Below, piece by piece: positions 1 through 64,000 of a stretch of 64,000 nucleotides of DNA. Source of the stretch: Bacteroidota bacterium (GTDB lineage: Bacteria > Bacteroidota > Bacteroidia > Bacteroidales > VadinHA17); contig JBAXXU010000003.1 in NCBI GenBank assembly GCA_037127735.1, positions 229 to 64,228 on the forward strand. Reading direction: 5' to 3'. The position numbers and the translations under genes are program-made. The notes under the pieces are model-generated. The model saw nothing but the letters and a program-made list of their open reading frames with translations, ran no database searches and was not told the origin of the DNA. Every line of letters begins with the position of its first letter. The first letter of the stretch is position 1.

Positions 1-2
1 CC

Positions 3-1535
3 GAAATTTTCAGAAAGAAAGATGGCTTCGATGCGATCATTACCAATCCGCCCTGGGAAGTTTTTAAACCTAATTCAAAAGAGTTCTTTCTTGACTACTC
101 GAGCATTGTGTCAAAAAAGAAAATGACAATTAAAGATTTTGAAATAGAACAGGAAAAACTTTTGGCAGATGATGAAATCAGGGAAGCCTGGACTGATTAT
201 TTGAGCAGGTTTCCTTATGTAAGCGCTTATTTCAGAAGTGCAAAGCAGTATGAAAATCAAATTTCCGTTGTGAATGGAAAGAAAACAGGTTCTGATATAA
301 ACCTCTACAAACTGTTTACTGAACAGTGTTTTAATTTGTTGAATAAAAATGGTTATTGTGGAATTGTGATACCAAGTGCTATATATGCGAGTCTTGGAAC
401 AATGCAACTTCGGAAGATGCTGTTTGAAAAATCTCGAATATGTAATCTAATTAGTTTATCAAATGAAAAGTTCATTTTTGAGAATGTTCACCATGCTTTC
501 AAATTTTGTTTCTTGAGTTTTAAAAAAGGTGTTAATACAAACACCTTCAATGCTATTTTCAGAATTGACCCTCGTGAAGCTATTCCCCCAAAGGATTTGG
601 ATTCTTTTTTTGACAATACTGAAGATTTTGTAAAGCTATCACCGGAACTCATAACAAAGCTTTCTCCAGATGCTTTATCCGTTATGGAATTTCATGGAGA
701 AATAGATAGAACGATAGTAGATAAAATGGTTAAGTTTCCTTCTCTTGGAGAAAAATTAATTAATACTTGGGGTTTGAAAATTGGTAGTGAGTTTCATATG
801 ACAAGCGATAGTTATTTATTTAAATCTAATCCGATAAAAAGATCACTTCCTCTATATGAAGGAAAAATGATCAATCAATTTGAACACAAAACATCAGTTG
901 CGAAATATTTTGTTGATGAAAAAGAAGGAAGGCAAGCAATATTTGGAAAGAGAAAAGATGACTATGGAGAAATTCTTCCTTATCAAAATTATCGTTTGGG
1001 ATTTAGAGCGGTTGCAGGTAATACAAATAGTAGAACTATTATTGTTGGACCAATTCCGAAAAATGTTTTTTGTGGCAACTCACTTTTAGTTTCTGAGAAT
1101 TTATTTGGTGAAGATTTAATACTGGCACAAGCAATACTCAATAGCTATATTGTTGACTTTTATGCGAGACAAATGGTGACCAACAATATCAATATGTTTT
1201 ATATCTACCAACTTCCAGTTCCCCGTTTAAAACCCAATGACAAATGGTATCAACCCATTGTTGAAAGAGCAGCCAGGCTTATTTGCACCACAGCAGAGTT
1301 TGCAGAATTGTGGGAGGAGGTAATGAAAAGCAAATGGAGTGAAAAAGTTGCAGCCACACAGGATTATGAACGCGGCAAATTGAGGGCAGAGCTCGATGGC
1401 ATAATTGCCCACATTTACAGTTTAACTGAAGAAGAATTTACTTACATTCTCAGCACTTTCCCTATTGTGCCTCAACCACAAAAAGTAGCAGCACAAAATG
1501 CGTACAGGGATGTGGAAAGGGGATTGATAAAATAA
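3..1535 (+). CDS. N6-adenine DNA methyltransferase (gamma-class, Eco57I/TaqI-like; possibly part of a type IIG/IIS enzyme), 5'-truncated by the window edge
   Basis: Reading frame 3 is open from nt 3. Nt 30-59 encode DAIITNPPWE, with NPPW (motif IV) at 45-56, upstream of the GTG at 108 where the ORF track starts. About 475 aa follow, consistent with motifs V-VIII plus a long target-recognition-like region (e.g. LYEGKMINQFEH). Confidence 0.8.
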   Translation, partial: EIFRKKDGFDAIITNPPWEVFKPNSKEFFLDYSSIVSKKKMTIKDFEIEQEKLLADDEIREAWTDYLSRFPYVSAYFRSAKQYENQISVVNGKKTGSDINLYKLFTEQCFNLLNKNGYCGIVIPSAIYASLGTMQLRKMLFEKSRICNLISLSNEKFIFENVHHAFKFCFLSFKKGVNTNTFNAIFRIDPREAIPPKDLDSFFDNTEDFVKLSPELITKLSPDALSVMEFHGEIDRTIVDKMVKFPSLGEKLINTWGLKIGSEFHMTSDSYLFKSNPIKRSLPLYEGKMINQFEHKTSVAKYFVDEKEGRQAIFGKRKDDYGEILPYQNYRLGFRAVAGNTNSRTIIVGPIPKNVFCGNSLLVSENLFGEDLILAQAILNSYIVDFYARQMVTNNINMFYIYQLPVPRLKPNDKWYQPIVERAARLICTTAEFAELWEEVMKSKWSEKVAATQDYERGKLRAELDGIIAHIYSLTEEEFTYILSTFPIVPQPQKVAAQNAYRDVERGLIK

Positions 1536-1553
1536 TGGCAAAATATTAAAAGC

Positions 1554-2759
1554 ATGTTAACGAACATCAGGATTAAAAATTTCAAAGCAATAAAAGACAC
1601 CAGTGAGTTGAAACTGAATCCGCTCACCTGTTTTATTGGTTATAACGGTTCGGGCAAAAGCAGTGTGCTTGAAGCCCTGCTCACCTTAAAGGAACTTACA
1701 ACCGATGGTTTGGATAGTGCAATGCTGCGGTGGAAAGGATTTGAGAATGTACAGTTCAAAGGAGTGGAACGAAAGAAAATCACTCACCGCAACCTAGCCG
1801 ATAACGATGAAGTCCAGGTGTTCGACCGACCCGTTTCAATCAGGGTGAAAAGTAAATTCACCGGAACCGGAAAGAATGGTAAGAAATTATACACGGCAGA
1901 AACGGAAATAACGAAGCTCATAGAAAACGAACAGATAGTTTTTTTAAAAGAGGATTTTGTGATGCAAAACGAAAAAAGTTTTGCTTATCACCGCGATTTT
2001 AACGGGCAGATCTATTACAGCGATAATAGCAAAGCAGCAAATACTGAAAACAGCAACATCTACAAGTTGGCAAACGATAAAAGTTTGTTCAGCGACCTGA
2101 ATCTTCTTCACGATATCCGGAGCTGGCAATTCATGCGCATGAGCCCTGATGAAATGGGAGAGCCATATCCCCAGAAGCGGACCTCTGGATTTATTCCACT
2201 TAACATGAACGGAAGCAATGTAGCGGAATATTTATTAAGTATAAAAAATGATTCTCAAACAGCCTATGAGAGTATTGTAAACACAATGGTTCGATCTGTT
2301 TTACCTTATGCAAGCGGTTTAAGATCGGAGCTTACTTCTGAAGTTGACAGAAAAATATTTCTCAACCTTGAAGAAAAAAACTATAATATACCAGGCTGGC
2401 TTCTTTCCACAGGAACATTGCGAATTGTCGCATTGCTTGCCATGTTTCGCCATCCCAAACCTGCCCCGGTTGTAATAATTGAAGAACTGGAGAACGGACT
2501 TGATCCACGATCTATCCATTTAATTGTAAGCGAAATAAGACGATTTACTGAAGAAACAGGGTCACAGGTAATCTTTACATCGCACTCACCTTACCTTTTG
2601 GATTTACTTAAGCTTGACGAATTGGTGTTTGTAGAAAAGACCGTTAATGAAATAAAGTTCATCCATCCTGCAAATAATAAAGATGTGGTAGAGTGGGCAG
2701 ATAAATTCACCCCGGGGAAACTTTACACAATGAGCCGTTTAAATCCTGAAAGCAAATGA
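1554..2759 (+). CDS. ABC/SMC-type (AAA_21/AAA_15-like) ATPase, OLD/AbiLi/RloA/AriA-like
   Basis: Walker A GYNGSGKSS; signature-like LSTGT; Walker B/D-loop VVIIEELENGLDP; H-loop TSHSP. The gene starts 18 nt after the methyltransferase stop. Confidence 0.8.
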   Translation: MLTNIRIKNFKAIKDTSELKLNPLTCFIGYNGSGKSSVLEALLTLKELTTDGLDSAMLRWKGFENVQFKGVERKKITHRNLADNDEVQVFDRPVSIRVKSKFTGTGKNGKKLYTAETEITKLIENEQIVFLKEDFVMQNEKSFAYHRDFNGQIYYSDNSKAANTENSNIYKLANDKSLFSDLNLLHDIRSWQFMRMSPDEMGEPYPQKRTSGFIPLNMNGSNVAEYLLSIKNDSQTAYESIVNTMVRSVLPYASGLRSELTSEVDRKIFLNLEEKNYNIPGWLLSTGTLRIVALLAMFRHPKPAPVVIIEELENGLDPRSIHLIVSEIRRFTEETGSQVIFTSHSPYLLDLLKLDELVFVEKTVNEIKFIHPANNKDVVEWADKFTPGKLYTMSRLNPESK

Positions 2760-3352
2760 GAGTAGGCTTCATTTTTGAATGTGGTCCCGATGGTCCTGAT
2801 TTGAAAGTAGTTAAAAACCTTGCGGAAAGGATTCTAAGTGACATTGAATTTGAACCTGCAACTCTGGACAACAAAGGCAGGTTGATGAATGAATGTGCTG
2901 ATGCAGCAGAAGCATTATTGACCATTCAGAAATGCGAAAGAGTTTTCATTATCTGGGACTTAATTCCGCCAGACCGTGATGCCTGCAGAAAGGAAGAATG
3001 CGACTATATACTTGAACAACTGCGTGCCAGAAGATTGCCTCTCGACAGAATTATTCTGGTATGTATAGAACAGGAATTGGAAAGCTGGCTTATTGCTGAC
3101 GGCAGGGCATTGAGTAATCTGCTCTCGACGGCAACACACCAGGTCAATATCCCTGACACAAGACGACCCGACCAAAAAAGAAAGCCCAAAAAAGCCTTGA
3201 ACAAAATTTTCAGAGAAAAGCGAGGTTGGTTTTACGTGGATAGAGACTTCGCCGGGTCAATAGTTAGCAGAATTCCGGATTTCAATCGTTTGAAAAAGAG
3301 CGAATCGTTCAAACGGTTTTATGAAAAACTATCCGGAAACCAATTGAGGTGA
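2756..3352 (+). CDS. Small Toprim-like partner protein (DUF4276/RloB/DUF4435 class; exact family not verified)
   Basis: ATGA start/stop overlap with the ATPase at 2756-2759. 198 aa. Acidic pattern E8 ... D68, D73-R-D75 ... ESWLIADG resembles the E...DxD Toprim signature. The size matches the small partners of such ATPases. Confidence 0.5.
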   Translation: MRVGFIFECGPDGPDLKVVKNLAERILSDIEFEPATLDNKGRLMNECADAAEALLTIQKCERVFIIWDLIPPDRDACRKEECDYILEQLRARRLPLDRIILVCIEQELESWLIADGRALSNLLSTATHQVNIPDTRRPDQKRKPKKALNKIFREKRGWFYVDRDFAGSIVSRIPDFNRLKKSESFKRFYEKLSGNQLR

Positions 3353-3457
3353 ATAAAAGTAAGATGCTGCATCTAAAGTATTCATATTGAAGGAAAAAAA
3401 TCAAATATATTAATTAACCTTATAGCATGATTAACTCAACCAAAAACAATAGTATCA

Positions 3458-5182
3458 ATGAAACATCCTAAAAATTTATTCCTTGTTTTTTTGGTTTTAC
3501 TACTGATGTTCCCGGTTTTAGGATGCCACCAGAATAGAAATCAAATTTCAGGAAAGAAGCAACAACTTATTTCCTCCCAGATTCCTCACCTGGAAAAACA
3601 AGGTTCTGCAACCAGGCTTATTGTTGAAGGGAAACCATTTCTTATGATCTCAGGCGAACTGCATAATTCCACTTGCGGAGGATTAGAATATATGAGACCT
3701 GTATGGAAAAGAATGGCCAAAAAGAACCTTAATTCTGTTATTGCCACTGTTTCATGGGAACTTGTTGAGCCTGAGCAGGGAAAATTTGATTTTGCCCTGG
3801 TTGACAGTATGATTGCCGGTGCAAGAAAAGCGGATATTAAGCTGATGTTGATCTGGTTTGCCAGCTGGAAGAACGCGGGTTCAATCTATATGCCTTCGTG
3901 GGTGAAGAAGGACTACTTAAAGTATCCCCGTGCAAAAGATGAACAAGGGAATCCACTTGAGATTTTATCAACTTTCGGTGAAGCATCCTGTGAAGCTGAC
4001 GCTAAAGCATTTGCAGCATTGATGGGCCATATCAGGGAGGTTGATGCCAATCAGCAGACTGTTATAATGATGCAGGTTGAAAATGAAATTGGCTTGCTTG
4101 ACAATATGGGAAAAACTCCGGGCAACGCCAGAAGGGATTTCAGTGATAAAGCAAATACGGCATACAATGGTCTGGTTCCCAAAGAATTGATGGATTATCT
4201 TATAGCGAATAAAGAGAATCTTTTCCCGGAACTTCACAAAGTATGGGAAGCTCAGGGTTTTAAAAATGCAGGATCGTGGGAAGAGGTTTTTGGTAAAAGT
4301 GAACTCAGACCTGAGAAAAAAGATTGGCAATTCTATTCATATTACACTGAAGAGTTATTTATGGCATGGAATTATGCCCGGTATGTTGAAAAAATTGCAG
4401 CAACAGGTAAAAAGGAATACCCTTTACCCATGTATGTAAATGCCTGGCTAAAACAACCTTCAACCTCCTGGCCCGGAAGATATCCATCCGGAGGACCTTT
4501 GCCACAAGTTCTTGATATATGGCGTGCTGCTGCCCCTTCAATTGATTTTATCGCTCCTGATATTTATATAAATGAGTTTACATGGGTTTGTCAGGAATTC
4601 ATAAGAAGCGGAAACCCATTGTTTATTCCGGAAACAAGGGGAGGCGCTGTTGGAGCTGCAAGAGCATTATATGTATTCGGTGAGTACGGCGCAGGGTGTT
4701 TCGCACCATTTGGAATAGATAATGAAATTTACAGGGAAAATGACCCTTTGGATGAAACATATTCTGTATTGAAAAACATGTCGTTTTTTATTCTCCAAAA
4801 CCAGGGCAAAGGATCTATGAGAGGCATTTTAGTTGATTCTGTTTCACCTTCAAAGGAGTTCGAAATGGGAGAGTACCGCATTAAAGCTGATATCGCTGAA
4901 GGCATAAAGCCATCCATTGCAGGAGGGTTAATTATACAGACAGGTCAACAGGAATTCATCGTTGCCGGCAGAGGTTTCGATCTGTTTTTTATACCCGGAG
5001 ATACTTTGATGAGAGTTGCATTAGATGTAGTAGATGAAGGAACTTTTAAAGAAGGAAATTGGGTGTCTGAACGAAGGCTAAACGGAGATGAAACGCACGC
5101 CAGCACCTGGTCAGGGACTGGATTGAAGCTACCTTCACAGAAAGTAAGTATTCAGAAAGTCTCTCTTTACCGGTATAAATAA
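3458..5182 (+). CDS. Clan GH-A glycoside hydrolase, GH35/42-like beta-galactosidase-type lipoprotein (DUF5597-type architecture, from memory)
   Basis: Lipoprotein signal (LLLMFPVLGC). MMQVENEIG matches the clan GH-A acid/base NE motif. The N-terminal TIM-barrel region (GELHNS..., WELVEPEQGKFDF) is typical of GH35/42-like enzymes. Confidence 0.6.
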   Translation: MKHPKNLFLVFLVLLLMFPVLGCHQNRNQISGKKQQLISSQIPHLEKQGSATRLIVEGKPFLMISGELHNSTCGGLEYMRPVWKRMAKKNLNSVIATVSWELVEPEQGKFDFALVDSMIAGARKADIKLMLIWFASWKNAGSIYMPSWVKKDYLKYPRAKDEQGNPLEILSTFGEASCEADAKAFAALMGHIREVDANQQTVIMMQVENEIGLLDNMGKTPGNARRDFSDKANTAYNGLVPKELMDYLIANKENLFPELHKVWEAQGFKNAGSWEEVFGKSELRPEKKDWQFYSYYTEELFMAWNYARYVEKIAATGKKEYPLPMYVNAWLKQPSTSWPGRYPSGGPLPQVLDIWRAAAPSIDFIAPDIYINEFTWVCQEFIRSGNPLFIPETRGGAVGAARALYVFGEYGAGCFAPFGIDNEIYRENDPLDETYSVLKNMSFFILQNQGKGSMRGILVDSVSPSKEFEMGEYRIKADIAEGIKPSIAGGLIIQTGQQEFIVAGRGFDLFFIPGDTLMRVALDVVDEGTFKEGNWVSERRLNGDETHASTWSGTGLKLPSQKVSIQKVSLYRYK

Positions 5183-5201
5183 CCTCAAATAATACACTGT
5201 T

Positions 5202-6167
5202 ATGATATACAATCAATGGTATGTAATACTTGAATCAAAAGAACTGAAAGAGAATAAGCCTCTTAGAATCAGACGTTTCAATATTGACATGACTCTTTGG
5301 CGCGACGAAAACAGAGATGTTTGCTGCATAGATGACAGATGTTGTCATCGTGGAGTTTCTCTTTCGTGTGGAAAAATAATTAGCGGGAAGCTGGAATGTC
5401 CTTTCCATGGGTTTGTTTATGATAAGTCGGGAAAAGTCCGGATTATTCCCGCTAACGGGAAGACGAAACAACCACCGGAAACAATGAAAGTACGAGCATA
5501 TAAAACCTTTGAAGGTTATGGCTTTCTATGGTTGTGGTGGGGCGATGATGACAAAATAACTCAGGAACCATTTTTCTTTAAAGAACTTGGCAGTTTTTCC
5601 TATTCATCATTCAAAGATCACTGGAATGTCCATTATTCGAGGGCAATAGAAAACCAACTCGATGTTGTACATCTTCCATTTGTACACAAAACAACAATAG
5701 GGCGCGGCAATAAAACACTTGTGCATGGCCCGGTGGTGGTACGGGAAAAGGAATTAATTACTTTTTATGTGTATAATATTGAAGATGATGGAAAAACGGT
5801 TCCTCTTAAACCTGACGAGATTGTTGATTATGAAAAACTTTTCCATCTGCAGTTCCATTATCCCAATATCTGGCAGAATTTTATTTCTGACAAAATAAGG
5901 GCATTTGCTGCATTTGTTCCGGTTGATGAAGAAAACAGTGTTATTTACATAAGGTATTATCAGAATTTAATTAAAATACCATTATTAAAGCAGCTATTCA
6001 ACTACATAGGTAAATTAACAAGCATAATAATCCTAAGGCAGGACAAAAGAGTAGTGATAACCCAGATGCCAAAGAGGAGTGAATTGAAAATGGATGAGCG
6101 TCTAATTATGGGAGACAGGCCGATTATTGAGTATAGAAAACATAGAGATGAACTTATGAAAGGATGA
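5202..6167 (+). CDS. Rieske [2Fe-2S] non-haem iron oxygenase, alpha-subunit-like
   Basis: Rieske motif C47-C-H49 ... C66-P-F-H69. Mononuclear iron motif ENQLDVVHLPFVH (D-x2-H-x4-H). Starts 19 nt after the upstream hydrolase. Confidence 0.85.
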   Translation: MIYNQWYVILESKELKENKPLRIRRFNIDMTLWRDENRDVCCIDDRCCHRGVSLSCGKIISGKLECPFHGFVYDKSGKVRIIPANGKTKQPPETMKVRAYKTFEGYGFLWLWWGDDDKITQEPFFFKELGSFSYSSFKDHWNVHYSRAIENQLDVVHLPFVHKTTIGRGNKTLVHGPVVVREKELITFYVYNIEDDGKTVPLKPDEIVDYEKLFHLQFHYPNIWQNFISDKIRAFAAFVPVDEENSVIYIRYYQNLIKIPLLKQLFNYIGKLTSIIILRQDKRVVITQMPKRSELKMDERLIMGDRPIIEYRKHRDELMKG

Positions 6168-6379
6168 TGTTGTTACCAGTCCTAATCCTGACCATATCTG
6201 GTAGAAGCCAAACCCGATAGGACATTTACTTTAAAGAGAAGTAATTACACCAACACCCCTTTAAGACGGTATATTGTTAGTTTTGATATTTTAATACTCG
6301 AGTAACCTATAATATTTTTCATACGGAATTTTGAAACAATAGTCAGTAGCATTTAAAAACTCAATAAAGGGTTAATAAT

Positions 6380-7756
6380 ATGACAAAAAATGAATTATCA
6401 CGCAGAAAATTTATTGGTAAAACAACAGCAGGGTTAGCCGGGGTAGTTGTTTCATCAGTCAATTCCTCACTAAGTGCAGCTTCTTACAGTAGAATTATTG
6501 GTGCCAACGATCGGATCAATATTGGATTTCTTGGTTGTGGAGGTCGTAGCAGCGGTCATCAAAGTATGGTTAAAACATCGGAAAAGGATAAAAATCTGGG
6601 TGTTATTGCCGTGTGCGATATCTGGAAACTTAATAAAGAAAAAGCTGCAGCAAATTGTAAAAAGCTGTTCGGAACAGATGTTAAACAGTTTAAATATTCC
6701 GAAGATATGCTGAAGTTAACTGAACTTGATGGGGTAATGATAGGTACCGGAGATTTTCAGCATGCACATACTCTGGCTGAAGTTGTTAAAGCAGGTAAAG
6801 ATTGCTATTGTGAAAAGCCTATGGCAATTGATATAATTGATGCTAAACTGGCAAGAAGTGCAGTTCTTGAATCTTCACAGGTTGTTCAGATGGGCTCACA
6901 ATGGGTTAGCGATCCGATGCAGAAAAAAGTACGCGATATCATACGTTCAGGGAAATTGGGTCAGATTACAAAAATAGAACAGGTATGGAATGATAATGGT
7001 CCCCGCTGGCATTTACCCAACGATCCTGATGTTGCAGCAATCAGGGAAGAAGATACTGACTGGAAAAGGTGGCTTTCAGGGAAGCCTTACGTTCCTTTTG
7101 ATCCATGGAAATATTTTGAATTCAGAATATTTCGTGATTACTCCGGGGGAATTACTTCACAATGGATGAGTCATGGCGTGGGTTTGGTTCATTTCTATAC
7201 CAATACTGCCATACCAGATTCCATGGTAGCTAACGGAGGAATTTTTGGCTGGCCTGATATCAGGCAGAATCCTGACACATTTCAGGCGCTTGCTACTTAT
7301 GACGATGCGAGGTTGTTATATTCCTACACTTCAAACTATGCAAGTATGTTTGGCGATTACACCTGCATCCGTGGAAAAGACGGGACTCTGTTTTCACATG
7401 GAGGAGAAGGCAGCGCCCGTTGGTTTTACATTCCCGAACACCAATCTCTTCCGGGTGGCTTTGATTTTTATGAAGGGATGAAAGAGACAATAAAAGGAGG
7501 GAAGGCCGAAATAGTAACAACTGAAGAATACGGTATGAAACTTGGCCCTGTTAACCTGAGCGATGACAGTAAATATCACCTCGACAACTGGATTGATTGC
7601 ATGAGAGACAGGAGCATAGTACCCAATGGGAATATCCATACCGGATTCTGGCATTCCATAGCTGCTATTATGGCTACACAAGCTTACCGGGAAGGTAAAA
7701 AACTTTACTGGGATCGTACAAAAGAAGAAATAGTTGACCATCCGGTTACCACATAG
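6380..7756 (+). CDS. Gfo/Idh/MocA-family oxidoreductase, TAT-exported
   Basis: Twin-arginine signal SRRKFIGKTTAGLAG; Rossmann GFLGCGGRS; EKP motif (CYCEKPMA). Confidence 0.85.
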   Translation: MTKNELSRRKFIGKTTAGLAGVVVSSVNSSLSAASYSRIIGANDRINIGFLGCGGRSSGHQSMVKTSEKDKNLGVIAVCDIWKLNKEKAAANCKKLFGTDVKQFKYSEDMLKLTELDGVMIGTGDFQHAHTLAEVVKAGKDCYCEKPMAIDIIDAKLARSAVLESSQVVQMGSQWVSDPMQKKVRDIIRSGKLGQITKIEQVWNDNGPRWHLPNDPDVAAIREEDTDWKRWLSGKPYVPFDPWKYFEFRIFRDYSGGITSQWMSHGVGLVHFYTNTAIPDSMVANGGIFGWPDIRQNPDTFQALATYDDARLLYSYTSNYASMFGDYTCIRGKDGTLFSHGGEGSARWFYIPEHQSLPGGFDFYEGMKETIKGGKAEIVTTEEYGMKLGPVNLSDDSKYHLDNWIDCMRDRSIVPNGNIHTGFWHSIAAIMATQAYREGKKLYWDRTKEEIVDHPVTT

Positions 7757-7802
7757 ACTTGCAAATTACACCTTAAAATAACCTTTTAACTCAGAACAGA
7801 AA

Positions 7803-8531
7803 ATGGAAATTCTAATATACGAAAACAAGCAGATTCTCGGTGAAAATGCCGCAAGGATTGGTGGTGAATTAATTCGTAAGGCAATCATCGACAGGGGAAA
7901 AGCAAATATCATCGTTGCCACCGGGGCTTCACAGTTTGAAATGCTTAAAGCGCTGGTAAACGAGGACATTGACTGGTCTTTGGTACACGCCTTTCATTTA
8001 GACGAATATATAGGGATATCAGAAAAACATTCTGCATCGTTTCGCAAATATCTCAAAGAAAGATTTGTAGATATTGTATCGCCTGGGGAGTTCAACTATA
8101 TTAATGGAAATGAGGATCCTTATGAGGAATGTGTCCGTCTTGGAAATCTGATAAGCAAACATCCTGTTGATGTTGCTTTTGTGGGTATCGGCGAAAACAG
8201 CCACCTCGCTTTTAATGATCCTCCGGCAGATTTCAAAACGGAAGAAGCCTATATCGTGGTGAATCTGGATAAAGAGTGCCGCCTCCAGCAGATGGGCGAA
8301 GGATGGTTCCCCTCTCTTAACGATGTTCCTGAAAAGGCAATCAGTATGTCAATTATGCAAATAATGAAATCAAAAGCCATTATTTGTACAGTTCCTGATT
8401 TAAGGAAGGCAGAGGCCGTGAAAAAAACGATTGAAGGTTCAATCTCTCCATCTATTCCAGCGTCAATAATGAGGAACCATGAGGCAGTGTGGCTCTTTCT
8501 TGATAAAGATTCAGCCTCTATGCTATCGTAA
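7803..8531 (+). CDS. Glucosamine-6-phosphate deaminase/6-phosphogluconolactonase-fold protein (NagB-like)
   Basis: IVATGASQFEML, HLDEYIG and GIGENSHLAFNDP motifs typical of the NagB family. No signal peptide. Confidence 0.75.
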   Translation: MEILIYENKQILGENAARIGGELIRKAIIDRGKANIIVATGASQFEMLKALVNEDIDWSLVHAFHLDEYIGISEKHSASFRKYLKERFVDIVSPGEFNYINGNEDPYEECVRLGNLISKHPVDVAFVGIGENSHLAFNDPPADFKTEEAYIVVNLDKECRLQQMGEGWFPSLNDVPEKAISMSIMQIMKSKAIICTVPDLRKAEAVKKTIEGSISPSIPASIMRNHEAVWLFLDKDSASMLS

Positions 8532-8735
8532 CCCGTGAACTGTGTATATGTCAGGATAAAACTAAATCTTTATTGCTTAATTACACACTAAAAAAGAATA
8601 ATCAATTATAATGCTACAATGAGAAAAACTATCACTTCAGGTGCTCCGAACATGAAAAAGAGCCCTTCCATTTTTCGACCGCATCTGACGATTAGTATAG
8701 TAAATAATTTCCACAAAATCAGCGGTTTTAAAATC

Positions 8736-9944
8736 ATGTTCTTCGTCTTTCTATTGGTATCTGTTACATTGTTTAGCTGCCGCAATGGTGAGACTGTTGA
8801 AAAAGGCAAACCTGTTAGCCATACATTCCTGATTCCACCTGACTACCTTCGCGAACCGGATTCAATTCCGGTTTTCTGGATCACCACTGTCGATGATGTT
8901 AATGAATTCCTTAAAAAAACTGTTCATAAAGGAACGTTGGAGGTCATTGGTACTTCTGCCGGCGGCAGACCTATTAACGCTGTATTTTATGGAAAAGCGC
9001 GGCAGGGAAAAGGGACCACAACATTCTCAGGATCTCTTGGTTTTGAGGATGTAGGCGCGTACCGTGGGCCAGATCATAATAAAACAGTCTATATGGGTAT
9101 GGCATCAGTACATGGAGGAGAGTTTGAGGGAATAGTCGGAATGGTGAACCTCATCTCAGTGATCGAAACAGGTACAGATTTAAGGGGGAAGGATTGGCCG
9201 GGTATCACTGATATAGTTGCAAAACTCGACCGACTTATTCTTATACCGATAGTAAATCCAGACGGCAGGGAACGTATCCCATTACGCATGGAGTTATACC
9301 GCGATACCGATTTCAGGATTGCCGAATATCTGAACACAGGTGGTAATGCCGAAGGGAAAATTACCGGATGGCCTCAGATTAAAGAGTTTATTCCTATGGA
9401 TTTCTCGCGTCCGGGTTTCCCGGGTGGTTATCCAAACGATGCAGGTGTGAACATTCAGCACGATAATTTTTTGGGTGATATTCAGCCGGAGACACAAGCC
9501 TTGTTTAACCTTACAGAAAGAGAAAAACCTGACCTCATTATTAACTTGCATACAGGCGCTGTATATATGAGAATGGACCGTCCTTTGGGAGAGCCGGCTC
9601 TGCATCCTGCATTCGATACCCTCTTCAGATATGTTCATTCAGAGCTTGCAATCAATGGGTTACAGTACACTAACGACCCAAAGATCGAAGGTGACCCTGG
9701 TCAGACTTCAACAGGCGTTTACAACCTCGACGGAGCTCTTAACTGGCATTGCGGTGCTTTGAGTGTTGTTGTGGAATCACCAAGCCATGGGTTTGCAGGA
9801 AAAAACGAAACAGGTGGGCTTGCTTTTCAAACACCTGACATGCTTCTTGATGCACAACTAATATGCCATCAGCAGGCAATGAAGTTCCTTGCTGAAACAG
9901 GCGGACGTTCTAAATGGTTACCGGGCAGGAAACAACTACCCTAA
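8736..9944 (+). CDS. M14-like zinc carboxypeptidase-fold lipoprotein (could be a deacylase)
   Basis: HGGE ... IVNPDGRE ... NLHTG ligand-like pattern. The ORF opens at 8619, but the ATG at 8736 gives a lipoprotein signal (MFFVFLLVSVTLFSC). Confidence 0.55.
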   Translation: MFFVFLLVSVTLFSCRNGETVEKGKPVSHTFLIPPDYLREPDSIPVFWITTVDDVNEFLKKTVHKGTLEVIGTSAGGRPINAVFYGKARQGKGTTTFSGSLGFEDVGAYRGPDHNKTVYMGMASVHGGEFEGIVGMVNLISVIETGTDLRGKDWPGITDIVAKLDRLILIPIVNPDGRERIPLRMELYRDTDFRIAEYLNTGGNAEGKITGWPQIKEFIPMDFSRPGFPGGYPNDAGVNIQHDNFLGDIQPETQALFNLTEREKPDLIINLHTGAVYMRMDRPLGEPALHPAFDTLFRYVHSELAINGLQYTNDPKIEGDPGQTSTGVYNLDGALNWHCGALSVVVESPSHGFAGKNETGGLAFQTPDMLLDAQLICHQQAMKFLAETGGRSKWLPGRKQLP

Positions 9945-9972
9945 ACCTTAAACCTTAAACCCTAAACCCTTA
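9939..9972. repeat. Tandem heptamer repeat CCCTAAA/CCTTAAA, about 4.8 copies
   Basis: ccctaaa ccttaaa ccttaaa ccctaaa ccctta. It spans the TAA stop (9942-9944) of the M14-like gene and ends 5 nt before the next ATG (9978). Confidence 0.9.
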
Positions 9973-9977
9973 TAACT

Positions 9978-11630
9978 ATGAAAAATTTCATCACAAAAAA
10001 GTCAAAGATCGCTCTTTTATCAGCGATTGCTATTATGTTATTCAGTTCAACATTTGCCCAGCCTTTGTGGGATGCTGCCAACAAGAATAAAGATGTTCTG
10101 AGAATTTCTACTCTTTTTACAGCTCAGGACGTCAGGGATCACCTTACAACCACTGAAGGTCTGGAAAAAGCTGTAAAATGGTGCAAGGAAACCGGCTTGA
10201 CAAGGGTATTCATTGAATCCTTCCGCGATGGATATTATGCCGAAAAAGAGACCATGATCCGAGCCAGAGACCGCTTCAAAAAGGAAGGGTTTGATGTTGC
10301 AGGATGTGTTACCCCGGTAAATGTTGGTAAAAATGGCGTCGGCGGTTGGGAAATTGTTGCCTGCTATACCAATGAAAAGACAGTTGTAGAGTTTGAGAAG
10401 ATTTTCGAATATACTGCTTCAATATTCGATTTAATTATGATCGATGATTTTCTATTCACCGAATGCACATGTGAAGATTGTGCAGATGCGCGGGGAGACA
10501 AGACATGGTCACAATTCCGTTGCGATTATATGGTTGAATTCAGCCGCGAACATATTATTAAACCTGCAAAAGCTGCCAATCCCAATGCAAAGATTATTAT
10601 CAAGTACCCTCAATGGTACGATAATTTCCATGAACGTGGATACGAGGTTGTACGTCAGAGCAAAGATTTTGATTATACATGGGTTGGCACTGAAACACGC
10701 GACTATGATTATGATGTAAGTCCAGGAGGAGAAGTCCAGTACAATGCATTCTTCATTATGAGATGGCTTGACGGTATTGGTGGAGGAAAGGCCGGAGGTG
10801 GATGGATCGATGCTTTGGGAACCACCCCAAAGTTCTATGTTGAACAGGCTCGCCAGACCGTACTGGGTAATGGGCGGGAGATTATGCTTTTCCATTACGG
10901 CAGTCTTCTTACCGAAATGAATAACTATGATGGGAAACAGGGTACCCCGATAGCTGATGTGGATGCGCTGAAGAAAGAGATACCTCTGTTGTTCGACCTG
11001 GCAAGAACTATCAAAGGCAAACCATTAAAAGGCATCTACCTGCCAAAACTGCCAAACAGCGAGCCTGTGAATGAAAAGTATATCTTCAGTTTCTTCGGGA
11101 TGCTGGGGCTTCCTCTTGTCCCGGGTCATGAACTGACAAGCAATAATGGATCAGCAATTTATACCACTCATGCGCTCAAAGAACCTGGTTTTTCAGGTAA
11201 ACTCTCCGGTATTCTGAGCTCAGGTAAATCTGTTCTTATTACCGAAGAGCTTGCAAAACGGCTGAGTGATCAGAAAATTCTTGAAAATAAGAATCTTATA
11301 GTGTTAAAAGTAGGTGGTGACCCTCAAAAACTTCTGAAACTGACACGCGAAGAGCTTAAACCAATCAGGGATAAACTGATGGCTCCCATGGGAATGAAAT
11401 TTGATGCGCCTGACAAGGTAAGCTTATACCTGGTAGGAGATAACTGCTTTATTATTGAGAACTTTAATGATACTGCAGTTGATGTTACTCTTGAAATGCC
11501 AAAATTAACATCAGTTGAAACTATGCTGACTCTGCCAGCAGATGGTAAATCGATTGTTTCAAAGAATAGTAATATTATACGCGTTAAAGAACTCTCGCCA
11601 AGAACACTGGTTGCTTATGAATATAAGTAG
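9978..11630 (+). CDS. Secreted protein of unknown function (possible TIM-barrel glycosidase-like)
   Basis: Signal peptide (LLSAIAIMLFSSTFAQ). A 550-aa uninterrupted ORF inside a glycan cluster. No catalytic family recognised by eye. Confidence 0.65.
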   Translation: MKNFITKKSKIALLSAIAIMLFSSTFAQPLWDAANKNKDVLRISTLFTAQDVRDHLTTTEGLEKAVKWCKETGLTRVFIESFRDGYYAEKETMIRARDRFKKEGFDVAGCVTPVNVGKNGVGGWEIVACYTNEKTVVEFEKIFEYTASIFDLIMIDDFLFTECTCEDCADARGDKTWSQFRCDYMVEFSREHIIKPAKAANPNAKIIIKYPQWYDNFHERGYEVVRQSKDFDYTWVGTETRDYDYDVSPGGEVQYNAFFIMRWLDGIGGGKAGGGWIDALGTTPKFYVEQARQTVLGNGREIMLFHYGSLLTEMNNYDGKQGTPIADVDALKKEIPLLFDLARTIKGKPLKGIYLPKLPNSEPVNEKYIFSFFGMLGLPLVPGHELTSNNGSAIYTTHALKEPGFSGKLSGILSSGKSVLITEELAKRLSDQKILENKNLIVLKVGGDPQKLLKLTREELKPIRDKLMAPMGMKFDAPDKVSLYLVGDNCFIIENFNDTAVDVTLEMPKLTSVETMLTLPADGKSIVSKNSNIIRVKELSPRTLVAYEYK

Positions 11631-11705
11631 TTTATTTTATACTATTCCCGCTTTCTCGATTTCTACAATCGAAAATGTTACAGATTTTCTGAAAAAAGTA
11701 TTGTT

Positions 11706-13892
11706 ATGATGAAGACAAAAACCACTTTTATATTTTTTACGTGCTTACTTGGTTTATTGATGAATGCAGTGGCTCAGGAAAATCTAACACCTGCAGATCC
11801 CGAATATTATGCAATGGAGCGTCAGCAGATGCGGTTCGATGATTACCAGGTAATGTTGATCAATTACAGGGGATTTGTATGCCCGCGTCAGTACAGCATG
11901 ACATGTTTTACGAGTGTTCAGTTTCTGCCTGTTAGCGCTCCATCTTATACTTTTAATCTTAATTTTTTTGATAATAATACCGGAAAAACAGTAAGAGATG
12001 ATGTTCCGCAGATATGGGATGAGTGGATAGACGATGGTAAGGGAGACGATCCGCTTGCAGCTAATTTCAGGCCCAACTCTCCTTACATGATGGTTACTCA
12101 GGATGAAATGTGGCAACCAAATGCATATTTCAGATCAGGAACCTTTCATAAGGAGATTGACGGGAGATGGCTCAGCTTTTCCATCAATAGCATAACAAGT
12201 GTCTCATATAGTAATGATGAGGTGTTTCTAAAAATTATTATGAAAAACAGGAGTGAGAAACCGTTGAAACTTACTCTTATACCGCAACAGATAGCAAGCC
12301 AGATGTTCTTTGATGGGATGCCTGGTTCTGACAGCGCCAGACAGATTGATGTATTTACAATGGGAAGTGAACAGATGCATGCCAGGGTCTCATCTGATAT
12401 TGAAGCCATAAGCGACAAGGGTTTTGAACTTACATTGACTCCATCTGAATACACAACAGTCTATTTTTCGGTTCAGTTCTATCAGGCAGGCAAGAAAGCC
12501 CCCGCTATTGTTCAGAATGATATTAAGTTGCGAATGAATCAGGCTTATCAGGTAACAAGGGATAAGCTGAAATGGGCTTATGAAAATGTTCCTAAACTCG
12601 AAAGCTCCAATAAAAAGTTGCAGGAATACTATTACCGCTGCCTGTTGTCAGTTCTGATGAGCAGGTATGAAAATCCGAATTACATTACAAATCCTTTCTG
12701 GGCAGTCGGTTACTGGCCATTTACCATAAGTTGGGATAATTCTTATTCTTCCGATATTCTGGCAATGCTCGATCCCAAGAGTCTGAAGCAGGCTATTTTG
12801 ACTGATTTCCGCGAAGTGAAAATGAAAAAAACATACGTGAGCTGGAAGGGCGCTTTCTGGGATAATATTTATATACAGGAGCCATTTGCCCTGCAGATAA
12901 TGATAGAAGCATATCTCCGGCATACAGGCGACTATAGCCTGTTTAACGAACAGGCAGGTGACGCTACTGTATGGGAATGGATGAAGCGATGGGTTACTGA
13001 GCTAAAAACCAACTACACTAATAAGGATGGACTAATGGACGTAGGTTATGACACTCAGAAAATAATAGAGATACGCACCGATGGTTATAATCATGTCGTT
13101 CCTATTGTTAATGTTTTAACAGTTCATCTGCTGTACCGTATGTCGGAATGGTCAGGACTATTAAAGGACAAAGATGGTCCGGCCTATTTCAGAGATGCCG
13201 AAAAGCTTAAGGATCTTATGAATAGTAAACTCTGGAATGATGAAGAAGGCTGGTTCGACAACCTCTATCCTGACGGATCAAAAGAGGCAATATGGACAAA
13301 CCATCTGTTCGATGCATTGGGAACTGATTATCTGACCGGCACACAGGTTAATAAATTAGTTAGTCATCTTAGAGAAGGTGTTTTTCTTGGTAAATTCGGG
13401 GTCTATTCAATTGCCAGGAAAGACAGTATTCACTGGGATTTAATTGATTCCGACTGGGGCGGTGGCGGTCAATATGCCGGTATGCCGGGGCGTATATCAC
13501 GGAATCTCTATAAACAGGGTTTTGCAGAGATGGGGTGGGATATATTGAAGCGGCACATTCGCTATATAGACTATTTCCCTTATCTGCCTCAGAACCCCAA
13601 GACCGATTCTCCTGTGCAGGACAGGTCATCAATGCCTGTGGAGATTTCAGCAGGTGCAGGGATGGAGGCAATCATTTTCGGAACATTCGGAATAAATATC
13701 GGAAAGGATAAACTAACTATTACACCCAATACCCATGAAGAATTAGACGTGACTACTCTCCGCGATTTTAAATACAAAGGGAGATCTTACAATATTCAGA
13801 TTAATAAAGGAAATTTCTCGGTTTTTCAGGATGGAAAATTGATTGCGATCAGGCCATTTGGAGAATCGGTGGTTGTTAATGATGTGTTTTGA
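11706..13892 (+). CDS. Secreted protein of unknown function (possible six-hairpin GH63/MGH1-like glycosidase)
   Basis: Signal peptide (FTCLLGLLMNAVAQ). The segment FWAVGYWPFTISWDNSYSSDILAMLDP resembles the WDS-type motif of (alpha/alpha)6 glycosidases. This is a weak call. Confidence 0.55.
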   Translation: MMKTKTTFIFFTCLLGLLMNAVAQENLTPADPEYYAMERQQMRFDDYQVMLINYRGFVCPRQYSMTCFTSVQFLPVSAPSYTFNLNFFDNNTGKTVRDDVPQIWDEWIDDGKGDDPLAANFRPNSPYMMVTQDEMWQPNAYFRSGTFHKEIDGRWLSFSINSITSVSYSNDEVFLKIIMKNRSEKPLKLTLIPQQIASQMFFDGMPGSDSARQIDVFTMGSEQMHARVSSDIEAISDKGFELTLTPSEYTTVYFSVQFYQAGKKAPAIVQNDIKLRMNQAYQVTRDKLKWAYENVPKLESSNKKLQEYYYRCLLSVLMSRYENPNYITNPFWAVGYWPFTISWDNSYSSDILAMLDPKSLKQAILTDFREVKMKKTYVSWKGAFWDNIYIQEPFALQIMIEAYLRHTGDYSLFNEQAGDATVWEWMKRWVTELKTNYTNKDGLMDVGYDTQKIIEIRTDGYNHVVPIVNVLTVHLLYRMSEWSGLLKDKDGPAYFRDAEKLKDLMNSKLWNDEEGWFDNLYPDGSKEAIWTNHLFDALGTDYLTGTQVNKLVSHLREGVFLGKFGVYSIARKDSIHWDLIDSDWGGGGQYAGMPGRISRNLYKQGFAEMGWDILKRHIRYIDYFPYLPQNPKTDSPVQDRSSMPVEISAGAGMEAIIFGTFGINIGKDKLTITPNTHEELDVTTLRDFKYKGRSYNIQINKGNFSVFQDGKLIAIRPFGESVVVNDVF

Positions 13893-13972
13893 TGATTTAC
13901 CGGATTAACCCCTTCATTGTCCCCCAAAGAATAACCTGAAAAAGATGTAACATAATAGTAAAATCCATAACA

Positions 13973-15019
13973 ATGAACTTTGAACCAGATTATCGGCAAA
14001 TCGAGAAAGTCTTATTCAACGAACTCCCTCAAAGATTACCATTGTACGAACATCACATAGACATACCTTTTATTGAAAAGGTGCTGGGCAGGAAAATAAC
14101 TCTCCAGGGAAACAAGCCCGGTGATTATGAAGATTATTACCGGCAAATAAGTGCGTTTTGGAAAGATATGACCTATGATGCCTTTGATTACGAAGCCGCG
14201 ATCTGTGATATTCTACCGGGTCACGGTGCCATTATGGGTGGAATGGCAGGGCCAATACAAACCCGGGAGGATTTTAACAACTATCCATGGGCAGATATTC
14301 CAAAAATATTTTGGAAGACTTATACGCCACATTTCGAGGCAATTCGAAACGTCTTGCCTTCAGGAATGAGGGCTTATGGCGGTTGCGGTTATGGTATCTT
14401 TGAAGCAAGCCAGGATTTGACCGGTTATGAGCATTTGTGCATCATGCAGTGTATGGATCCTGATCTTTTTGCTGATCTTTTTAAAAAGATAGGAGACCTG
14501 TGGGAAACATTGTGGCAGGGCGTGATTGAAAAATATTCGGATATGTTTGTTTTTTTCAGGATGGGCGATGACCTTGGGTATAAAACTTCCACTTTACTTG
14601 ATCCTGATGTTATACGTCAGCATATTCTTCCGCAGTACAAGAGGGTTATTGATTTAGTACACCGTTCAGGAAAAAAGTTTTTACTCCATTCCTGTGGCAA
14701 TATTTTTCCACTCATGGATGATATCATAAATTTAGGTATTGATGCCAAACATTCTAATGAAGACCAGATAGCCCCGTTTGCAGACTGGGTCGAAAAATAT
14801 TCCGGTAGAATTGGCCTTTTCGGAGGCTTTGATTTGAATCTGCTTGTATTGGAAAAACCTGAAATAGTATATAAAACTGTTTTAGAGCATGGCACACTTT
14901 TCCGTGGCACAGCTAAAGGATACGGACTAGGTTCAGGCAATTCAATACCCGGCTATATCCCGGTTGAAGGGTTTCAGGCTATGATTGATGCAGCAAAAGA
15001 AATCAGACGTAGAGAATAA
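13973..15019 (+). CDS. Uroporphyrinogen decarboxylase (URO-D)-fold family protein, MtaA/CmuA-like
   Basis: The length, the N-terminus (ERLPLYEHHID-type) and LLHSCGN (H239-S-C241 at 14687-14695) are typical of URO-D-fold methyltransferase-like proteins. The distal Cys position reads GSGNSIP, so no Cys is present there. Confidence 0.65.
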   Translation: MNFEPDYRQIEKVLFNELPQRLPLYEHHIDIPFIEKVLGRKITLQGNKPGDYEDYYRQISAFWKDMTYDAFDYEAAICDILPGHGAIMGGMAGPIQTREDFNNYPWADIPKIFWKTYTPHFEAIRNVLPSGMRAYGGCGYGIFEASQDLTGYEHLCIMQCMDPDLFADLFKKIGDLWETLWQGVIEKYSDMFVFFRMGDDLGYKTSTLLDPDVIRQHILPQYKRVIDLVHRSGKKFLLHSCGNIFPLMDDIINLGIDAKHSNEDQIAPFADWVEKYSGRIGLFGGFDLNLLVLEKPEIVYKTVLEHGTLFRGTAKGYGLGSGNSIPGYIPVEGFQAMIDAAKEIRRRE

Positions 15020-15043
15020 ACAATTTAGAAACGGAAATTTTGA

Positions 15044-15136
15044 AAACGATTATTCTATATTTACACCTTTATCGCAGCTATTGGCGGTCTGCTATTTGGG
15101 CTCGATACTGCAGTTATAAACGGTGCGTTAACTTAA
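15044..15136 (+). pseudogene. Remnant of the 5' end of an MFS sugar-porter gene (about 30 codons, no start codon)
   Basis: It translates to KRLFYIYTFIAAIGGLLFGLDTAVINGALT*. This matches the N-terminal GGLLFGYDT.IINGA motif of the intact sugar porter at 24140. An in-frame TGA lies immediately upstream (15041-15043), and the GH38 gene starts at 15162. Confidence 0.7.
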
Positions 15137-15161
15137 TATCTCATGTAACTTCAATTTTAAT

Positions 15162-18047
15162 ATGAAGAAATTCAATCTGTTTATTTTGTTGTTTTTTGTC
15201 TTTTTCATTCAGAATAGCCGGGCGCAAAAAGAAGTCTCAATAAACTATTTCAAGCCTTACCAATACCAGTCTATTGATAATAAGCTTGTTGTAAAAGCCT
15301 GGTTTGACTGTAGTGAGCTGGGGAAAAATTTCTCTCTTTTTCTTGAAGGGAAAGAGACAGGCTTTACCGGGTCTGATTCAGGAACAGCCGAACTGTTTCT
15401 TCCATTAGTTGGGAAAACAGGGGAGATGGTTTTTTATGCCGGCCCGAAATCAGGTAATATTGTTTTGGTAAAACAGATTTTTACACCCCTTGTTTCATCC
15501 GATTGGGGCTATTTTGGCAAGGGTACAATTAATATTATCTGTTCTTCACACCAGGATATTGCCTGGATGAACACTCCGGATACATGTCGCCAGGAACGCA
15601 TTCATGAAATTATTATACCGGCACTCGATCTGATCGATAAAAATCCGGCTTTTAAGTTCGAGATGGAGCAAACCCTTAATCTGATGGAGGTTCTGGATGA
15701 AGTACCCTCAGAAAAGCAAAGGATTATAAGTGCATTCAAAAAGGGTCAGTTTACCTGGGGAGCCACCTTTAACCAGCCTTATGAAGGTCTGGAATCAGGT
15801 GAACAGATGGTAAGGCAAACTTACCTCGGACGAAAATGGATCATGGAAAATCTTCCCGGTATGGATGCCCTCGCTGCATACAATGTTGATGTGCCCGGCA
15901 GATCGTTGCAGTTTCCACAGATCCTTGAAAAAGCTGGTATTAAATATCTTTTTGTCAGTCGTATGAAAGAAGGCTTTTATAACTGGTTTAGCCCCGATGG
16001 TTCTAAGATTCTTACCTACAGTCCGGGTAATTATGGCTGGTCTTTACTTGTTTATAAATATTTCGAGGAGGATGCTATCACAGCCTTGCAGAAATTAAAT
16101 AAAGTAATTAAGAACTGGAATGAATATTATGCCGGCCGCAATATTCCTCCTCACTATGCTGTCGTAATCAGTACCGATGCAGGCGGACCAAAAGATTACA
16201 GTAAAATTATAACGGAATGGAATGACATAGCAAAGAGTTCAGGTTTTGATATTCCTCTTTTGCAACATTCCACTGCCGAGGAATTTCTTGGTAAAATTGA
16301 TGTACCGGAGGCAAAAATTGATTCTATCTCGGGCGAAAGACCCGACCTCTGGTTATATATTCATGGTCCGGCACATTACGAGGCTATAAAAGCAAAAAAA
16401 GCTGCCGGTGTAAGTTTGCCTGCTGCCGAAATTTTTAGTTCGATCAATGGCATGGTCAAGGGAACCATGGCAGGTTATCCTGCTGCTGAACTTAACAGAG
16501 GCTGGTATAAATCCACCTATCCCGATCATGGATGGGGTGGAAAACATGGAGAAATAACCGATAGTATTTTCAGGGCATCACTGGAAGAGGGAAATGCTGA
16601 AGGTGAGATGATACTTAAGGAATCGCTTATTAGTCTTTCATCTCAGGTGAATATAAAAAGTCCGAACAGTATATTGGTTTATAATGATTTATCGTGGACA
16701 AGGAATGCCATTTCAACCATTGATATTTCTGATAAAAAAGGTTCATCGTGGATTGTCTCAGATAACAGAGGGCAAATGATTCCAGCCCAGGTAGTTACTA
16801 AAGGAGCGCAGAAATCAATCTCTTTTATTGCTGAAAATATCCCCTCAATAGGGTATAAAACCTATTATCTGAAAAAGGGAGCCGCTAATCAGGTTAATGA
16901 GGTTAAAACAGGAGCCAATTATTACGAAAACAGGTTCTTTACTGTAGAATTTGGCGCGGGGGGAATCACAAAACTATTCGATAAGGAGCTCGGGAAAGAG
17001 GTATTCAATACTTTAAAATTTGCAGGCGGCGATTTGCTCAGCATGGGATATAACGGCAACGGCGCCGGCGAATTTGTGCAGGTCACCCCGACAAACATGG
17101 AGAACTACGAGACATTAAGCATGAAAGCAAGCAACTGGTCTTTAGTTGAAAATGGACCGGTTTTTTCAAAATATGAGTCATCGTACCGGCTGAAGAATTT
17201 CAGTGTCAGGCAGACAATCACCATTTATCACAATCTGAAAAAAATCGATTTTGAGTATGATATACCCGACTGGCCAGGCGAACATAACCGTCAGCTCAGG
17301 GTGGCTTTTCCTTTGAATATGGACGATTCACAGGTTACTTACGATGTTCCCATGGGTATTGTAAATATTGGTAAAGATGAACTTAAGATGTCACCGCGAG
17401 GGTGGGGTTGGGGAGGAACTTACAGGCAAATGCCGGCAGAGATAAATCCAAGAGAAATAGAAAATTTCATCTCGGCAAGTAATAGCATTTATGGAGTTAC
17501 TCTGTCAACCAACCTGGCAGTAGTTGACTGGATTGATCCTACCCGCGAATCGGTCTGTTACCCGGTACTGCAGGGAATATTGCTCTCTTCACATAAGAGC
17601 TGCCATGGAGAGGGAAACTGGTATCATCAGAAAGGGAGTCATCATTTCAAAATTTCATTTGCATCACATCAGCCGGGTTGGAAAAATGGTTATCATTTTG
17701 GGGTTGAGGGAAATCATCCTCTTTACTCAGTGATGAAAGATAAACCACAAAAAGGTACTCTTCCTGAGGAATTGAGCTTCGTATCCGTCTCTTCACCCTT
17801 TGTTCGTATTACTGCTTTGAAGAAAAGTGAAAATGATAACAGCCTGATAATCCGAATGATTGAGATGGAAGGAAAAGATAAGAAGGTTGATCTAAAACTC
17901 TGGTTCCCGGTTAAATCTCTTATAAAGACGAATCTGATTGAAGAAGAGCAAAAAGATAAAGGTCAGAGTGGTAAGGTGTTTAACCTCGATATCGGAAAGA
18001 ATTCAATTGAAACATTTAAACTAAAACTAGTGGTAAAAAAATATTAA
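15162..18047 (+). CDS. GH38-like alpha-mannosidase, secreted
   Basis: Signal peptide. ICSSHQDIAWM (the H.D metal motif of the GH38 N-domain), GEQMVRQTYLGRKW and DVPGRSLQFPQIL resemble GH38 core motifs. Paralogue of 18146..20836. Confidence 0.7.
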   Translation: MKKFNLFILLFFVFFIQNSRAQKEVSINYFKPYQYQSIDNKLVVKAWFDCSELGKNFSLFLEGKETGFTGSDSGTAELFLPLVGKTGEMVFYAGPKSGNIVLVKQIFTPLVSSDWGYFGKGTINIICSSHQDIAWMNTPDTCRQERIHEIIIPALDLIDKNPAFKFEMEQTLNLMEVLDEVPSEKQRIISAFKKGQFTWGATFNQPYEGLESGEQMVRQTYLGRKWIMENLPGMDALAAYNVDVPGRSLQFPQILEKAGIKYLFVSRMKEGFYNWFSPDGSKILTYSPGNYGWSLLVYKYFEEDAITALQKLNKVIKNWNEYYAGRNIPPHYAVVISTDAGGPKDYSKIITEWNDIAKSSGFDIPLLQHSTAEEFLGKIDVPEAKIDSISGERPDLWLYIHGPAHYEAIKAKKAAGVSLPAAEIFSSINGMVKGTMAGYPAAELNRGWYKSTYPDHGWGGKHGEITDSIFRASLEEGNAEGEMILKESLISLSSQVNIKSPNSILVYNDLSWTRNAISTIDISDKKGSSWIVSDNRGQMIPAQVVTKGAQKSISFIAENIPSIGYKTYYLKKGAANQVNEVKTGANYYENRFFTVEFGAGGITKLFDKELGKEVFNTLKFAGGDLLSMGYNGNGAGEFVQVTPTNMENYETLSMKASNWSLVENGPVFSKYESSYRLKNFSVRQTITIYHNLKKIDFEYDIPDWPGEHNRQLRVAFPLNMDDSQVTYDVPMGIVNIGKDELKMSPRGWGWGGTYRQMPAEINPREIENFISASNSIYGVTLSTNLAVVDWIDPTRESVCYPVLQGILLSSHKSCHGEGNWYHQKGSHHFKISFASHQPGWKNGYHFGVEGNHPLYSVMKDKPQKGTLPEELSFVSVSSPFVRITALKKSENDNSLIIRMIEMEGKDKKVDLKLWFPVKSLIKTNLIEEEQKDKGQSGKVFNLDIGKNSIETFKLKLVVKKY

Positions 18048-18058
18048 ACACTAAGTCG

Positions 18059-18100
18059 CACAAAGGGTTACACAAAGGGTTACACAAAGGCTCACAAAGT
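18059..18100. repeat. Four direct CACAAAG-core repeats (periods 12, 12, 10 nt)
   Basis: cacaaagggtta cacaaagggtta cacaaaggct cacaaagt, located just 3' of the first GH38 gene. Confidence 0.85.
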
Positions 18101-18145
18101 TTATGAATAAAGAAGTAAGATTGTTAAATTTAAAACTATAACATA

Positions 18146-20836
18146 ATGAAAAAAATCATTTCAGTTTCCCGGAGGATCCGCTACCTTTTATTATTATCCT
18201 TTTTGATGTTATGTGGAGCTTTTTCTATAGTTGGGCAAACCCCTGCAACGGCTATTTCACCGAAGAGCAATGATTATTCTTACTTCAAAGGAGGGACAAT
18301 CAGTGTCATCTCCTCTTCACATCAGGATATAGCCTGGATGGACAGTATTGGAAAGTGTATCGAATTTCGCGATGTAAAAATGATAACACCGGTATTGGAA
18401 AGATTAAGAAAAAATCCCGGGTTTAAGTTTTCAGTTGAAGATGCTCTGAGCCTGAGGGAATATCTTCAGCGGCATCCCGGATCTTACGATGAGATTCTGA
18501 AATATACTCTGGAGGGTCGCCTCGAATGGGGAGCTACTTACAAGCAACCGTATGAGTCAATGTATGACGGGGAATCATTAATCAGGCAAACCTATCTCGG
18601 ACGCAAATGGCTGAAAAAAACTTTACCCGATTGCGATTTTAAAACCTACTGGAACGAAGATGTTCCCGGCAGATCGTTGCAGATGGCGCAGATTCTTTCT
18701 AAGTCAGGAATTCCTTATATGCAATTCAGCCGTCATCAGCCGGGCATATACCGGTGGTATAGTCCCGACGGGAGTTATATCACCTGTTTTACTCCGGGGC
18801 AGTATGACGAAGCCGGAATTCCGGTACGACTTGCAAAGACAAGTATTGATTCGCTTTCGAATGCTTTTACCACAATGCTGGTGGAATGGAACGGTTATTT
18901 CAAAAAACGGCAAATAGTGCCGGAGCTACCATTTTTATATTCGCACGACTTTGCCACTCCTCCCGATTACGATGCTTTTTTTAAAGATTGGAATTCAAAA
19001 ACAGCCTCATTAAAACGCCCTTCAATAAAGTATGCTACAGCAACAGAATGGATAGAGGCTGTTTCAAAAGGAAATCCTGTTTTTGACAAGATACAGGGAG
19101 AGCGTCCCGATGTATGGCTCTATATTCATGGTCCTTCACACCAGAAAGCGCTCAAAGCATCACGGGAAGGTTCGCGTTTGCTCACTGCTGCTGAGAAGTT
19201 TGCAACTTTCGATGCACTTCAAAGTGGTTCATTTGAGAACTATCCGCAAGCGTCTTTTATCACTGCCTGGGAAAATGAAATCTATCCTGATCACGGTTGG
19301 GGCGGTAAACATGGTGCCCTGACCGACAGAGCTTTCCGTACTTCTTATGAAAAAGCAAGATCCATAGCCTCCGATATTCTAAATACCTCCTTGGGAAACA
19401 TTGCTTCAAGAATCCTTTTTTCAAAAAATGCCATTCCTGTAACTGTTTTTAATCCGTTATCGTGGGAACGCACCGATGTTGTAGAATTCACTCTTGATGC
19501 TGAAGGAAATGACGAGAATATATTCAGGCTGATCGATGAAAAAGGAATTGAAATTCCGTATCAGCTTATTGATGAACATAAGATTTCTGCTAAAAAAGAC
19601 GAAGTGTTGACCTTTTTGTTTATTGCCGAAAACGTTCCATCAGTTGGGTATAAAACCTATTACCTCGAGAAAGGAAAACATGCTGTCTATTCAGACGGTT
19701 TTAAAATTACCAACACCGTTTATGAGAACAAATTTTATAGGGTCGAATTTGCCGATGGTGGAATTAAATCATTATTTGATAAAGAGTTATCTATAAGCTT
19801 ACTAAAAACAGATAAGTTTTTAGGCGCAGAATTGTTTACAATGCAATCGGTAGGCAATGGTGCCGGCGAATTTACCGATGTTCAACAGCCAACTATGGAG
19901 GGCTTCGAAAAACTCAGTCAGTATAAACAACCATGGACGCTCGTATCAGGTGGTCCGGTTCGCGATGTTTATGAATTTAGAAAAGAGATTAATCATGTAA
20001 CTGTGGTGCAGCAGGTGATACTTTATAAAACACTTAAACGTATCGATGTTCATGTAGAACTGAATGGTTTTGATGGTGAGCGTTATCGTGAGTTCAGGCT
20101 TGCATTTCCTTTAGCTCAGACAAAATCGGAAATCGCGTATGAGGTTCCGATGGGTGTCGTACGTATTGGGAAAGATGAGATTGCAGGAGCAGCGGGATTT
20201 TCCAAGGCATCACAAATTTATGATACCCCCTGCGCGCAGGTGCATCCGCGTGAGGTGCAGGATTGGTTCTCCGCATCCGATGGCAAAACAGGATTTACAA
20301 TAAGTTCTGATGTGGCTGTGTTCGACTGGATTGATCCTACAACAAACCCTGCCGGTTATGCAATTTTGCAGCCGGTTTTGCTTGCCAGCAGGAAGAGCTG
20401 CCATAGCGAAGGTAATTACTACCTGCAGCCCGGCGATCATTCTTTCACCTTCTCGATTTATTCGCATAATGGAGACTGGAAGAATGGTTACAGGCTTGGT
20501 ACCCAATCGAACCAACCACTAAAAGCTGTTGTTTCTAATGCTGCTTCAGATAAAGGAACAACGGCTGAAACAATGAGTTTCATATCGGTTGAAAACAAAA
20601 ACCTGGTTCTCAGTACAATTAAAAAATGTGAAGATGATAATCAGGTTATCGTACGTTGTTATGATATGGAAGGAAAAGATGCTGAAGCGAAAATTATCGT
20701 TTATAAACCATTTCAAAAAGCAGAACTCACAAATCTGATCGAAGAGGAAGGAAAACCGATTCCCGGAAGCGGAACAACCATTGGTTTAAAAGTGGGGCAT
20801 CATGCAATAGAGACTATAAAATTACACATAAATTAA
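18146..20836 (+). CDS. GH38-like alpha-mannosidase, secreted (tandem paralogue)
   Basis: ISSSHQDIAWM, GESLIRQTYLGRKW, DVPGRSLQMAQIL and YPDHGWGGKHG are shared with 15162..18047. Confidence 0.7.
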   Translation: MKKIISVSRRIRYLLLLSFLMLCGAFSIVGQTPATAISPKSNDYSYFKGGTISVISSSHQDIAWMDSIGKCIEFRDVKMITPVLERLRKNPGFKFSVEDALSLREYLQRHPGSYDEILKYTLEGRLEWGATYKQPYESMYDGESLIRQTYLGRKWLKKTLPDCDFKTYWNEDVPGRSLQMAQILSKSGIPYMQFSRHQPGIYRWYSPDGSYITCFTPGQYDEAGIPVRLAKTSIDSLSNAFTTMLVEWNGYFKKRQIVPELPFLYSHDFATPPDYDAFFKDWNSKTASLKRPSIKYATATEWIEAVSKGNPVFDKIQGERPDVWLYIHGPSHQKALKASREGSRLLTAAEKFATFDALQSGSFENYPQASFITAWENEIYPDHGWGGKHGALTDRAFRTSYEKARSIASDILNTSLGNIASRILFSKNAIPVTVFNPLSWERTDVVEFTLDAEGNDENIFRLIDEKGIEIPYQLIDEHKISAKKDEVLTFLFIAENVPSVGYKTYYLEKGKHAVYSDGFKITNTVYENKFYRVEFADGGIKSLFDKELSISLLKTDKFLGAELFTMQSVGNGAGEFTDVQQPTMEGFEKLSQYKQPWTLVSGGPVRDVYEFRKEINHVTVVQQVILYKTLKRIDVHVELNGFDGERYREFRLAFPLAQTKSEIAYEVPMGVVRIGKDEIAGAAGFSKASQIYDTPCAQVHPREVQDWFSASDGKTGFTISSDVAVFDWIDPTTNPAGYAILQPVLLASRKSCHSEGNYYLQPGDHSFTFSIYSHNGDWKNGYRLGTQSNQPLKAVVSNAASDKGTTAETMSFISVENKNLVLSTIKKCEDDNQVIVRCYDMEGKDAEAKIIVYKPFQKAELTNLIEEEGKPIPGSGTTIGLKVGHHAIETIKLHIN

Positions 20837-20846
20837 AATAATTTCC

Positions 20847-22100
20847 ATGAAAATTCTTTCAAACGAACTAAAACAGTACCGCACCTATTTCAGTAAAGAA
20901 CTTCATGAAGATATTCTTCCCTATTGGATGAAATACGGAGTCGAAAAGAACGGACATGGTTTCTATGGAGCTGTTGATCTGAACGGAACCCCTGTCCTGT
21001 CTGCAAATAAGACAAGTGTTTTGAATACCAGGATTTTATGGACATTCTCTGCAGCTGCAGCGCTGGATGGGAACAAGAAGTATTCTGCTATGGCTGATAA
21101 AGCTTATAAAGTTGTCACTGAAGATTTTGAAGATAAGGAGTATGGTGGGTATTATATGGAATTGTCGTCTGACAATAAGGTGGCAAACGATATAAAACTT
21201 ACATACGCACAGGCTTTTGTTATCTATTCTCTTTGTAAATATTTTGAGTTCCGTCCGCTTGATTCCGTGATGCAGAAAATCCGGGAGTTTTTTACGCTCC
21301 TCGAAGAAAAAACCAAAGATCCTGAAAACATTGGCTACAGGGAATCGTTTACCCGCGACTGGAAGATTTATGGCGAAAACCGTATGGCCGATAATAATGA
21401 GCCGAAATCGATGAATACACATCTTCATATACTTGAAGCATGGGCTGCTTTGTATAAAGTGTGGAAAGATCCGAAAGTTGAGCTGAGACTTACTGAATTG
21501 ATGAACCTGTTCCTCGATAAAATCATCAGGAAAAACGGACATTTTGGTATCTTTTTCGATGAGGCATTAAATGAAGCAGATTCTTCGAAAGGGATCTGTT
21601 CATTCGGACACGATATTGAGGGCTCATGGTTATTATGGGAAGCTGCTGAAATACTGGGCAATAAGGAGATTCTGGAAAAGATGCGCCCAATGGCAGTAAA
21701 AATGGTCGATAATATTGAACGTGTTGCCGTGGATAAAGATGGCGGACTTTTTCTTGAATCAACACGGTTCGGAAGTCATGTTAAAACCAATAAGCACTGG
21801 TGGCAGCAGGCCGAAACGCTTGTAGGATTTATGAATGCCTTTGAAATGACAGGTGATATAAAATACTGGAATACGGTAAAGCTGTCATGGAATTTTATTA
21901 ACACTTGCCTGATTGACCATGAAAGAGGTGAATGGTTCACCAAACTTAACCGTCTTGGAATTCCTTATCTTGTTGAGCCGGTAGATGATCCTTCACCCTA
22001 CTACAGGAATGACTGGAAAATTGATCCATGGAAATGTCCATACCATAATGGCAGGGCCATGATGGAACAAATGAAGCGAATTGATGCTTTGCTTCATTAG
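20847..22100 (+). CDS. N-acylglucosamine 2-epimerase (AGE) family epimerase/isomerase (cellobiose/mannobiose 2-epimerase or mannose isomerase-like)
   Basis: ILPYWMKYGVEKNGHGFYGAVD, NTRILWTFSAAA and later (alpha/alpha)6 AGE-type segments. Starts 10 nt after GH38-2. Confidence 0.85.
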   Translation: MKILSNELKQYRTYFSKELHEDILPYWMKYGVEKNGHGFYGAVDLNGTPVLSANKTSVLNTRILWTFSAAAALDGNKKYSAMADKAYKVVTEDFEDKEYGGYYMELSSDNKVANDIKLTYAQAFVIYSLCKYFEFRPLDSVMQKIREFFTLLEEKTKDPENIGYRESFTRDWKIYGENRMADNNEPKSMNTHLHILEAWAALYKVWKDPKVELRLTELMNLFLDKIIRKNGHFGIFFDEALNEADSSKGICSFGHDIEGSWLLWEAAEILGNKEILEKMRPMAVKMVDNIERVAVDKDGGLFLESTRFGSHVKTNKHWWQQAETLVGFMNAFEMTGDIKYWNTVKLSWNFINTCLIDHERGEWFTKLNRLGIPYLVEPVDDPSPYYRNDWKIDPWKCPYHNGRAMMEQMKRIDALLH

Positions 22101-22184
22101 TTAAAGTTGATAGGTTGAAAAGTTGAAAAGTTCGTGGTTTAAAGATCCCGCCTGACCAGTTCAGGTAATTTTTCATATGAATTC

Positions 22185-23999
22185 CTAACCATTAGCCAGC
22201 TCCAGCATCCTTTTCACTGCTGGGTTTGGATTGATTATTTCATCAGCCGAACTAATAGTTATTGTTGGGATTGCACCATGTTCGAGATGTATCTGCATCC
22301 GCAGCTCCTCGTCTTTGCTTTCCCCACTCAGGCTGGAATAGCCAAAGGTGCGGCAAAGTTTTCCAAAAAGTATTTCGTTGAGGTTGCACCCTCCGGCCCT
22401 TTCCAATCCTTCAGTTGAGGTTTGCCAACTTCTGAACAGATGTACCTGTGCGAATGAAAGCCCTTGAGCTGTTATTTCGTTCAATCCTTCACCACCTACT
22501 GCCAGGCCGTTTCCCAGTTCTGATACATGCCTGATAAGCTTGCTCATTCCTTCAGTAGGAGCCATTGTTTCAACTATGCAGTTATGGATGTTCCAGATAC
22601 AGAGTGTTACATCAATAAATGCGGTATTTAGTGAAAGGTCCTTCGATGCGTTAAGTATTCTTTCCCCCAGGATTGAACGCCACATGCTTAAGCCGGGATG
22701 AATCTTAACCATTACTTTCTTATCCCGATTGTTAAGGCGATTCATATTAGACTCAGGAACGCCAATCACTTTGCTGTTATACCAGCTCCATCCCTGCAAC
22801 TGTTTTGTCTCAACCGATCTGTAAGGAAAATCCCTTACTTGTGCATACACCGGATTGGAAGGATCCATATCGATAGAGTTGAAATGGGGCATTACATGAA
22901 ATCCCATATTATTGCCTTTTTTTATGAAAGTTCTGGCATTATCACTGGCAAAATAATCCGGGTAGTTCTCATCATAACTGTCTGTTCTCCAGTCAGGAAA
23001 GTGCAGAAGAATTTTCTTTGGTAACACTCTTTTAGATAAAGCATCGAGGATCTCTGGTTTTCCCGGGCACCACGATACTGCCAGTTTGATGTCATTTATC
23101 CAGGGTTTGCGTCTCCGTTCCTCTGCCTCAAGATTATAAGCCTGCCAGTACCACTGACGGTATTTTTCTGCAGGTATGCGCCACTCTCCCCGGTAGGTAT
23201 TAATTCTCCAGCAGATTCCTCCGGCGCTAAGATTGTCATCTAATGGTCCATAAGCCTCACTGTCGAAGCCAATGATAAAAGGATCAGATTCAATTCCTGT
23301 TTGTAAAGCCTTGTACCGGTAGTGAGTGTCTTGTGAATGAACCCAGAATCCTCCCTCTTTTGACTGAAAAATGGCCAGACCAGCTTCCCAGTCTGAAGGC
23401 CATTTCCATCTGTTATTTTTAATTAAAGGATCGTCAAGTTTAAGCTTAATACCCTGGAATAGAGGTGCAACTAAATCAAGAGTTGGTTTTACCCCCGATA
23501 TGTTCCACCGGCATGCCATTACTCCGGGTCGTGAGGAGTAGGCAGAAGGTTCTATTAAAAGATCCCCCGTCACTTCATCAACTGAAATAGACAGAACACC
23601 ATCACCTTCCCAGCTGTGAAATAACACTTCAGCCTTTTGATCAGAAAGCTGACGCGATTCGGTGCTTCCAAACTTCTCCTCGTTAATATTGATCTTTTCG
23701 TTATTGAGATATATCAATTGTAAAGCCCTGAAATTACTCGTGTCAGGTTTTTCAATAAATTCTTCACTGTTCGGTTTATTCTTCAGGGAGGTTATGACTC
23801 CCTTCTCTATTACAGCGGAGAGTGTCGCGGTTTCAACAAATATCTTATTGTCTTTTACTAGAACAGTTGCCTTATTCTCATCCGAAATAGACTGAGCTTT
23901 TACTTGCTGAGCTACAATTTGAGAACTGGTTAATTGTGGAGCCACAATTGTGGCGGCAGCTGTATAACCTGCATTTTTAACAAAAGCTCTTCTTTTCAT
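22185..23999 (-). CDS. TAT-exported protein of unknown function (possible glycosidase-like, DUF6259-like from memory)
   Basis: Twin-arginine signal MKRRAFVKNAGYTAAATIVA. A 604-aa uninterrupted ORF, convergent with the AGE gene. Confidence 0.6.
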   Translation of the reverse strand: MKRRAFVKNAGYTAAATIVAPQLTSSQIVAQQVKAQSISDENKATVLVKDNKIFVETATLSAVIEKGVITSLKNKPNSEEFIEKPDTSNFRALQLIYLNNEKININEEKFGSTESRQLSDQKAEVLFHSWEGDGVLSISVDEVTGDLLIEPSAYSSRPGVMACRWNISGVKPTLDLVAPLFQGIKLKLDDPLIKNNRWKWPSDWEAGLAIFQSKEGGFWVHSQDTHYRYKALQTGIESDPFIIGFDSEAYGPLDDNLSAGGICWRINTYRGEWRIPAEKYRQWYWQAYNLEAEERRRKPWINDIKLAVSWCPGKPEILDALSKRVLPKKILLHFPDWRTDSYDENYPDYFASDNARTFIKKGNNMGFHVMPHFNSIDMDPSNPVYAQVRDFPYRSVETKQLQGWSWYNSKVIGVPESNMNRLNNRDKKVMVKIHPGLSMWRSILGERILNASKDLSLNTAFIDVTLCIWNIHNCIVETMAPTEGMSKLIRHVSELGNGLAVGGEGLNEITAQGLSFAQVHLFRSWQTSTEGLERAGGCNLNEILFGKLCRTFGYSSLSGESKDEELRMQIHLEHGAIPTITISSADEIINPNPAVKRMLELANG

Positions 24000-24139
24000 T
24001 GTATATGCCTCCGGTAATTTTAAATTTTATCAGTTTAAATATATGAATATAAATGTATAAAATTTAAGGATATTAGTTTATCCGGTTATATTTACATACC
24101 ATAAGTTGATAATTTGGCATTAAAATTAAATTCACATGT

Positions 24140-25492
24140 ATGAATAGAGTTCTCTTAAGATGCACAATTGCCTCAGCATTAGGCGGATTGCTGTTTGGCT
24201 ACGACACGGTAATCATTAACGGGGCCATGCTCGACCTGGTCAGGCACTTTCAGCTGACTCCTGCAATACAGGGATGGACAGTCAGTTCCGCTCTGGTAGG
24301 ATGTATATTAGGTACAATTCTGATAGGAAAACCCGGTGATATTTATGGTGCACAACGGTTGCTTCAGTTGCTTGCAGTTCTCTTTTTTGTTTCTTCAGTA
24401 GGATGTGGGTTAGCTTCAAGCATAGGTGTGTTCATAACCTTCCGGTTTATTGGTGGCCTTGCAATTGGTGGAGCCTCAGTGCTTTGTCCGGTTTATATTT
24501 CCGAGATATCTCCGCCAAAACACAGGGGGGTCTTGGCCTCTACCTTTCAGCTGGCTATTGTTGTTGGTATTTTATTATCCTTAATCTCGAACTATTTATT
24601 GCTGAATATTGGCGACCAGAACTGGCGTTGGATGCTTTTCAGTGGCGCTCTTCCTGCAGTGGCGTTTTTTTTGATGCTTCTGGTTATAAGAAAGAGCCCT
24701 CGTTGGTTGGTGAAAAAGGGGAGGATTGAAGAAGCAAAGAAAAACATTGAAGAGTTATCATCCCATGAAATAGATACAGACCAAACCATTCTCGAAATAC
24801 AGGAATCTATCAATACGGAAAATGCAGCTAAAAGAATAAATGTATTCAAAAGACCCTATCGGAAGATTATTTTTATTGGGATATTTGTCGGGATATTCAG
24901 TCAGCTTACAGGTATAGGTGTCGTTTTCTATTATTCAGCACAGATTTTCAGTATTGCAGGTTTCTCAAGCGATTCGTCAATGCTTCAGAGCGTAATACTC
25001 GGTGTTACAAATCTTATTTTCACATTGATCGCAATGGCAGTTATTGATAAGGTTGGAAGAAAAAAATTGTTGCTTGTCGGACAATTGGGAATGGTGACTG
25101 TTCTTGGTTTATTTGGATATGGACTGCTCACGGGAAATATCACAGGGTATTGGTTAGTAGCGCTGCTGGTAGCCTATATTGCATTTTTTGCGTCATCAAT
25201 GGGAGTAGTGATATGGGTGCTGTTGTCTGAAATGTTTCCGAATATTATCAGGGCAAGAGGGGCATCTATAGGCTCTTCTGCGAATTGGGTAGTTAATGCT
25301 TCTCTTAATTTTTTCTTTCCTGTTGTAATTGGATTTTTTGGAACAACCCAGGCTACACAACAAATAAGTATGAGTTATGCCTTTATCTTTTTTTCGGTCT
25401 TTACTTTCATCGGGTTTATTTATGTGAATAAATATTTGATCGAAACAAAAGGTAAAACACTCGAACAGATTGAAAAGGAAGTACTTCATTAA
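24140..25492 (+). CDS. MFS sugar porter (sugar:H+ symporter family)
   Basis: GGLLFGYDTVIINGA, GR(K/R) loops (VIDKVGRKKLLL) and PETKG-like ETKGKTLEQIE near the C-terminus. Twelve hydrophobic segments by eye. Confidence 0.9.
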   Translation: MNRVLLRCTIASALGGLLFGYDTVIINGAMLDLVRHFQLTPAIQGWTVSSALVGCILGTILIGKPGDIYGAQRLLQLLAVLFFVSSVGCGLASSIGVFITFRFIGGLAIGGASVLCPVYISEISPPKHRGVLASTFQLAIVVGILLSLISNYLLLNIGDQNWRWMLFSGALPAVAFFLMLLVIRKSPRWLVKKGRIEEAKKNIEELSSHEIDTDQTILEIQESINTENAAKRINVFKRPYRKIIFIGIFVGIFSQLTGIGVVFYYSAQIFSIAGFSSDSSMLQSVILGVTNLIFTLIAMAVIDKVGRKKLLLVGQLGMVTVLGLFGYGLLTGNITGYWLVALLVAYIAFFASSMGVVIWVLLSEMFPNIIRARGASIGSSANWVVNASLNFFFPVVIGFFGTTQATQQISMSYAFIFFSVFTFIGFIYVNKYLIETKGKTLEQIEKEVLH

Positions 25493-25498
25493 TAAGAA

Positions 25499-26599
25499 AT
25501 GACCCCGCGCGAAAGAATATTATCTATTCTGAAAGGAGAGCAACCCGATCAGGTTCCATGGTGCGGCGATCTTGATTATTGGGCAAATTCACTGATTAAA
25601 CGGGGATTAAAACCAGCTGATTTTATTTTATCTGATGATTATATTAAGTGGCATCGCGAACTGGGAGTAGGCTTTTATCTGCAAGGGTACTTCCCTTACA
25701 AACAGATTTTTAGTAATTGCAATTTGCATGAATGGAACGAGGGACCAAGACGCTATAAAGAAATAGTTACATCAATTGGTTCAGTACGCGAATGTTGGGA
25801 ATATATTCCAACCTCTTTTTCTAATGCGCCTGTAGAACATTTCATGAAATCTGAAGCCGACATTCCGGTCATGAAGTACATCTACGAAAATACCAGGTTT
25901 GAGCCCGATTATGACCAGGCAAATCTCAGAAAGAAACAGGTAGGTGACCAGGGTGTAGTTCTGTGCTACCTTCCCAAAAGCCCGTTTATGCACCTTATGG
26001 CCCTTGAAGCGGGTATTATGGCAGTCACCATAGCGGCATTGACCACCCCCGAGGAGTTTAAGGATTTGCTTGACACGATGAAGAGAGCATTTGATAAGGC
26101 TGCCCGGATCGCGGTTGACAGTCCCGCGGAGGTATTAATGATCCCGGAAAATCTCTCTTCCGAAATGGTAGGACCTGATCTCTTTAAATTGTATATGCAC
26201 GACTATCAGAAAGAATGGATAACGAAGATCAGAGAAGCTGGAAAATACTCATTTATTCATATTGACGGTACCCTGGCAGGATTACTGAAACAGGAAGCGG
26301 AGATAGGTTTTACCGTACTTGAAGCTCTTACTCCGCATCCTGTCGGAGATATGAAATGGGAAAATCTTGAACTATTTGTCGGAGATTCAAAAAGCATACT
26401 ATGGGGCGGTATCCCTGGTTCTTATTTTACTGATTGTGTTGATGATGAGGAATTTGACCGGCATGTTAAATATCTGCTTTCAATTATGGTCACAGAACCG
26501 CGTTATGTTCTCGGAGTAGCCGACCAGGTTCCTCCCGATGGTCTCGAAAGCCGGGTAAAGCGTGTCTCGGAACTTGTTAATGAATATGGAAAATACTAA
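25499..26599 (+). CDS. URO-D-fold family protein (divergent; HxC replaced by H-I-D)
   Basis: Starts 6 nt after the MFS gene. Similar length and overall layout to the other two URO-D-like ORFs. The motif position reads IHIDG (26258-26266). Confidence 0.55.
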   Translation: MTPRERILSILKGEQPDQVPWCGDLDYWANSLIKRGLKPADFILSDDYIKWHRELGVGFYLQGYFPYKQIFSNCNLHEWNEGPRRYKEIVTSIGSVRECWEYIPTSFSNAPVEHFMKSEADIPVMKYIYENTRFEPDYDQANLRKKQVGDQGVVLCYLPKSPFMHLMALEAGIMAVTIAALTTPEEFKDLLDTMKRAFDKAARIAVDSPAEVLMIPENLSSEMVGPDLFKLYMHDYQKEWITKIREAGKYSFIHIDGTLAGLLKQEAEIGFTVLEALTPHPVGDMKWENLELFVGDSKSILWGGIPGSYFTDCVDDEEFDRHVKYLLSIMVTEPRYVLGVADQVPPDGLESRVKRVSELVNEYGKY

Positions 26600-26670
26600 G
26601 GCTAAACATAAACTCATCACCTCCCGACGGTAAAAATTGTATATTTTAAACTCTAAACTCTACACATATT

Positions 26671-27693
26671 ATGAACGGATACGAGAGAATTAATGCCGCA
26701 CTGAAAGACGAGAAACCTGATAAAGTTCCGGTTATGCTCCATAATTTTATGATGGCAGCCAGAGAACATGGCGCGACAATGGAGCAATACCGCGATAGCC
26801 CTAAGGTGATTGCAGAAACGTTTATAGCAGCGATAGAAAAATATCAATATGACGGTATCCTTGTAGATATCGACACGGTTACACTTGCCGGTGCAGTTGG
26901 TGTTCATGTGGATTTCCCTGTAAATGATGCTGCCCGTTCGCATGACGGGAATATAGATAATTTAGACGATGTTATTAATCTGAAACCGGCTAAGGTTGAG
27001 GATTATAAATATATTCAGATCTGGCTCGAAGCAGTAAGACTGCTGAAGGATCATTTCAAGGATGAGATATATATCCGTGGCAACTGTGACCAGTCTCCAT
27101 TTTCACTGGCAAGTATGATGCGCGGTGCACAAAACTGGATGCTCGATTTAATGATGGGCACGGATGAACAGATCAACTTATTGTTAGAATACTGTACCGA
27201 TGCTACTTCCCGGTTTGTGAAGCTGATGGCACAAACCGGTTGCGATATGGTTTCAAATGGAGACAGCCCCGCCGGGCCCGAAATGATATCTGCTGAAATG
27301 TATTTGAAATATGCTATGCCTTATGAAAAGAAAATTGTGGAAGTAGCTCATAATGAAGGTGTGGCATATACTTTGCATATCTGCGGGAATACTGATGTTA
27401 TCCTCGAACACATGTTATTGACCGGAGCCGATGCTTTTGAATTAGATTACAAAACAGACATAACCAAAATATTAAACACTATTAGTAGTACTACAACATT
27501 CATTGGAAACATTGACCCCAGTGGCGTTTTAGCATTGGGTACAGTTGATGTTGTGCAGAAAAAAACTTTTGAATTATTGTCTGTCTATAAAAATTCAAAT
27601 CGTTTTATTCTGAATGCGGGCTGTGCTATTCCGCCCAACACACCATCGGAGAACTTGAAAATGATGATAGAAACAGCCAGAAATTTTCGATAG
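26671..27693 (+). CDS. URO-D-fold family protein with a complete MT2-type H-x-C...C motif (MtaA/MtbA/CmuA-like methyltransferase candidate)
   Basis: MNGYERINAALKDEKPDKVPV N-terminus typical of the family. LHICGN (H236-I-C238, 27376-27384) and NAGCAIP (C318, 27622-27624). Confidence 0.7.
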   Translation: MNGYERINAALKDEKPDKVPVMLHNFMMAAREHGATMEQYRDSPKVIAETFIAAIEKYQYDGILVDIDTVTLAGAVGVHVDFPVNDAARSHDGNIDNLDDVINLKPAKVEDYKYIQIWLEAVRLLKDHFKDEIYIRGNCDQSPFSLASMMRGAQNWMLDLMMGTDEQINLLLEYCTDATSRFVKLMAQTGCDMVSNGDSPAGPEMISAEMYLKYAMPYEKKIVEVAHNEGVAYTLHICGNTDVILEHMLLTGADAFELDYKTDITKILNTISSTTTFIGNIDPSGVLALGTVDVVQKKTFELLSVYKNSNRFILNAGCAIPPNTPSENLKMMIETARNFR

Positions 27694-27949
27694 AATAAAA
27701 TATTAAATTTTCGTATGAGTTAAAAAAAATTATCTTAAAGAAATATTTAGCGATGACCTTTTTCAAAGCGCTGATTTACCAACGGCAACCCGTGGAGGTC
27801 AAATAATATATCATATTGATGTAAAATTCAAATTATTTGTAAACAAGAGCCTCAGCCTCCGTTTTATTAGAGACTACCATAAACTATTCTTCAGTTTTTT
27901 TGTAATTATGCTTCTTAAACATTATTTTTGTCAGGCATAATTATTGTAT

Positions 27950-29320
27950 ATGAAATTTATTAACCGGGAATCTGAAATAAAACGTCTAAAGAATGCCATC
28001 GAAAGTCCCATTGCCAAATTGGTTGTAATTTATGGGCGGAGAAGATGCGGAAAATCTACCTTAATCAGGAACATATTTAAGAAGGCTGATATTTACTTTA
28101 TGGCGCAACAGGCAGATGAATCTGTTCAACGGATTCAACTTGCAAAAGTTATTGGTGAAAAAATAGTTGGCTTCGATAAACTCATTTATCCCGATTGGGA
28201 ATCGTTATTTCTTAATCTGAACAACACCTTAAAGGAAAATATTTCTCTGTGTCTGGATGAATTTCCATATCTTGTTAAAAGTTCGTCTATTTTTCCCAGT
28301 CTGATTCAAAAAATTACTGATGACCCCAATGGCAGAAAATACCATCTGATTTTATGCGGTTCATCGCAGCAGATGATGCATGGATTGGTTCTTGACAGCA
28401 CATCGCCATTGTATGGCAGGGCTGATGAGATTTTAAATATTCAACCCATAAAACCTGCATGGATAATTGAAGCTCTTGATTGCACACCCTTACAGGCCGT
28501 TCAGGAATATTCTGTGTGGGGAGGGGTTCCAAGATACTGGGAATTAAGAAAGGAAAAGGAATCATTTGAAGCAGCCTTGAAGAGTATTGTTTTTGACCGG
28601 CTTGGTGTTTTACATGAGGAACCTGCCAGACTATTCCTTGACGATATGCGCGAATCGGTTCAGGCGTTTTCTATTCTTTCAATAGTTGGTATGGGAAGTA
28701 ACAGGATATCTGAAATTGCGGCAAGACTTAATAAACCTGTAACTCAGCTTTCACGACCAATTGATAATCTGATAAACCTTGGGTACCTGAAACGTGAGAT
28801 TCCTTATGGCGGGTCTTTAAAAACCGGAAAAAAAAGCATATACAGGATTTCCGATCCTTTTATGAATTTCTATTTTTCATTTGTTTCGCCAAACCTTTCC
28901 AGGCTGCAGTCGGGCTTGATAGATCAGGTGTATGAATCGTCTTCCATCGGGCTGATCCATTTTTTTGCCAAAGAATGGGAAAATCTCTGCCGGATATGTA
29001 TTCCTTTCTTACCTGTTGAAGGAATAAACTTTGATTTGCCATCTCGATGGTGGGGAAATAATGTCAGGGGCGAACAAATGGAATTGGACCTGGTATGTGA
29101 ATCGACTGATAAAAAATGGGTACTGATCGGAGAATGTAAATGGAGCCGTGTTTCTGATCCTACATCGATATTCGTTGAGTTGGAGAAAAAAGCTGAATTA
29201 TTGCCATTTATTAAGGACAAAAAAATCATAACTGTACTATTTGTAAAAGAGTTAAGTTTAACAGATAAAAAGAATCCCCGGATTTTTACACCTGAAGAAG
29301 TTCTTTCAAGGTTAAAATGA
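27950..29320 (+). CDS. ATP-binding protein, archaeal-ATPase-like P-loop + wHTH + DUF234-type PD-(D/E)xK-like C-terminal domain
   Basis: Walker A GRRRCGKST; Walker B LCLDEFPYL. The C-terminal ELDLVCES...WVLIGECKW has a D...E-x-K nuclease-like pattern. The ORF track starts at TTG 27944; the ATG at 27950 (MKFINRE) is the likelier start. Confidence 0.7.
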   Translation: MKFINRESEIKRLKNAIESPIAKLVVIYGRRRCGKSTLIRNIFKKADIYFMAQQADESVQRIQLAKVIGEKIVGFDKLIYPDWESLFLNLNNTLKENISLCLDEFPYLVKSSSIFPSLIQKITDDPNGRKYHLILCGSSQQMMHGLVLDSTSPLYGRADEILNIQPIKPAWIIEALDCTPLQAVQEYSVWGGVPRYWELRKEKESFEAALKSIVFDRLGVLHEEPARLFLDDMRESVQAFSILSIVGMGSNRISEIAARLNKPVTQLSRPIDNLINLGYLKREIPYGGSLKTGKKSIYRISDPFMNFYFSFVSPNLSRLQSGLIDQVYESSSIGLIHFFAKEWENLCRICIPFLPVEGINFDLPSRWWGNNVRGEQMELDLVCESTDKKWVLIGECKWSRVSDPTSIFVELEKKAELLPFIKDKKIITVLFVKELSLTDKKNPRIFTPEEVLSRLK

Positions 29321-29437
29321 TTTGTTTTGTCTGGAATCAGGTTGTCATAAGCTGCTTTTTGACTTTGGCAGATAATAAAATAAAGTTGACCTCGAAAAAA
29401 CAAGTACACTGATTTGCCGGCCTGATAATTAAACAAC

Positions 29438-30193
29438 ATGAAAAACCAACGAATGAAAATATTATATTCCTTTCTTTTCTTTTGGATAACTGTAATTGGT
29501 TATTGCAAAAGCTCCTCAAACCCTTTGTACTCATTTCCTAAGTCTCCATGGCCCGAATCGTTCGGAAACCACAGGGCGGTGCTTGAAATTTCAATGGAAT
29601 CAGGAGTGGTAATTCTTGACCTGGTCTTGCGCAGACATGATCCGCGACCTGACAACAAACAGTTTATTATTGTTGAAGCTGCAACCGGCGATACTGTTCC
29701 CAACATCTATAGATATTCTGTGACTAACGAACGTTGCAGGTTTGGTTTGATGGGCGACATGCTTCAGGGAGGAGGAAACCGCTGGATGGGAATGGTTTAT
29801 GGAATGACAGTTCGTCATCCATGGACAACAGAAGGTGTATTGTGCGATCCTCGTCCTGTCTGGAAGATATGGGATGAATTTGGTATTGAATCTTCTGTCA
29901 TGAAAGGTTATTGGGAAAAAGATTGTCCTGTAACTACTAATATCAAAGATATTCTTGCAACAGTCTATCAAAAAGCGAGTGAATCATTGATTTCTGTTGC
30001 CAGCTGGGCTGATAGTCCGGTTAAGTTTTCATTTCAGATAGACTGGAAAACTCTGGGATTAGACCCGGCGAAAGCGATACTTTTTGCTCCAGCCATTAAA
30101 GATTTTCAGGAAGAGTCCATCTTCAAACCTGGTGATTCTATCTCGATTGAGCCAAAGAAAGGATGGCTGATTTATCTTCGGGGAAAAGAGTGA
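29438..30193 (+). CDS. Short lipoprotein-like ORF, possibly an internally deleted remnant of a larger glycoside-hydrolase-associated (DUF6067-like) protein
   Basis: Signal (FFWITVIGYC). The N-terminal FGNHRAVLEI... and C-terminal IDWKTLGLDPAKAILFAP... segments resemble, from memory, the two ends of ~600-aa proteins, but only 251 aa are present. Confidence 0.35.
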   Translation: MKNQRMKILYSFLFFWITVIGYCKSSSNPLYSFPKSPWPESFGNHRAVLEISMESGVVILDLVLRRHDPRPDNKQFIIVEAATGDTVPNIYRYSVTNERCRFGLMGDMLQGGGNRWMGMVYGMTVRHPWTTEGVLCDPRPVWKIWDEFGIESSVMKGYWEKDCPVTTNIKDILATVYQKASESLISVASWADSPVKFSFQIDWKTLGLDPAKAILFAPAIKDFQEESIFKPGDSISIEPKKGWLIYLRGKE

Positions 30194-30235
30194 CAATTAA
30201 CAAGTAAAAATTAATTTGTTAAAAATAGAAAGATT

Positions 30236-31458
30236 ATGACCATAAAACCTGTTTACTCCTTGTCCTTCACCCTTTTTGCCTGGGCGATGTTTTCTTGTGG
30301 AAGATCTCCTCATATTCAGCCTCCGTTGAGCCTTCACCCTCAAAATCCACATTATTTTCTCTTCCGGGAAAAGCCTGCAATACTTATCGGATCAACAGAA
30401 CATTATGGTGCAGTTATGAACCTTGATTTCGATTACATAAAATACCTTAATGAAATTGCTGCATCAGGATTAAATGTCACACGCACCTTTTCGGGAGTCT
30501 ATGTTGAACCTGCCGGCACCTTCGGAAATTATCTCCGTTGTTCATTGGAAATAATGTCAATAATGTCGGTAACATTAAGGATCACAAGGAAATACTGTCA
30601 CTCAGACATCCTGAAATTATTGAAATTCAGGAAAAAATGGTCAGGAAAATAATCCTTGAACTTAAAGACTTTGATAACCTGTACTATGAAGTTTGTAATG
30701 AGCCATATTTTGGAGATACTTTGGCGCTCAGGGAATGGGAGAATCAAATGACCGCAATCGTGGTAGATGCCGAAAAGGATTTCTCTCAAAAACACCTGAT
30801 ATCCAACAATGTTGCTAACGGTTTTCTTAAGGTTCCAGAACCCCGCGAAGGCGTTTCAATTTATAATTTTCATCATGCAAAACCTCCTGTTACCGTGGCT
30901 ATGAATTACAACCTGAACAAGGTGGTTGGCGATAATGAAACAGGCTTCAACGGAATTGAAGATGCGACATACCGTACCGAAGCCTGGGATTTTATAATGG
31001 CTGGAGGTGCATTGTTCAATCATCTTGATTATTCTTTTACTACGGATAATGAAGACGGCAGTTTTAAAATAGAAACAGGGCAGCCCGGTGGGGGAGGCAA
31101 GACTCTCCGGAAACAGTTTAAAATCCTGGCAGACTTCATGCAATCGCTCAATTATATCAGTATGAGGCCTGTAAACACTGAAATAGTCAGGTTAAAAGGA
31201 GAGAAAAAGATGCCAATTTACGGACTTTATGAGGAGGGTAAAGTATTAGCAATGCACCTCTGCGGAAAAGATACTGCAAGTGCCGGGACACTTATCGATA
31301 TAAATCTGCCGACCGGGACATATACCCTCACCTGGATAGATACGAAGAGTGCCGCAGAAACGGCTTCGTCCTTAAATAAACATTCTGGCGGATGGACAAC
31401 TATCGCTTCGCCTCCATATATCGGAGATGTGGCATTAAGGGTGGTAAAATTGAACTGA
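30236..31458 (+). pseudogene. Frameshifted clan GH-A (GH5-like) glycoside hydrolase
   Basis: Two overlapping ORFs in different frames: 30236..30652 (frame 2) and 30538..31458 (frame 1; this frame is open from 30508). The first carries a lipoprotein signal and a TIM-barrel start. The second carries YYEVCNEPY (acid/base) and GDNETGF (nucleophile-like). The frame switch must lie at about 30508-30545. Confidence 0.65.
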
Positions 31459-31523
31459 TAAAAAAAAACTTTATAACACAAGCTGGACAATTAGTTCCCG
31501 TTTATATGGAATTTTATTTTTTT

Positions 31524-33740
31524 TCAATACACCCATATCTCATCCATAAACATCCAGACCGGATATCCTACTCCGTAGTGCCATGACGGTCCAATACCAA
31601 CATTTTCAACATTTATCCTGATGTAGCGTGCCATGATTTTCTCTTTTGCCGATACTCCGTAGGTGACATACTTCACAGCAGAAGAGCGGTCTTCTTCAAT
31701 ATCCGTTTTTCCCATGAGTGTGAAGTTCTTGTTGTCAGTTGATGTGTAACAGGTCAAGCTTTTAGGCAGAAGTATCCATGATCCTAATTTATGCAGAAAA
31801 TCTGCTTCGACTGATTCAATCTCTTTTGACTCACCCAGGTCAATGATCACCTCGGCGTCATACTTTTCCCAGCCCACCCAGCTTTCGTTGAATGTAGCTC
31901 CCCCCAATAGTCCATCGGTGAGTGCTTTATCTGCTATTTTATCATATGGTTTATTCGGAGGGAGGGGATAGGTGGCTATGATGTTTGCTGCAAGGTTTTT
32001 CCTTGGGTTTGGCAGGTTACGTTTTAGGTATAGTTCACAGTACTCTTGTATAGTATTATTCCTCTCGTTCAATGTTGTAACTCCCAGCAGATATGCCCTG
32101 TCTCTGAACAGTGACACCTCTTTTTTAATCCTCTCAACATCATCCATTATGCCTGTCCTGGCAATCTCCAGTTCAGCAAACTGTATAGATAAGCGTTGCT
32201 GCCAGACTCTTTTTAACAATAATGAGTCGGACCCGACTGCCTTTTCTGCGTCATCAAAAAGCTGACGGTATTTTTTTATCAGTTTTGAATTAAGCATCCC
32301 TGTTTTATGGGTAATGGGAGTATCATATATCCATAAAGGGATGTTGCTACCAAGTAATGCGCCCTCCTGTATCTTAATGTACTGGTATATAAAAGGTGCC
32401 GCTTTGCCGTAATATCCGTTCAAAAATGATTGTATAACAGAATCCACGTTGCAGTTAACATCCCAGAGTAATTTTGCTACCAGATAGCTCCTTAGCTCAG
32501 AAAAGTCGCCACCTTTACTTCCGGCTATCTGGGAGAAGTGCATATTCACATTGTTCTTTCTGAAGAGCTTCATATTAGCCTGCAGGATATGAAAGTTAGG
32601 AAAGGGAGACACATAATTATCAAAGTTAATCCCATAGTCCCATACAAATATGTTATTTGTGATTTTCGCCCATCCCTCCAGACTTTTCATAAAATGTTGC
32701 CCTGATGGATTGTCCGTCAGAGGCACTTCTCTGTAACAGTCAATATCACATAGCATTATATTTACATTTGGAAGAGGCTTGATGTTTTTTGGCGGGGTCA
32801 TTGAATACAGATAGGCCAGGGTTGAGAACTCTTTATCGGGGAACCTTGCTGCCAGTTTGTTCATAAAGTAAAGTATACTTCCAGATGGTCCGCCTTCTGC
32901 ATCATCTATTTTTTTGCACTGTTCGCACTGGCAGTTCGTGAAGTTTCCGTCATTCTGACTTACTGAGATCATTTTCTGGTCGTGATTTGCTTTGAAGATC
33001 GAGTCAATCCGTTTTGAGACAATCTCAAAAACATCCTCATTTGTCAGGCACCACTGGCTTGCTGATCCCGGACGTCTCTGCCCGTTGATGAATGAGTAGT
33101 ATTCAGGTTTAATTGCTCCGTATTTTGCTGAAGGAAGAAGCCGATCGAAGGTGTGCACCCAGTAACCGGCTGCGAATATTTCGTGTGGCTCCTCAAGCCT
33201 GTTCCATACTTTATAAAGTGGATCGATTGCAAGGTTGTACGACTGTGTCTGCCTGTAGCGGAAGCTGGGGTTTTCAACCATGTTAATCCCGGCAGGTATT
33301 GATAAAGTTTTTATCTTTGGCCATGTGCAGGCATTCGCCGCATAATATCTTACTCCGAAATAATCTTCCAGAAGAGTGACAACACCATAAAGAGTTCCCT
33401 TGCCGGCTCCTCCCTGTATCATTATGCTGGTTCTGTCAGATCTGATCCGGAATCCGTCTTCGGATATAATCAATGACCTGTCTGAGAGAGTGGCTGAACC
33501 AGGGCCTCTTATGATAATATCGCCTGTTTTTGGTTTTCCTCCCGGATTTTCAACAGGAAGCTTTGTACCGGTGATCTTTTCAATGAAGCTATTCAGAAGA
33601 TCTGCTGCCTGGCTATCAGTTTTGTTATTTAAATCTGCAATGATCCTTCCGGTTGCCTTCCCGTCCGTGACTATATCAATACCGGCTGACAATCCATGCG
33701 AAAGAATCAGCGAAATGAGGAATACTGCTATTTTTTTCAT
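31524..33740 (-). CDS. DUF4838-type (GH20/GH67-like) secreted protein with a C-terminal discoidin (F5/8 type C)-like domain
   Basis: Signal MKKIAVFLISLILSHGLSA from ATG 33740 (the ORF opens at 33779). The N-terminus DIVTDGKATGRII...AADLLNSFIEKITG is typical of DUF4838. The C-terminal about 140 aa look like a carbohydrate-binding discoidin fold. Confidence 0.6.
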   Translation of the reverse strand: MKKIAVFLISLILSHGLSAGIDIVTDGKATGRIIADLNNKTDSQAADLLNSFIEKITGTKLPVENPGGKPKTGDIIIRGPGSATLSDRSLIISEDGFRIRSDRTSIMIQGGAGKGTLYGVVTLLEDYFGVRYYAANACTWPKIKTLSIPAGINMVENPSFRYRQTQSYNLAIDPLYKVWNRLEEPHEIFAAGYWVHTFDRLLPSAKYGAIKPEYYSFINGQRRPGSASQWCLTNEDVFEIVSKRIDSIFKANHDQKMISVSQNDGNFTNCQCEQCKKIDDAEGGPSGSILYFMNKLAARFPDKEFSTLAYLYSMTPPKNIKPLPNVNIMLCDIDCYREVPLTDNPSGQHFMKSLEGWAKITNNIFVWDYGINFDNYVSPFPNFHILQANMKLFRKNNVNMHFSQIAGSKGGDFSELRSYLVAKLLWDVNCNVDSVIQSFLNGYYGKAAPFIYQYIKIQEGALLGSNIPLWIYDTPITHKTGMLNSKLIKKYRQLFDDAEKAVGSDSLLLKRVWQQRLSIQFAELEIARTGIMDDVERIKKEVSLFRDRAYLLGVTTLNERNNTIQEYCELYLKRNLPNPRKNLAANIIATYPLPPNKPYDKIADKALTDGLLGGATFNESWVGWEKYDAEVIIDLGESKEIESVEADFLHKLGSWILLPKSLTCYTSTDNKNFTLMGKTDIEEDRSSAVKYVTYGVSAKEKIMARYIRINVENVGIGPSWHYGVGYPVWMFMDEIWVY

Positions 33741-33870
33741 TTTGTTAATAATTCTCTTAACACAACTGGAATAAGGCAACTAACAGATACAGATCAATTT
33801 TTTTTTATCCGGAGGCGATTGTGCCGAAGATATTCAAACTTATTTAGGGAATAATCTGATAGTTATTATA

Positions 33871-34767
33871 CTAAGCTTTCGCTATTCGCATTACCCTGCT
33901 TACGGCGTCATCAACCTCCTCTTTGCTTTCCAGGCCTAATGTCATACAATGGACATTGCCGCTTCTTATAACATAATTCAACGATTCTTCCCTCTCGGTA
34001 TCTTTTATAAGATCTCCCATCCCAAATACTTTCATACCTATTACACCTTTTCCGTTTAGCCGGGCAGTTTCCAGAACTTTCATAATCTGTTCAGGTGTTC
34101 CATCCATCTTGGCTCCGCGGCTGTTTATCCGGGCAAACAGAACATCGACCCATGGATTATTGGCTGCTTCAATCATTGCTTCAATATTATGACATGATAT
34201 TCCGACAGTTTTAACAAATCCTTTTTCCTTAGCTTTTGAAAGCTCATCCAAATATTTTCTGTATTCAGTTGGCCACTGGCCATTTGTCATACAATGTAAA
34301 AGAAAGATATCAAAATAATCGGTACCGATCTCTTTTCTAAAACGATCGAGACTTGTCTGGAAGGGTTCTGTCTTATACCAGCCTTCCTGGTCGTACGTCA
34401 TCACTTTTGTAAGAATTGTTACATTTTCCCGTGGTATTACTTTCAAAGCTTCACGCACATAAGTGTGGGAACCGTACATGTCAGCTGTATCAAAAAAACG
34501 GATCCCTTTGTCGTAAGCATACTGTGAGAGTTCCACAAATTTTTTTATTCCAAGATTTGTCTGGTTTGATACATATTTCCATCCGGCGGATCCTGTACCC
34601 AGGGCTACACGCGATACTATAAGGCCTGTTTTCCCTAGTTTAACTTTATCGATGGTGTCTGCAGAACCCGGGAACTCAAAACCTGTTATACCAGAGGAGA
34701 GGGCAGCAAATCCGGCCAATCCGGCAGCACTGTTTTGAAGGAATTCACGACGGCTTGTCTTTTTCAT
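33871..34767 (-). CDS. Aldo/keto reductase, TAT-exported
   Basis: Twin-arginine signal SRREFLQNSAAGLAGFAA; AKR motifs FFDTADMYG and GISCHN. Confidence 0.85.
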   Translation of the reverse strand: MKKTSRREFLQNSAAGLAGFAALSSGITGFEFPGSADTIDKVKLGKTGLIVSRVALGTGSAGWKYVSNQTNLGIKKFVELSQYAYDKGIRFFDTADMYGSHTYVREALKVIPRENVTILTKVMTYDQEGWYKTEPFQTSLDRFRKEIGTDYFDIFLLHCMTNGQWPTEYRKYLDELSKAKEKGFVKTVGISCHNIEAMIEAANNPWVDVLFARINSRGAKMDGTPEQIMKVLETARLNGKGVIGMKVFGMGDLIKDTEREESLNYVIRSGNVHCMTLGLESKEEVDDAVSRVMRIAKA

Positions 34768-34960
34768 ATAAATCAGTATTAATTATTTGCAACATTACAA
34801 TACTTGATTATTTCGGTTATAATCTTTTTCCGAATTAAAAGAATATTTGTAAAGATACATTTTTATCAGAAGTGTAAGAAGATCATTAAGGCTTTCAAAC
34901 ATTTATGCTTAAAAAACAATTTCCCACAACAATTTAAATTGATCCGCCAACTGTAATCAA

Positions 34961-35434
34961 TTATAACTTCTCCACTATTATTTCGTACGGAATTTTATTG
35001 ATATCGGCAAAGATGATAATCTCATCCTTAATATTTTTGTTCCTATCCTGATATAAAGCTCCAAACCGCAGCATTATTCTTTTACCTGATTTCAAAAAGA
35101 AGATCATATTCATAGGAAATAATTCTATTCTTTCAATTTCCTGAGCGGTTATTGCTTTATGTGGAAGTACAGGATTTTTCTTTAGTCGTATATAGTCAGT
35201 TCCAATTTCAATAAACTTTGTTGCCAGGCCCAATCCCGACCATATCTGGTAAAAACCAAACCCTGAAAGGAATATTATTGTTATCCACAACATTCCATCG
35301 GTTTTAAATGATTTGATATTGAAGACTAACCAGAATACGGCAACTGAAATACAAACTAAACCGAATATTATCCGGATTATTTTTACAAAACGGCTGCTTT
35401 CAGTAGTTGCAAAAGAAAAATGTTTTATTTCCAT
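34961..35434 (-). CDS. Small membrane protein of unknown function
   Basis: Two N-terminal hydrophobic helices (IIRIIFGLVCISVAVFWLVF, LWITIIFLSGFGFYQIW) followed by a soluble ~80-aa domain. Confidence 0.55.
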   Translation of the reverse strand: MEIKHFSFATTESSRFVKIIRIIFGLVCISVAVFWLVFNIKSFKTDGMLWITIIFLSGFGFYQIWSGLGLATKFIEIGTDYIRLKKNPVLPHKAITAQEIERIELFPMNMIFFLKSGKRIMLRFGALYQDRNKNIKDEIIIFADINKIPYEIIVEKL

Positions 35435-35559
35435 TTGTTATTTTTTCTGGCAATTTATCCTTTTTTTATAAGAATTCAATATTCGTAATGTTGATACCTG
35501 ATTTAAAGATTCATCCGACCTAATATAAAATAATTGAGTGAAGACAATATTTAACAACC

Positions 35560-35940
35560 GCAGCCCTTCGATGTGGGGCAGGCTCCACTTAGGCTTACAT
35601 CAGGTAGATATTTTTATCATTTACCGTTGGCTTTAGCCAACGGATTACAACCTCATCTAAAAGGACTTTAGTCCATAAGTTTGGGCTAAAGCCCTTGCCA
35701 TCAGAGTATCCTGATCCGTTGGCTAAAGCCAACGGTAAGTTAAATTAACCTCTATATTCTTGAAATTTGATTATTCCGCTTTTGGATAAAATGCTTCTAA
35801 ATTAGTACTTACAAATCAAAATTATGAAGATGTCAAAGAACTATCTGATAAACAGCTGAACTGAAGCCCCTTCTTTGCGGGGCAGACTCCGCGGAGCCCG
35901 AAGAAGAAAATCAATATTTTTATGTAGCAGTTTACCTATA
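35560..35940. repeat. Intergenic cluster of small palindromes plus two direct copies of a ~70-bp repeat
   Basis: Palindromes: ccgttggctttagccaacgg (35624-35643), ggactttagtcc (35663-35674), gggctaaagccc (35683-35694), ccgttggctaaagccaacgg (35716-35735). Direct copies: gcccttcgatgtggggcaggctccac...atatttttat...tttacc (~35562-35627) and gccccttctttgcggggcagactccgc...atatttttat...tttacc (~35866-35937). Confidence 0.8.
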
Positions 35941-36015
35941 ATTATAATATAATATTTCTACTTTTATAAATTATAGCGTCAGAAAAAATTCATAAGCTGA
36001 TTACATAATAAGACT

Positions 36016-37272
36016 ATGAAACGAAAGTACTATCTGGTTATCCTTATTTTTCTGATCTTTTTCGCTATTTCTTTTTTAACTAATATCCTTGGCTCAATTA
36101 ATCCAAATGTGAGCGACAGCTTTTCCCTGAATGGGACGATGACCGGATTGCTTCCATTTTCCTTTTTCATCGCGTATGCTTTAATGTCAATTCCATCAGG
36201 AATGTTTGTACAGAAATACAATGAAAAGAAGAGTTTAATCCTTGCCTGGATTCTTGCATTTTCAGGTGCGCTGTTATTTTCCATTATTCCTGTATTTCCT
36301 GTATTCCTATGTTCACTTTTTCTTATTGGTTGCGGAATGGCCCTTCTACAGGTTGCATTGTTTCCGTTGCTCAGAGTAACAGGAGGTGAGGAGCATTTTG
36401 CATTTAATAATGTTATTGTTCAGTTGGTTTTTGGGGTTGCCTCATTCCTGAGCCCATTCGTATATTCATATCTTGTATCAAATCTTGGTGATCAGCACAC
36501 AACAAAAGGAATCTTTATAGGTATTATGTCATTTCTTACCCCACATCAATTGCCTTGGGTATCAATATACTGGATATTTACATTCATTAGCCTGTTAATG
36601 ATAGGGATCATTCTTTTCGTGCGCTTTCCAAAGGTAGTGCGAAAGGATGATGAAATTGTCGGAGCCTGGGAAACTCATTTGGAGTTGTTCAGACAAAAAA
36701 CGGTACTGCTTTTTTTCCTGGGGATATTTTCCTATGTTGGTGTTGAGCAGGGAATTGCAAACTGGATTTCAGAGTTCCTGCGGACATACCATGGATTTAA
36801 GCCAGAGACAGAAGGCGCTGCAACTGTTGGTTTATTCTGGGGTATGATGACGGTCGGTTGTTTTCTCGGACTGGTCCTATTAAAGATTATAGACAGTAAA
36901 ATTGTATTACGCATTTTTACTACAGCTGCTTTAATTGCATTGACTTTCACCCTTTTTGGTAAGGCTGAAATTGCTTTGATAGGATTCCCTGCACTGGGTT
37001 TTTGTCTGTCGGTGATGTACGCGATTATCTTTTCACTTGCACTTAACAGCGTTTCAAAATTCCATGGTTCTTTTGCAGGAATATTATGTACTGCAATTGC
37101 AGGAGGTGCAATATTCTCTCTCCTGATTGGAAAATTGAAAGATCTTATCGGATTGCAGGAAGGAATGATGATTTTGTATTTACCTTTAACCTATATTCTA
37201 AGTTTGAGCTTCTGGGCCAAACCAATAGTGAGGAATGCAATTATAAAAAGGAAAATTACTTCTAAAAATTAA
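36016..37272 (+). CDS. MFS sugar transporter, FucP/GluP-like
   Basis: Twelve hydrophobic segments. The N-terminal region (LGSINPNVSDSFSLNGTMTGLLPFSFFIAYALMSIPSG) resembles fucose/glucose-galactose permeases. Confidence 0.8.
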   Translation: MKRKYYLVILIFLIFFAISFLTNILGSINPNVSDSFSLNGTMTGLLPFSFFIAYALMSIPSGMFVQKYNEKKSLILAWILAFSGALLFSIIPVFPVFLCSLFLIGCGMALLQVALFPLLRVTGGEEHFAFNNVIVQLVFGVASFLSPFVYSYLVSNLGDQHTTKGIFIGIMSFLTPHQLPWVSIYWIFTFISLLMIGIILFVRFPKVVRKDDEIVGAWETHLELFRQKTVLLFFLGIFSYVGVEQGIANWISEFLRTYHGFKPETEGAATVGLFWGMMTVGCFLGLVLLKIIDSKIVLRIFTTAALIALTFTLFGKAEIALIGFPALGFCLSVMYAIIFSLALNSVSKFHGSFAGILCTAIAGGAIFSLLIGKLKDLIGLQEGMMILYLPLTYILSLSFWAKPIVRNAIIKRKITSKN

Positions 37273-37282
37273 ATTAAAAACC

Positions 37283-38020
37283 ATGAAAAAAATTAGTGTT
37301 AAAATGAAGAGTATTTATGCAGGAATGATCTCAATGAAAACTTTCCTGCTTATTAACCTGACTGCTTGTATCCTGTTTGTTTTGGCAACAAGCTTACCGG
37401 CCAATGCTCAGGATAAAAGTGAATGGAGGCAATTATTTAATGGCAAAGACCTTACAGGATGGAAACAGGTTGGTCCCGGAAGTCATTATGTTGAAAGCGG
37501 TTTAATTAAATCAAAAGGAGGAATGGGACTGCTGGTGTGGGAAGGAGAGAAATTCCAGAATTGCATTATCCGGGTAGCTTTCGCCATGCGTGACTCAAAC
37601 AGCAATGCAGGAGTTTTTATACGTATCCCTACCATGCCTACGGAAGAATGGATGCCTGTAAACAAAGGCTATGAAGTACAGATTGATAATGCTCCTGAAA
37701 AATCTAATGAAGATGAATATCATTATACAGGTACACTATATTCGCTTACAAAACCATTGGCTAAAACAGGCAAACCAGGTCCGCAATGGAATACCATGGA
37801 AATCACACTGGATGGAACGCGTACCATTGTTTTCCTGAATGATGTTAAGGTGACAGATTTTAAAGAAGGTGATCCTGTACCTGCCAAGAAGTTTGACTTC
37901 GAGCCTGAACGCGGACCTCGTCCAATTTCCGGATATATGGGTATTCAGAATCATGGTGATAAGGATATAGTATTCTTTAAGGAAGTAGCAGTTAAACCAC
38001 TCAAAACCGTTTCTAAGTAG
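37283..38020 (+). CDS. DUF1080 (3-keto-disaccharide hydrolase family) secreted protein
   Basis: WRQLFNGKDLTGWKQVG ... GIQNHGDKDIVFFKEVAVKPL is the characteristic DUF1080 beta-sandwich signature. A signal peptide is present if translation starts at ATG 37334 (MKTFLLINLTACILFVLA...ANAQD). Confidence 0.8.
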   Translation: MKKISVKMKSIYAGMISMKTFLLINLTACILFVLATSLPANAQDKSEWRQLFNGKDLTGWKQVGPGSHYVESGLIKSKGGMGLLVWEGEKFQNCIIRVAFAMRDSNSNAGVFIRIPTMPTEEWMPVNKGYEVQIDNAPEKSNEDEYHYTGTLYSLTKPLAKTGKPGPQWNTMEITLDGTRTIVFLNDVKVTDFKEGDPVPAKKFDFEPERGPRPISGYMGIQNHGDKDIVFFKEVAVKPLKTVSK

Positions 38021-38059
38021 AATTTAATGTTTGTCTGTTAATATATTAACAATAACATT

Positions 38060-39586
38060 ATGAGAACAATTATTAATAAAAACAGGAAATCATCGGATAT
38101 TTCGAGACGGAATTTTGTGAAAACTGCTGCCTCAGGTGCAGCTGCTTTAACTATCCTTCCAAATTTTACGGTAAGTGGTTTGGGGCATGTTGCTCCAAGC
38201 GACAAACTTCTTATTGCGGCAGTAGGATGTGGTGGTGAAGCAGCTGATGATATCCGTCATTATGCAATTGCGCCAAAGAAAAATGCAGAAATTGCCTTTC
38301 TCTGCGATGTTGATGACAGACAGGCAGCGCCACGGATTAAGCAGTTTCCGAAAGCAAAATTTTATTACGACTGGCGCGAGATGTTCGACAAAGAGAGTAA
38401 AAATTTTGATGCTGTTTCAGTTGCTATCCCTGACCATAATCACGCCATTGTGGGTCTAAGTGCAATGCAGCTTAAAAAGCATCTTTATCTTCAGAAACCT
38501 CTTACCCATGATATTTATGAAGCACGTATTCTTACAGAGGCTTCGGAAAAATATAAAGTTGTTACCCAGATGGGCGATCAGGGCGCCTCATGCAACGGGA
38601 TGCGCACTTTAAGGGAGTGGATCGAAGCGGACGTGTTAGGTGAAATTGAGAAGGTGTTTTGCTGGACCGACAGGCCCGTGTGGCCTCAGGGAATTCAATG
38701 GCCTGAAACACATCCTGCCATACCAAAAGAACTCAATTGGGATCTATGGTTAGGAACAGCTGTAGAAACTGACTATATTGATAACCTGGTTCCTTTTAAC
38801 TGGCGGGGCTGGTGGCAATTTGGGACAGGAGCGCTCGGTGATATGGGGTGTCACATAATAGGACCACCGTTTAAATTATTAAATCTTGGTTATCCGACTG
38901 AGGTCTCTTGCAGTGCAAGCACTGTTTATAAGGGTATATTTATTGAAGGGCTTTACCCTGAAAGCGGGCCGGTATCGAGTTCAATCCGTTTTAAATATAA
39001 GTTAAAGAATGGAAAAGATCTGGATCTGCACTGGATGGATGGTGGAATAACCCCGGAACGTCCTTATGAGATTGATCCTGATGTAAATATGAATGATATA
39101 ATGGCTGATTGGCCTGGACTAAATGATTATGAAGGTGGCACATTATTTATAGGTACCAAAGGTAAAGCTGCCTGTGGCTGGGGTGGACGTAATCCAATAC
39201 TTTTACCACTTTCCAGAAATAAAGAGATAAGTGTCCCGCAAAAATATCCCCGTATAGCCGGAGATATGGATGGTCATTGGTGGCAATGGATAGATTCCTG
39301 CATTGCAGGTTATGGGAATGCTGAAGTTGATTCACCTTTTGCAGGATATGCCGGTCCGCTTACTGAAACAGTTCTGATGGGTAACTTGCTATTGAGAAGC
39401 TTCAATATACGTGAAAAAATAAAGAGGAAGGACCCTGTTTATGGTGAAATGGAAGGCTACACTTTTCCTGGTCGTTATATCAGTTATAAATGGGATGGGG
39501 CAAATATGAGAATAACAAATTTCGAACAAGCCAACCAGTTTGTAAAAAGAGAGTACAGGAAAGGCTGGGGAGAATTGAAACTCTGA
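38060..39586 (+). CDS. Gfo/Idh/MocA-family oxidoreductase, TAT-exported
   Basis: Twin-arginine signal SRRNFVKTAASGAAALTIL; Rossmann AAVGCGGEA; LQKPLTH (EKP-equivalent). Confidence 0.85.
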   Translation: MRTIINKNRKSSDISRRNFVKTAASGAAALTILPNFTVSGLGHVAPSDKLLIAAVGCGGEAADDIRHYAIAPKKNAEIAFLCDVDDRQAAPRIKQFPKAKFYYDWREMFDKESKNFDAVSVAIPDHNHAIVGLSAMQLKKHLYLQKPLTHDIYEARILTEASEKYKVVTQMGDQGASCNGMRTLREWIEADVLGEIEKVFCWTDRPVWPQGIQWPETHPAIPKELNWDLWLGTAVETDYIDNLVPFNWRGWWQFGTGALGDMGCHIIGPPFKLLNLGYPTEVSCSASTVYKGIFIEGLYPESGPVSSSIRFKYKLKNGKDLDLHWMDGGITPERPYEIDPDVNMNDIMADWPGLNDYEGGTLFIGTKGKAACGWGGRNPILLPLSRNKEISVPQKYPRIAGDMDGHWWQWIDSCIAGYGNAEVDSPFAGYAGPLTETVLMGNLLLRSFNIREKIKRKDPVYGEMEGYTFPGRYISYKWDGANMRITNFEQANQFVKREYRKGWGELKL

Positions 39587-39588
39587 AG

Positions 39589-39738
39589 AATTTCTCGCAG
39601 AGTCGCAGAGGCGCAAAGAAAAACTTGGCGACTTTGCGTCTTTGCGTGAAAAAGACGTATGAAGAACTATTGCAATTTCTCGCAGAGTTGCAGAGGTGCA
39701 AAGAATGACTTAGCGACTTTGCGTCTTTGCGTGAAAAT
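39589..39738. repeat. Two tandem copies (period 85 bp) of an imperfect-hairpin intergenic repeat
   Basis: Copy 1 (39589-39653): aatttctcgcagagtcgcagaggcgcaaagaaaaacttggcgactttgcgtctttgcgtgaaaaa. Copy 2 (39674-39738): aatttctcgcagagttgcagaggtgcaaagaatgacttagcgactttgcgtctttgcgtgaaaat. The CGCAAAG and CTTTGCG arms can pair. Confidence 0.9.
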
Positions 39739-39774
39739 ACCAGACTGGAAGAGTAGCACATTAATCAATTAAAA

Positions 39775-40497
39775 ATGAAACAGGTAATCTATAACGACTA
39801 TGATGAGTTGTCAGAAAAAACTGCAGAAATGATATCTGCACTGATAAATGATAAACCAGATGCTTTACTCTGTTTTGCAGCCGGAGAAACTTCGGTGGGA
39901 ACCTATAATCATCTGGTTGAACTAAATAAATCCGGAAAAGTAAGTTTTAAACATTGCAAAATTGTCGGACTTGACGAATGGGCAAATCTTGGTGAGATGA
40001 AGAGTGAAAACTGTTTCTCCTTTTTGAAAAAACATCTCTTCGATCATATTGACTATTCTGAAGAGAATCTCTGTTTTTTTAATGGAGAATCGAGTGACCT
40101 TAAGGCCGAATGTGTTAAGACTGACGATTTTATAAGGAAATATGGCCCTGTTGATATGATGCTTCTGGGAGCGGGAATGAATGGACATCTCGGTTTAAAC
40201 GAACCGGGAACCTCTTTCGATCTCTACTCTCACATTGTTAACCTTGATGAAACTACAAAAATTGTGGGCCAGAAATACTTCTCGGGTAAAATAAACCTTA
40301 CTTCAGGTATTACTTTGGGAATAAGATATGTCATGGAAGCCAGGACGGTAATTTTACAATTGAACGGAGATAGAAAGGCTGAGGTTACAAGACGTTTAAT
40401 TGACAGTGAAATATCCCCGGCGTTTCCTGCTTCAGCAATAAAGTCGCATTTGAATTCTTTTTTGCTTATTGATAAGGAAGCCGGTAAATATCTCTAA
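39775..40497 (+). CDS. NagB-like glucosamine-6-phosphate deaminase/isomerase-fold protein
   Basis: LCFAAGETSVGTY, GLDEWANL and GAGMNGHLGLNEPG motifs. Confidence 0.75.
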   Translation: MKQVIYNDYDELSEKTAEMISALINDKPDALLCFAAGETSVGTYNHLVELNKSGKVSFKHCKIVGLDEWANLGEMKSENCFSFLKKHLFDHIDYSEENLCFFNGESSDLKAECVKTDDFIRKYGPVDMMLLGAGMNGHLGLNEPGTSFDLYSHIVNLDETTKIVGQKYFSGKINLTSGITLGIRYVMEARTVILQLNGDRKAEVTRRLIDSEISPAFPASAIKSHLNSFLLIDKEAGKYL

Positions 40498-41629
40498 ACG
40501 GGTAGATGTGAAGAAAAGAATCATTGATGCCATACCTGGAATAGTATTGCAGCTTGAACAAAATGAATTTGCTGATATCAGCGCTTTTCTTGGTTTTGAT
40601 GCCTGTATTGATAATATTGTCAGGGTAGTAAAAGATAAAAATGAAAATGACGAACACGGCTTTTACATCAACAGCCGTCAGTTTGGTGAGTTTCTGATCA
40701 GTAAGGAACATAAAAGCTGCGGAATTGAATTACATACCGATCTGTCAAAAATAGGAGGAAATATGGTTATTACAGGGAATGCCCTGGGTAACCTGGGTGT
40801 GAGGGCTGATTGTGTCGGCACTTTTGGCCTTCCGGAGATATTACCTGTTTTTAAGTCAATCTCTGCTAACTGCACTCTCCATACTGTCGGGGAAACTATT
40901 TCAGCTACTGCGCTTGAGTTCAATGATTCAAAATTTATTCTTTTTGATCCCGGTCCCTATAATAATCTGAATTGGGAAGGAATTAAAACTATTTTAGGTA
41001 TCGAAAAGATTAAGGAACTATTCTCAGGCAAACAGCTGATTTCATTTCTTAACTGGAGCGAAATTCAAAACTCATCCCAGATATGGCATGGAATTCTTGA
41101 AGAGATTATTCCTTCAATAAATTCATCATCAAGGGCAAAATACTTTTTTACCGACTTTTCAGATTGTTCACGTAAAACAAAAGATGAGATAAAGTCAGCG
41201 ATTGACCTCCTGGGAAGATTCAGGAAATATTTCAAAGTGATTATCAGCCTGAACCAGAATGAGGCAGACCTGGTTGCAGGAGCTTTTGAAATTTGTGGCT
41301 CTGATTCCGATGTAGAATTTGTTGAAATGCTTTTCCGTGTAATTAAGGCAGATATATTGATTATTCACAGGCCGAAAGATGCTATAGCTTTTGATGGAGT
41401 AGTTTTTGAAAAGTGTGATACTTTCTTTTGTGAAGAACCAAAAATACTGACAGGTGGAGGAGATAACTTCAATGCAGGCTTCTGCTATTCCCTTTTTCTG
41501 GAATTTAATCTATTTCAATCATTAATTGTAGCTAATGCTGTTTCAGGAGCTTACGTGAAAACCGGAATCAGTCCCGGGATAAATAATTTAATAGATTTCT
41601 TACAACAAAATTCCAAAGCCATTGATTAA
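40469..41629 (+). CDS. Ribokinase-superfamily sugar kinase (PfkB-like or ADP-dependent-kinase-like)
   Basis: GGNMVITGNALGNLG near the N-terminus and TGGGDNFNAGF near the C-terminus (anion hole/catalytic Asp motif). The start is uncertain: the TTG at 40469 overlaps the upstream gene, and the in-frame GTG at 40508 is an alternative. Confidence 0.7.
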   Translation: MIRKPVNISKRVDVKKRIIDAIPGIVLQLEQNEFADISAFLGFDACIDNIVRVVKDKNENDEHGFYINSRQFGEFLISKEHKSCGIELHTDLSKIGGNMVITGNALGNLGVRADCVGTFGLPEILPVFKSISANCTLHTVGETISATALEFNDSKFILFDPGPYNNLNWEGIKTILGIEKIKELFSGKQLISFLNWSEIQNSSQIWHGILEEIIPSINSSSRAKYFFTDFSDCSRKTKDEIKSAIDLLGRFRKYFKVIISLNQNEADLVAGAFEICGSDSDVEFVEMLFRVIKADILIIHRPKDAIAFDGVVFEKCDTFFCEEPKILTGGGDNFNAGFCYSLFLEFNLFQSLIVANAVSGAYVKTGISPGINNLIDFLQQNSKAID

Positions 41630-41654
41630 TAATTCTTACCTTCGTGTTACTTGG

Positions 41655-41740
41655 TGTATTACTTTGTGACCCTTTGTGTTTCAATGTTTTATACTTAAAC
41701 ACAAAGAACTCTAAGGACTTCACAAAGGTACTCAAAGGAA
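41655..41740. repeat. Nested inverted CACAAAG/CTTTGTG repeat element between convergent genes
   Basis: Inner hairpin: ctttgtgttt (41672-41681) / aaacacaaag (41697-41706), a 10-bp stem with a 15-nt loop. Outer arms: tactttgtga and tcacaaaggta. No T-run follows on either strand, so this is not a canonical terminator. Confidence 0.8.
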
Positions 41741-41779
41741 TTTATCAAAACCCCCACAGGGAAAGGGTTCAGAAAGAGT

Positions 41780-44605
41780 TTAAAAAACAACATTTGCACC
41801 AAAAGTTACCGACCTGGTTCTGGGCCATGTATTCCTTCTGTCGATACCAGGTACAAGGGGACTTCCATAAGTGCCCAGATTCTCATTATCTACATATCTT
41901 GGATTCGGATCAGAACCTTTATACCCGGTGATATAGAATAGATTGTTACCGCCAAGGTACATCCTGATCTTACTGAATTGCGAACTTTCAGGTAAACTGA
42001 AGTTGTAGCCTAAGCTTATATTATCAAGAGAGATAAATGAAGCTCTTTCAATATCAATACTTGTCAAAACACCTGAAGTGTTGCTCAATAGAGTCCCGGT
42101 TGCCTTATTTCTCCTATCTGCCGTTGTTTCTGGCACATTATAATACATTATATGACTTGGTACTTCATAAAATGCACGGTAAGAATTGAGCAGCTCATGT
42201 CCGGATATACCACGAAAAAAGATGTTCAGATCCCAATTTTTATAAGTAAACTCATTGTCTAATCCAATCAGATAATCGGGTAATCCGTTTCCAACTACTG
42301 TCCGGTCATAATCATTTATCATTCCATCACCGTTTTGATCTGCCAAAATAATACGCCCGGTTTCATCAATTCCGTTATCAACATATGCAACCAAATTGCC
42401 TATTGGTTTGCCTTCTTCTGATAATATCAATGGTGAGCAACACCCCGCGGGAGAACCCAGGTCTCCCAGTTCCATTTTACCGTACTTCAACACAGTTCCA
42501 TTATAATTGCCGGAGAGGGAAACAAGCGTGTTCTTAAGATTGTGGGAACGTGTAAGGGTTACGCTATATGAGAAGTCTGACTTTTTGACAACATTGTAGT
42601 TAAGTGTCAGCTCTAAACCACTGCTTTTTATTTTCCCAATGTTCATCCATACATTATCATAATAATAATAATAATAATATTGAGACTGTAAGTCAGGAAT
42701 ATAATATTGATATATCAAATCTGATGCTGTTCGTGTATAATAATCAAATGATCCGGATAACTTGCTTTTTAAGATTGAAAAATCAAATCCGATATCAAAT
42801 TCACCTTGCTTTTCCCATTTAAGATCCGGGTTTGCATTATTGACCATTGTATAGGAAGGACTAAAATTTCCGTTATAGTAGTTAGTCCCCGAAGGAACCA
42901 TTCGTTGTAATGACTTATAACTTTCGCCTGGCTGGTTCCCGGTAACACCATAATCAGTCCGCAATTTGAAGTTGTCAATATATTTGATATTCAATACTTT
43001 AGCAAAATCCATTCCTGCACCAATAGCCGGGAAAATTCCCCATTTATTGTTTGCACCAAACCTCGATGAACCTTCATATCTCGCGCTGGCAGTAACAAAC
43101 CACATACTGTTGATATTCAGGTTTACACGTCCGAAAAATGCAATAAGTTTGTTTGAGTTTTTATAGCTGGTAATAGTACCCTTCCCATTCTTGAAATCAA
43201 GGGCAGCGCTGAGATTATTGTACGTAAAATTATCAATAAGGAAGTCACCTCCCTGTACATAGAAACCCTCATTTGTAAAATCCTGGTATGAATAACCGCC
43301 CAATACGGTTATATTCATTGAAGAACTTATATCATTATTGAAATGAACAGTAGATTCAAAGAGCCTGTTTGTAGAGATATCTTCCTGTCTTGACGCTAAT
43401 CCATTTCTGTTCATTCCGCCCCAAAAATCGTTCTTGTCAAGATACTCACCTGCTAATGTGCCAATATTCTGAACAGCATAGAATGCATCAACCTTCAGCC
43501 CTTTTAAAATTTCATAAGTACCTTTCAGTGAAAGATTCAATATTCTGTTCCTACCTTCATTTTTATTCAAATCGAGGATTGAAACCGGGTTATAATAGTC
43601 GAATAATATCTGCTGAAAATAACCATCATACTTTTCAAACTGTGTTTCAGGGCTTCTGACAGGAGTTGTTGGATTTGAGATTGCTGCATATCTGAATGCT
43701 TCAGCAAAACCGTATTGTGACTCCCTTTCTGTTGCAGCGAGATTCAGATCGAGGGTAAGTTTGTCGTTTAATGCTTTCTGTGAGAGATTTATCCTTCCAT
43801 TAAGCTGAGTGTATCCTGTTTTAATCTCGACACCTTCACCCTGACGGTAGTTGACTGATGCCCTGTAACTTGTCTTATCAGTCCCTCCTGACATAGATAG
43901 ATTATGCACCTGTGACATGGCCGTCTGTTCAATTTCCTTAAACCAGTTAGTATTAGTTCCAAAGTCTGTTCCATAACCTGTTTCTTTTGACAATGCCCGC
44001 CATTCTGAAGCATTCATCATTGGTGTATTCCTGGCAACCATTTCAGCAGTTGTATAAACATTGTAGTCGATTACGATGGCGCCTTGTTTCCCCTTCTTCG
44101 TTGTCACAAGAATAACCCCATTCGACCCTCTTGTTCCATAGATTGCTGTAGCAGAACCATCTTTTAACACTGTTATTGACTCAATATCGTTTGGATCAAC
44201 ATTATCGAAAGATGCATCGCTCATGCCATTTATTATTACAAGAGGCTGGGTATTAGATTTAATCGTGTTCAAACCCCTTAAACGTAAATAGTATGAACCA
44301 TTCGGATCGCCTCCTGGTTTATTGATATCCAGTCCTGCTATTTTACCCTGTATCAATTGTACGGGAGTGTTAATATTACCCTTGTTGAATTTATCGTAAG
44401 TAATACTTGATATTGAATTTATGACTTCTCTTTTCTTCTGGTTACCATAACCGATATTTACTAATGCATCCCCTGCACTCGTTGAAGGTACAGTATCACT
44501 AACCATCTTTAGCTGGGAGAAGGTAAAGCCGATTGCGAAGAAAGCGAGAAGAAAGGCTGAAATGCTTCTCCTCCATATCATTGCTGAATTAAGCATGGAT
44601 ACCAT
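41780..44605 (-). CDS. SusC/RagA-family TonB-dependent outer-membrane transporter paralogue (no CarboxypepD_reg-like domain, no adjacent SusD)
   Basis: Plug motifs (VLKDGSATAIYGTRGSNGVILVTTKKG) and the C-terminal TFGANVVF. By eye it is roughly two-thirds identical to 57482..60487. It lacks the ~70-aa N-terminal domain of that paralogue. Confidence 0.9.
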   Translation of the reverse strand: MVSMLNSAMIWRRSISAFLLAFFAIGFTFSQLKMVSDTVPSTSAGDALVNIGYGNQKKREVINSISSITYDKFNKGNINTPVQLIQGKIAGLDINKPGGDPNGSYYLRLRGLNTIKSNTQPLVIINGMSDASFDNVDPNDIESITVLKDGSATAIYGTRGSNGVILVTTKKGKQGAIVIDYNVYTTAEMVARNTPMMNASEWRALSKETGYGTDFGTNTNWFKEIEQTAMSQVHNLSMSGGTDKTSYRASVNYRQGEGVEIKTGYTQLNGRINLSQKALNDKLTLDLNLAATERESQYGFAEAFRYAAISNPTTPVRSPETQFEKYDGYFQQILFDYYNPVSILDLNKNEGRNRILNLSLKGTYEILKGLKVDAFYAVQNIGTLAGEYLDKNDFWGGMNRNGLASRQEDISTNRLFESTVHFNNDISSSMNITVLGGYSYQDFTNEGFYVQGGDFLIDNFTYNNLSAALDFKNGKGTITSYKNSNKLIAFFGRVNLNINSMWFVTASARYEGSSRFGANNKWGIFPAIGAGMDFAKVLNIKYIDNFKLRTDYGVTGNQPGESYKSLQRMVPSGTNYYNGNFSPSYTMVNNANPDLKWEKQGEFDIGFDFSILKSKLSGSFDYYTRTASDLIYQYYIPDLQSQYYYYYYYDNVWMNIGKIKSSGLELTLNYNVVKKSDFSYSVTLTRSHNLKNTLVSLSGNYNGTVLKYGKMELGDLGSPAGCCSPLILSEEGKPIGNLVAYVDNGIDETGRIILADQNGDGMINDYDRTVVGNGLPDYLIGLDNEFTYKNWDLNIFFRGISGHELLNSYRAFYEVPSHIMYYNVPETTADRRNKATGTLLSNTSGVLTSIDIERASFISLDNISLGYNFSLPESSQFSKIRMYLGGNNLFYITGYKGSDPNPRYVDNENLGTYGSPLVPGIDRRNTWPRTRSVTFGANVVF
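42659..42679 (-). repeat. (TAT)7 trinucleotide microsatellite encoding a Tyr7 run inside the SusC paralogue
   Basis: The plus strand reads (ATA)7. It is translated on the minus strand as QSQYYYYYYYDNVW. The paralogue has PPNLYNQAW at the aligned position. Confidence 0.95.
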
Positions 44606-44631
44606 TTCATAGATATTATATTGAACTAAAG

Positions 44632-47600
44632 TTACTTCAATAATTGAAATATTTGCATATTTCCGTTATTAACTGCAGCAATAATATACTGTTCTCCTGC
44701 TATATCAATCAGAACAATTTTTCTTGCATCACCAAAAATTTTCAGGCCGCTTTTTACAGGCATAAGTGCCTTGAACATATTATTTGTGTCACCTAAGAGA
44801 CACCAGCCAAAACTGGCATCATAACGCCCATACGAAGGCCTTACTGCATAATCATTTCCAGCCAGAATAAGATCCTGTTTTCCATCCTTATTTATATCCT
44901 TTACCAGAATATCCCGCACGGGAGAGAACTGCGCTTCTACAGGAAGTTTTTTAATTTTAAAGATTCCATTCCCGTTATTCAGGAACAGGCAACTTTCGAA
45001 AAGTACAGCTTTCTTAAAAGTCGATTGGTCTATTGCTGTCTTGCCAAATATCTCCTTTACTGTTTTTCCACCGAAATCAGAATAGTTAGGAAACTTCTTT
45101 TTAAACCCGGCTATCTGTGCGGCAAGTTCATCAAGGGAAGCTACCGGGTAACTTATCCCGTCTTCATAGGAGCAGATTATCTGATCAAGTGTTCCATTGT
45201 TGTCAAAATCATTCAGATATATCTCGACCGGTTCCTTTGTTGATGCCTTCAGCATCGAATTAAGTCCTAAATTTCCTCCAATAAGATCCATATTTCCATC
45301 GCCGTTGATGTCAGCAACATGTATGCAATTCCACCATCCTGAAGTTTCATCCAGACCCGCTGTACTAGTAACATCTGCAAAGTGTCCTTTATCATTTCTG
45401 AATACACATATTTTCATCCATTCCCCGGTTAGAACAAGATCCTGATCTCCATCCTTGTCCCAATCCATCCATGCTGCATCTGTAACCATACCAATATTCC
45501 TGAACGCGCTTATTCTATCATCTGTAACAATCTTGAAATGAGCGTATCCGTCATTTTCAAGCAGAAACTGGTCTGGCGACCATCCATAAGCGCCCGGCAC
45601 CGATCTTGAACCCACAAACAAATCTAAATCACCATCGCCGTCAAAGTCGCATGGCCTGACACAGGAACCATTGTGCGACATAAAGGGCAATTCACCTTTG
45701 GTAAACCTGCCTTTTCCGTCATTTATCAGGAGCAAATCGCTCAGCAAAGGATCGCCGATGGCTAACTCATTGCCGCCCCGCACAATATAGAGGTCTTTAT
45801 CTCCGTCGCCGTCAGCATCAAAAAAAGCGGCATCAACATCATCTGCAAACCGCGCCCTGTTAAGCAACGGAATATCCAAAGCTTTGAAAGTCCCGTTTTT
45901 TTGTTGAACAAATATCTTAGCCGGCTGCCCTTTAGCCCCGCCAATGAACAGATCGTCCAGGCCATCGCCATTTACATCCCCGACTGCAATAGCAGGTCCT
46001 TCTGCCGAGAGGCTATGTGGAATCAATTGTTCGCGGTAGAAATCAACCCAATTGTCTTCTTTGTGGCTGAACTCCAGTCCTGGAACTACGATAGGAGAGA
46101 ATGATTTTACTTCGTCATTTTTTTGTCCACTTTTTCTTATAGTTTTCTCTGCTTTGTTAATATCCAGCGTGATAAGCTTATCAACCAGAACATCTTTTAT
46201 CATTTGTTCTGTCAGGTCCGGCCAGCGTACAATAAGTGAATCGATCACGTTTGTTGATCCCAATCCAAAATGCAAAACGTCCGAGGTGGCAGATAAAAAA
46301 CCCCTTGTCGGGAATTGCTCTTCAACCTGTTCCTGACCTCCACAGTATAAAGTAACGCGGGCTCCTATTCCGCGAGTGTTCATGCCTTTTCCTTTCAATG
46401 CCACAGATAAAAAATGGTTGCTTGCCAGGGCACCGGCATTATTTCTAAAGATATAAGCCGGAGAATTAATGTTATTGACAATCAGATCAAGATCGCCATC
46501 ATTGTCGAGATCAGCATAGGTTGATCCGTTGGAACATGAACGGGTATTGAATCCCCATTCTTTAGCCATATTCGAAAATGTGAGATCACCATTGTTTTTA
46601 AGAATGTAGTTAATATTTGGATAGACCGGCATCTTCTCGTACAGCTCCTTATTAGTATATTTGGTAAGATCGTGTGAAGGAGAAACACTGTTCCCGCCTG
46701 TCAGAAAATTTACATAGTCGAGATCATTTGCCCTTCGGTATATTCCGTTTGTAATAAAAAGATCTTTCCATCCGTCATTATCAACATCACAGAACAGAGG
46801 CGACCAGCTCCAGTCGGTAGCTGCAACCCCGGCGAGCTGGCCAATTTCACTAAACATGCCTCTCCCGAGATTGAGTTGCAGGGTATTACGTACAAACTGG
46901 TGATTATAACCCAGTTCCAGTTTTATTTCAGAGAGTTCATAATCATCTTCACCACCTGATTGTTTCCTTATTTTATCATTATCCGGCATCATATCGAGGA
47001 CTATTATATCGAGAAGGCCATCGTTATTAATATCTCCGACATCATTACCCATCGACGATCTGCTCGTATGTCCAATAAAATCTGTCAGTCTTTCTGAAAA
47101 AGTGCCATTACCATTGTTGATATACAAATAATCGTTTTCGTGGAAATCATTCGATACATAAATATCGTGGAAACCATCGTTATTAATATCACATATATTT
47201 ACTCCAAGGCCATAACCAATTTGGCTGCTGTATATGCCTGCTTCACTGGTAATATCCTTGAACACACGTTTCCCATCTGCTTCATCATTTCGGTATAGCC
47301 TGTCACCCGCTAGTGAATCCCTGTCATTACGCCGTGAAACATCACCATAACTTCGCGAAGTATGTACCGAATGGTTAAGCAGGTACATATCAAGATCACC
47401 ATCCATATCGTAGTCAAAAAAAGCTGCCTGGGTAGAAAAGCCCTGAAAATCAAGCCCATATTCATGAGCCTTCTCTTTAAATGTCAGGTTGCCCTGATTT
47501 ATGAACAGCTGGTTTCTTCCATTAAAATTCTTATATTTCCCCACCTGACAGACATATATATCCAATAATCCGTCCCCGTTCACATCTGCAATTGTAACGC

Positions 47601-47943
47601 CGGTCTTCCAGTCACCCTTACCGGCCACACCGGCAGCTTCGGTGATGTCCTCAAACTTAAGATTTCCCTTATTAAGATATAATTTATTGGGTTTTTGATT
47701 TGAAGTGAAATACAAATCTACCAGGCCATCGTTATTGATGTCTCCGGCTGCAACTCCTGCGCCATTATTGAAGTACAGGTATTCGATGATATTTGATTGT
47801 TCAGTTTCTGTCAGTTTATTATTAAAATTTATTTTGGTAGTTGAAGAAGGCAGAAGCGAAAAGAGTGAATCTCCCTTTTTCTGCTCATGTTTACAGGAGG
47901 AAACCGTCAAAAGAATGAGAATAACAATAGCTGAATTTTTCAT
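44632..47943 (-). CDS. FG-GAP/VCBS-repeat + ASPIC/UnbV-domain lipoprotein (CRTAC1-like)
   Basis: Lipoprotein signal (LLTVSSC). Many DxNxDGxxD FG-GAP calcium-type repeats. UnbV-like segment GARVTLYCGGQEQVEEQFPTRGFLSATSDVLHFGLG...VRWPD. Confidence 0.85.
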   Translation of the reverse strand: MKNSAIVILILLTVSSCKHEQKKGDSLFSLLPSSTTKINFNNKLTETEQSNIIEYLYFNNGAGVAAGDINNDGLVDLYFTSNQKPNKLYLNKGNLKFEDITEAAGVAGKGDWKTGVTIADVNGDGLLDIYVCQVGKYKNFNGRNQLFINQGNLTFKEKAHEYGLDFQGFSTQAAFFDYDMDGDLDMYLLNHSVHTSRSYGDVSRRNDRDSLAGDRLYRNDEADGKRVFKDITSEAGIYSSQIGYGLGVNICDINNDGFHDIYVSNDFHENDYLYINNGNGTFSERLTDFIGHTSRSSMGNDVGDINNDGLLDIIVLDMMPDNDKIRKQSGGEDDYELSEIKLELGYNHQFVRNTLQLNLGRGMFSEIGQLAGVAATDWSWSPLFCDVDNDGWKDLFITNGIYRRANDLDYVNFLTGGNSVSPSHDLTKYTNKELYEKMPVYPNINYILKNNGDLTFSNMAKEWGFNTRSCSNGSTYADLDNDGDLDLIVNNINSPAYIFRNNAGALASNHFLSVALKGKGMNTRGIGARVTLYCGGQEQVEEQFPTRGFLSATSDVLHFGLGSTNVIDSLIVRWPDLTEQMIKDVLVDKLITLDINKAEKTIRKSGQKNDEVKSFSPIVVPGLEFSHKEDNWVDFYREQLIPHSLSAEGPAIAVGDVNGDGLDDLFIGGAKGQPAKIFVQQKNGTFKALDIPLLNRARFADDVDAAFFDADGDGDKDLYIVRGGNELAIGDPLLSDLLLINDGKGRFTKGELPFMSHNGSCVRPCDFDGDGDLDLFVGSRSVPGAYGWSPDQFLLENDGYAHFKIVTDDRISAFRNIGMVTDAAWMDWDKDGDQDLVLTGEWMKICVFRNDKGHFADVTSTAGLDETSGWWNCIHVADINGDGNMDLIGGNLGLNSMLKASTKEPVEIYLNDFDNNGTLDQIICSYEDGISYPVASLDELAAQIAGFKKKFPNYSDFGGKTVKEIFGKTAIDQSTFKKAVLFESCLFLNNGNGIFKIKKLPVEAQFSPVRDILVKDINKDGKQDLILAGNDYAVRPSYGRYDASFGWCLLGDTNNMFKALMPVKSGLKIFGDARKIVLIDIAGEQYIIAAVNNGNMQIFQLLK

Positions 47944-47952
47944 ATAGAAACT

Positions 47953-50900
47953 TCAACGGTTTAAAGGTTTAAAAACCTGAACCGGATTATTGCTTCTGGC
48001 GATCACGAGTATTTTCCCCTTTGAAGTTGTAACTTCCATGATGTTCCTGACCTCACCATCAAGATGAAATCCCGATGATTTCGCGGGAATATAGCTAAAA
48101 CCGCCCTTCCCATCACCGATGAGGAATGAACCATAACTGGCATCATATCTTCCAACTTCAGGTTTGACATTGAACAGATTGCCTCCAAGCAAAATATCCT
48201 GATTGCCATCGCCATTATAGTCACCTGCAGACGCTGCATAGACCGGGGAAAACTGAGCCTCAACCGGCAAAGGTTTCCTGGTGAAATTCCCTCTTCCATC
48301 ATTAATAAACAGAGAGGTTTCCAGAAGGGTTACATCCAGATGGATAGAATTCTTCAACTGCTCGGGTGTAAATATATCTGTGATCTGCTGATCTTTATAC
48401 ATCTCATATGTCGGAAATTTTTTCTCCAGATCCGGAATTTGTCTGGTCAGATCATGTTTTAATGCCAAGGGATATGATTTATCGCCATCATAAGTACAAA
48501 TTATTTGTTCAACAGTGCCATTCAGGTCAAAATCGTTCACGAACATACTGACCGGTTTATCGGGTGTTGCTTTAAACCTTGAGTTCAACCCATGATTTCC
48601 GGCTATAAAATCCACATCGCCATCGCCATCAAAATCGCCTGCGGCCAGGCAATTCCACCAACCTTGAGTTTTAACAGTGCCAAACGCATCCTTTTTTTCT
48701 TTGAAAGTACCATGCTCATTAATGAATACTTTCAGAAGCATCCAATCTCCTGCAATAATCATGTCGGGATCTCCGTCACCGTCAACATCTTGCCATATCA
48801 TATCGCGGATCATTCCTGTATTGAACAATTCAGGTGCAACCCGCGAGGTAACATTAGTGAAATGTCTCTTGCCATCATTCTCTAATAAATAACCGTTGCA
48901 TGGCACACCATATTCAAACGGTTTAAGGCGGATACCGACAAACAATTCTATCACCCCGTCTTTATCATAGTCAGCCGGTCTGACACAGGAGGTGCTTTCA
49001 TATTTACCGGCAGGAAGGATCTGGTCGGATTTGACAAAGTGCCCTTTGCCATCATTAATATATAAACGATCTGACAATGCTGACGAACTCTCCGGAAATT
49101 CATTTCCTCCGCTTGCTACATATAGATCCAGATCGCCATCACCATCTGCATCAAACATAGCGCAATCCATGTCTTCGGATATTTTATCTGCTTCAAACAA
49201 CTCTTTGTCAATCGGTTCAAATGTCCCATTTTTTTTCTGTACCATCAGAGTGCCGGCCTGTCCTTTGGCTCCACAGATATATATGTCATCCAGTCCATCG
49301 CCATTTACGTCACCCTTACACATTCGAGGACCTTCAGTTGACATCATCTGGTAGAGCAAAGGTTCCCGTTCAAAGTCATTAAAATCGCTCTCTTTATGGA
49401 CGAAATCAATCCGGTTTTCCTTACTGATATCTTCAAAGTATTCATGTTGTGAGCTTACAGGATCGACAATATGCACTGACTTTTCATCAGCGTCCTTCTG
49501 ATATAAAGTTAAAGTCTGATCAGCCGATACGTTAGTCGTAAGTGTGGTCCGGCCATCCGGCCATTCAATAATGAGGGAATCAACCATTGTCAATGCACCC
49601 AGGCCCAGATTTGGCCGGGGATCGACTGTTGATAAATATCCGCGCATGGGCATCTGTTCCAGATAAATAAACTTCCCTTTATTTTTGACAGTCACTTTTG
49701 CACCTATAGCCTGAGTATTTCCCGGCTCGCCCTTTAAAACTATTTTCAAATAGTGGTTGCCAGGCAGCTGATGATTGGTTTCATTCCTGTAAATTGACAT
49801 GGGTAAATTAACATTGTTTATCACAAGATCAAGATCGCCATCATTATCAAGGTCACCATAGGCAGCTCCATTCGAAAATCCTGGTTCACCAAGTCCCCAG
49901 CTGTCCACCATATTCTGAAAACTGTAGTTTCCCATATTTTTGAAGGCATAATTTGGGATTTTAACCGAGGGAATCGCATCAATAAGTTTTTTATAATCAA
50001 CATTATTGCCTGATACAATAGTCATGACCATATCGCGGTTCGAGAAATACTTGATATAATCCTGATCGGTAAGATCCTTGTAAATACCGTTTGCTACAAA
50101 TATATCTTTCAACCCGTCGTTGTCGAGATCGGCCATTAATGCACCCCACGACCAGTCTGTTGCTGAGACTCCTGCCAGACGCCCGATTTCACTGAATGTG
50201 CCATCGGCGTTGTTTATCTGTAACATATTTCGCGTAAACTGGTTATGGTAACCGTTATCAACATTCGATTTATAATTATTCCAGTCATCAAATGTGGTTT
50301 TTGTTTTCAGGCGATCGTTGTGTTCGGGAACCATATCTGTAGTAAATATTTCGGGATAGTGATCATTGTTTATATCGGCCATATCGCCTCCCATAGAAGC
50401 TGCGGAGGTTGACCTGATCATATCCACCAAAGATTCCTTAAATGTTCCATCGTGATTATTTATATAAATGTAATCACGTTCAAAAAAATCATTAGATACA
50501 TAGATATCCATCCATCCATCCTGATTAATGTCGCCGACTGAAACACCCAGGCCAAATCCAATCATGCTGCCATAGATTCCGGCTGATTCACTTACATCAG
50601 TAAATTTTCCATCATCGTTTCTGAAGAGTTTATCACCGCCGATTGAATCGCGAACCAGACGCTGATTCTCTTTGAGATTAAAACTTCCTATCGCTTTGGG
50701 AAAATTTTTCAGTAGAAACAGGTCAAGGTCACCATCCTTGTCATAATCAAAGAATACTCCCTGTGTTGAATTACCTTGTTCATCAATACCATATTCTTTT
50801 GCTTTTTCGGTAAATGTCAGATTCCCATTGTTGATATATAATTCATTCCGACTTTGGATACCATGTATATTTCCCGATTTGCACACATATATATCCGTCC

Positions 50901-51285
50901 AACCATCTCCATTTACATCGGCAAAGCTGATCCCGGTTGACCATCCTTCACCAATAATACCTGCCTTGAGGGAAATATCTTCAAACTCGAAATTTCCTTT
51001 ATTCAGATAAAGCTTATTGGCTCCCATGTTGGATGCCATAAAAATATCGGGAAGGTCATCATTATTTATATCTCCCAAAGCTACTCCTGCTCCATTGTAA
51101 AAATTCCGGAAGGTGTAAACATTGAACTTCGTCTTGAGCTGGGCATCGTAATCTAATTTATTGATAAAATCAGCATGTGTAACAGAAGCAGGCATGAGCG
51201 TAAACAAATGATCTTCTGACTGTTTGCCACAGGAATAAATGAACAATGGCAGCAGCAGCAATACCCCCCAAATGGGCAATTTCAA
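47953..51285 (-). CDS. FG-GAP/VCBS-repeat + ASPIC/UnbV-domain lipoprotein (paralogue). The ORF is open up to ATG 51384.
   Basis: Same architecture as its neighbours. The TTG at 51285 gives a plausible lipoprotein signal (M)KLPIWGVLLLLPLFIYSC. The 33 codons upstream of it (to ATG 51384) are a translated GC-rich repeat element. Confidence 0.8.
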   Translation of the reverse strand: MKLPIWGVLLLLPLFIYSCGKQSEDHLFTLMPASVTHADFINKLDYDAQLKTKFNVYTFRNFYNGAGVALGDINNDDLPDIFMASNMGANKLYLNKGNFEFEDISLKAGIIGEGWSTGISFADVNGDGWTDIYVCKSGNIHGIQSRNELYINNGNLTFTEKAKEYGIDEQGNSTQGVFFDYDKDGDLDLFLLKNFPKAIGSFNLKENQRLVRDSIGGDKLFRNDDGKFTDVSESAGIYGSMIGFGLGVSVGDINQDGWMDIYVSNDFFERDYIYINNHDGTFKESLVDMIRSTSAASMGGDMADINNDHYPEIFTTDMVPEHNDRLKTKTTFDDWNNYKSNVDNGYHNQFTRNMLQINNADGTFSEIGRLAGVSATDWSWGALMADLDNDGLKDIFVANGIYKDLTDQDYIKYFSNRDMVMTIVSGNNVDYKKLIDAIPSVKIPNYAFKNMGNYSFQNMVDSWGLGEPGFSNGAAYGDLDNDGDLDLVINNVNLPMSIYRNETNHQLPGNHYLKIVLKGEPGNTQAIGAKVTVKNKGKFIYLEQMPMRGYLSTVDPRPNLGLGALTMVDSLIIEWPDGRTTLTTNVSADQTLTLYQKDADEKSVHIVDPVSSQHEYFEDISKENRIDFVHKESDFNDFEREPLLYQMMSTEGPRMCKGDVNGDGLDDIYICGAKGQAGTLMVQKKNGTFEPIDKELFEADKISEDMDCAMFDADGDGDLDLYVASGGNEFPESSSALSDRLYINDGKGHFVKSDQILPAGKYESTSCVRPADYDKDGVIELFVGIRLKPFEYGVPCNGYLLENDGKRHFTNVTSRVAPELFNTGMIRDMIWQDVDGDGDPDMIIAGDWMLLKVFINEHGTFKEKKDAFGTVKTQGWWNCLAAGDFDGDGDVDFIAGNHGLNSRFKATPDKPVSMFVNDFDLNGTVEQIICTYDGDKSYPLALKHDLTRQIPDLEKKFPTYEMYKDQQITDIFTPEQLKNSIHLDVTLLETSLFINDGRGNFTRKPLPVEAQFSPVYAASAGDYNGDGNQDILLGGNLFNVKPEVGRYDASYGSFLIGDGKGGFSYIPAKSSGFHLDGEVRNIMEVTTSKGKILVIARSNNPVQVFKPLNR

Positions 51286-51370
51286 CCCCCCAACCCCCCA
51301 AATGGGGGGCTTAAAAGTCCCCCATCTGAGCGAAGCCGAAGAGTGGGATTTAGGGGGTAGATTCAATTGA
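51264..51370. repeat. GC-rich repeat element with four hexa-G/C tracts at the 5' end of the FG-GAP gene
   Basis: C6 at 51264-51269, 51286-51291 and 51294-51299; G6 at 51304-51309. cccccc aaat gggggg is a hairpin. The minus-strand reading ccccctaaatccc...gggggacttttaag resembles the ccctaaatccc...gggacttaaa units at 55.5 kb. Confidence 0.75.
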
Positions 51371-51385
51371 AAAGTTCTGAGCATC

Positions 51386-52012
51386 CTATTTCTTTATACT
51401 TTTGGTAGTATCATTCTGCGTATTCTCCGGTAGGGATGGTGAATCGTTCCATCCTTTTTTTACTGTCAAATCAGTAAATACAGCCCATACGCGCAGGTCG
51501 TTTTCTATAAATATTGTTATGCGCCGGTTCCCGTCTATCTTAACATAAGCTATACCATGCAAAGGATGCTTAACTTTTATAAAGCCGGCGCCATAGGTCT
51601 TTTCATACCATTTTAGCAATTCTATCTGGAGCTTATCAGAAGATAAAGTTTTATTCCACGGGGCCCATCCTCTATATTTAAAGGATACAGGCATTTCAGA
51701 AATTTTACCCTGATTAAATTTTGGATAAAAATCCATCAACGCCGGATAATTCAATTCGTTTTTCATTTCATATTCAGCAGTTATATTGCTCTCACCTTGC
51801 TTTATCACCCCTTTTTTGTTAAGATTCCAGCAGTGCACATAGAAAGTTTTTTCCGGCATTCCGAAGTATAATCCCAGAAATAATGAATCATATCTCACTC
51901 CGCTTGCCAGTTCATGCTTTAACCTGCGGTCATATTCTGCTCTTGGTGAACATCCGGAAATAATAAATCCGGAAATCAGGATCATCAATATCCAATTAAT
52001 TCTTGTCTTCAT
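51386..52012 (-). CDS. Small lipoprotein of unknown function
   Basis: Lipobox (LISGFIISGC). 208 aa. Sits between FG-GAP paralogues with 9-nt and 1-nt spacers. Confidence 0.6.
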   Translation of the reverse strand: MKTRINWILMILISGFIISGCSPRAEYDRRLKHELASGVRYDSLFLGLYFGMPEKTFYVHCWNLNKKGVIKQGESNITAEYEMKNELNYPALMDFYPKFNQGKISEMPVSFKYRGWAPWNKTLSSDKLQIELLKWYEKTYGAGFIKVKHPLHGIAYVKIDGNRRITIFIENDLRVWAVFTDLTVKKGWNDSPSLPENTQNDTTKSIKK

Positions 52013-52021
52013 AGATTTCTG

Positions 52022-55000
52022 TCAATATTTATAAAACTGTAAATTATCATTATTTCTTGCAACTGCAATGATACGGCTTCCATTTATGTTCAAAATTTTC
52101 AGATCGCGTATTTCTCCTTTGGTAAAAAAACCTGATTTAAAGGATGGTACAGACTTCCATTTTTCTCCTGTATACCCTTTTAGGAAAAGGCCGTAACTCG
52201 CATCATATATACCTGTTTCTGGTTTTGCCCCGGACTGGTTTCCGCCCAGGATGATGTCACAAATTCCATCATCATCAAAGTCATCAGCATTTATGGCATA
52301 AACAGGAGAGAACTGGGCTTCCACAGGTAAGGGAGTAATATGAAACGATCCCTGACCTGTATTTATCAGAACACAACTCTCCAAATACCTGGCATTCAAT
52401 TTCACTGACCTATTAAGTATCTCAGGAGAAAAAATATCCCCGATTGTTGCATCTTTGTAGTCATCATACTTTTTAAATTTCATGGCAAGTGAAGGGATTT
52501 GTTTTACCAGATCATCTTTCATTGCCACGGGATATGATTTATCACCATTGTAACAACATATTATCTGCTCAACACTGCCATTTAGATCAAAATCATTCAC
52601 GTACATCGTCAGGGGCTTATTTGCAGATGCTTTAAAACGCGAATTCAACCCTTGATTGCCAAGTACAAAATCAACTTTACCATCACCATTGAGATCTTTG
52701 GCAACAATTGTATGCCACCAGCCTTCAGTATTTGACAAACCAAAACGTTCAGACTGATCAGTAAATATCCCATTATCATTAATAAATATTTTTACCGGCA
52801 TCCAGTCACCCACTATTGCCATATCAAGATCTCCATCATTGTCTACATCGGCCCATGCCATATCTGTTATCATTCCAATCAATGACAGCCCCGGCGCTTT
52901 TTTTCCCGTAATATTTGTAAAGTTACCGTGCCCGTTGTTTTCCAACAGGTACCCATTTACCGGCACACCATATTCAAACGGACGCAGACGGATACCGACA
53001 AACAGGTCAACATCGCCATCTTTGTCAAAATCTGCAGGTTGTACACAGGAAGTGCTCTCATATTTTCCCGCAGGTAAAATCTGACCTGATTTTACGAAGT
53101 TTCCTTTACCATCGTTTATATATAAGCGATCGGCCAGAGCTGATGAACTTGAAGGGAATTCATTGCCACCGCTGGCAACGTATAAATCCTGGTCGCCATC
53201 ACCATCAGCATCAAAAAAGGCACAATCAGTATCTTCACAAATCTTGTCAGCTTCAAACAATTTGTCATTTGTTTTTCTGAAATGGCCATTTCTGTCCTGT
53301 ACAAACAGGGCACCCGGAGAATCCTTTGCGCCACATATATATATGTCATCAAGACCATCTCCATTAACATCACCAACAGCCATACGGGGACCTTCATTTG
53401 ATAACATCTGAAAAAGTAACTTATCGCGTTCAAAATCATTGAAATCGTTCTCCTTGTGTTTAAAATCCAAACTGGTGATGGTTTCTGTTTTTTGAAAAAC
53501 AAGAGTCTGTTTTTTATCCGTGAAAGTGGCGTTTTTTTCAGAAGCATCCTTCTGATCGAGCTTTAAAAACTGATTAGCAGCTACATTACGCAGCACAGTA
53601 CACCTTTCATCGGGCCAGTTTACCACAACTGAATCGACAGTAGGAGTGGCCCCAAGTCCAAAATGAAGCCTGTTATCGACCGTGGATTGAAAGCCGCGCA
53701 TAGGCATTAATTCCTGGTAATTTACTTTTCCGTTATAGTAAAGTGTAACCTGTGCTCCGATGGCTCCGGTATTTTTCCCTGATCCTTTCAATGTTATAAT
53801 AAGAAAATTAGATTCCGGTTTTTTATTTGCTTCATTCCGGTAGATAAAGGGAGGCATATTCACATTGTTTACAACCAGGTCAAGATCACCATCGTTATCC
53901 AGGTCACCGTACGCAGCACCATTTGAAAATGAAGGCGTATTCAAACCCCAAAGAGCTGATAAATTAGTAAAGGTGAGATCCTTGTTGTTGTGGAATGCAT
54001 AATTCGGAACCTTCATGGAAGGGATCATGTCGATCATTTTCAATATAGCTTTTTTTTCTGTTCTTATCATAGTTCTGACTAAAGAAGGATCTGAATAGAA
54101 ATCCAGGTAGTCGCGGTCAAGCAGATCCTTATAAATGCCATTGGCGACAAAAATGTCTTTCCAGCCGTCATTGTCAAGGTCCATTATCAACGCTCCCCAG
54201 CTCCAGTCGGTAGTACTGACACCGCTCAATCTTCCAATTTCACTGAATGAACCGTTTTGATTATTCAATTGAAGGGTATTCCGTGCAAACTGATGGTAGT
54301 AACCTTTATTAAGTTTGTTCTGATATCGCTCCCAGTCATCGAACACTGCTTTTGTCTTAAGTCTGGAGTTTCCTTCCGGAGTCATTTCAGTAACAAAGAT
54401 CTCCGGATAGGCATCGTTGTTTATATCAGCCATATCTGCCCCCATTGCCCCAAGACTGATCTCACGCATCTGATCCTCCAGGCATTCAGTGAACGTTCCG
54501 TTTTTATTGTTGATATAGAGATAATCACGTTCAAAAAAGTCATTTGAGACATAAATATCCGGCCATCCATCGCGATTCACATCTCCTACACTCACACCAA
54601 GACCAAATCCAATCTTACTTCCAAATATGCCTGCTTCCCTGGTGGCGTCCACAAAATGGCCATTATCATTCCGGTATAATTTGTTGCTTCCGAGTGTGTC
54701 GCGTATCTGACGTTGTCCCTGGTTCATATCATATTCGGTTACAGACTGGAATGAATTATTCAGGAGGTAACAATCAAGGTCGCCGTCACGGTCATAATCA
54801 AAAAACGAGGCGTGGTTTGATAATCCAACATCTGCAAGACCATATTCTGAAGCTTTTTCGGTGAATGTAAGGTTCCCGTTATTAATAAATAATTCATTGT
54901 TACGATGAGGGGTGCCGGGCTTACCGGATTTGCATATATAAATATCCGGCCAGCCATCGCCGTTTACATCAGCAATACTAACACCGGTAGACCATGAGCC

Positions 55001-55360
55001 CTTGCAAGAGACACCGGCCTTATCGGTAATATCTTCAAATTTTAAATTGCCTTTGTTTATATAAAGTCTATTTCCGACAAGGTTTCCGCAAAAATAGATA
55101 TCGGTCAATCCGTCATTGTTAAAGTCGCTCAGCCCAACGCCCGCACCATTATAGAAATTCCTGTAAGTATAGGTGTTGTATTCTTCGGTATATTCCAGCC
55201 GGTTTATGAAACCAATATTAGTTTGCTTTTTATCAAGAAGTGAAAACAGAGGAGAAGAAGTGGGATCATGTTGCAATGTTTTACAAGACCACATCAACAT
55301 AAAAAAAGCTGATAATATGTAAACTAAGAATACTTTAACCCTTTTCATAAACTCAACCAC
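52022..55360 (-). CDS. FG-GAP/VCBS-repeat + ASPIC/UnbV-domain lipoprotein (paralogue)
   Basis: Lipobox (FMLMWSC), FG-GAP repeats, and a UnbV-like GAQVTLYYNGKVNYQELMPMRGFQSTVDNRLHFGLG...VNWPD. The alternative start ATG 55348 (MKRVKV) lies 4 codons inside the ORF. Confidence 0.85.
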   Translation of the reverse strand: MVEFMKRVKVFLVYILSAFFMLMWSCKTLQHDPTSSPLFSLLDKKQTNIGFINRLEYTEEYNTYTYRNFYNGAGVGLSDFNNDGLTDIYFCGNLVGNRLYINKGNLKFEDITDKAGVSCKGSWSTGVSIADVNGDGWPDIYICKSGKPGTPHRNNELFINNGNLTFTEKASEYGLADVGLSNHASFFDYDRDGDLDCYLLNNSFQSVTEYDMNQGQRQIRDTLGSNKLYRNDNGHFVDATREAGIFGSKIGFGLGVSVGDVNRDGWPDIYVSNDFFERDYLYINNKNGTFTECLEDQMREISLGAMGADMADINNDAYPEIFVTEMTPEGNSRLKTKAVFDDWERYQNKLNKGYYHQFARNTLQLNNQNGSFSEIGRLSGVSTTDWSWGALIMDLDNDGWKDIFVANGIYKDLLDRDYLDFYSDPSLVRTMIRTEKKAILKMIDMIPSMKVPNYAFHNNKDLTFTNLSALWGLNTPSFSNGAAYGDLDNDGDLDLVVNNVNMPPFIYRNEANKKPESNFLIITLKGSGKNTGAIGAQVTLYYNGKVNYQELMPMRGFQSTVDNRLHFGLGATPTVDSVVVNWPDERCTVLRNVAANQFLKLDQKDASEKNATFTDKKQTLVFQKTETITSLDFKHKENDFNDFERDKLLFQMLSNEGPRMAVGDVNGDGLDDIYICGAKDSPGALFVQDRNGHFRKTNDKLFEADKICEDTDCAFFDADGDGDQDLYVASGGNEFPSSSSALADRLYINDGKGNFVKSGQILPAGKYESTSCVQPADFDKDGDVDLFVGIRLRPFEYGVPVNGYLLENNGHGNFTNITGKKAPGLSLIGMITDMAWADVDNDGDLDMAIVGDWMPVKIFINDNGIFTDQSERFGLSNTEGWWHTIVAKDLNGDGKVDFVLGNQGLNSRFKASANKPLTMYVNDFDLNGSVEQIICCYNGDKSYPVAMKDDLVKQIPSLAMKFKKYDDYKDATIGDIFSPEILNRSVKLNARYLESCVLINTGQGSFHITPLPVEAQFSPVYAINADDFDDDGICDIILGGNQSGAKPETGIYDASYGLFLKGYTGEKWKSVPSFKSGFFTKGEIRDLKILNINGSRIIAVARNNDNLQFYKY

Positions 55361-55381
55361 ATTAAGTCTTCAATTTTTATT

Positions 55382-55680
55382 ACCTCATCGTCCATGGCAC
55401 TTTTCTATCAATCCACCTCACCCTATCCCGTCCCGATAGCTATCGGGACCTCTCCGTTCGATCCACCTTCACCCTAAATCCCTCTTCGTACAATACGCCT
55501 CACCCTAAATCCCTCTCCCGGGGGAGAGGGACTTAAAATCCTTATTATTATATTCTTCCACCCCTTCTCCCCCGGTTTTACCTCACCCTAAATCCCTCTC
55601 CCGAGGGAGAGGGACTTAAATTCAGATATTGTTTTTCTTCCACCCCTTCTCCCCCGGGAGAAGGGGATGGGGGATGAGGT
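55382..55680. repeat. Field of GC-rich palindromic repeats, including two tandem ~83-100-bp composite units
   Basis: Palindromes: cccgatagctatcggg (55432-55447), ccctctcccgggggagaggg (55511-55530), ccctctcccgagggagaggg (55594-55613), ccccttctcccccgggagaagggg (55643-55666). Composite units run 55498-55580 and 55581-55680. The field is bounded by acctcatc (55382-55389) and gatgaggt (55673-55680). Confidence 0.85.
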
Positions 55681-55686
55681 TGTAAT

Positions 55687-55725
55687 AAAAAAAAAGAGCA
55701 GGCAAATATAATAATTGCCTGCTCT
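55687..55725 (-). terminator. Rho-independent terminator downstream of susD-like gene
   Basis: The minus strand reads agagcaggcaa-ttattatat-ttgcctgctct followed by T9: an 11-bp stem, a 9-nt loop and a U-run. It starts 28 nt after the SusD stop. Confidence 0.8.
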
Positions 55726-55752
55726 CTTAAAGAAATTATTTAAATATTATTA

Positions 55753-57462
55753 CTAATAACCCGGGTTCTGAACCAGATTGGGGTTAGCAGCCAATTTTGA
55801 TTTTGGGATTGCATACAGACTAAGATAAGGATCCGATTTTGCTAATACAACATCAGTAGTATTGTGATGTGGGAGAACCCATTTATTAACCTCGGTCCAT
55901 AATCCAAACCTGATCAGATCCTGACGCCTGTTATGTTCGAACGCCATCTCACGTCCCATTTCATTAAATAATTCGCCACCCGCAACAACAGGACCTGTCA
56001 GATCAAAACTCAGTGTACCATCCAATGAAGTTGAGTTGATCAAACCGGCCCGTGTCCTGATCTGGTTAACCAGTGCCAGTGCAGCACCATCAGTAGGACT
56101 ACCACTTTTACGCCACAGGGCCTCTGCTTTCATCAGCAGAACATCGGCATAGCGGAACACTACAAAATCGTTACTCATATCCGGTGTACCACCTATCTCA
56201 TATTCCCATTTACCAATTCTTACACCTGACTGGCGCCATGCCTGAGGACCCAGTTCATTGATCTGTGGAGCGGGCGCTCCATTTACAAGGGAACCTATAT
56301 TTCCAAAATTAACAGGTTTCCCATCAGGATCAGCGCCATCAGCGCCATCGTCAATTGACAATCCGGCACCTAATTTGTACTGATAACCTGCAACGAAATT
56401 GCCACGTTTGGTGGCGGGCCCTGTCAGTGTACCTGCATCACCTTTTCGTAAATCGGTATTTTCATATGAGTTATAGAACTTCTCCAGTGCGCAGTAACCA
56501 TTCCAGGGCTGGAATGTAAGGTTATATGAGTACTGACTTGCATAGTGCAAAGATGCTGCAGCCATATTGAATCCGGTGAAGAATATCTTGTCGTATGGTA
56601 TGGCAAAGATAAATTCTTTGGAACCGGAATTGTTCACATTGAAATTGGCAAAATAATTGGATTCGAGGGAATATTTGCCTGAATTGATAATCTCATCACA
56701 GGCAGAGATCACTTTGTCATACTGTGGGGTACCTGAATAAACCTTGGAATTCAGGTATAATTTTGCCAACAGGAATTTCCCGGCCCAATAATTCATTCGT
56801 CCATAGGTTGTTCCGTCTACATTCTTTGTCATCAGAGGAACAGCAGCTTCAAGATCGGCAGTAAGATTGGTGAAGACAGTTGCCCTTGGAACCTGAGGTG
56901 GAGCAGCCAGGGCATTTGCAAAGTCATTGTCATAAGGTATGTTTCCGTACAGATCAACCAGCTGCCAGTAGAAGAAACTACGCAGTGTAGTTAGTTCTGA
57001 AATATATGCACCAGCGACCTCTGCGTTAACCTGGCCTCCATCAGACAAAGTTTTGAACTGGTAAATCAACCTGTTTGCAGTACTTACGCCTCCGAAACAA
57101 AAATCCCATGGGCCATTCATAAATCCATCGTCATACCCCCATGAATGTAAATGAAGCCTTCTCTGGGTACCACCGTCGTCCCAGTCAGATCCCCTTGTAG
57201 GAACAACTACTTCATCGGTGGTCATCTCCTGAACTTCGTTAAGATCACTTGTGGCATAGCCACCCAATGTAGTATAAGCGGAACCGAGTGCAGCCACAAA
57301 CTCTGCATCAGTTTTGAAGAAATTGGCCGGCGTGATCTCACTGTAAAGTTTTTCATCCAGTTTGGTGCAAGCCTGGCTAAACGCACCCACTCCTAACAGG
57401 ATCATAATGACCCTTATCAGATATCGTGATTTTTTCATTTTATTGTTTTCTTTTGATTTCAT
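55753..57462 (-). CDS. SusD/RagB-family nutrient-binding outer-membrane lipoprotein
   Basis: Lies immediately downstream (19 nt) of SusC. Lipobox (GVGAFSQAC). Contains the SusD hallmark FRYADVLLMKAEA. Alternative start at ATG 57438 (MKKSRY). Confidence 0.85.
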   Translation of the reverse strand: MKSKENNKMKKSRYLIRVIMILLGVGAFSQACTKLDEKLYSEITPANFFKTDAEFVAALGSAYTTLGGYATSDLNEVQEMTTDEVVVPTRGSDWDDGGTQRRLHLHSWGYDDGFMNGPWDFCFGGVSTANRLIYQFKTLSDGGQVNAEVAGAYISELTTLRSFFYWQLVDLYGNIPYDNDFANALAAPPQVPRATVFTNLTADLEAAVPLMTKNVDGTTYGRMNYWAGKFLLAKLYLNSKVYSGTPQYDKVISACDEIINSGKYSLESNYFANFNVNNSGSKEFIFAIPYDKIFFTGFNMAAASLHYASQYSYNLTFQPWNGYCALEKFYNSYENTDLRKGDAGTLTGPATKRGNFVAGYQYKLGAGLSIDDGADGADPDGKPVNFGNIGSLVNGAPAPQINELGPQAWRQSGVRIGKWEYEIGGTPDMSNDFVVFRYADVLLMKAEALWRKSGSPTDGAALALVNQIRTRAGLINSTSLDGTLSFDLTGPVVAGGELFNEMGREMAFEHNRRQDLIRFGLWTEVNKWVLPHHNTTDVVLAKSDPYLSLYAIPKSKLAANPNLVQNPGY

Positions 57463-57481
57463 ATCTTATTCATTTTCAGTG

Positions 57482-60400
57482 TTAAAAAACAAAGTTCGCA
57501 CCAAAAGTTATTGACCTGGTCCTGAACCATGTATTTCTTCGGTCCATACCGGTTACGAGCGGGCTATTGAAAGTTCCCAAGCTGGTTTCAGGATCAGTAT
57601 ATCTGGGGTTTGGATCAACACCTGTATATTTGGTAATATAGAAAAGGTTATTACCGGCAACATACAACCTTATCTTACTGAACGCTGAACTTTTTGGTAA
57701 ACTGAAGTTATAGCCTAAAGCCATATTATCAAGAGAAACAAAATCTGCTTTTTCAACGTACTTGCTATTTACAGTACCTGAAGTAACAGCCAGAAGTTTT
57801 CCGTCAGCACTTCTAAGATCGGTTGTAGTCTTTGGAAGGTTATATGAGGTAATATAAGCCGGCACTTCATAAAATGCGCGGAATGAATTGACAAGGCTGT
57901 GTCCGAATACACCGCGGAAGAAGACATTCAGGTCCCAGTTTTTATAAGTAATCGTATTGCCAAATCCAATCAGGAACTTGGGTAAGCCGTTGCCTGTTAC
58001 TGTCCGGTCAGCACCGCTGATTGAGCCATCGCCATCTACATCTTTAAAGATAAATTTACCTGATGCATCAATACCCTCATACACGTATGTCAGAATTTGT
58101 CCGATCGGCTTGCCTTCCTCTACCACTGCAATAGGAGTTCCGTTCTGTCCCGGTGAACCCATATCCCCCATTTCCTGTCTTCCATAAGTCAGTTTAGCAC
58201 CATTATATTCTCCTGATAAGGAAACAAGGGTATTCTCAAGAATGTAGGAAGGGGTAAGTGATATGTTGTAAGATATGTCTCCCTTTTTAATGACATTATA
58301 ATTAAGCGCTAACTCTAACCCGCTACTTTTTATTTTCCCGATATTTAACCATGCCTGATTATAGAGGTTTGGTGGTACGGGTACACCGTATTGAAATAGT
58401 AAATCGGTTGTAGTCCTGGTATAAAAGTCGAATGAACCTGATAATTTTGAATTAAGGAGTGTAAAATCCAGTCCGGCATCAAATTCACCTTTCTTTTCCC
58501 ATTTAAGATCAGTATTTGCATTACTTACAGGAGAATAGCCGGGAACAAATGTTCCATTATAGTAGAAATTGCCCTGTGGGCCCAGACGAAGCAGCGAGAG
58601 ATAACTGTTGGAAGGCTGGTTTCCTGTAACACCGTAGTTAACACGCAATTTGAGGTTGTCGATAAAACTGACATTTATTAGTTTAGAAAGATCAGCGCCT
58701 CCACCGATGGCCGGGAACAAACCCCATCTGTTGTCAGTTCCAAACCTTGAAGAACCTTCATATCTGGCACTGGCAGATACAAACCAGGTACTATTAAGAT
58801 TAACGTTTACCCGTCCAAAAAATGCAATCAGTTTATTCGAGTTTTTATAACTGGTTATTGTACCCTTTCCATTTTTGAAATCAAGTGCAGCGCTAAGATT
58901 ATTGTATGTGAAATCGTCCGTCAAAAAATTTCCTCCCTCGGCGTAAAACCCCTCATAGGAAAAATCCTGGTAAGAATAACCACCTACAGCGCTTACATTC
59001 AGAGTAGAAGTTATGTCGCCATTATAGTGAAGGGTCGATTCAAAAAGCTTGCTCGCACTACTATTTGCACTTCTCGAAGCTAAACCATTCCTGTTCATTC
59101 CTCCCCAATAATCATTCTTATCACGATACTGACCACTTAAATCACTGCTATTCTGTATTGAATAGAAAGCGTCAAGGCTCAGCCCTTTAAGTATTTCATA
59201 AGAACCTTTTAATGAGAGGTTCAATAACCGGTTTTTTCCATTATTGGTATTTAACTTAAGTAAGGAAACCGGGTTATAATAGTCGAACAATACCTGTTGA
59301 AAATATCCGTCATATTGGGTATAGGCCGGATCAGTGCTCATCACCGGAGCTGTAGGATTGTAAATAGTTGCATAACGAAATGCATCACTAAAACCATACT
59401 TGGATTCTCTCTCAGTAGCACCAAGGTTTAAATCGAGGGTAAATTTATCATTCAATGCCTTTTGTGTGATATTGATCCTGCCGTTAAGCTGGGTGTTACC
59501 GGTTGTTATCATAATACCCTGAATATCGCGATAGTTAACTGAAGCGCGGTAACTGGTCTTATCAGTTCCACCTGACATGGAAAGATTGTGTACCTGTGTT
59601 ATGCCTGTCTGTTCAATTTCCTTAAACCAGTTGGTATTTTGTCCAAAATCAGTACCCAGACCAGTTTCAGCTGACATTGCCCTCCATTCTGTGGCATTCA
59701 TTACATTTGTATTCTTGGCAACCATCTCGGCAGTAGCATAAACATTATAGTCGATAACCGCTGTGCCTTTTTTACCTTTCTTGGTCTGTACAAGAATTAC
59801 ACCACTCGAACCCCTTGTTCCATATATGGCTGCTGCAGAACCATCCTTTAACACGTTTATAGATTCAATATCGTTAGGATCAACGTTATTGAGATCTCCG
59901 CCAACTACACCGTCAATAATTACCAGAGGCCCCAGGTTAGCGCCAATGGTACTCATCCCTCTCAGTCGTATATCATACCCGCCGTTTGGGTCACCTCCTG
60001 CTTTACTGATAGATAATCCGGAGACTTTTCCCTGAATCAATGCTACAGGACTGTTAACGCTTCCTTTATTGAACTCATCGGATTTTACACTTGTTATGGA
60101 ACTGGTAACTTCTCTTTTCTTCTGAGTGCCATACCCTGTAACAACAACCTCATTAAGTGAGCTCATTGCAGGAGCCAGTATAATGTCGATTTTAGTCTGA
60201 CTTCCGACGACCACAGTCTGGGAAGTGTAACTTATAAATGAAAATACCAGAGAGGCTTGTGGTCCGGGAACTACAATAGTGTAATTACCCTGGAGATCGG
60301 TAGCGGTTCCTGTTGTGGTCCCCTGAACCACAACGTTAACACCAGGCAATGGCCCCTCCGCTGCCGAAGTCACTTTACCTGTAACAGTCTTTTGCTGAGC

Positions 60401-60487
60401 AAAGGCCATGCTGAAAGCAAAGCCAAGAAGAAGAAGCGATAAAAGACTTCTCCTCCATAGAAATACAGAATTTCTCAATGTTCCCAT
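57482..60487 (-). CDS. SusC/RagA-family TonB-dependent outer-membrane transporter
   Basis: N-terminal CarboxypepD_reg-like domain (VTGKVTSAAEGPLPGVNVVVQGTTTGTATDLQGNY), plug (VLKDGSAAAIYGTRGSSGVILVQTKKG) and C-terminal TFGANFVF. Confidence 0.92.
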   Translation of the reverse strand: MGTLRNSVFLWRRSLLSLLLLGFAFSMAFAQQKTVTGKVTSAAEGPLPGVNVVVQGTTTGTATDLQGNYTIVVPGPQASLVFSFISYTSQTVVVGSQTKIDIILAPAMSSLNEVVVTGYGTQKKREVTSSITSVKSDEFNKGSVNSPVALIQGKVSGLSISKAGGDPNGGYDIRLRGMSTIGANLGPLVIIDGVVGGDLNNVDPNDIESINVLKDGSAAAIYGTRGSSGVILVQTKKGKKGTAVIDYNVYATAEMVAKNTNVMNATEWRAMSAETGLGTDFGQNTNWFKEIEQTGITQVHNLSMSGGTDKTSYRASVNYRDIQGIMITTGNTQLNGRINITQKALNDKFTLDLNLGATERESKYGFSDAFRYATIYNPTAPVMSTDPAYTQYDGYFQQVLFDYYNPVSLLKLNTNNGKNRLLNLSLKGSYEILKGLSLDAFYSIQNSSDLSGQYRDKNDYWGGMNRNGLASRSANSSASKLFESTLHYNGDITSTLNVSAVGGYSYQDFSYEGFYAEGGNFLTDDFTYNNLSAALDFKNGKGTITSYKNSNKLIAFFGRVNVNLNSTWFVSASARYEGSSRFGTDNRWGLFPAIGGGADLSKLINVSFIDNLKLRVNYGVTGNQPSNSYLSLLRLGPQGNFYYNGTFVPGYSPVSNANTDLKWEKKGEFDAGLDFTLLNSKLSGSFDFYTRTTTDLLFQYGVPVPPNLYNQAWLNIGKIKSSGLELALNYNVIKKGDISYNISLTPSYILENTLVSLSGEYNGAKLTYGRQEMGDMGSPGQNGTPIAVVEEGKPIGQILTYVYEGIDASGKFIFKDVDGDGSISGADRTVTGNGLPKFLIGFGNTITYKNWDLNVFFRGVFGHSLVNSFRAFYEVPAYITSYNLPKTTTDLRSADGKLLAVTSGTVNSKYVEKADFVSLDNMALGYNFSLPKSSAFSKIRLYVAGNNLFYITKYTGVDPNPRYTDPETSLGTFNSPLVTGMDRRNTWFRTRSITFGANFVF

Positions 60488-60832
60488 AGTTAAGGTTTTT
60501 TAGGTTGAATAATTTATGTATATATATAATTAAAAGTGTGAAAGAATAAAACATAATGTGTGAAATCGTAAAAAATATATTTTATCGGAATCAGAGGTCA
60601 TAAATCAATCAGGCTCTTTTATCTCTTAAATTTTTCGCAAACAAATCTAACATATTTATTTTTATATGTTAAACATTTTTAACATTTTTTTTATTTTTAA
60701 AATAGAAATAATTTATTTTTTAATTTTTAACATAAGGTTTGATGGTTTTTACTTATGGACATTACCTGTTACGTCAAAATAGTACATGGCATAAAAGTGC
60801 ATAAGTATCATACCGTCATTTTTACTGTTCTT

Positions 60833-63154
60833 TCAAATTTCTATTTCTGAATTTGAGCTTAAGTTATAAAGCTTACCCCGATGACTAAATGTAACAGGTT
60901 CAGACCCTTTGTTATTGACGCACAGGATATTATGATTTACTGATACTTCTACCAAATTGCCTTTCCAATAGACAGGATAGGTAATCTGAATAATTTCCTT
61001 CGGTAGTTTTGGTTCTATTCTCAAGTTTCCACCAACCATACGTATCCCTCCAAAGCCGCAAACAACGATTTGCCATACACCGCCCATAGATGCACCATGT
61101 ATTCCATGATCGGAAGATTTCATATTCATGCCCATATCAATAGTCGCGGCCTGCCGGTACAAACTGTAAGCTAATTCACGATTGTCCAAATCATTTGCCA
61201 GGATTGCATGAGTTGAAAAACTTAGTGATGAATCGTGCAATGTCCTGTTTTCGTAGTAATTATAATTAGCCAGCTTTACTTCAGTACTAAATTTATGTTC
61301 GAGCAGATACATTAGCATTACAACAGATGCTTGTTTGGATACCTGCATCCATGCTACCTGACTTAAACTATAATCCAGAAACAGAGACCCTACATGCTCT
61401 TGTTTTTTATATTTGGTTAAATCAATATCCTTCAAAGTCAGGTAAGTATCATCTTGTGGAATGATATTATTTTCATTAGGCTGAGGGAGGTAGATTAGCG
61501 GAAGCTTTTCTTCTAATTCTTTGATTTCACTTTCAAGATTCAATAAGGTATCGAGTCTGAAAAATATTTCCGGTTTTCCTGTTTTCAGTAAGTGGTAGTA
61601 ATGAATTGCATTTTCTATACACCATTGCGCGGTATAATTTGTAAATGCATCGTTGTTTATGTGCTCTTTATATTCATCAGGGCCAATAACTTCATTAATA
61701 TGATACTGTTTTTTTTCATCGTTCCATTGTAAACGGCTGGCCCAGAAGATTCCGGTATCCAACAGAATTTCATAACCATATTTGTCCATAAAATCTTCAT
61801 CACCCGTTACCTGGTAATATTGCCATATTGCGAAAGAAACATCTGAAGTGATATGCTGTTCAATAAATCCACTCCATATTTTGGTAGATTCACCTGTGAT
61901 GATATCTGCTGCACCCCAAACCGGAGTTACTTCGCCATCGTCAGCCCATGCCGATTCCCATGGAAACATTGCTCCTTTATACCCATTTTCAAGGGCTTTT
62001 TTTCGTGCTCCATTAATAGTATTGAAGCGGTATTCCAATAAATTTCGCGCTATTTGAGGTAGGGTAAAAGTAAAGAATGGCAGCATAAATAATTCTGTAT
62101 CCCAGAAAGAATGTCCCTTGTAACCTTCGCCTGAAAGACCTTTAGCGCCAATTCCCATGCGGTTATCGTGTGCCGGAGTCATTATCAGTAAATGATATTG
62201 AGCAAAGCGGACAGCAAGTTGGTTAAAATCGTCATTGCTTTCTATTTTAATATCTATAGCCTTCCATTTTTTAGCCCACACCTTAACCGAAAGATGTTGC
62301 AGCACATCATATCCCGAATTGCAGGCAGATTTAAGTTGTTCAATCGAATACTCTCTCAATAACTCCGACGATAATGATTCAACCTCCTTATCGCGGGTAG
62401 TATACAGATTGGATATTTTTTCAAGTTTAATAGTTTGATTTACTTCAATATCTGTAATGTAAATCATATACACTTTTCGCCTGTCCATTTCAAAACGGGA
62501 AGTTACTTCAGAGCCGTTTAAAGAAACTGAGTGAGCTGTATTGTGTATAAAAGTGATCCCCGATTGTGTTGTTTGTTGGAGCATCTGTACATATTTTTTG
62601 TCGAAAATACGCTTCTCTCCTTCATGAAAATGCTGTGCACCGCTATTGCTCATTTGCCCGTTTATGCCGCTGTCAAACTGTATTTTTGCTGATTGATTCA
62701 ATGCCTTGATTTCAATTTCAGCAGCCATCAAATGGAGAGTATCAAATGAAATAAATCGCCTAAAGGAAAACTGAAACACTTTTCCTTCATCGTTTTTCCA
62801 GTTAAATTCCCTGGTAACTTCGCCGGTCTTTAAGTTAAGCGTACGGTGATAACCGGAAAATGACCCTTTATCCAATCCAAACAATCTGCCATCTATCCTG
62901 ATATCAATGTTTGATACATCTGCGGCGTTCGGGAGTTCGGTAACATCGTAGTCATCAAACTTATTAAATGTGCCTGATACAAAAGTGTCGCGGACCTGGT
63001 TTATATACCTTTCCTCCGTGGCTGTGCGCATTCCCATATATCCATTTCCCTGGCAAAAAATGGTTTCGCATTTCCCCTGGTACCGTGTATCAAAATCATT
63101 TTCTGTTATGAGCCAGTTTTTTAGCTCTCCGATACCTTTATTATATAGCATCAT
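60833..63154 (-). CDS. GH65-family glycoside hydrolase/phosphorylase (maltose/kojibiose/trehalose phosphorylase-like)
   Basis: N-terminal ETIFCQGNGYMGMRTATEE and the catalytic-region motif GHSFWDTELFMLPFF typical of GH65. No signal peptide. Confidence 0.9.
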   Translation of the reverse strand: MMLYNKGIGELKNWLITENDFDTRYQGKCETIFCQGNGYMGMRTATEERYINQVRDTFVSGTFNKFDDYDVTELPNAADVSNIDIRIDGRLFGLDKGSFSGYHRTLNLKTGEVTREFNWKNDEGKVFQFSFRRFISFDTLHLMAAEIEIKALNQSAKIQFDSGINGQMSNSGAQHFHEGEKRIFDKKYVQMLQQTTQSGITFIHNTAHSVSLNGSEVTSRFEMDRRKVYMIYITDIEVNQTIKLEKISNLYTTRDKEVESLSSELLREYSIEQLKSACNSGYDVLQHLSVKVWAKKWKAIDIKIESNDDFNQLAVRFAQYHLLIMTPAHDNRMGIGAKGLSGEGYKGHSFWDTELFMLPFFTFTLPQIARNLLEYRFNTINGARKKALENGYKGAMFPWESAWADDGEVTPVWGAADIITGESTKIWSGFIEQHITSDVSFAIWQYYQVTGDEDFMDKYGYEILLDTGIFWASRLQWNDEKKQYHINEVIGPDEYKEHINNDAFTNYTAQWCIENAIHYYHLLKTGKPEIFFRLDTLLNLESEIKELEEKLPLIYLPQPNENNIIPQDDTYLTLKDIDLTKYKKQEHVGSLFLDYSLSQVAWMQVSKQASVVMLMYLLEHKFSTEVKLANYNYYENRTLHDSSLSFSTHAILANDLDNRELAYSLYRQAATIDMGMNMKSSDHGIHGASMGGVWQIVVCGFGGIRMVGGNLRIEPKLPKEIIQITYPVYWKGNLVEVSVNHNILCVNNKGSEPVTFSHRGKLYNLSSNSEIEI

Positions 63155-63186
63155 ATTTTATCCGATTTTTACTTTTGCCCTTTTTG

Positions 63187-64000
63187 TTACAAAATTGTCT
63201 TTTCTGTTTCAGTATCAAAAAAATGTAGCCTCTCCAAATCTATTCCTACCGTAAGTCTTTCGCCTGGTATATGTGCATACGAAGAACTACTTCTGTAAGA
63301 ATAAATTACATCCATTCCTTTTAACTTGAAATGGTTATACGATTCGCTTCCAACATTTTCGACTACCAGTATTTCTATCTGCACATTGGTAGATAAGCGT
63401 CTTTCTTTTTCCAGGCCTTTGTCATATACATATTCCGGACGGAAACCCATATCAACCATTTTACCCAGATATTTTTCCATTGAAATCCGCAACGGGGGTG
63501 GAATGGAAATTTTCATTCCTTCGTTTATAAAATATAACTCTTCTTCTTTTATTATTTTACCTGAAACAAAATTCATTGCCGGGCTTCCTATGAAACCTGC
63601 CACAAATTTATTTACAGGATGCGTGAATACATTTACCGGGGTGTCTGTTTGATGTACCACACCATCTTTCAGAATTACTATCTTATCACCCATTGCCATT
63701 GCTTCTATCTGGTCGTGGGTAACATAAACCATAGTATTTTTTAAATGCCTGTGCAGACGTTTGATTTCGGTTCGCATCTGAACACGTAGTTTGGCATCAA
63801 GATTCGACAATGGTTCATCAAACAAAAATACATCGGGTTTCCGAACAATAGCGCGACCTATTGCTACACGCTGGCGTTGCCCTCCCGACATTTCTTTCGG
63901 CAAACTATCCAGGTATTCAGTGATCCCTAATGTTTTTGCGGCATCTGTTACTCTTTGATGTATTTCAGCTTTAGCCATCTTCTTCAGTTTCAACCCAAAA
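63187..64000 (-). CDS. MalK/MsmK/UgpC-type sugar ABC transporter ATP-binding protein, 5'-truncated by the window edge
   Basis: LSGGQRQRVAIGRA signature, Walker B FLFDEPLSNLDAKLR, H-loop VTHDQ, and a MalK-type C-terminal regulatory domain. The frame stays open to nt 64000 (FGLKLKKMAK...). Confidence 0.9.
   Translation of the reverse strand, partial: FGLKLKKMAKAEIHQRVTDAAKTLGITEYLDSLPKEMSGGQRQRVAIGRAIVRKPDVFLFDEPLSNLDAKLRVQMRTEIKRLHRHLKNTMVYVTHDQIEAMAMGDKIVILKDGVVHQTDTPVNVFTHPVNKFVAGFIGSPAMNFVSGKIIKEEELYFINEGMKISIPPPLRISMEKYLGKMVDMGFRPEYVYDKGLEKERRLSTNVQIEILVVENVGSESYNHFKLKGMDVIYSYRSSSSYAHIPGERLTVGIDLERLHFFDTETEKTIL

Follow-up and report, generated by a model that had tools for sequence, protein, structure and literature searches.

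The 64 kb window (the whole stretch of DNA that we analysed) contains exactly three open reading frames that match a URO-D superfamily HMM, and we refer to these as U1, U2 and U3. U1 (13973..15019, forward strand) encodes a URO-D-fold protein of 348 amino acids; U2 (25499..26599, forward strand) encodes one of 366 amino acids with a beta-rich N-terminal insertion; and U3 (26671..27693, forward strand) encodes a 340-amino-acid, MtaA-like protein of the same fold, assigned by Pfam and by alignment to MtaA. All three proteins exceeded the gathering score of 23.9 bits for Pfam URO-D (PF01208), with 226.5 bits for U3 (E 6.4e-67), 62.9 bits for U1 (E 3.5e-17) and 54.9 bits for U2 (E 9.7e-15). Translation gave LH236-I-C238-GN and NAGC318AIP in U3, LH239-S-C241-GN and GSGN323SIP in U1, and IH254-I-D256-G and GVAD342QVP in U2, confirming the reading frames and the residues quoted in the original prediction. 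The description of the three as paralogues held at the level of the superfamily and no closer: pairwise identity among them is below 25%, and U2 and U3 are ~19% identical (tblastn E 0.06). Each has its own set of orthologues, 72–87% identical, in many Bacteroidota, and the source database names these genes 'uroporphyrinogen decarboxylase family protein'. In this MAG the proteins are MEI6047402.1, MEI6047408.1 and MEI6047409.1, and the contig is 81,751 bp long.

The surrounding genes are those of a mannose-glycan locus. An MFS sugar porter gene (24140..25492, forward strand; Pfam Sugar_tr 350 bits, TIGR00879 346 bits) ends 6 bp upstream of U2. Further upstream on the same strand lie genes for two GH38 alpha-mannosidases (15162-18047 and 18146-20836), each with GH38 N, C and C2 domains in Pfam and a signal peptide, and for an AGE-superfamily, cellobiose/mannose 2-epimerase-like enzyme (20847..22100; Pfam GlcNAc_2-epim 148 bits) that scored 300 bits with NCBIfam EpiA, below the cut-off of 800. 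A secreted MGH1-like (GH63-like) glycoside hydrolase, weakly matched in Pfam (26 bits, cut-off 27), is encoded just upstream of U1 (11706..13892, forward strand), and a DUF6259 protein with a TAT-like leader (44.7 bits) is encoded on the reverse strand between the epimerase and porter genes (22185..23999). Inspection of N-termini revealed signal peptides on the glycosidases and none on U1–U3 or the AGE epimerase. A tblastn search of the window with a related corrinoid protein and CobW gave no match better than E = 2.7, in agreement with the original statement that the window encodes no corrinoid protein. Outside the window, the flanking parts of the contig contribute nothing more than a restriction-modification system, an ABC sugar transporter and GH65, with no corrinoid protein, tetrahydrofolate (THF) methyltransferase or reactivase among their genes. 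Based on the tblastn search and the flank genes, we rejected the possibility that the window or its flanks conceal a gene for a corrinoid protein, CobW or a THF methyltransferase.

Family placement of U1–U3 was based on HMM and profile scores. Taken at face value, the database names would make U1–U3 HemE uroporphyrinogen decarboxylases of haem or sirohaem synthesis; the Pfam URO-D matches agree with this, and HemE structures fit the U3 model with a TM of ~0.75. However, U3 scored 108.3 bits with the hemE equivalog TIGR01464, against a cut-off of 302.95, and U1 and U2 gave no match to that model at E ≤ 0.01. Both PROSITE UROD signatures, which we take to be PxWxMRQAGR and GF..xP[FYW]T[LV]..Y, were without a match in U1, U2, U3 or any frame of the window. 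No haem genes were found near U1–U3, the conserved context being glycosidases and sugar porters. On these HMM cut-offs, signatures and context we rejected a HemE function, which we regard as having next to no chance of being correct; the original claim that these are not haem-biosynthesis genes is upheld. U3 scored higher with the MtaA/CmuA models TIGR01463 and NF004889 (162.0 and 165.7 bits) than with hemE. The corresponding scores were 32.9 and 36.5 bits for U2, and 28.5 and 31.7 bits for U1. All of these values are below the cut-offs of 235.4 and 244; that U3 falls below the curated cut-off of every MtaA/CmuA-family model runs against the reading we favour. The best solved relative of U3 is MtaA (PDB 4AY7, E 2.4e-20). 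The U2 family profile ranked MtaA first (6.9e-8), CdmB second (5.4e-5) and HemE after these, and the U1 family profile had no match in the PDB at E ≤ 0.1. AlphaFold models of moderate quality (pLDDT 78 and 74) gave TM values of 0.73–0.78 for U3 and 0.57–0.60 for U2 when compared with MtaA and HemE structures. MtaA was the best solved relative of U3 by fold too, although URO-D structures score alike, and for this reason the fold search was uninformative in separating MtaA from HemE.

We compared the three proteins at the zinc-ligand positions of MtaA. These positions are occupied by His/Cys/Cys in U3 (His236, Cys238, Cys318), His/Cys/Asn in U1 (His239, Cys241, Asn323) and His/Asp/Asp in U2 (His254, Asp256, Asp342), and the H-x-C-x(n)-C zinc-ligand motif is present only in U3. 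The LHICGN and GC of U3 match the LHICGN and PGCG of Methanosarcina mazei MtaA (PDB 4AY7) residue for residue. The codons of His236-Ile-Cys238, aligned to the H-I-C of MtaA and containing the predicted proximal ligands, lie at 27376..27384 (forward strand); that of Cys318, the predicted distal ligand, which aligns to the GC of MtaA and is invariant in alignment A3, lies at 27622..27624 (forward strand). Profile-profile alignment of U3 with the U2 family (99.2% probability, 336 columns) paired H236/H254, C238/D256 and C318/D342, and alignment with the U1 family (96.9%) paired H236/H239, C238/C241 and C318/N323. HxCG and GC are kept in 120/120 top homologues of U3, and HSCG and GSGNS are kept in 120/120 top homologues of U1. 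Among 72 representatives of the U2 family that are 23–50% identical, H254, D256 and D342 are each at least 90% conserved. Only 13 columns of this family reach 90%, the triad residues among them, and mean column identity is 32%. Because H/D/D is among the few near-invariant columns of so diverged a family, the predicted metal site of U2 is retuned rather than lost, contrary to the original suggestion that the other two proteins had lost parts of the motif. Other URO-D subfamilies in related loci have the triads HCH, HDH and HCD, and the differences in putative ligand triad among subfamilies are systematic variation. We also rejected the idea that U1–U3 are decaying or degenerate paralogues, given their separate orthologue sets of high identity and the near-invariance of the substituted ligands in U2. 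A zinc-free URO-D-fold methyltransferase, CdmB, is known (PMC13222342). We propose that U2 may act as a second methyltransferase for methyl sugars, using hard ligands at its metal site, or may serve U3 as an accessory partner.

Relatives of U3 were found in 493 species genomes. The counts of related loci given here come from the best-scoring 80 of the 493 species loci, which are not a random sample. The usual order of the module is GH38, AGE-type epimerase, MFS sugar porter, sometimes U2, and then U3. An MFS porter gene lies within 10 kb of U3 in 50/80 loci; an AGE epimerase gene is near U3 in 44/80 and a GH38 gene in 41/80. U3 is 3' of the porter gene in most related loci, directly so in 26/70. 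U2 is directly upstream of U3 in 15/80 loci (15/70 by the MFS-adjacency count, additional to the loci with MFS-U3), and in many loci U3 is the sole URO-D gene and follows a sugar porter (L001, L003, L005, L036). In the loci with the closest synteny (L019, L023, L028, L030, L034), a DUF6259 gene lies between the AGE epimerase and MFS porter genes. Orthologues of U1 likewise adjoin GH38 and MFS porter genes in relatives, and a gene of the MGH1-like hydrolase type is found 3' of U1 orthologues in L096 and L097. An isolate, Draconibacterium aestuarii Z1-6, carries the module in locus L086. The arrangement of the module makes U3 a good candidate for what was originally suggested, a zinc-dependent methyltransferase whose substrate is an imported sugar.

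A corrinoid protein is encoded within 10 kb of U3 in 7/80 of these loci, and directly downstream of U3 in 5/71 (L009, L010, L012, L064, L066), at a distance of 73–204 bp, on the same strand and with DxHxxG/SxL/GG in the corrinoid protein. We put the chance expectation for this adjacency at ~0.06, a rough estimate of our own from gene density rather than a computed statistic. L017 and L010 contain a full set, MFS-U3-AraC-corrinoid-pterin-binding MT-MTHFR(-X230), in which the pterin-binding methyltransferase (Pterin_bind) passes NCBIfam NF005719 with 273 bits (cut-off 259). The original guess that methylated sugars are processed is given real support by these corrinoid, THF-methyltransferase and MTHFR genes adjoining U3 in relatives. 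Several corrinoid-linked U3 loci also encode a MetH-activation-like protein; in L101, a corrinoid hub locus, the MetH activation domain PF02965 scored 43.3 bits in a ~230-amino-acid protein. A non-exhaustive scan of the genes in the related loci showed no RACE/Ram ATP-dependent activase, an observation that goes against our preferred reading. The association with corrinoid genes extends beyond U3: all URO-D subfamilies found in related loci adjoin a corrinoid protein gene somewhere. A U1 orthologue follows corrinoid-U449-CobW in L009, a U1 orthologue and U355 flank the corrinoid protein in L145, U367 and U413 adjoin it in L123 together with a RhaT sugar symporter, and a U3-like protein and U449 adjoin it in L140. 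Viewed from the corrinoid side, the hubs often stand alone, with no URO-D gene nearby. Around the closest hubs, L100, L101, L104 and L106, the superfamily HMM detected no URO-D gene to a distance of 8 kb, although these hubs are set among SusC/D, GH3, GH116 and sugar-kinase genes; the substrate-side enzymes that serve them must therefore be encoded at other sites.

In 73/80 related loci (91%) there is no corrinoid gene within 10 kb of U3, and hub genes are likewise absent from the window and its flanks, both of which count against the reading we favour. They would be expected if U1–U3 were metal enzymes of the URO-D/MetE fold that work without a corrinoid and catalyse another reaction on imported sugars of the mannose type (decarboxylation, isomerisation or thiol transfer, for example), with the corrinoid neighbours being unrelated. 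Such an assignment would sit comfortably in a superfamily that includes HemE, MetE and epoxyalkane:CoM transferase (PMC10418091), and all subfamilies found here score below the curated methyltransferase cut-offs. By contrast, U3 and the corrinoid gene are close neighbours on the same strand repeatedly, in separate lineages, several other URO-D subfamilies are likewise next to a corrinoid gene, the hubs that lack a substrate-side enzyme in cis imply partners encoded elsewhere, and none of the matches suggests an alternative reaction. We consider a corrinoid-independent reaction unlikely. The original prediction had reasoned that the chemistry may differ from known systems for want of a corrinoid partner; since relatives carry the corrinoid gene directly downstream of U3, it is simpler to suppose that the genome encodes the partner at another site.

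The original prediction had also labelled the U3 motif as MT2-type, and His/Cys/Cys zinc sites are typical of thiol-alkylating enzymes (MtaA, MetE). The site would fit an acceptor-side (MT2) role better, contrary to our preferred reading. U3 might then take methyl groups from the methyl-corrinoid and pass them to THF or a thiol, with U2, U1 and U355 as the sugar-specific MT1 enzymes. Consistent with this, the best matches of U3, like its motif, are those of MT2 enzymes, THF-using MT2 enzymes of the URO-D family are known (MtqA/CdmA; PMC13222342), and L009, L064 and L066 are arranged as U2-U3-corrinoid with no pterin-binding methyltransferase in the locus sequence examined. However, it is difficult to see why a sugar locus would hold only an acceptor-side enzyme, and this disfavours a swap of roles given the many loci in which U3 is the only URO-D gene, right after a sugar porter. 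Moreover, L017 and L010 already hold a THF-side enzyme, and U3 therefore fits the substrate side. In known systems it is the MT1 that usually adjoins the corrinoid gene. Given this gene arrangement, the MT2 label is doubtful and U3 is better regarded as a candidate MT1; we give the exchanged roles little chance. There is precedent for MT1 enzymes of the URO-D fold that act on methyl ethers and chloromethane, some zinc-containing and others zinc-free (PMC13222342; PMC10418091).

Judged from sequence and gene context, U3, and with it U1 and U2, are probably cytoplasmic cobamide-dependent methyltransferases, and the three probably provide an oxygen-independent means of stripping methyl groups from methylated sugars. 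In its specific form, which we favour by a modest degree, they would be PUL-encoded, metal-dependent methoxy-sugar:corrinoid methyltransferases that feed a hub encoded elsewhere. The neighbouring genes point to O-methyl-mannose as the most likely substrate. Secreted GH38 alpha-mannosidases and other glycosidases would release sugars in the periplasm, and the adjacent MFS porter would import the methylated monosaccharide. At the metal site of U3, formed by His236/Cys238/Cys318 and presumably holding Zn2+, the methoxy oxygen would be bound and polarised, much as zinc does with methanol in MtaB, allowing Co(I) of the corrinoid protein to attack the methyl group and yield CH3-Co(III) and the free sugar. 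The AGE-type epimerase could then hand demethylated mannose on to glycolysis. The methyl group would pass to THF by way of a MeTr-like pterin-binding methyltransferase and be oxidised by MTHFR, while a MetH-activation-domain-like protein would repair oxidised cobalt. In the host genome this hub (corrinoid protein, THF methyltransferase, MTHFR and reactivase) is presumed to lie outside the window. U1 (His/Cys/Asn) and U2 (His/Asp/Asp) may likewise work on the substrate side, on sugars methylated at other positions or on other sugars. We give even chances to a broader proposal, that anaerobic and facultative Bacteroidota, Ignavibacteriota and Chlorobiota share an O2-independent, cobamide-dependent O-methyl-sugar demethylation in which URO-D enzymes with interchangeable HCC, HCN, HCH, HDH and HDD triads, scattered in glycan loci beside sugar porters, would all feed one hub.

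Several characterised or proposed systems resemble this one in part. Coenzyme M is not expected in Bacteroidota. The methylcobamide:coenzyme M methyltransferases MtaA/MtbA (MT2-A; PDB 4AY7/4AY8; TIGR01463) have the URO-D TIM-barrel fold in common with U1–U3, their zinc motif H-x-C-G-N ... G-C is kept in register in U3, and U3 relatives likewise adjoin a cognate corrinoid protein. By contrast, U3 is outside the curated family (162–166 versus 235–244 bits), lies in a Bacteroidota glycan locus beside a sugar porter and likely has its role on the donor side, and U1 is without one Cys ligand and U2 without both. HemE has the same fold and Pfam family as U1–U3 but is metal-free, and its signatures, equivalog score and haem context are lacking here. 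The Odm/Vdm/Mtv and CdmBCA systems, corrinoid-dependent O-demethylases and dehalogenases of anaerobes, follow the same three-part logic of MT1, corrinoid protein and THF methyltransferase that is complete in L017 and L010; they include zinc-containing and zinc-free MT1 enzymes of the URO-D fold (PMC13222342), and the U2 profile detects CdmB. Their substrates are aromatic methyl ethers or halomethanes and their hosts Firmicutes acetogens, whereas sugars and Bacteroidota are proposed here. In addition, the parts are mostly dispersed here, with the MT1 in PULs and the hub at another site; the protein for reactivation is like the MetH activation domain and unlike a RACE ATPase, and the operon has an MTHFR fused into it. 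The type 1 mlp clusters (Kountz & Balskus, PMC10418091), for which methyl-sulfur or methyl-selenium compounds are the suggested substrates, combine several distinct MtaA-like URO-D lineages with one corrinoid protein outside methanogens, and there too the THF methyltransferase is often missing; compared by their published description, they differ in being mainly from Firmicutes, in having a Ram/RACE activase and in having no carbohydrate genes. In marine bacteria a P450 encoded within a polysaccharide utilisation locus, the 6-O-methyl-D-galactose demethylase (Reisky et al. 2018; PMC6292453), does the job proposed here, O-demethylation of a sugar to let its catabolism go on. It is unrelated to the URO-D proteins, being an O2-dependent monooxygenase that releases formaldehyde, whereas the proposed system would be O2-free and pass the methyl group to THF.

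O-methylated sugars occur in red-algal porphyran and in bacterial and plant polysaccharides, and a methyl group on a sugar blocks its ordinary catabolism. They are also found in microalgal and mollusc N-glycans (PMC7383745, PMC7690630). The oxygen-dependent P450 is the only sugar demethylase described (PMC6292453), and a 2025 paper says of sugar demethylation in anaerobes that it 'has not been elucidated yet' (PMC12316285). Our literature search on URO-D/corrinoid methyltransferases in PULs or methyl-sugar demethylation found no such system described. If the demethylase reading is correct, this step in anoxic glycan turnover would gain candidate genes in at least 493 species genomes, and the distributed pathway would supply the anaerobic counterpart that the P450 sugar demethylases have so far lacked. 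Glycan degradation by Bacteroidota of sediment, peat, wetland and wastewater would be tied to vitamin B12 dependence and folate one-carbon metabolism, thousands of 'uroporphyrinogen decarboxylase' genes would need re-annotation, and the varied triads would offer a natural series for how metal sites tune methyl-ether activation. The window also encodes a Rieske/VanA-like oxygenase (5202-6167), which had originally been brought together with the URO-D genes; this link is not conserved, the oxygenase having been found only in this genome among 90 loci.

Three proteins, U1 (13973-15019, 348 aa), U2 (25499-26599, 366 aa) and U3 (26671-27693, 340 aa), were the only matches to a URO-D superfamily HMM in the 64 kb window. 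They score above the Pfam URO-D threshold (62.9, 54.9 and 226.5 bits, respectively) and are identical to MEI6047402.1, MEI6047408.1 and MEI6047409.1 ("MAG: Bacteroidota bacterium", NCBI). ORFs, translations, Pfam and motif alignments bore out the motifs of the original prediction: LLH239-S-C241-GN and GSGN323SIP in U1, FIH254-I-D256-G and GVAD342QVP in U2, and LH236-I-C238-GN and NAGC318AIP in U3. Both U3 motifs line up, position by position, with those that hold the zinc ligands in Methanosarcina mazei MtaA (PDB 4AY7); the equivalent positions were set by profile-profile alignment in U2 (99.2% probability, 336 columns) and U1 (96.9% probability). AlphaFold models (pLDDT 77.9 and 73.8) confirm the URO-D fold at the level of predicted structure and do not discriminate within it. 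We rejected HemE identity, in agreement with the prediction that these are not haem-biosynthesis genes: the hemE equivalog model scored U3 at 108 bits (cut-off 303) and did not match U1 or U2, the PROSITE UROD signatures were absent from all three proteins, and the best NCBIfam matches were MtaA/CmuA-type methyltransferase models, all under cut-off. The U2 family profile ranked MtaA and CdmB before HemE.

U1 and U2 had been read as having lost parts of the motif, which we did not find. Among the best 120 of 3669 (U3), 1501 (U2) and 4302 (U1) matches, with minimum identities of 79%, 77% and 72%, the respective motifs were kept in 120/120 for each protein, so the Cys/His positions of U3 are conserved in its orthologues. 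The three proteins share <25% pairwise identity, yet each has a large orthologue set of its own, and we therefore rejected the idea that they are decaying copies. Scanning a single representative of each 50%-identity cluster yielded 1460 U2 relatives, and an alignment of 72 full-length representatives (23-50% identity, mean column identity 32%) had only 13 columns conserved at ≥90%, among them H254, D256 and D342; hence the U2 site persists, with a His/Asp/Asp triad conserved at the three equivalent positions. Among further URO-D subfamilies of related loci, the triads are HCC (U367), HCH (U413), HDH (U355), HCD (U390) and FCC (U449). Judged from these sequences, the variation is systematic, with Asn323 of U1 the one doubtful ligand.

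The window, which also contains SusC/SusD genes, has the gene order secreted MGH1-like glycosidase, U1, two secreted GH38 alpha-mannosidases, cytoplasmic AGE-type 2-epimerase, DUF6259 protein, MFS sugar porter, U2 and U3, with 6 bp between porter and U2. Signal peptides are present on the glycosidases and absent from U1-U3 and the epimerase. Searching one genome per species, we counted 493 genomes with a U3 relative; most belong to the Bacteroidales (Prolixibacteraceae, Mariniphaga, Draconibacterium, Rikenellaceae, Paludibacter, Lentimicrobiaceae) and some to the Ignavibacteriota and Chlorobiota. Within 10 kb of U3 in the 80 best-scoring of these loci, which are not a random sample and whose ORFs were called by a simple in-house procedure, we observed the MFS porter in 50/80, the AGE enzyme in 44/80, GH38 in 41/80 and U2 in 15/80. 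Of 70 loci whose sequence extends far enough upstream, 41 have the porter (26) or U2 (15) immediately upstream of U3. U1 orthologues are flanked by GH38 and MFS porter genes, with fucosidase, BNR, lyxose/mannose isomerase and sugar-kinase genes around them. We conclude that the conserved unit is a module for mannoside catabolism, with URO-D proteins alongside an inner-membrane sugar importer. In two related loci, a small 23S_rRNA_IVP-family gene (120 aa) lies between porter and U2 (L007 9430-9792, L008 9382-9744).

As predicted, the window contains no corrinoid protein gene, and neither does the contig beyond it. In relatives, a corrinoid gene lies within 10 kb of U3 in 7/80 species loci, and 73-204 bp 3' of U3 on the same strand in 5/71; our rough estimate of the chance expectation is ~0.06. 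The locus L009 reads GH38-GH38-AGE-MFS-U2-U3, B12-binding protein, URO-D/thioredoxin fusion, CobW and a U1 orthologue (68% identical). L064 and L066 read AGE-MFS-U2-U3-corrinoid protein, then a ~230-aa protein with a MetH activation domain (X230), and L017 and L010, of which L010 has the U3 orthologue nearest to ours in the genome collection (87% identity), read (MFS-)U3-AraC-corrinoid protein-pterin-binding methyltransferase-MTHFR(-X230). The corrinoid proteins have canonical DxHxxG, SxL and GG motifs, and the pterin-binding methyltransferase passes NCBIfam NF005719, methyltetrahydrofolate:corrinoid methyltransferase (273 bits, cut-off 259). That 91% of loci have no nearby corrinoid gene would suit corrinoid-independent chemistry for U1-U3, which we consider unlikely. 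When metagenomes were searched from the corrinoid side, the nearest relatives lay in a hub operon, [AraC]-corrinoid-THF methyltransferase-MTHFR-X230; such operons often (L100, L101, L104, L106) had no URO-D gene within 8 kb by superfamily HMM and were surrounded by SusC/D, GH3, GH116 and sugar-kinase genes. The two kinds of orphan, hubs and URO-D genes, complement each other, a pattern expected of dispersed substrate-specific methyltransferases served by a shared hub.

Elsewhere the corrinoid gene is paired with U1 and U355 (L145), a U3-like protein and U449 (L140), U367 and U413 plus a RhaT sugar symporter (L123), or an MtaB homologue (L114, L033). L123 (7995-12687) reads corrinoid protein, URO-D (HCC), MetH-activation-like protein, RhaT L-rhamnose/H+ symporter and URO-D (HCH), a deoxy-sugar transporter variant, which hints that methylated rhamnose or fucose may be demethylated. 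The full-length MtaB homologue (methanol:corrinoid methyltransferase; L114 8716-10173, L033 855-2228; Pfam 548, NCBIfam 424 bits) lies in Bacteroidales-type operons that also carry AraC and a CobW-like GTPase, and suggests methanol use via a corrinoid pathway in these bacteria. The URO-D/thioredoxin fusion (L009 12917-14266, L140 1761-3230), directly 3' of the corrinoid gene, has a C-terminal thioredoxin-like domain (CxxC) and Phe for the proximal His (F-x-C...C); in L009 a CobW/COG0523 GTPase, a possible zinc chaperone, follows.

In the pathway we propose, periplasmic GH38 enzymes would release mannose and O-methyl-mannose, and the MFS porter would import both. Zinc in the Glu/Cys/Cys site of MtaB acts as a Lewis acid on methanol, and the His/Cys/Cys metal site of U3 would act likewise on the methoxy oxygen. 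Co(I) of the corrinoid protein would take the methyl group, the THF methyltransferase and MTHFR would pass it to one-carbon metabolism, a MetH-like protein would repair oxidised cobalt, and the AGE-type epimerase would convert the freed mannose. O-methyl-mannose is our inferred substrate because GH38 and AGE genes lie alongside and because N-glycans of algae and molluscs are known to contain methylated mannose (PMC7383745, PMC7690630). U3 was assigned to the substrate side (MT1) because it is often the sole URO-D gene of a sugar locus, lies immediately beside the corrinoid gene, and occurs in L017 and L010 beside an existing THF-side enzyme. Swapped roles, with U3 on the acceptor side (MT2), would suit the thiol-alkylating look of its His/Cys/Cys site but fit poorly with loci where U3 stands alone, and seem improbable. 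Among known URO-D-fold MT1 enzymes, the veratrol and vanillate O-demethylases contain zinc and CdmB of Moorella does not (PMC13222342), so the cysteines missing from U1 and U2 are no argument against methyl transfer.

The whole case for sugar demethylation by URO-D proteins rests entirely on comparative genomics. MtaA-like proteins, O-demethylase MT1 enzymes, MtaC-like corrinoid proteins and MeTr-like methyltransferases are parts of known kinds. Multi-Mlp clusters outside methanogens occur in Firmicutes, with RACE activases and without sugar genes (PMC10418091), whereas here the host belongs to the Bacteroidota and the genes lie amid sugar loci. The novel elements are the sugar setting, a host from the Bacteroidota, the dispersal of the genes, a reactivation module of MetH type and the ligand-triad series. 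A full-text literature search found no description of cobamide-dependent sugar demethylation, and the mechanism of anaerobic 6-O-methyl-galactose demethylation is still to be discovered, according to a 2025 paper (PMC12316285); our analysis turns the open question of anaerobic sugar demethylation into a testable gene set.

A cytoplasmic Rieske/VanA_C oxygenase (5202-6167), vanillate-O-demethylase-like and 19 bp after a secreted GH35/42-like enzyme, precedes TAT-exported GFO/IDH/MocA and GlcN6P-isomerase-like genes. Using oxygen, it could demethylate the kind of substrate proposed for the URO-D proteins; no other locus examined had a Rieske oxygenase near URO-D genes. An ATPase_2/DUF234 gene with a TTG start (27944-29320) occupies the spot where some relatives have the corrinoid gene; the syntenic L019 and L007 have other sequence there (GH36 in L007). 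An insertion or replacement specific to this lineage, directly after U3, seems likely. The GH123-like gene 3' of U3 (29438-30193) has an apparent internal deletion of ~2.2 kb relative to L019 12610-15921: window positions 29439-29742 correspond to the start and 29741-30510 to the end of the intact L019 gene, and the remaining 251-aa ORF covers only positions 826-968 of 969 in the Pfam GH123_N model. A second sugar module, of the 3-keto-glycoside pathway type (36016-41629), comprises an MFS_1 transporter, 3-keto-disaccharide hydrolase, TAT-exported GFO/IDH/MocA oxidoreductase, GlcN6P-isomerase-like protein and prokaryotic ketohexokinase. The glycan locus is bordered by a defence island (108-3352; also L090 1801-10471), in which a type IIG/MmeI-like restriction-modification enzyme, truncated where the window begins, is followed by AAA_21 ATPase and DUF4276 genes; a SNF2 helicase and a radical SAM gene lie 5' of the window.
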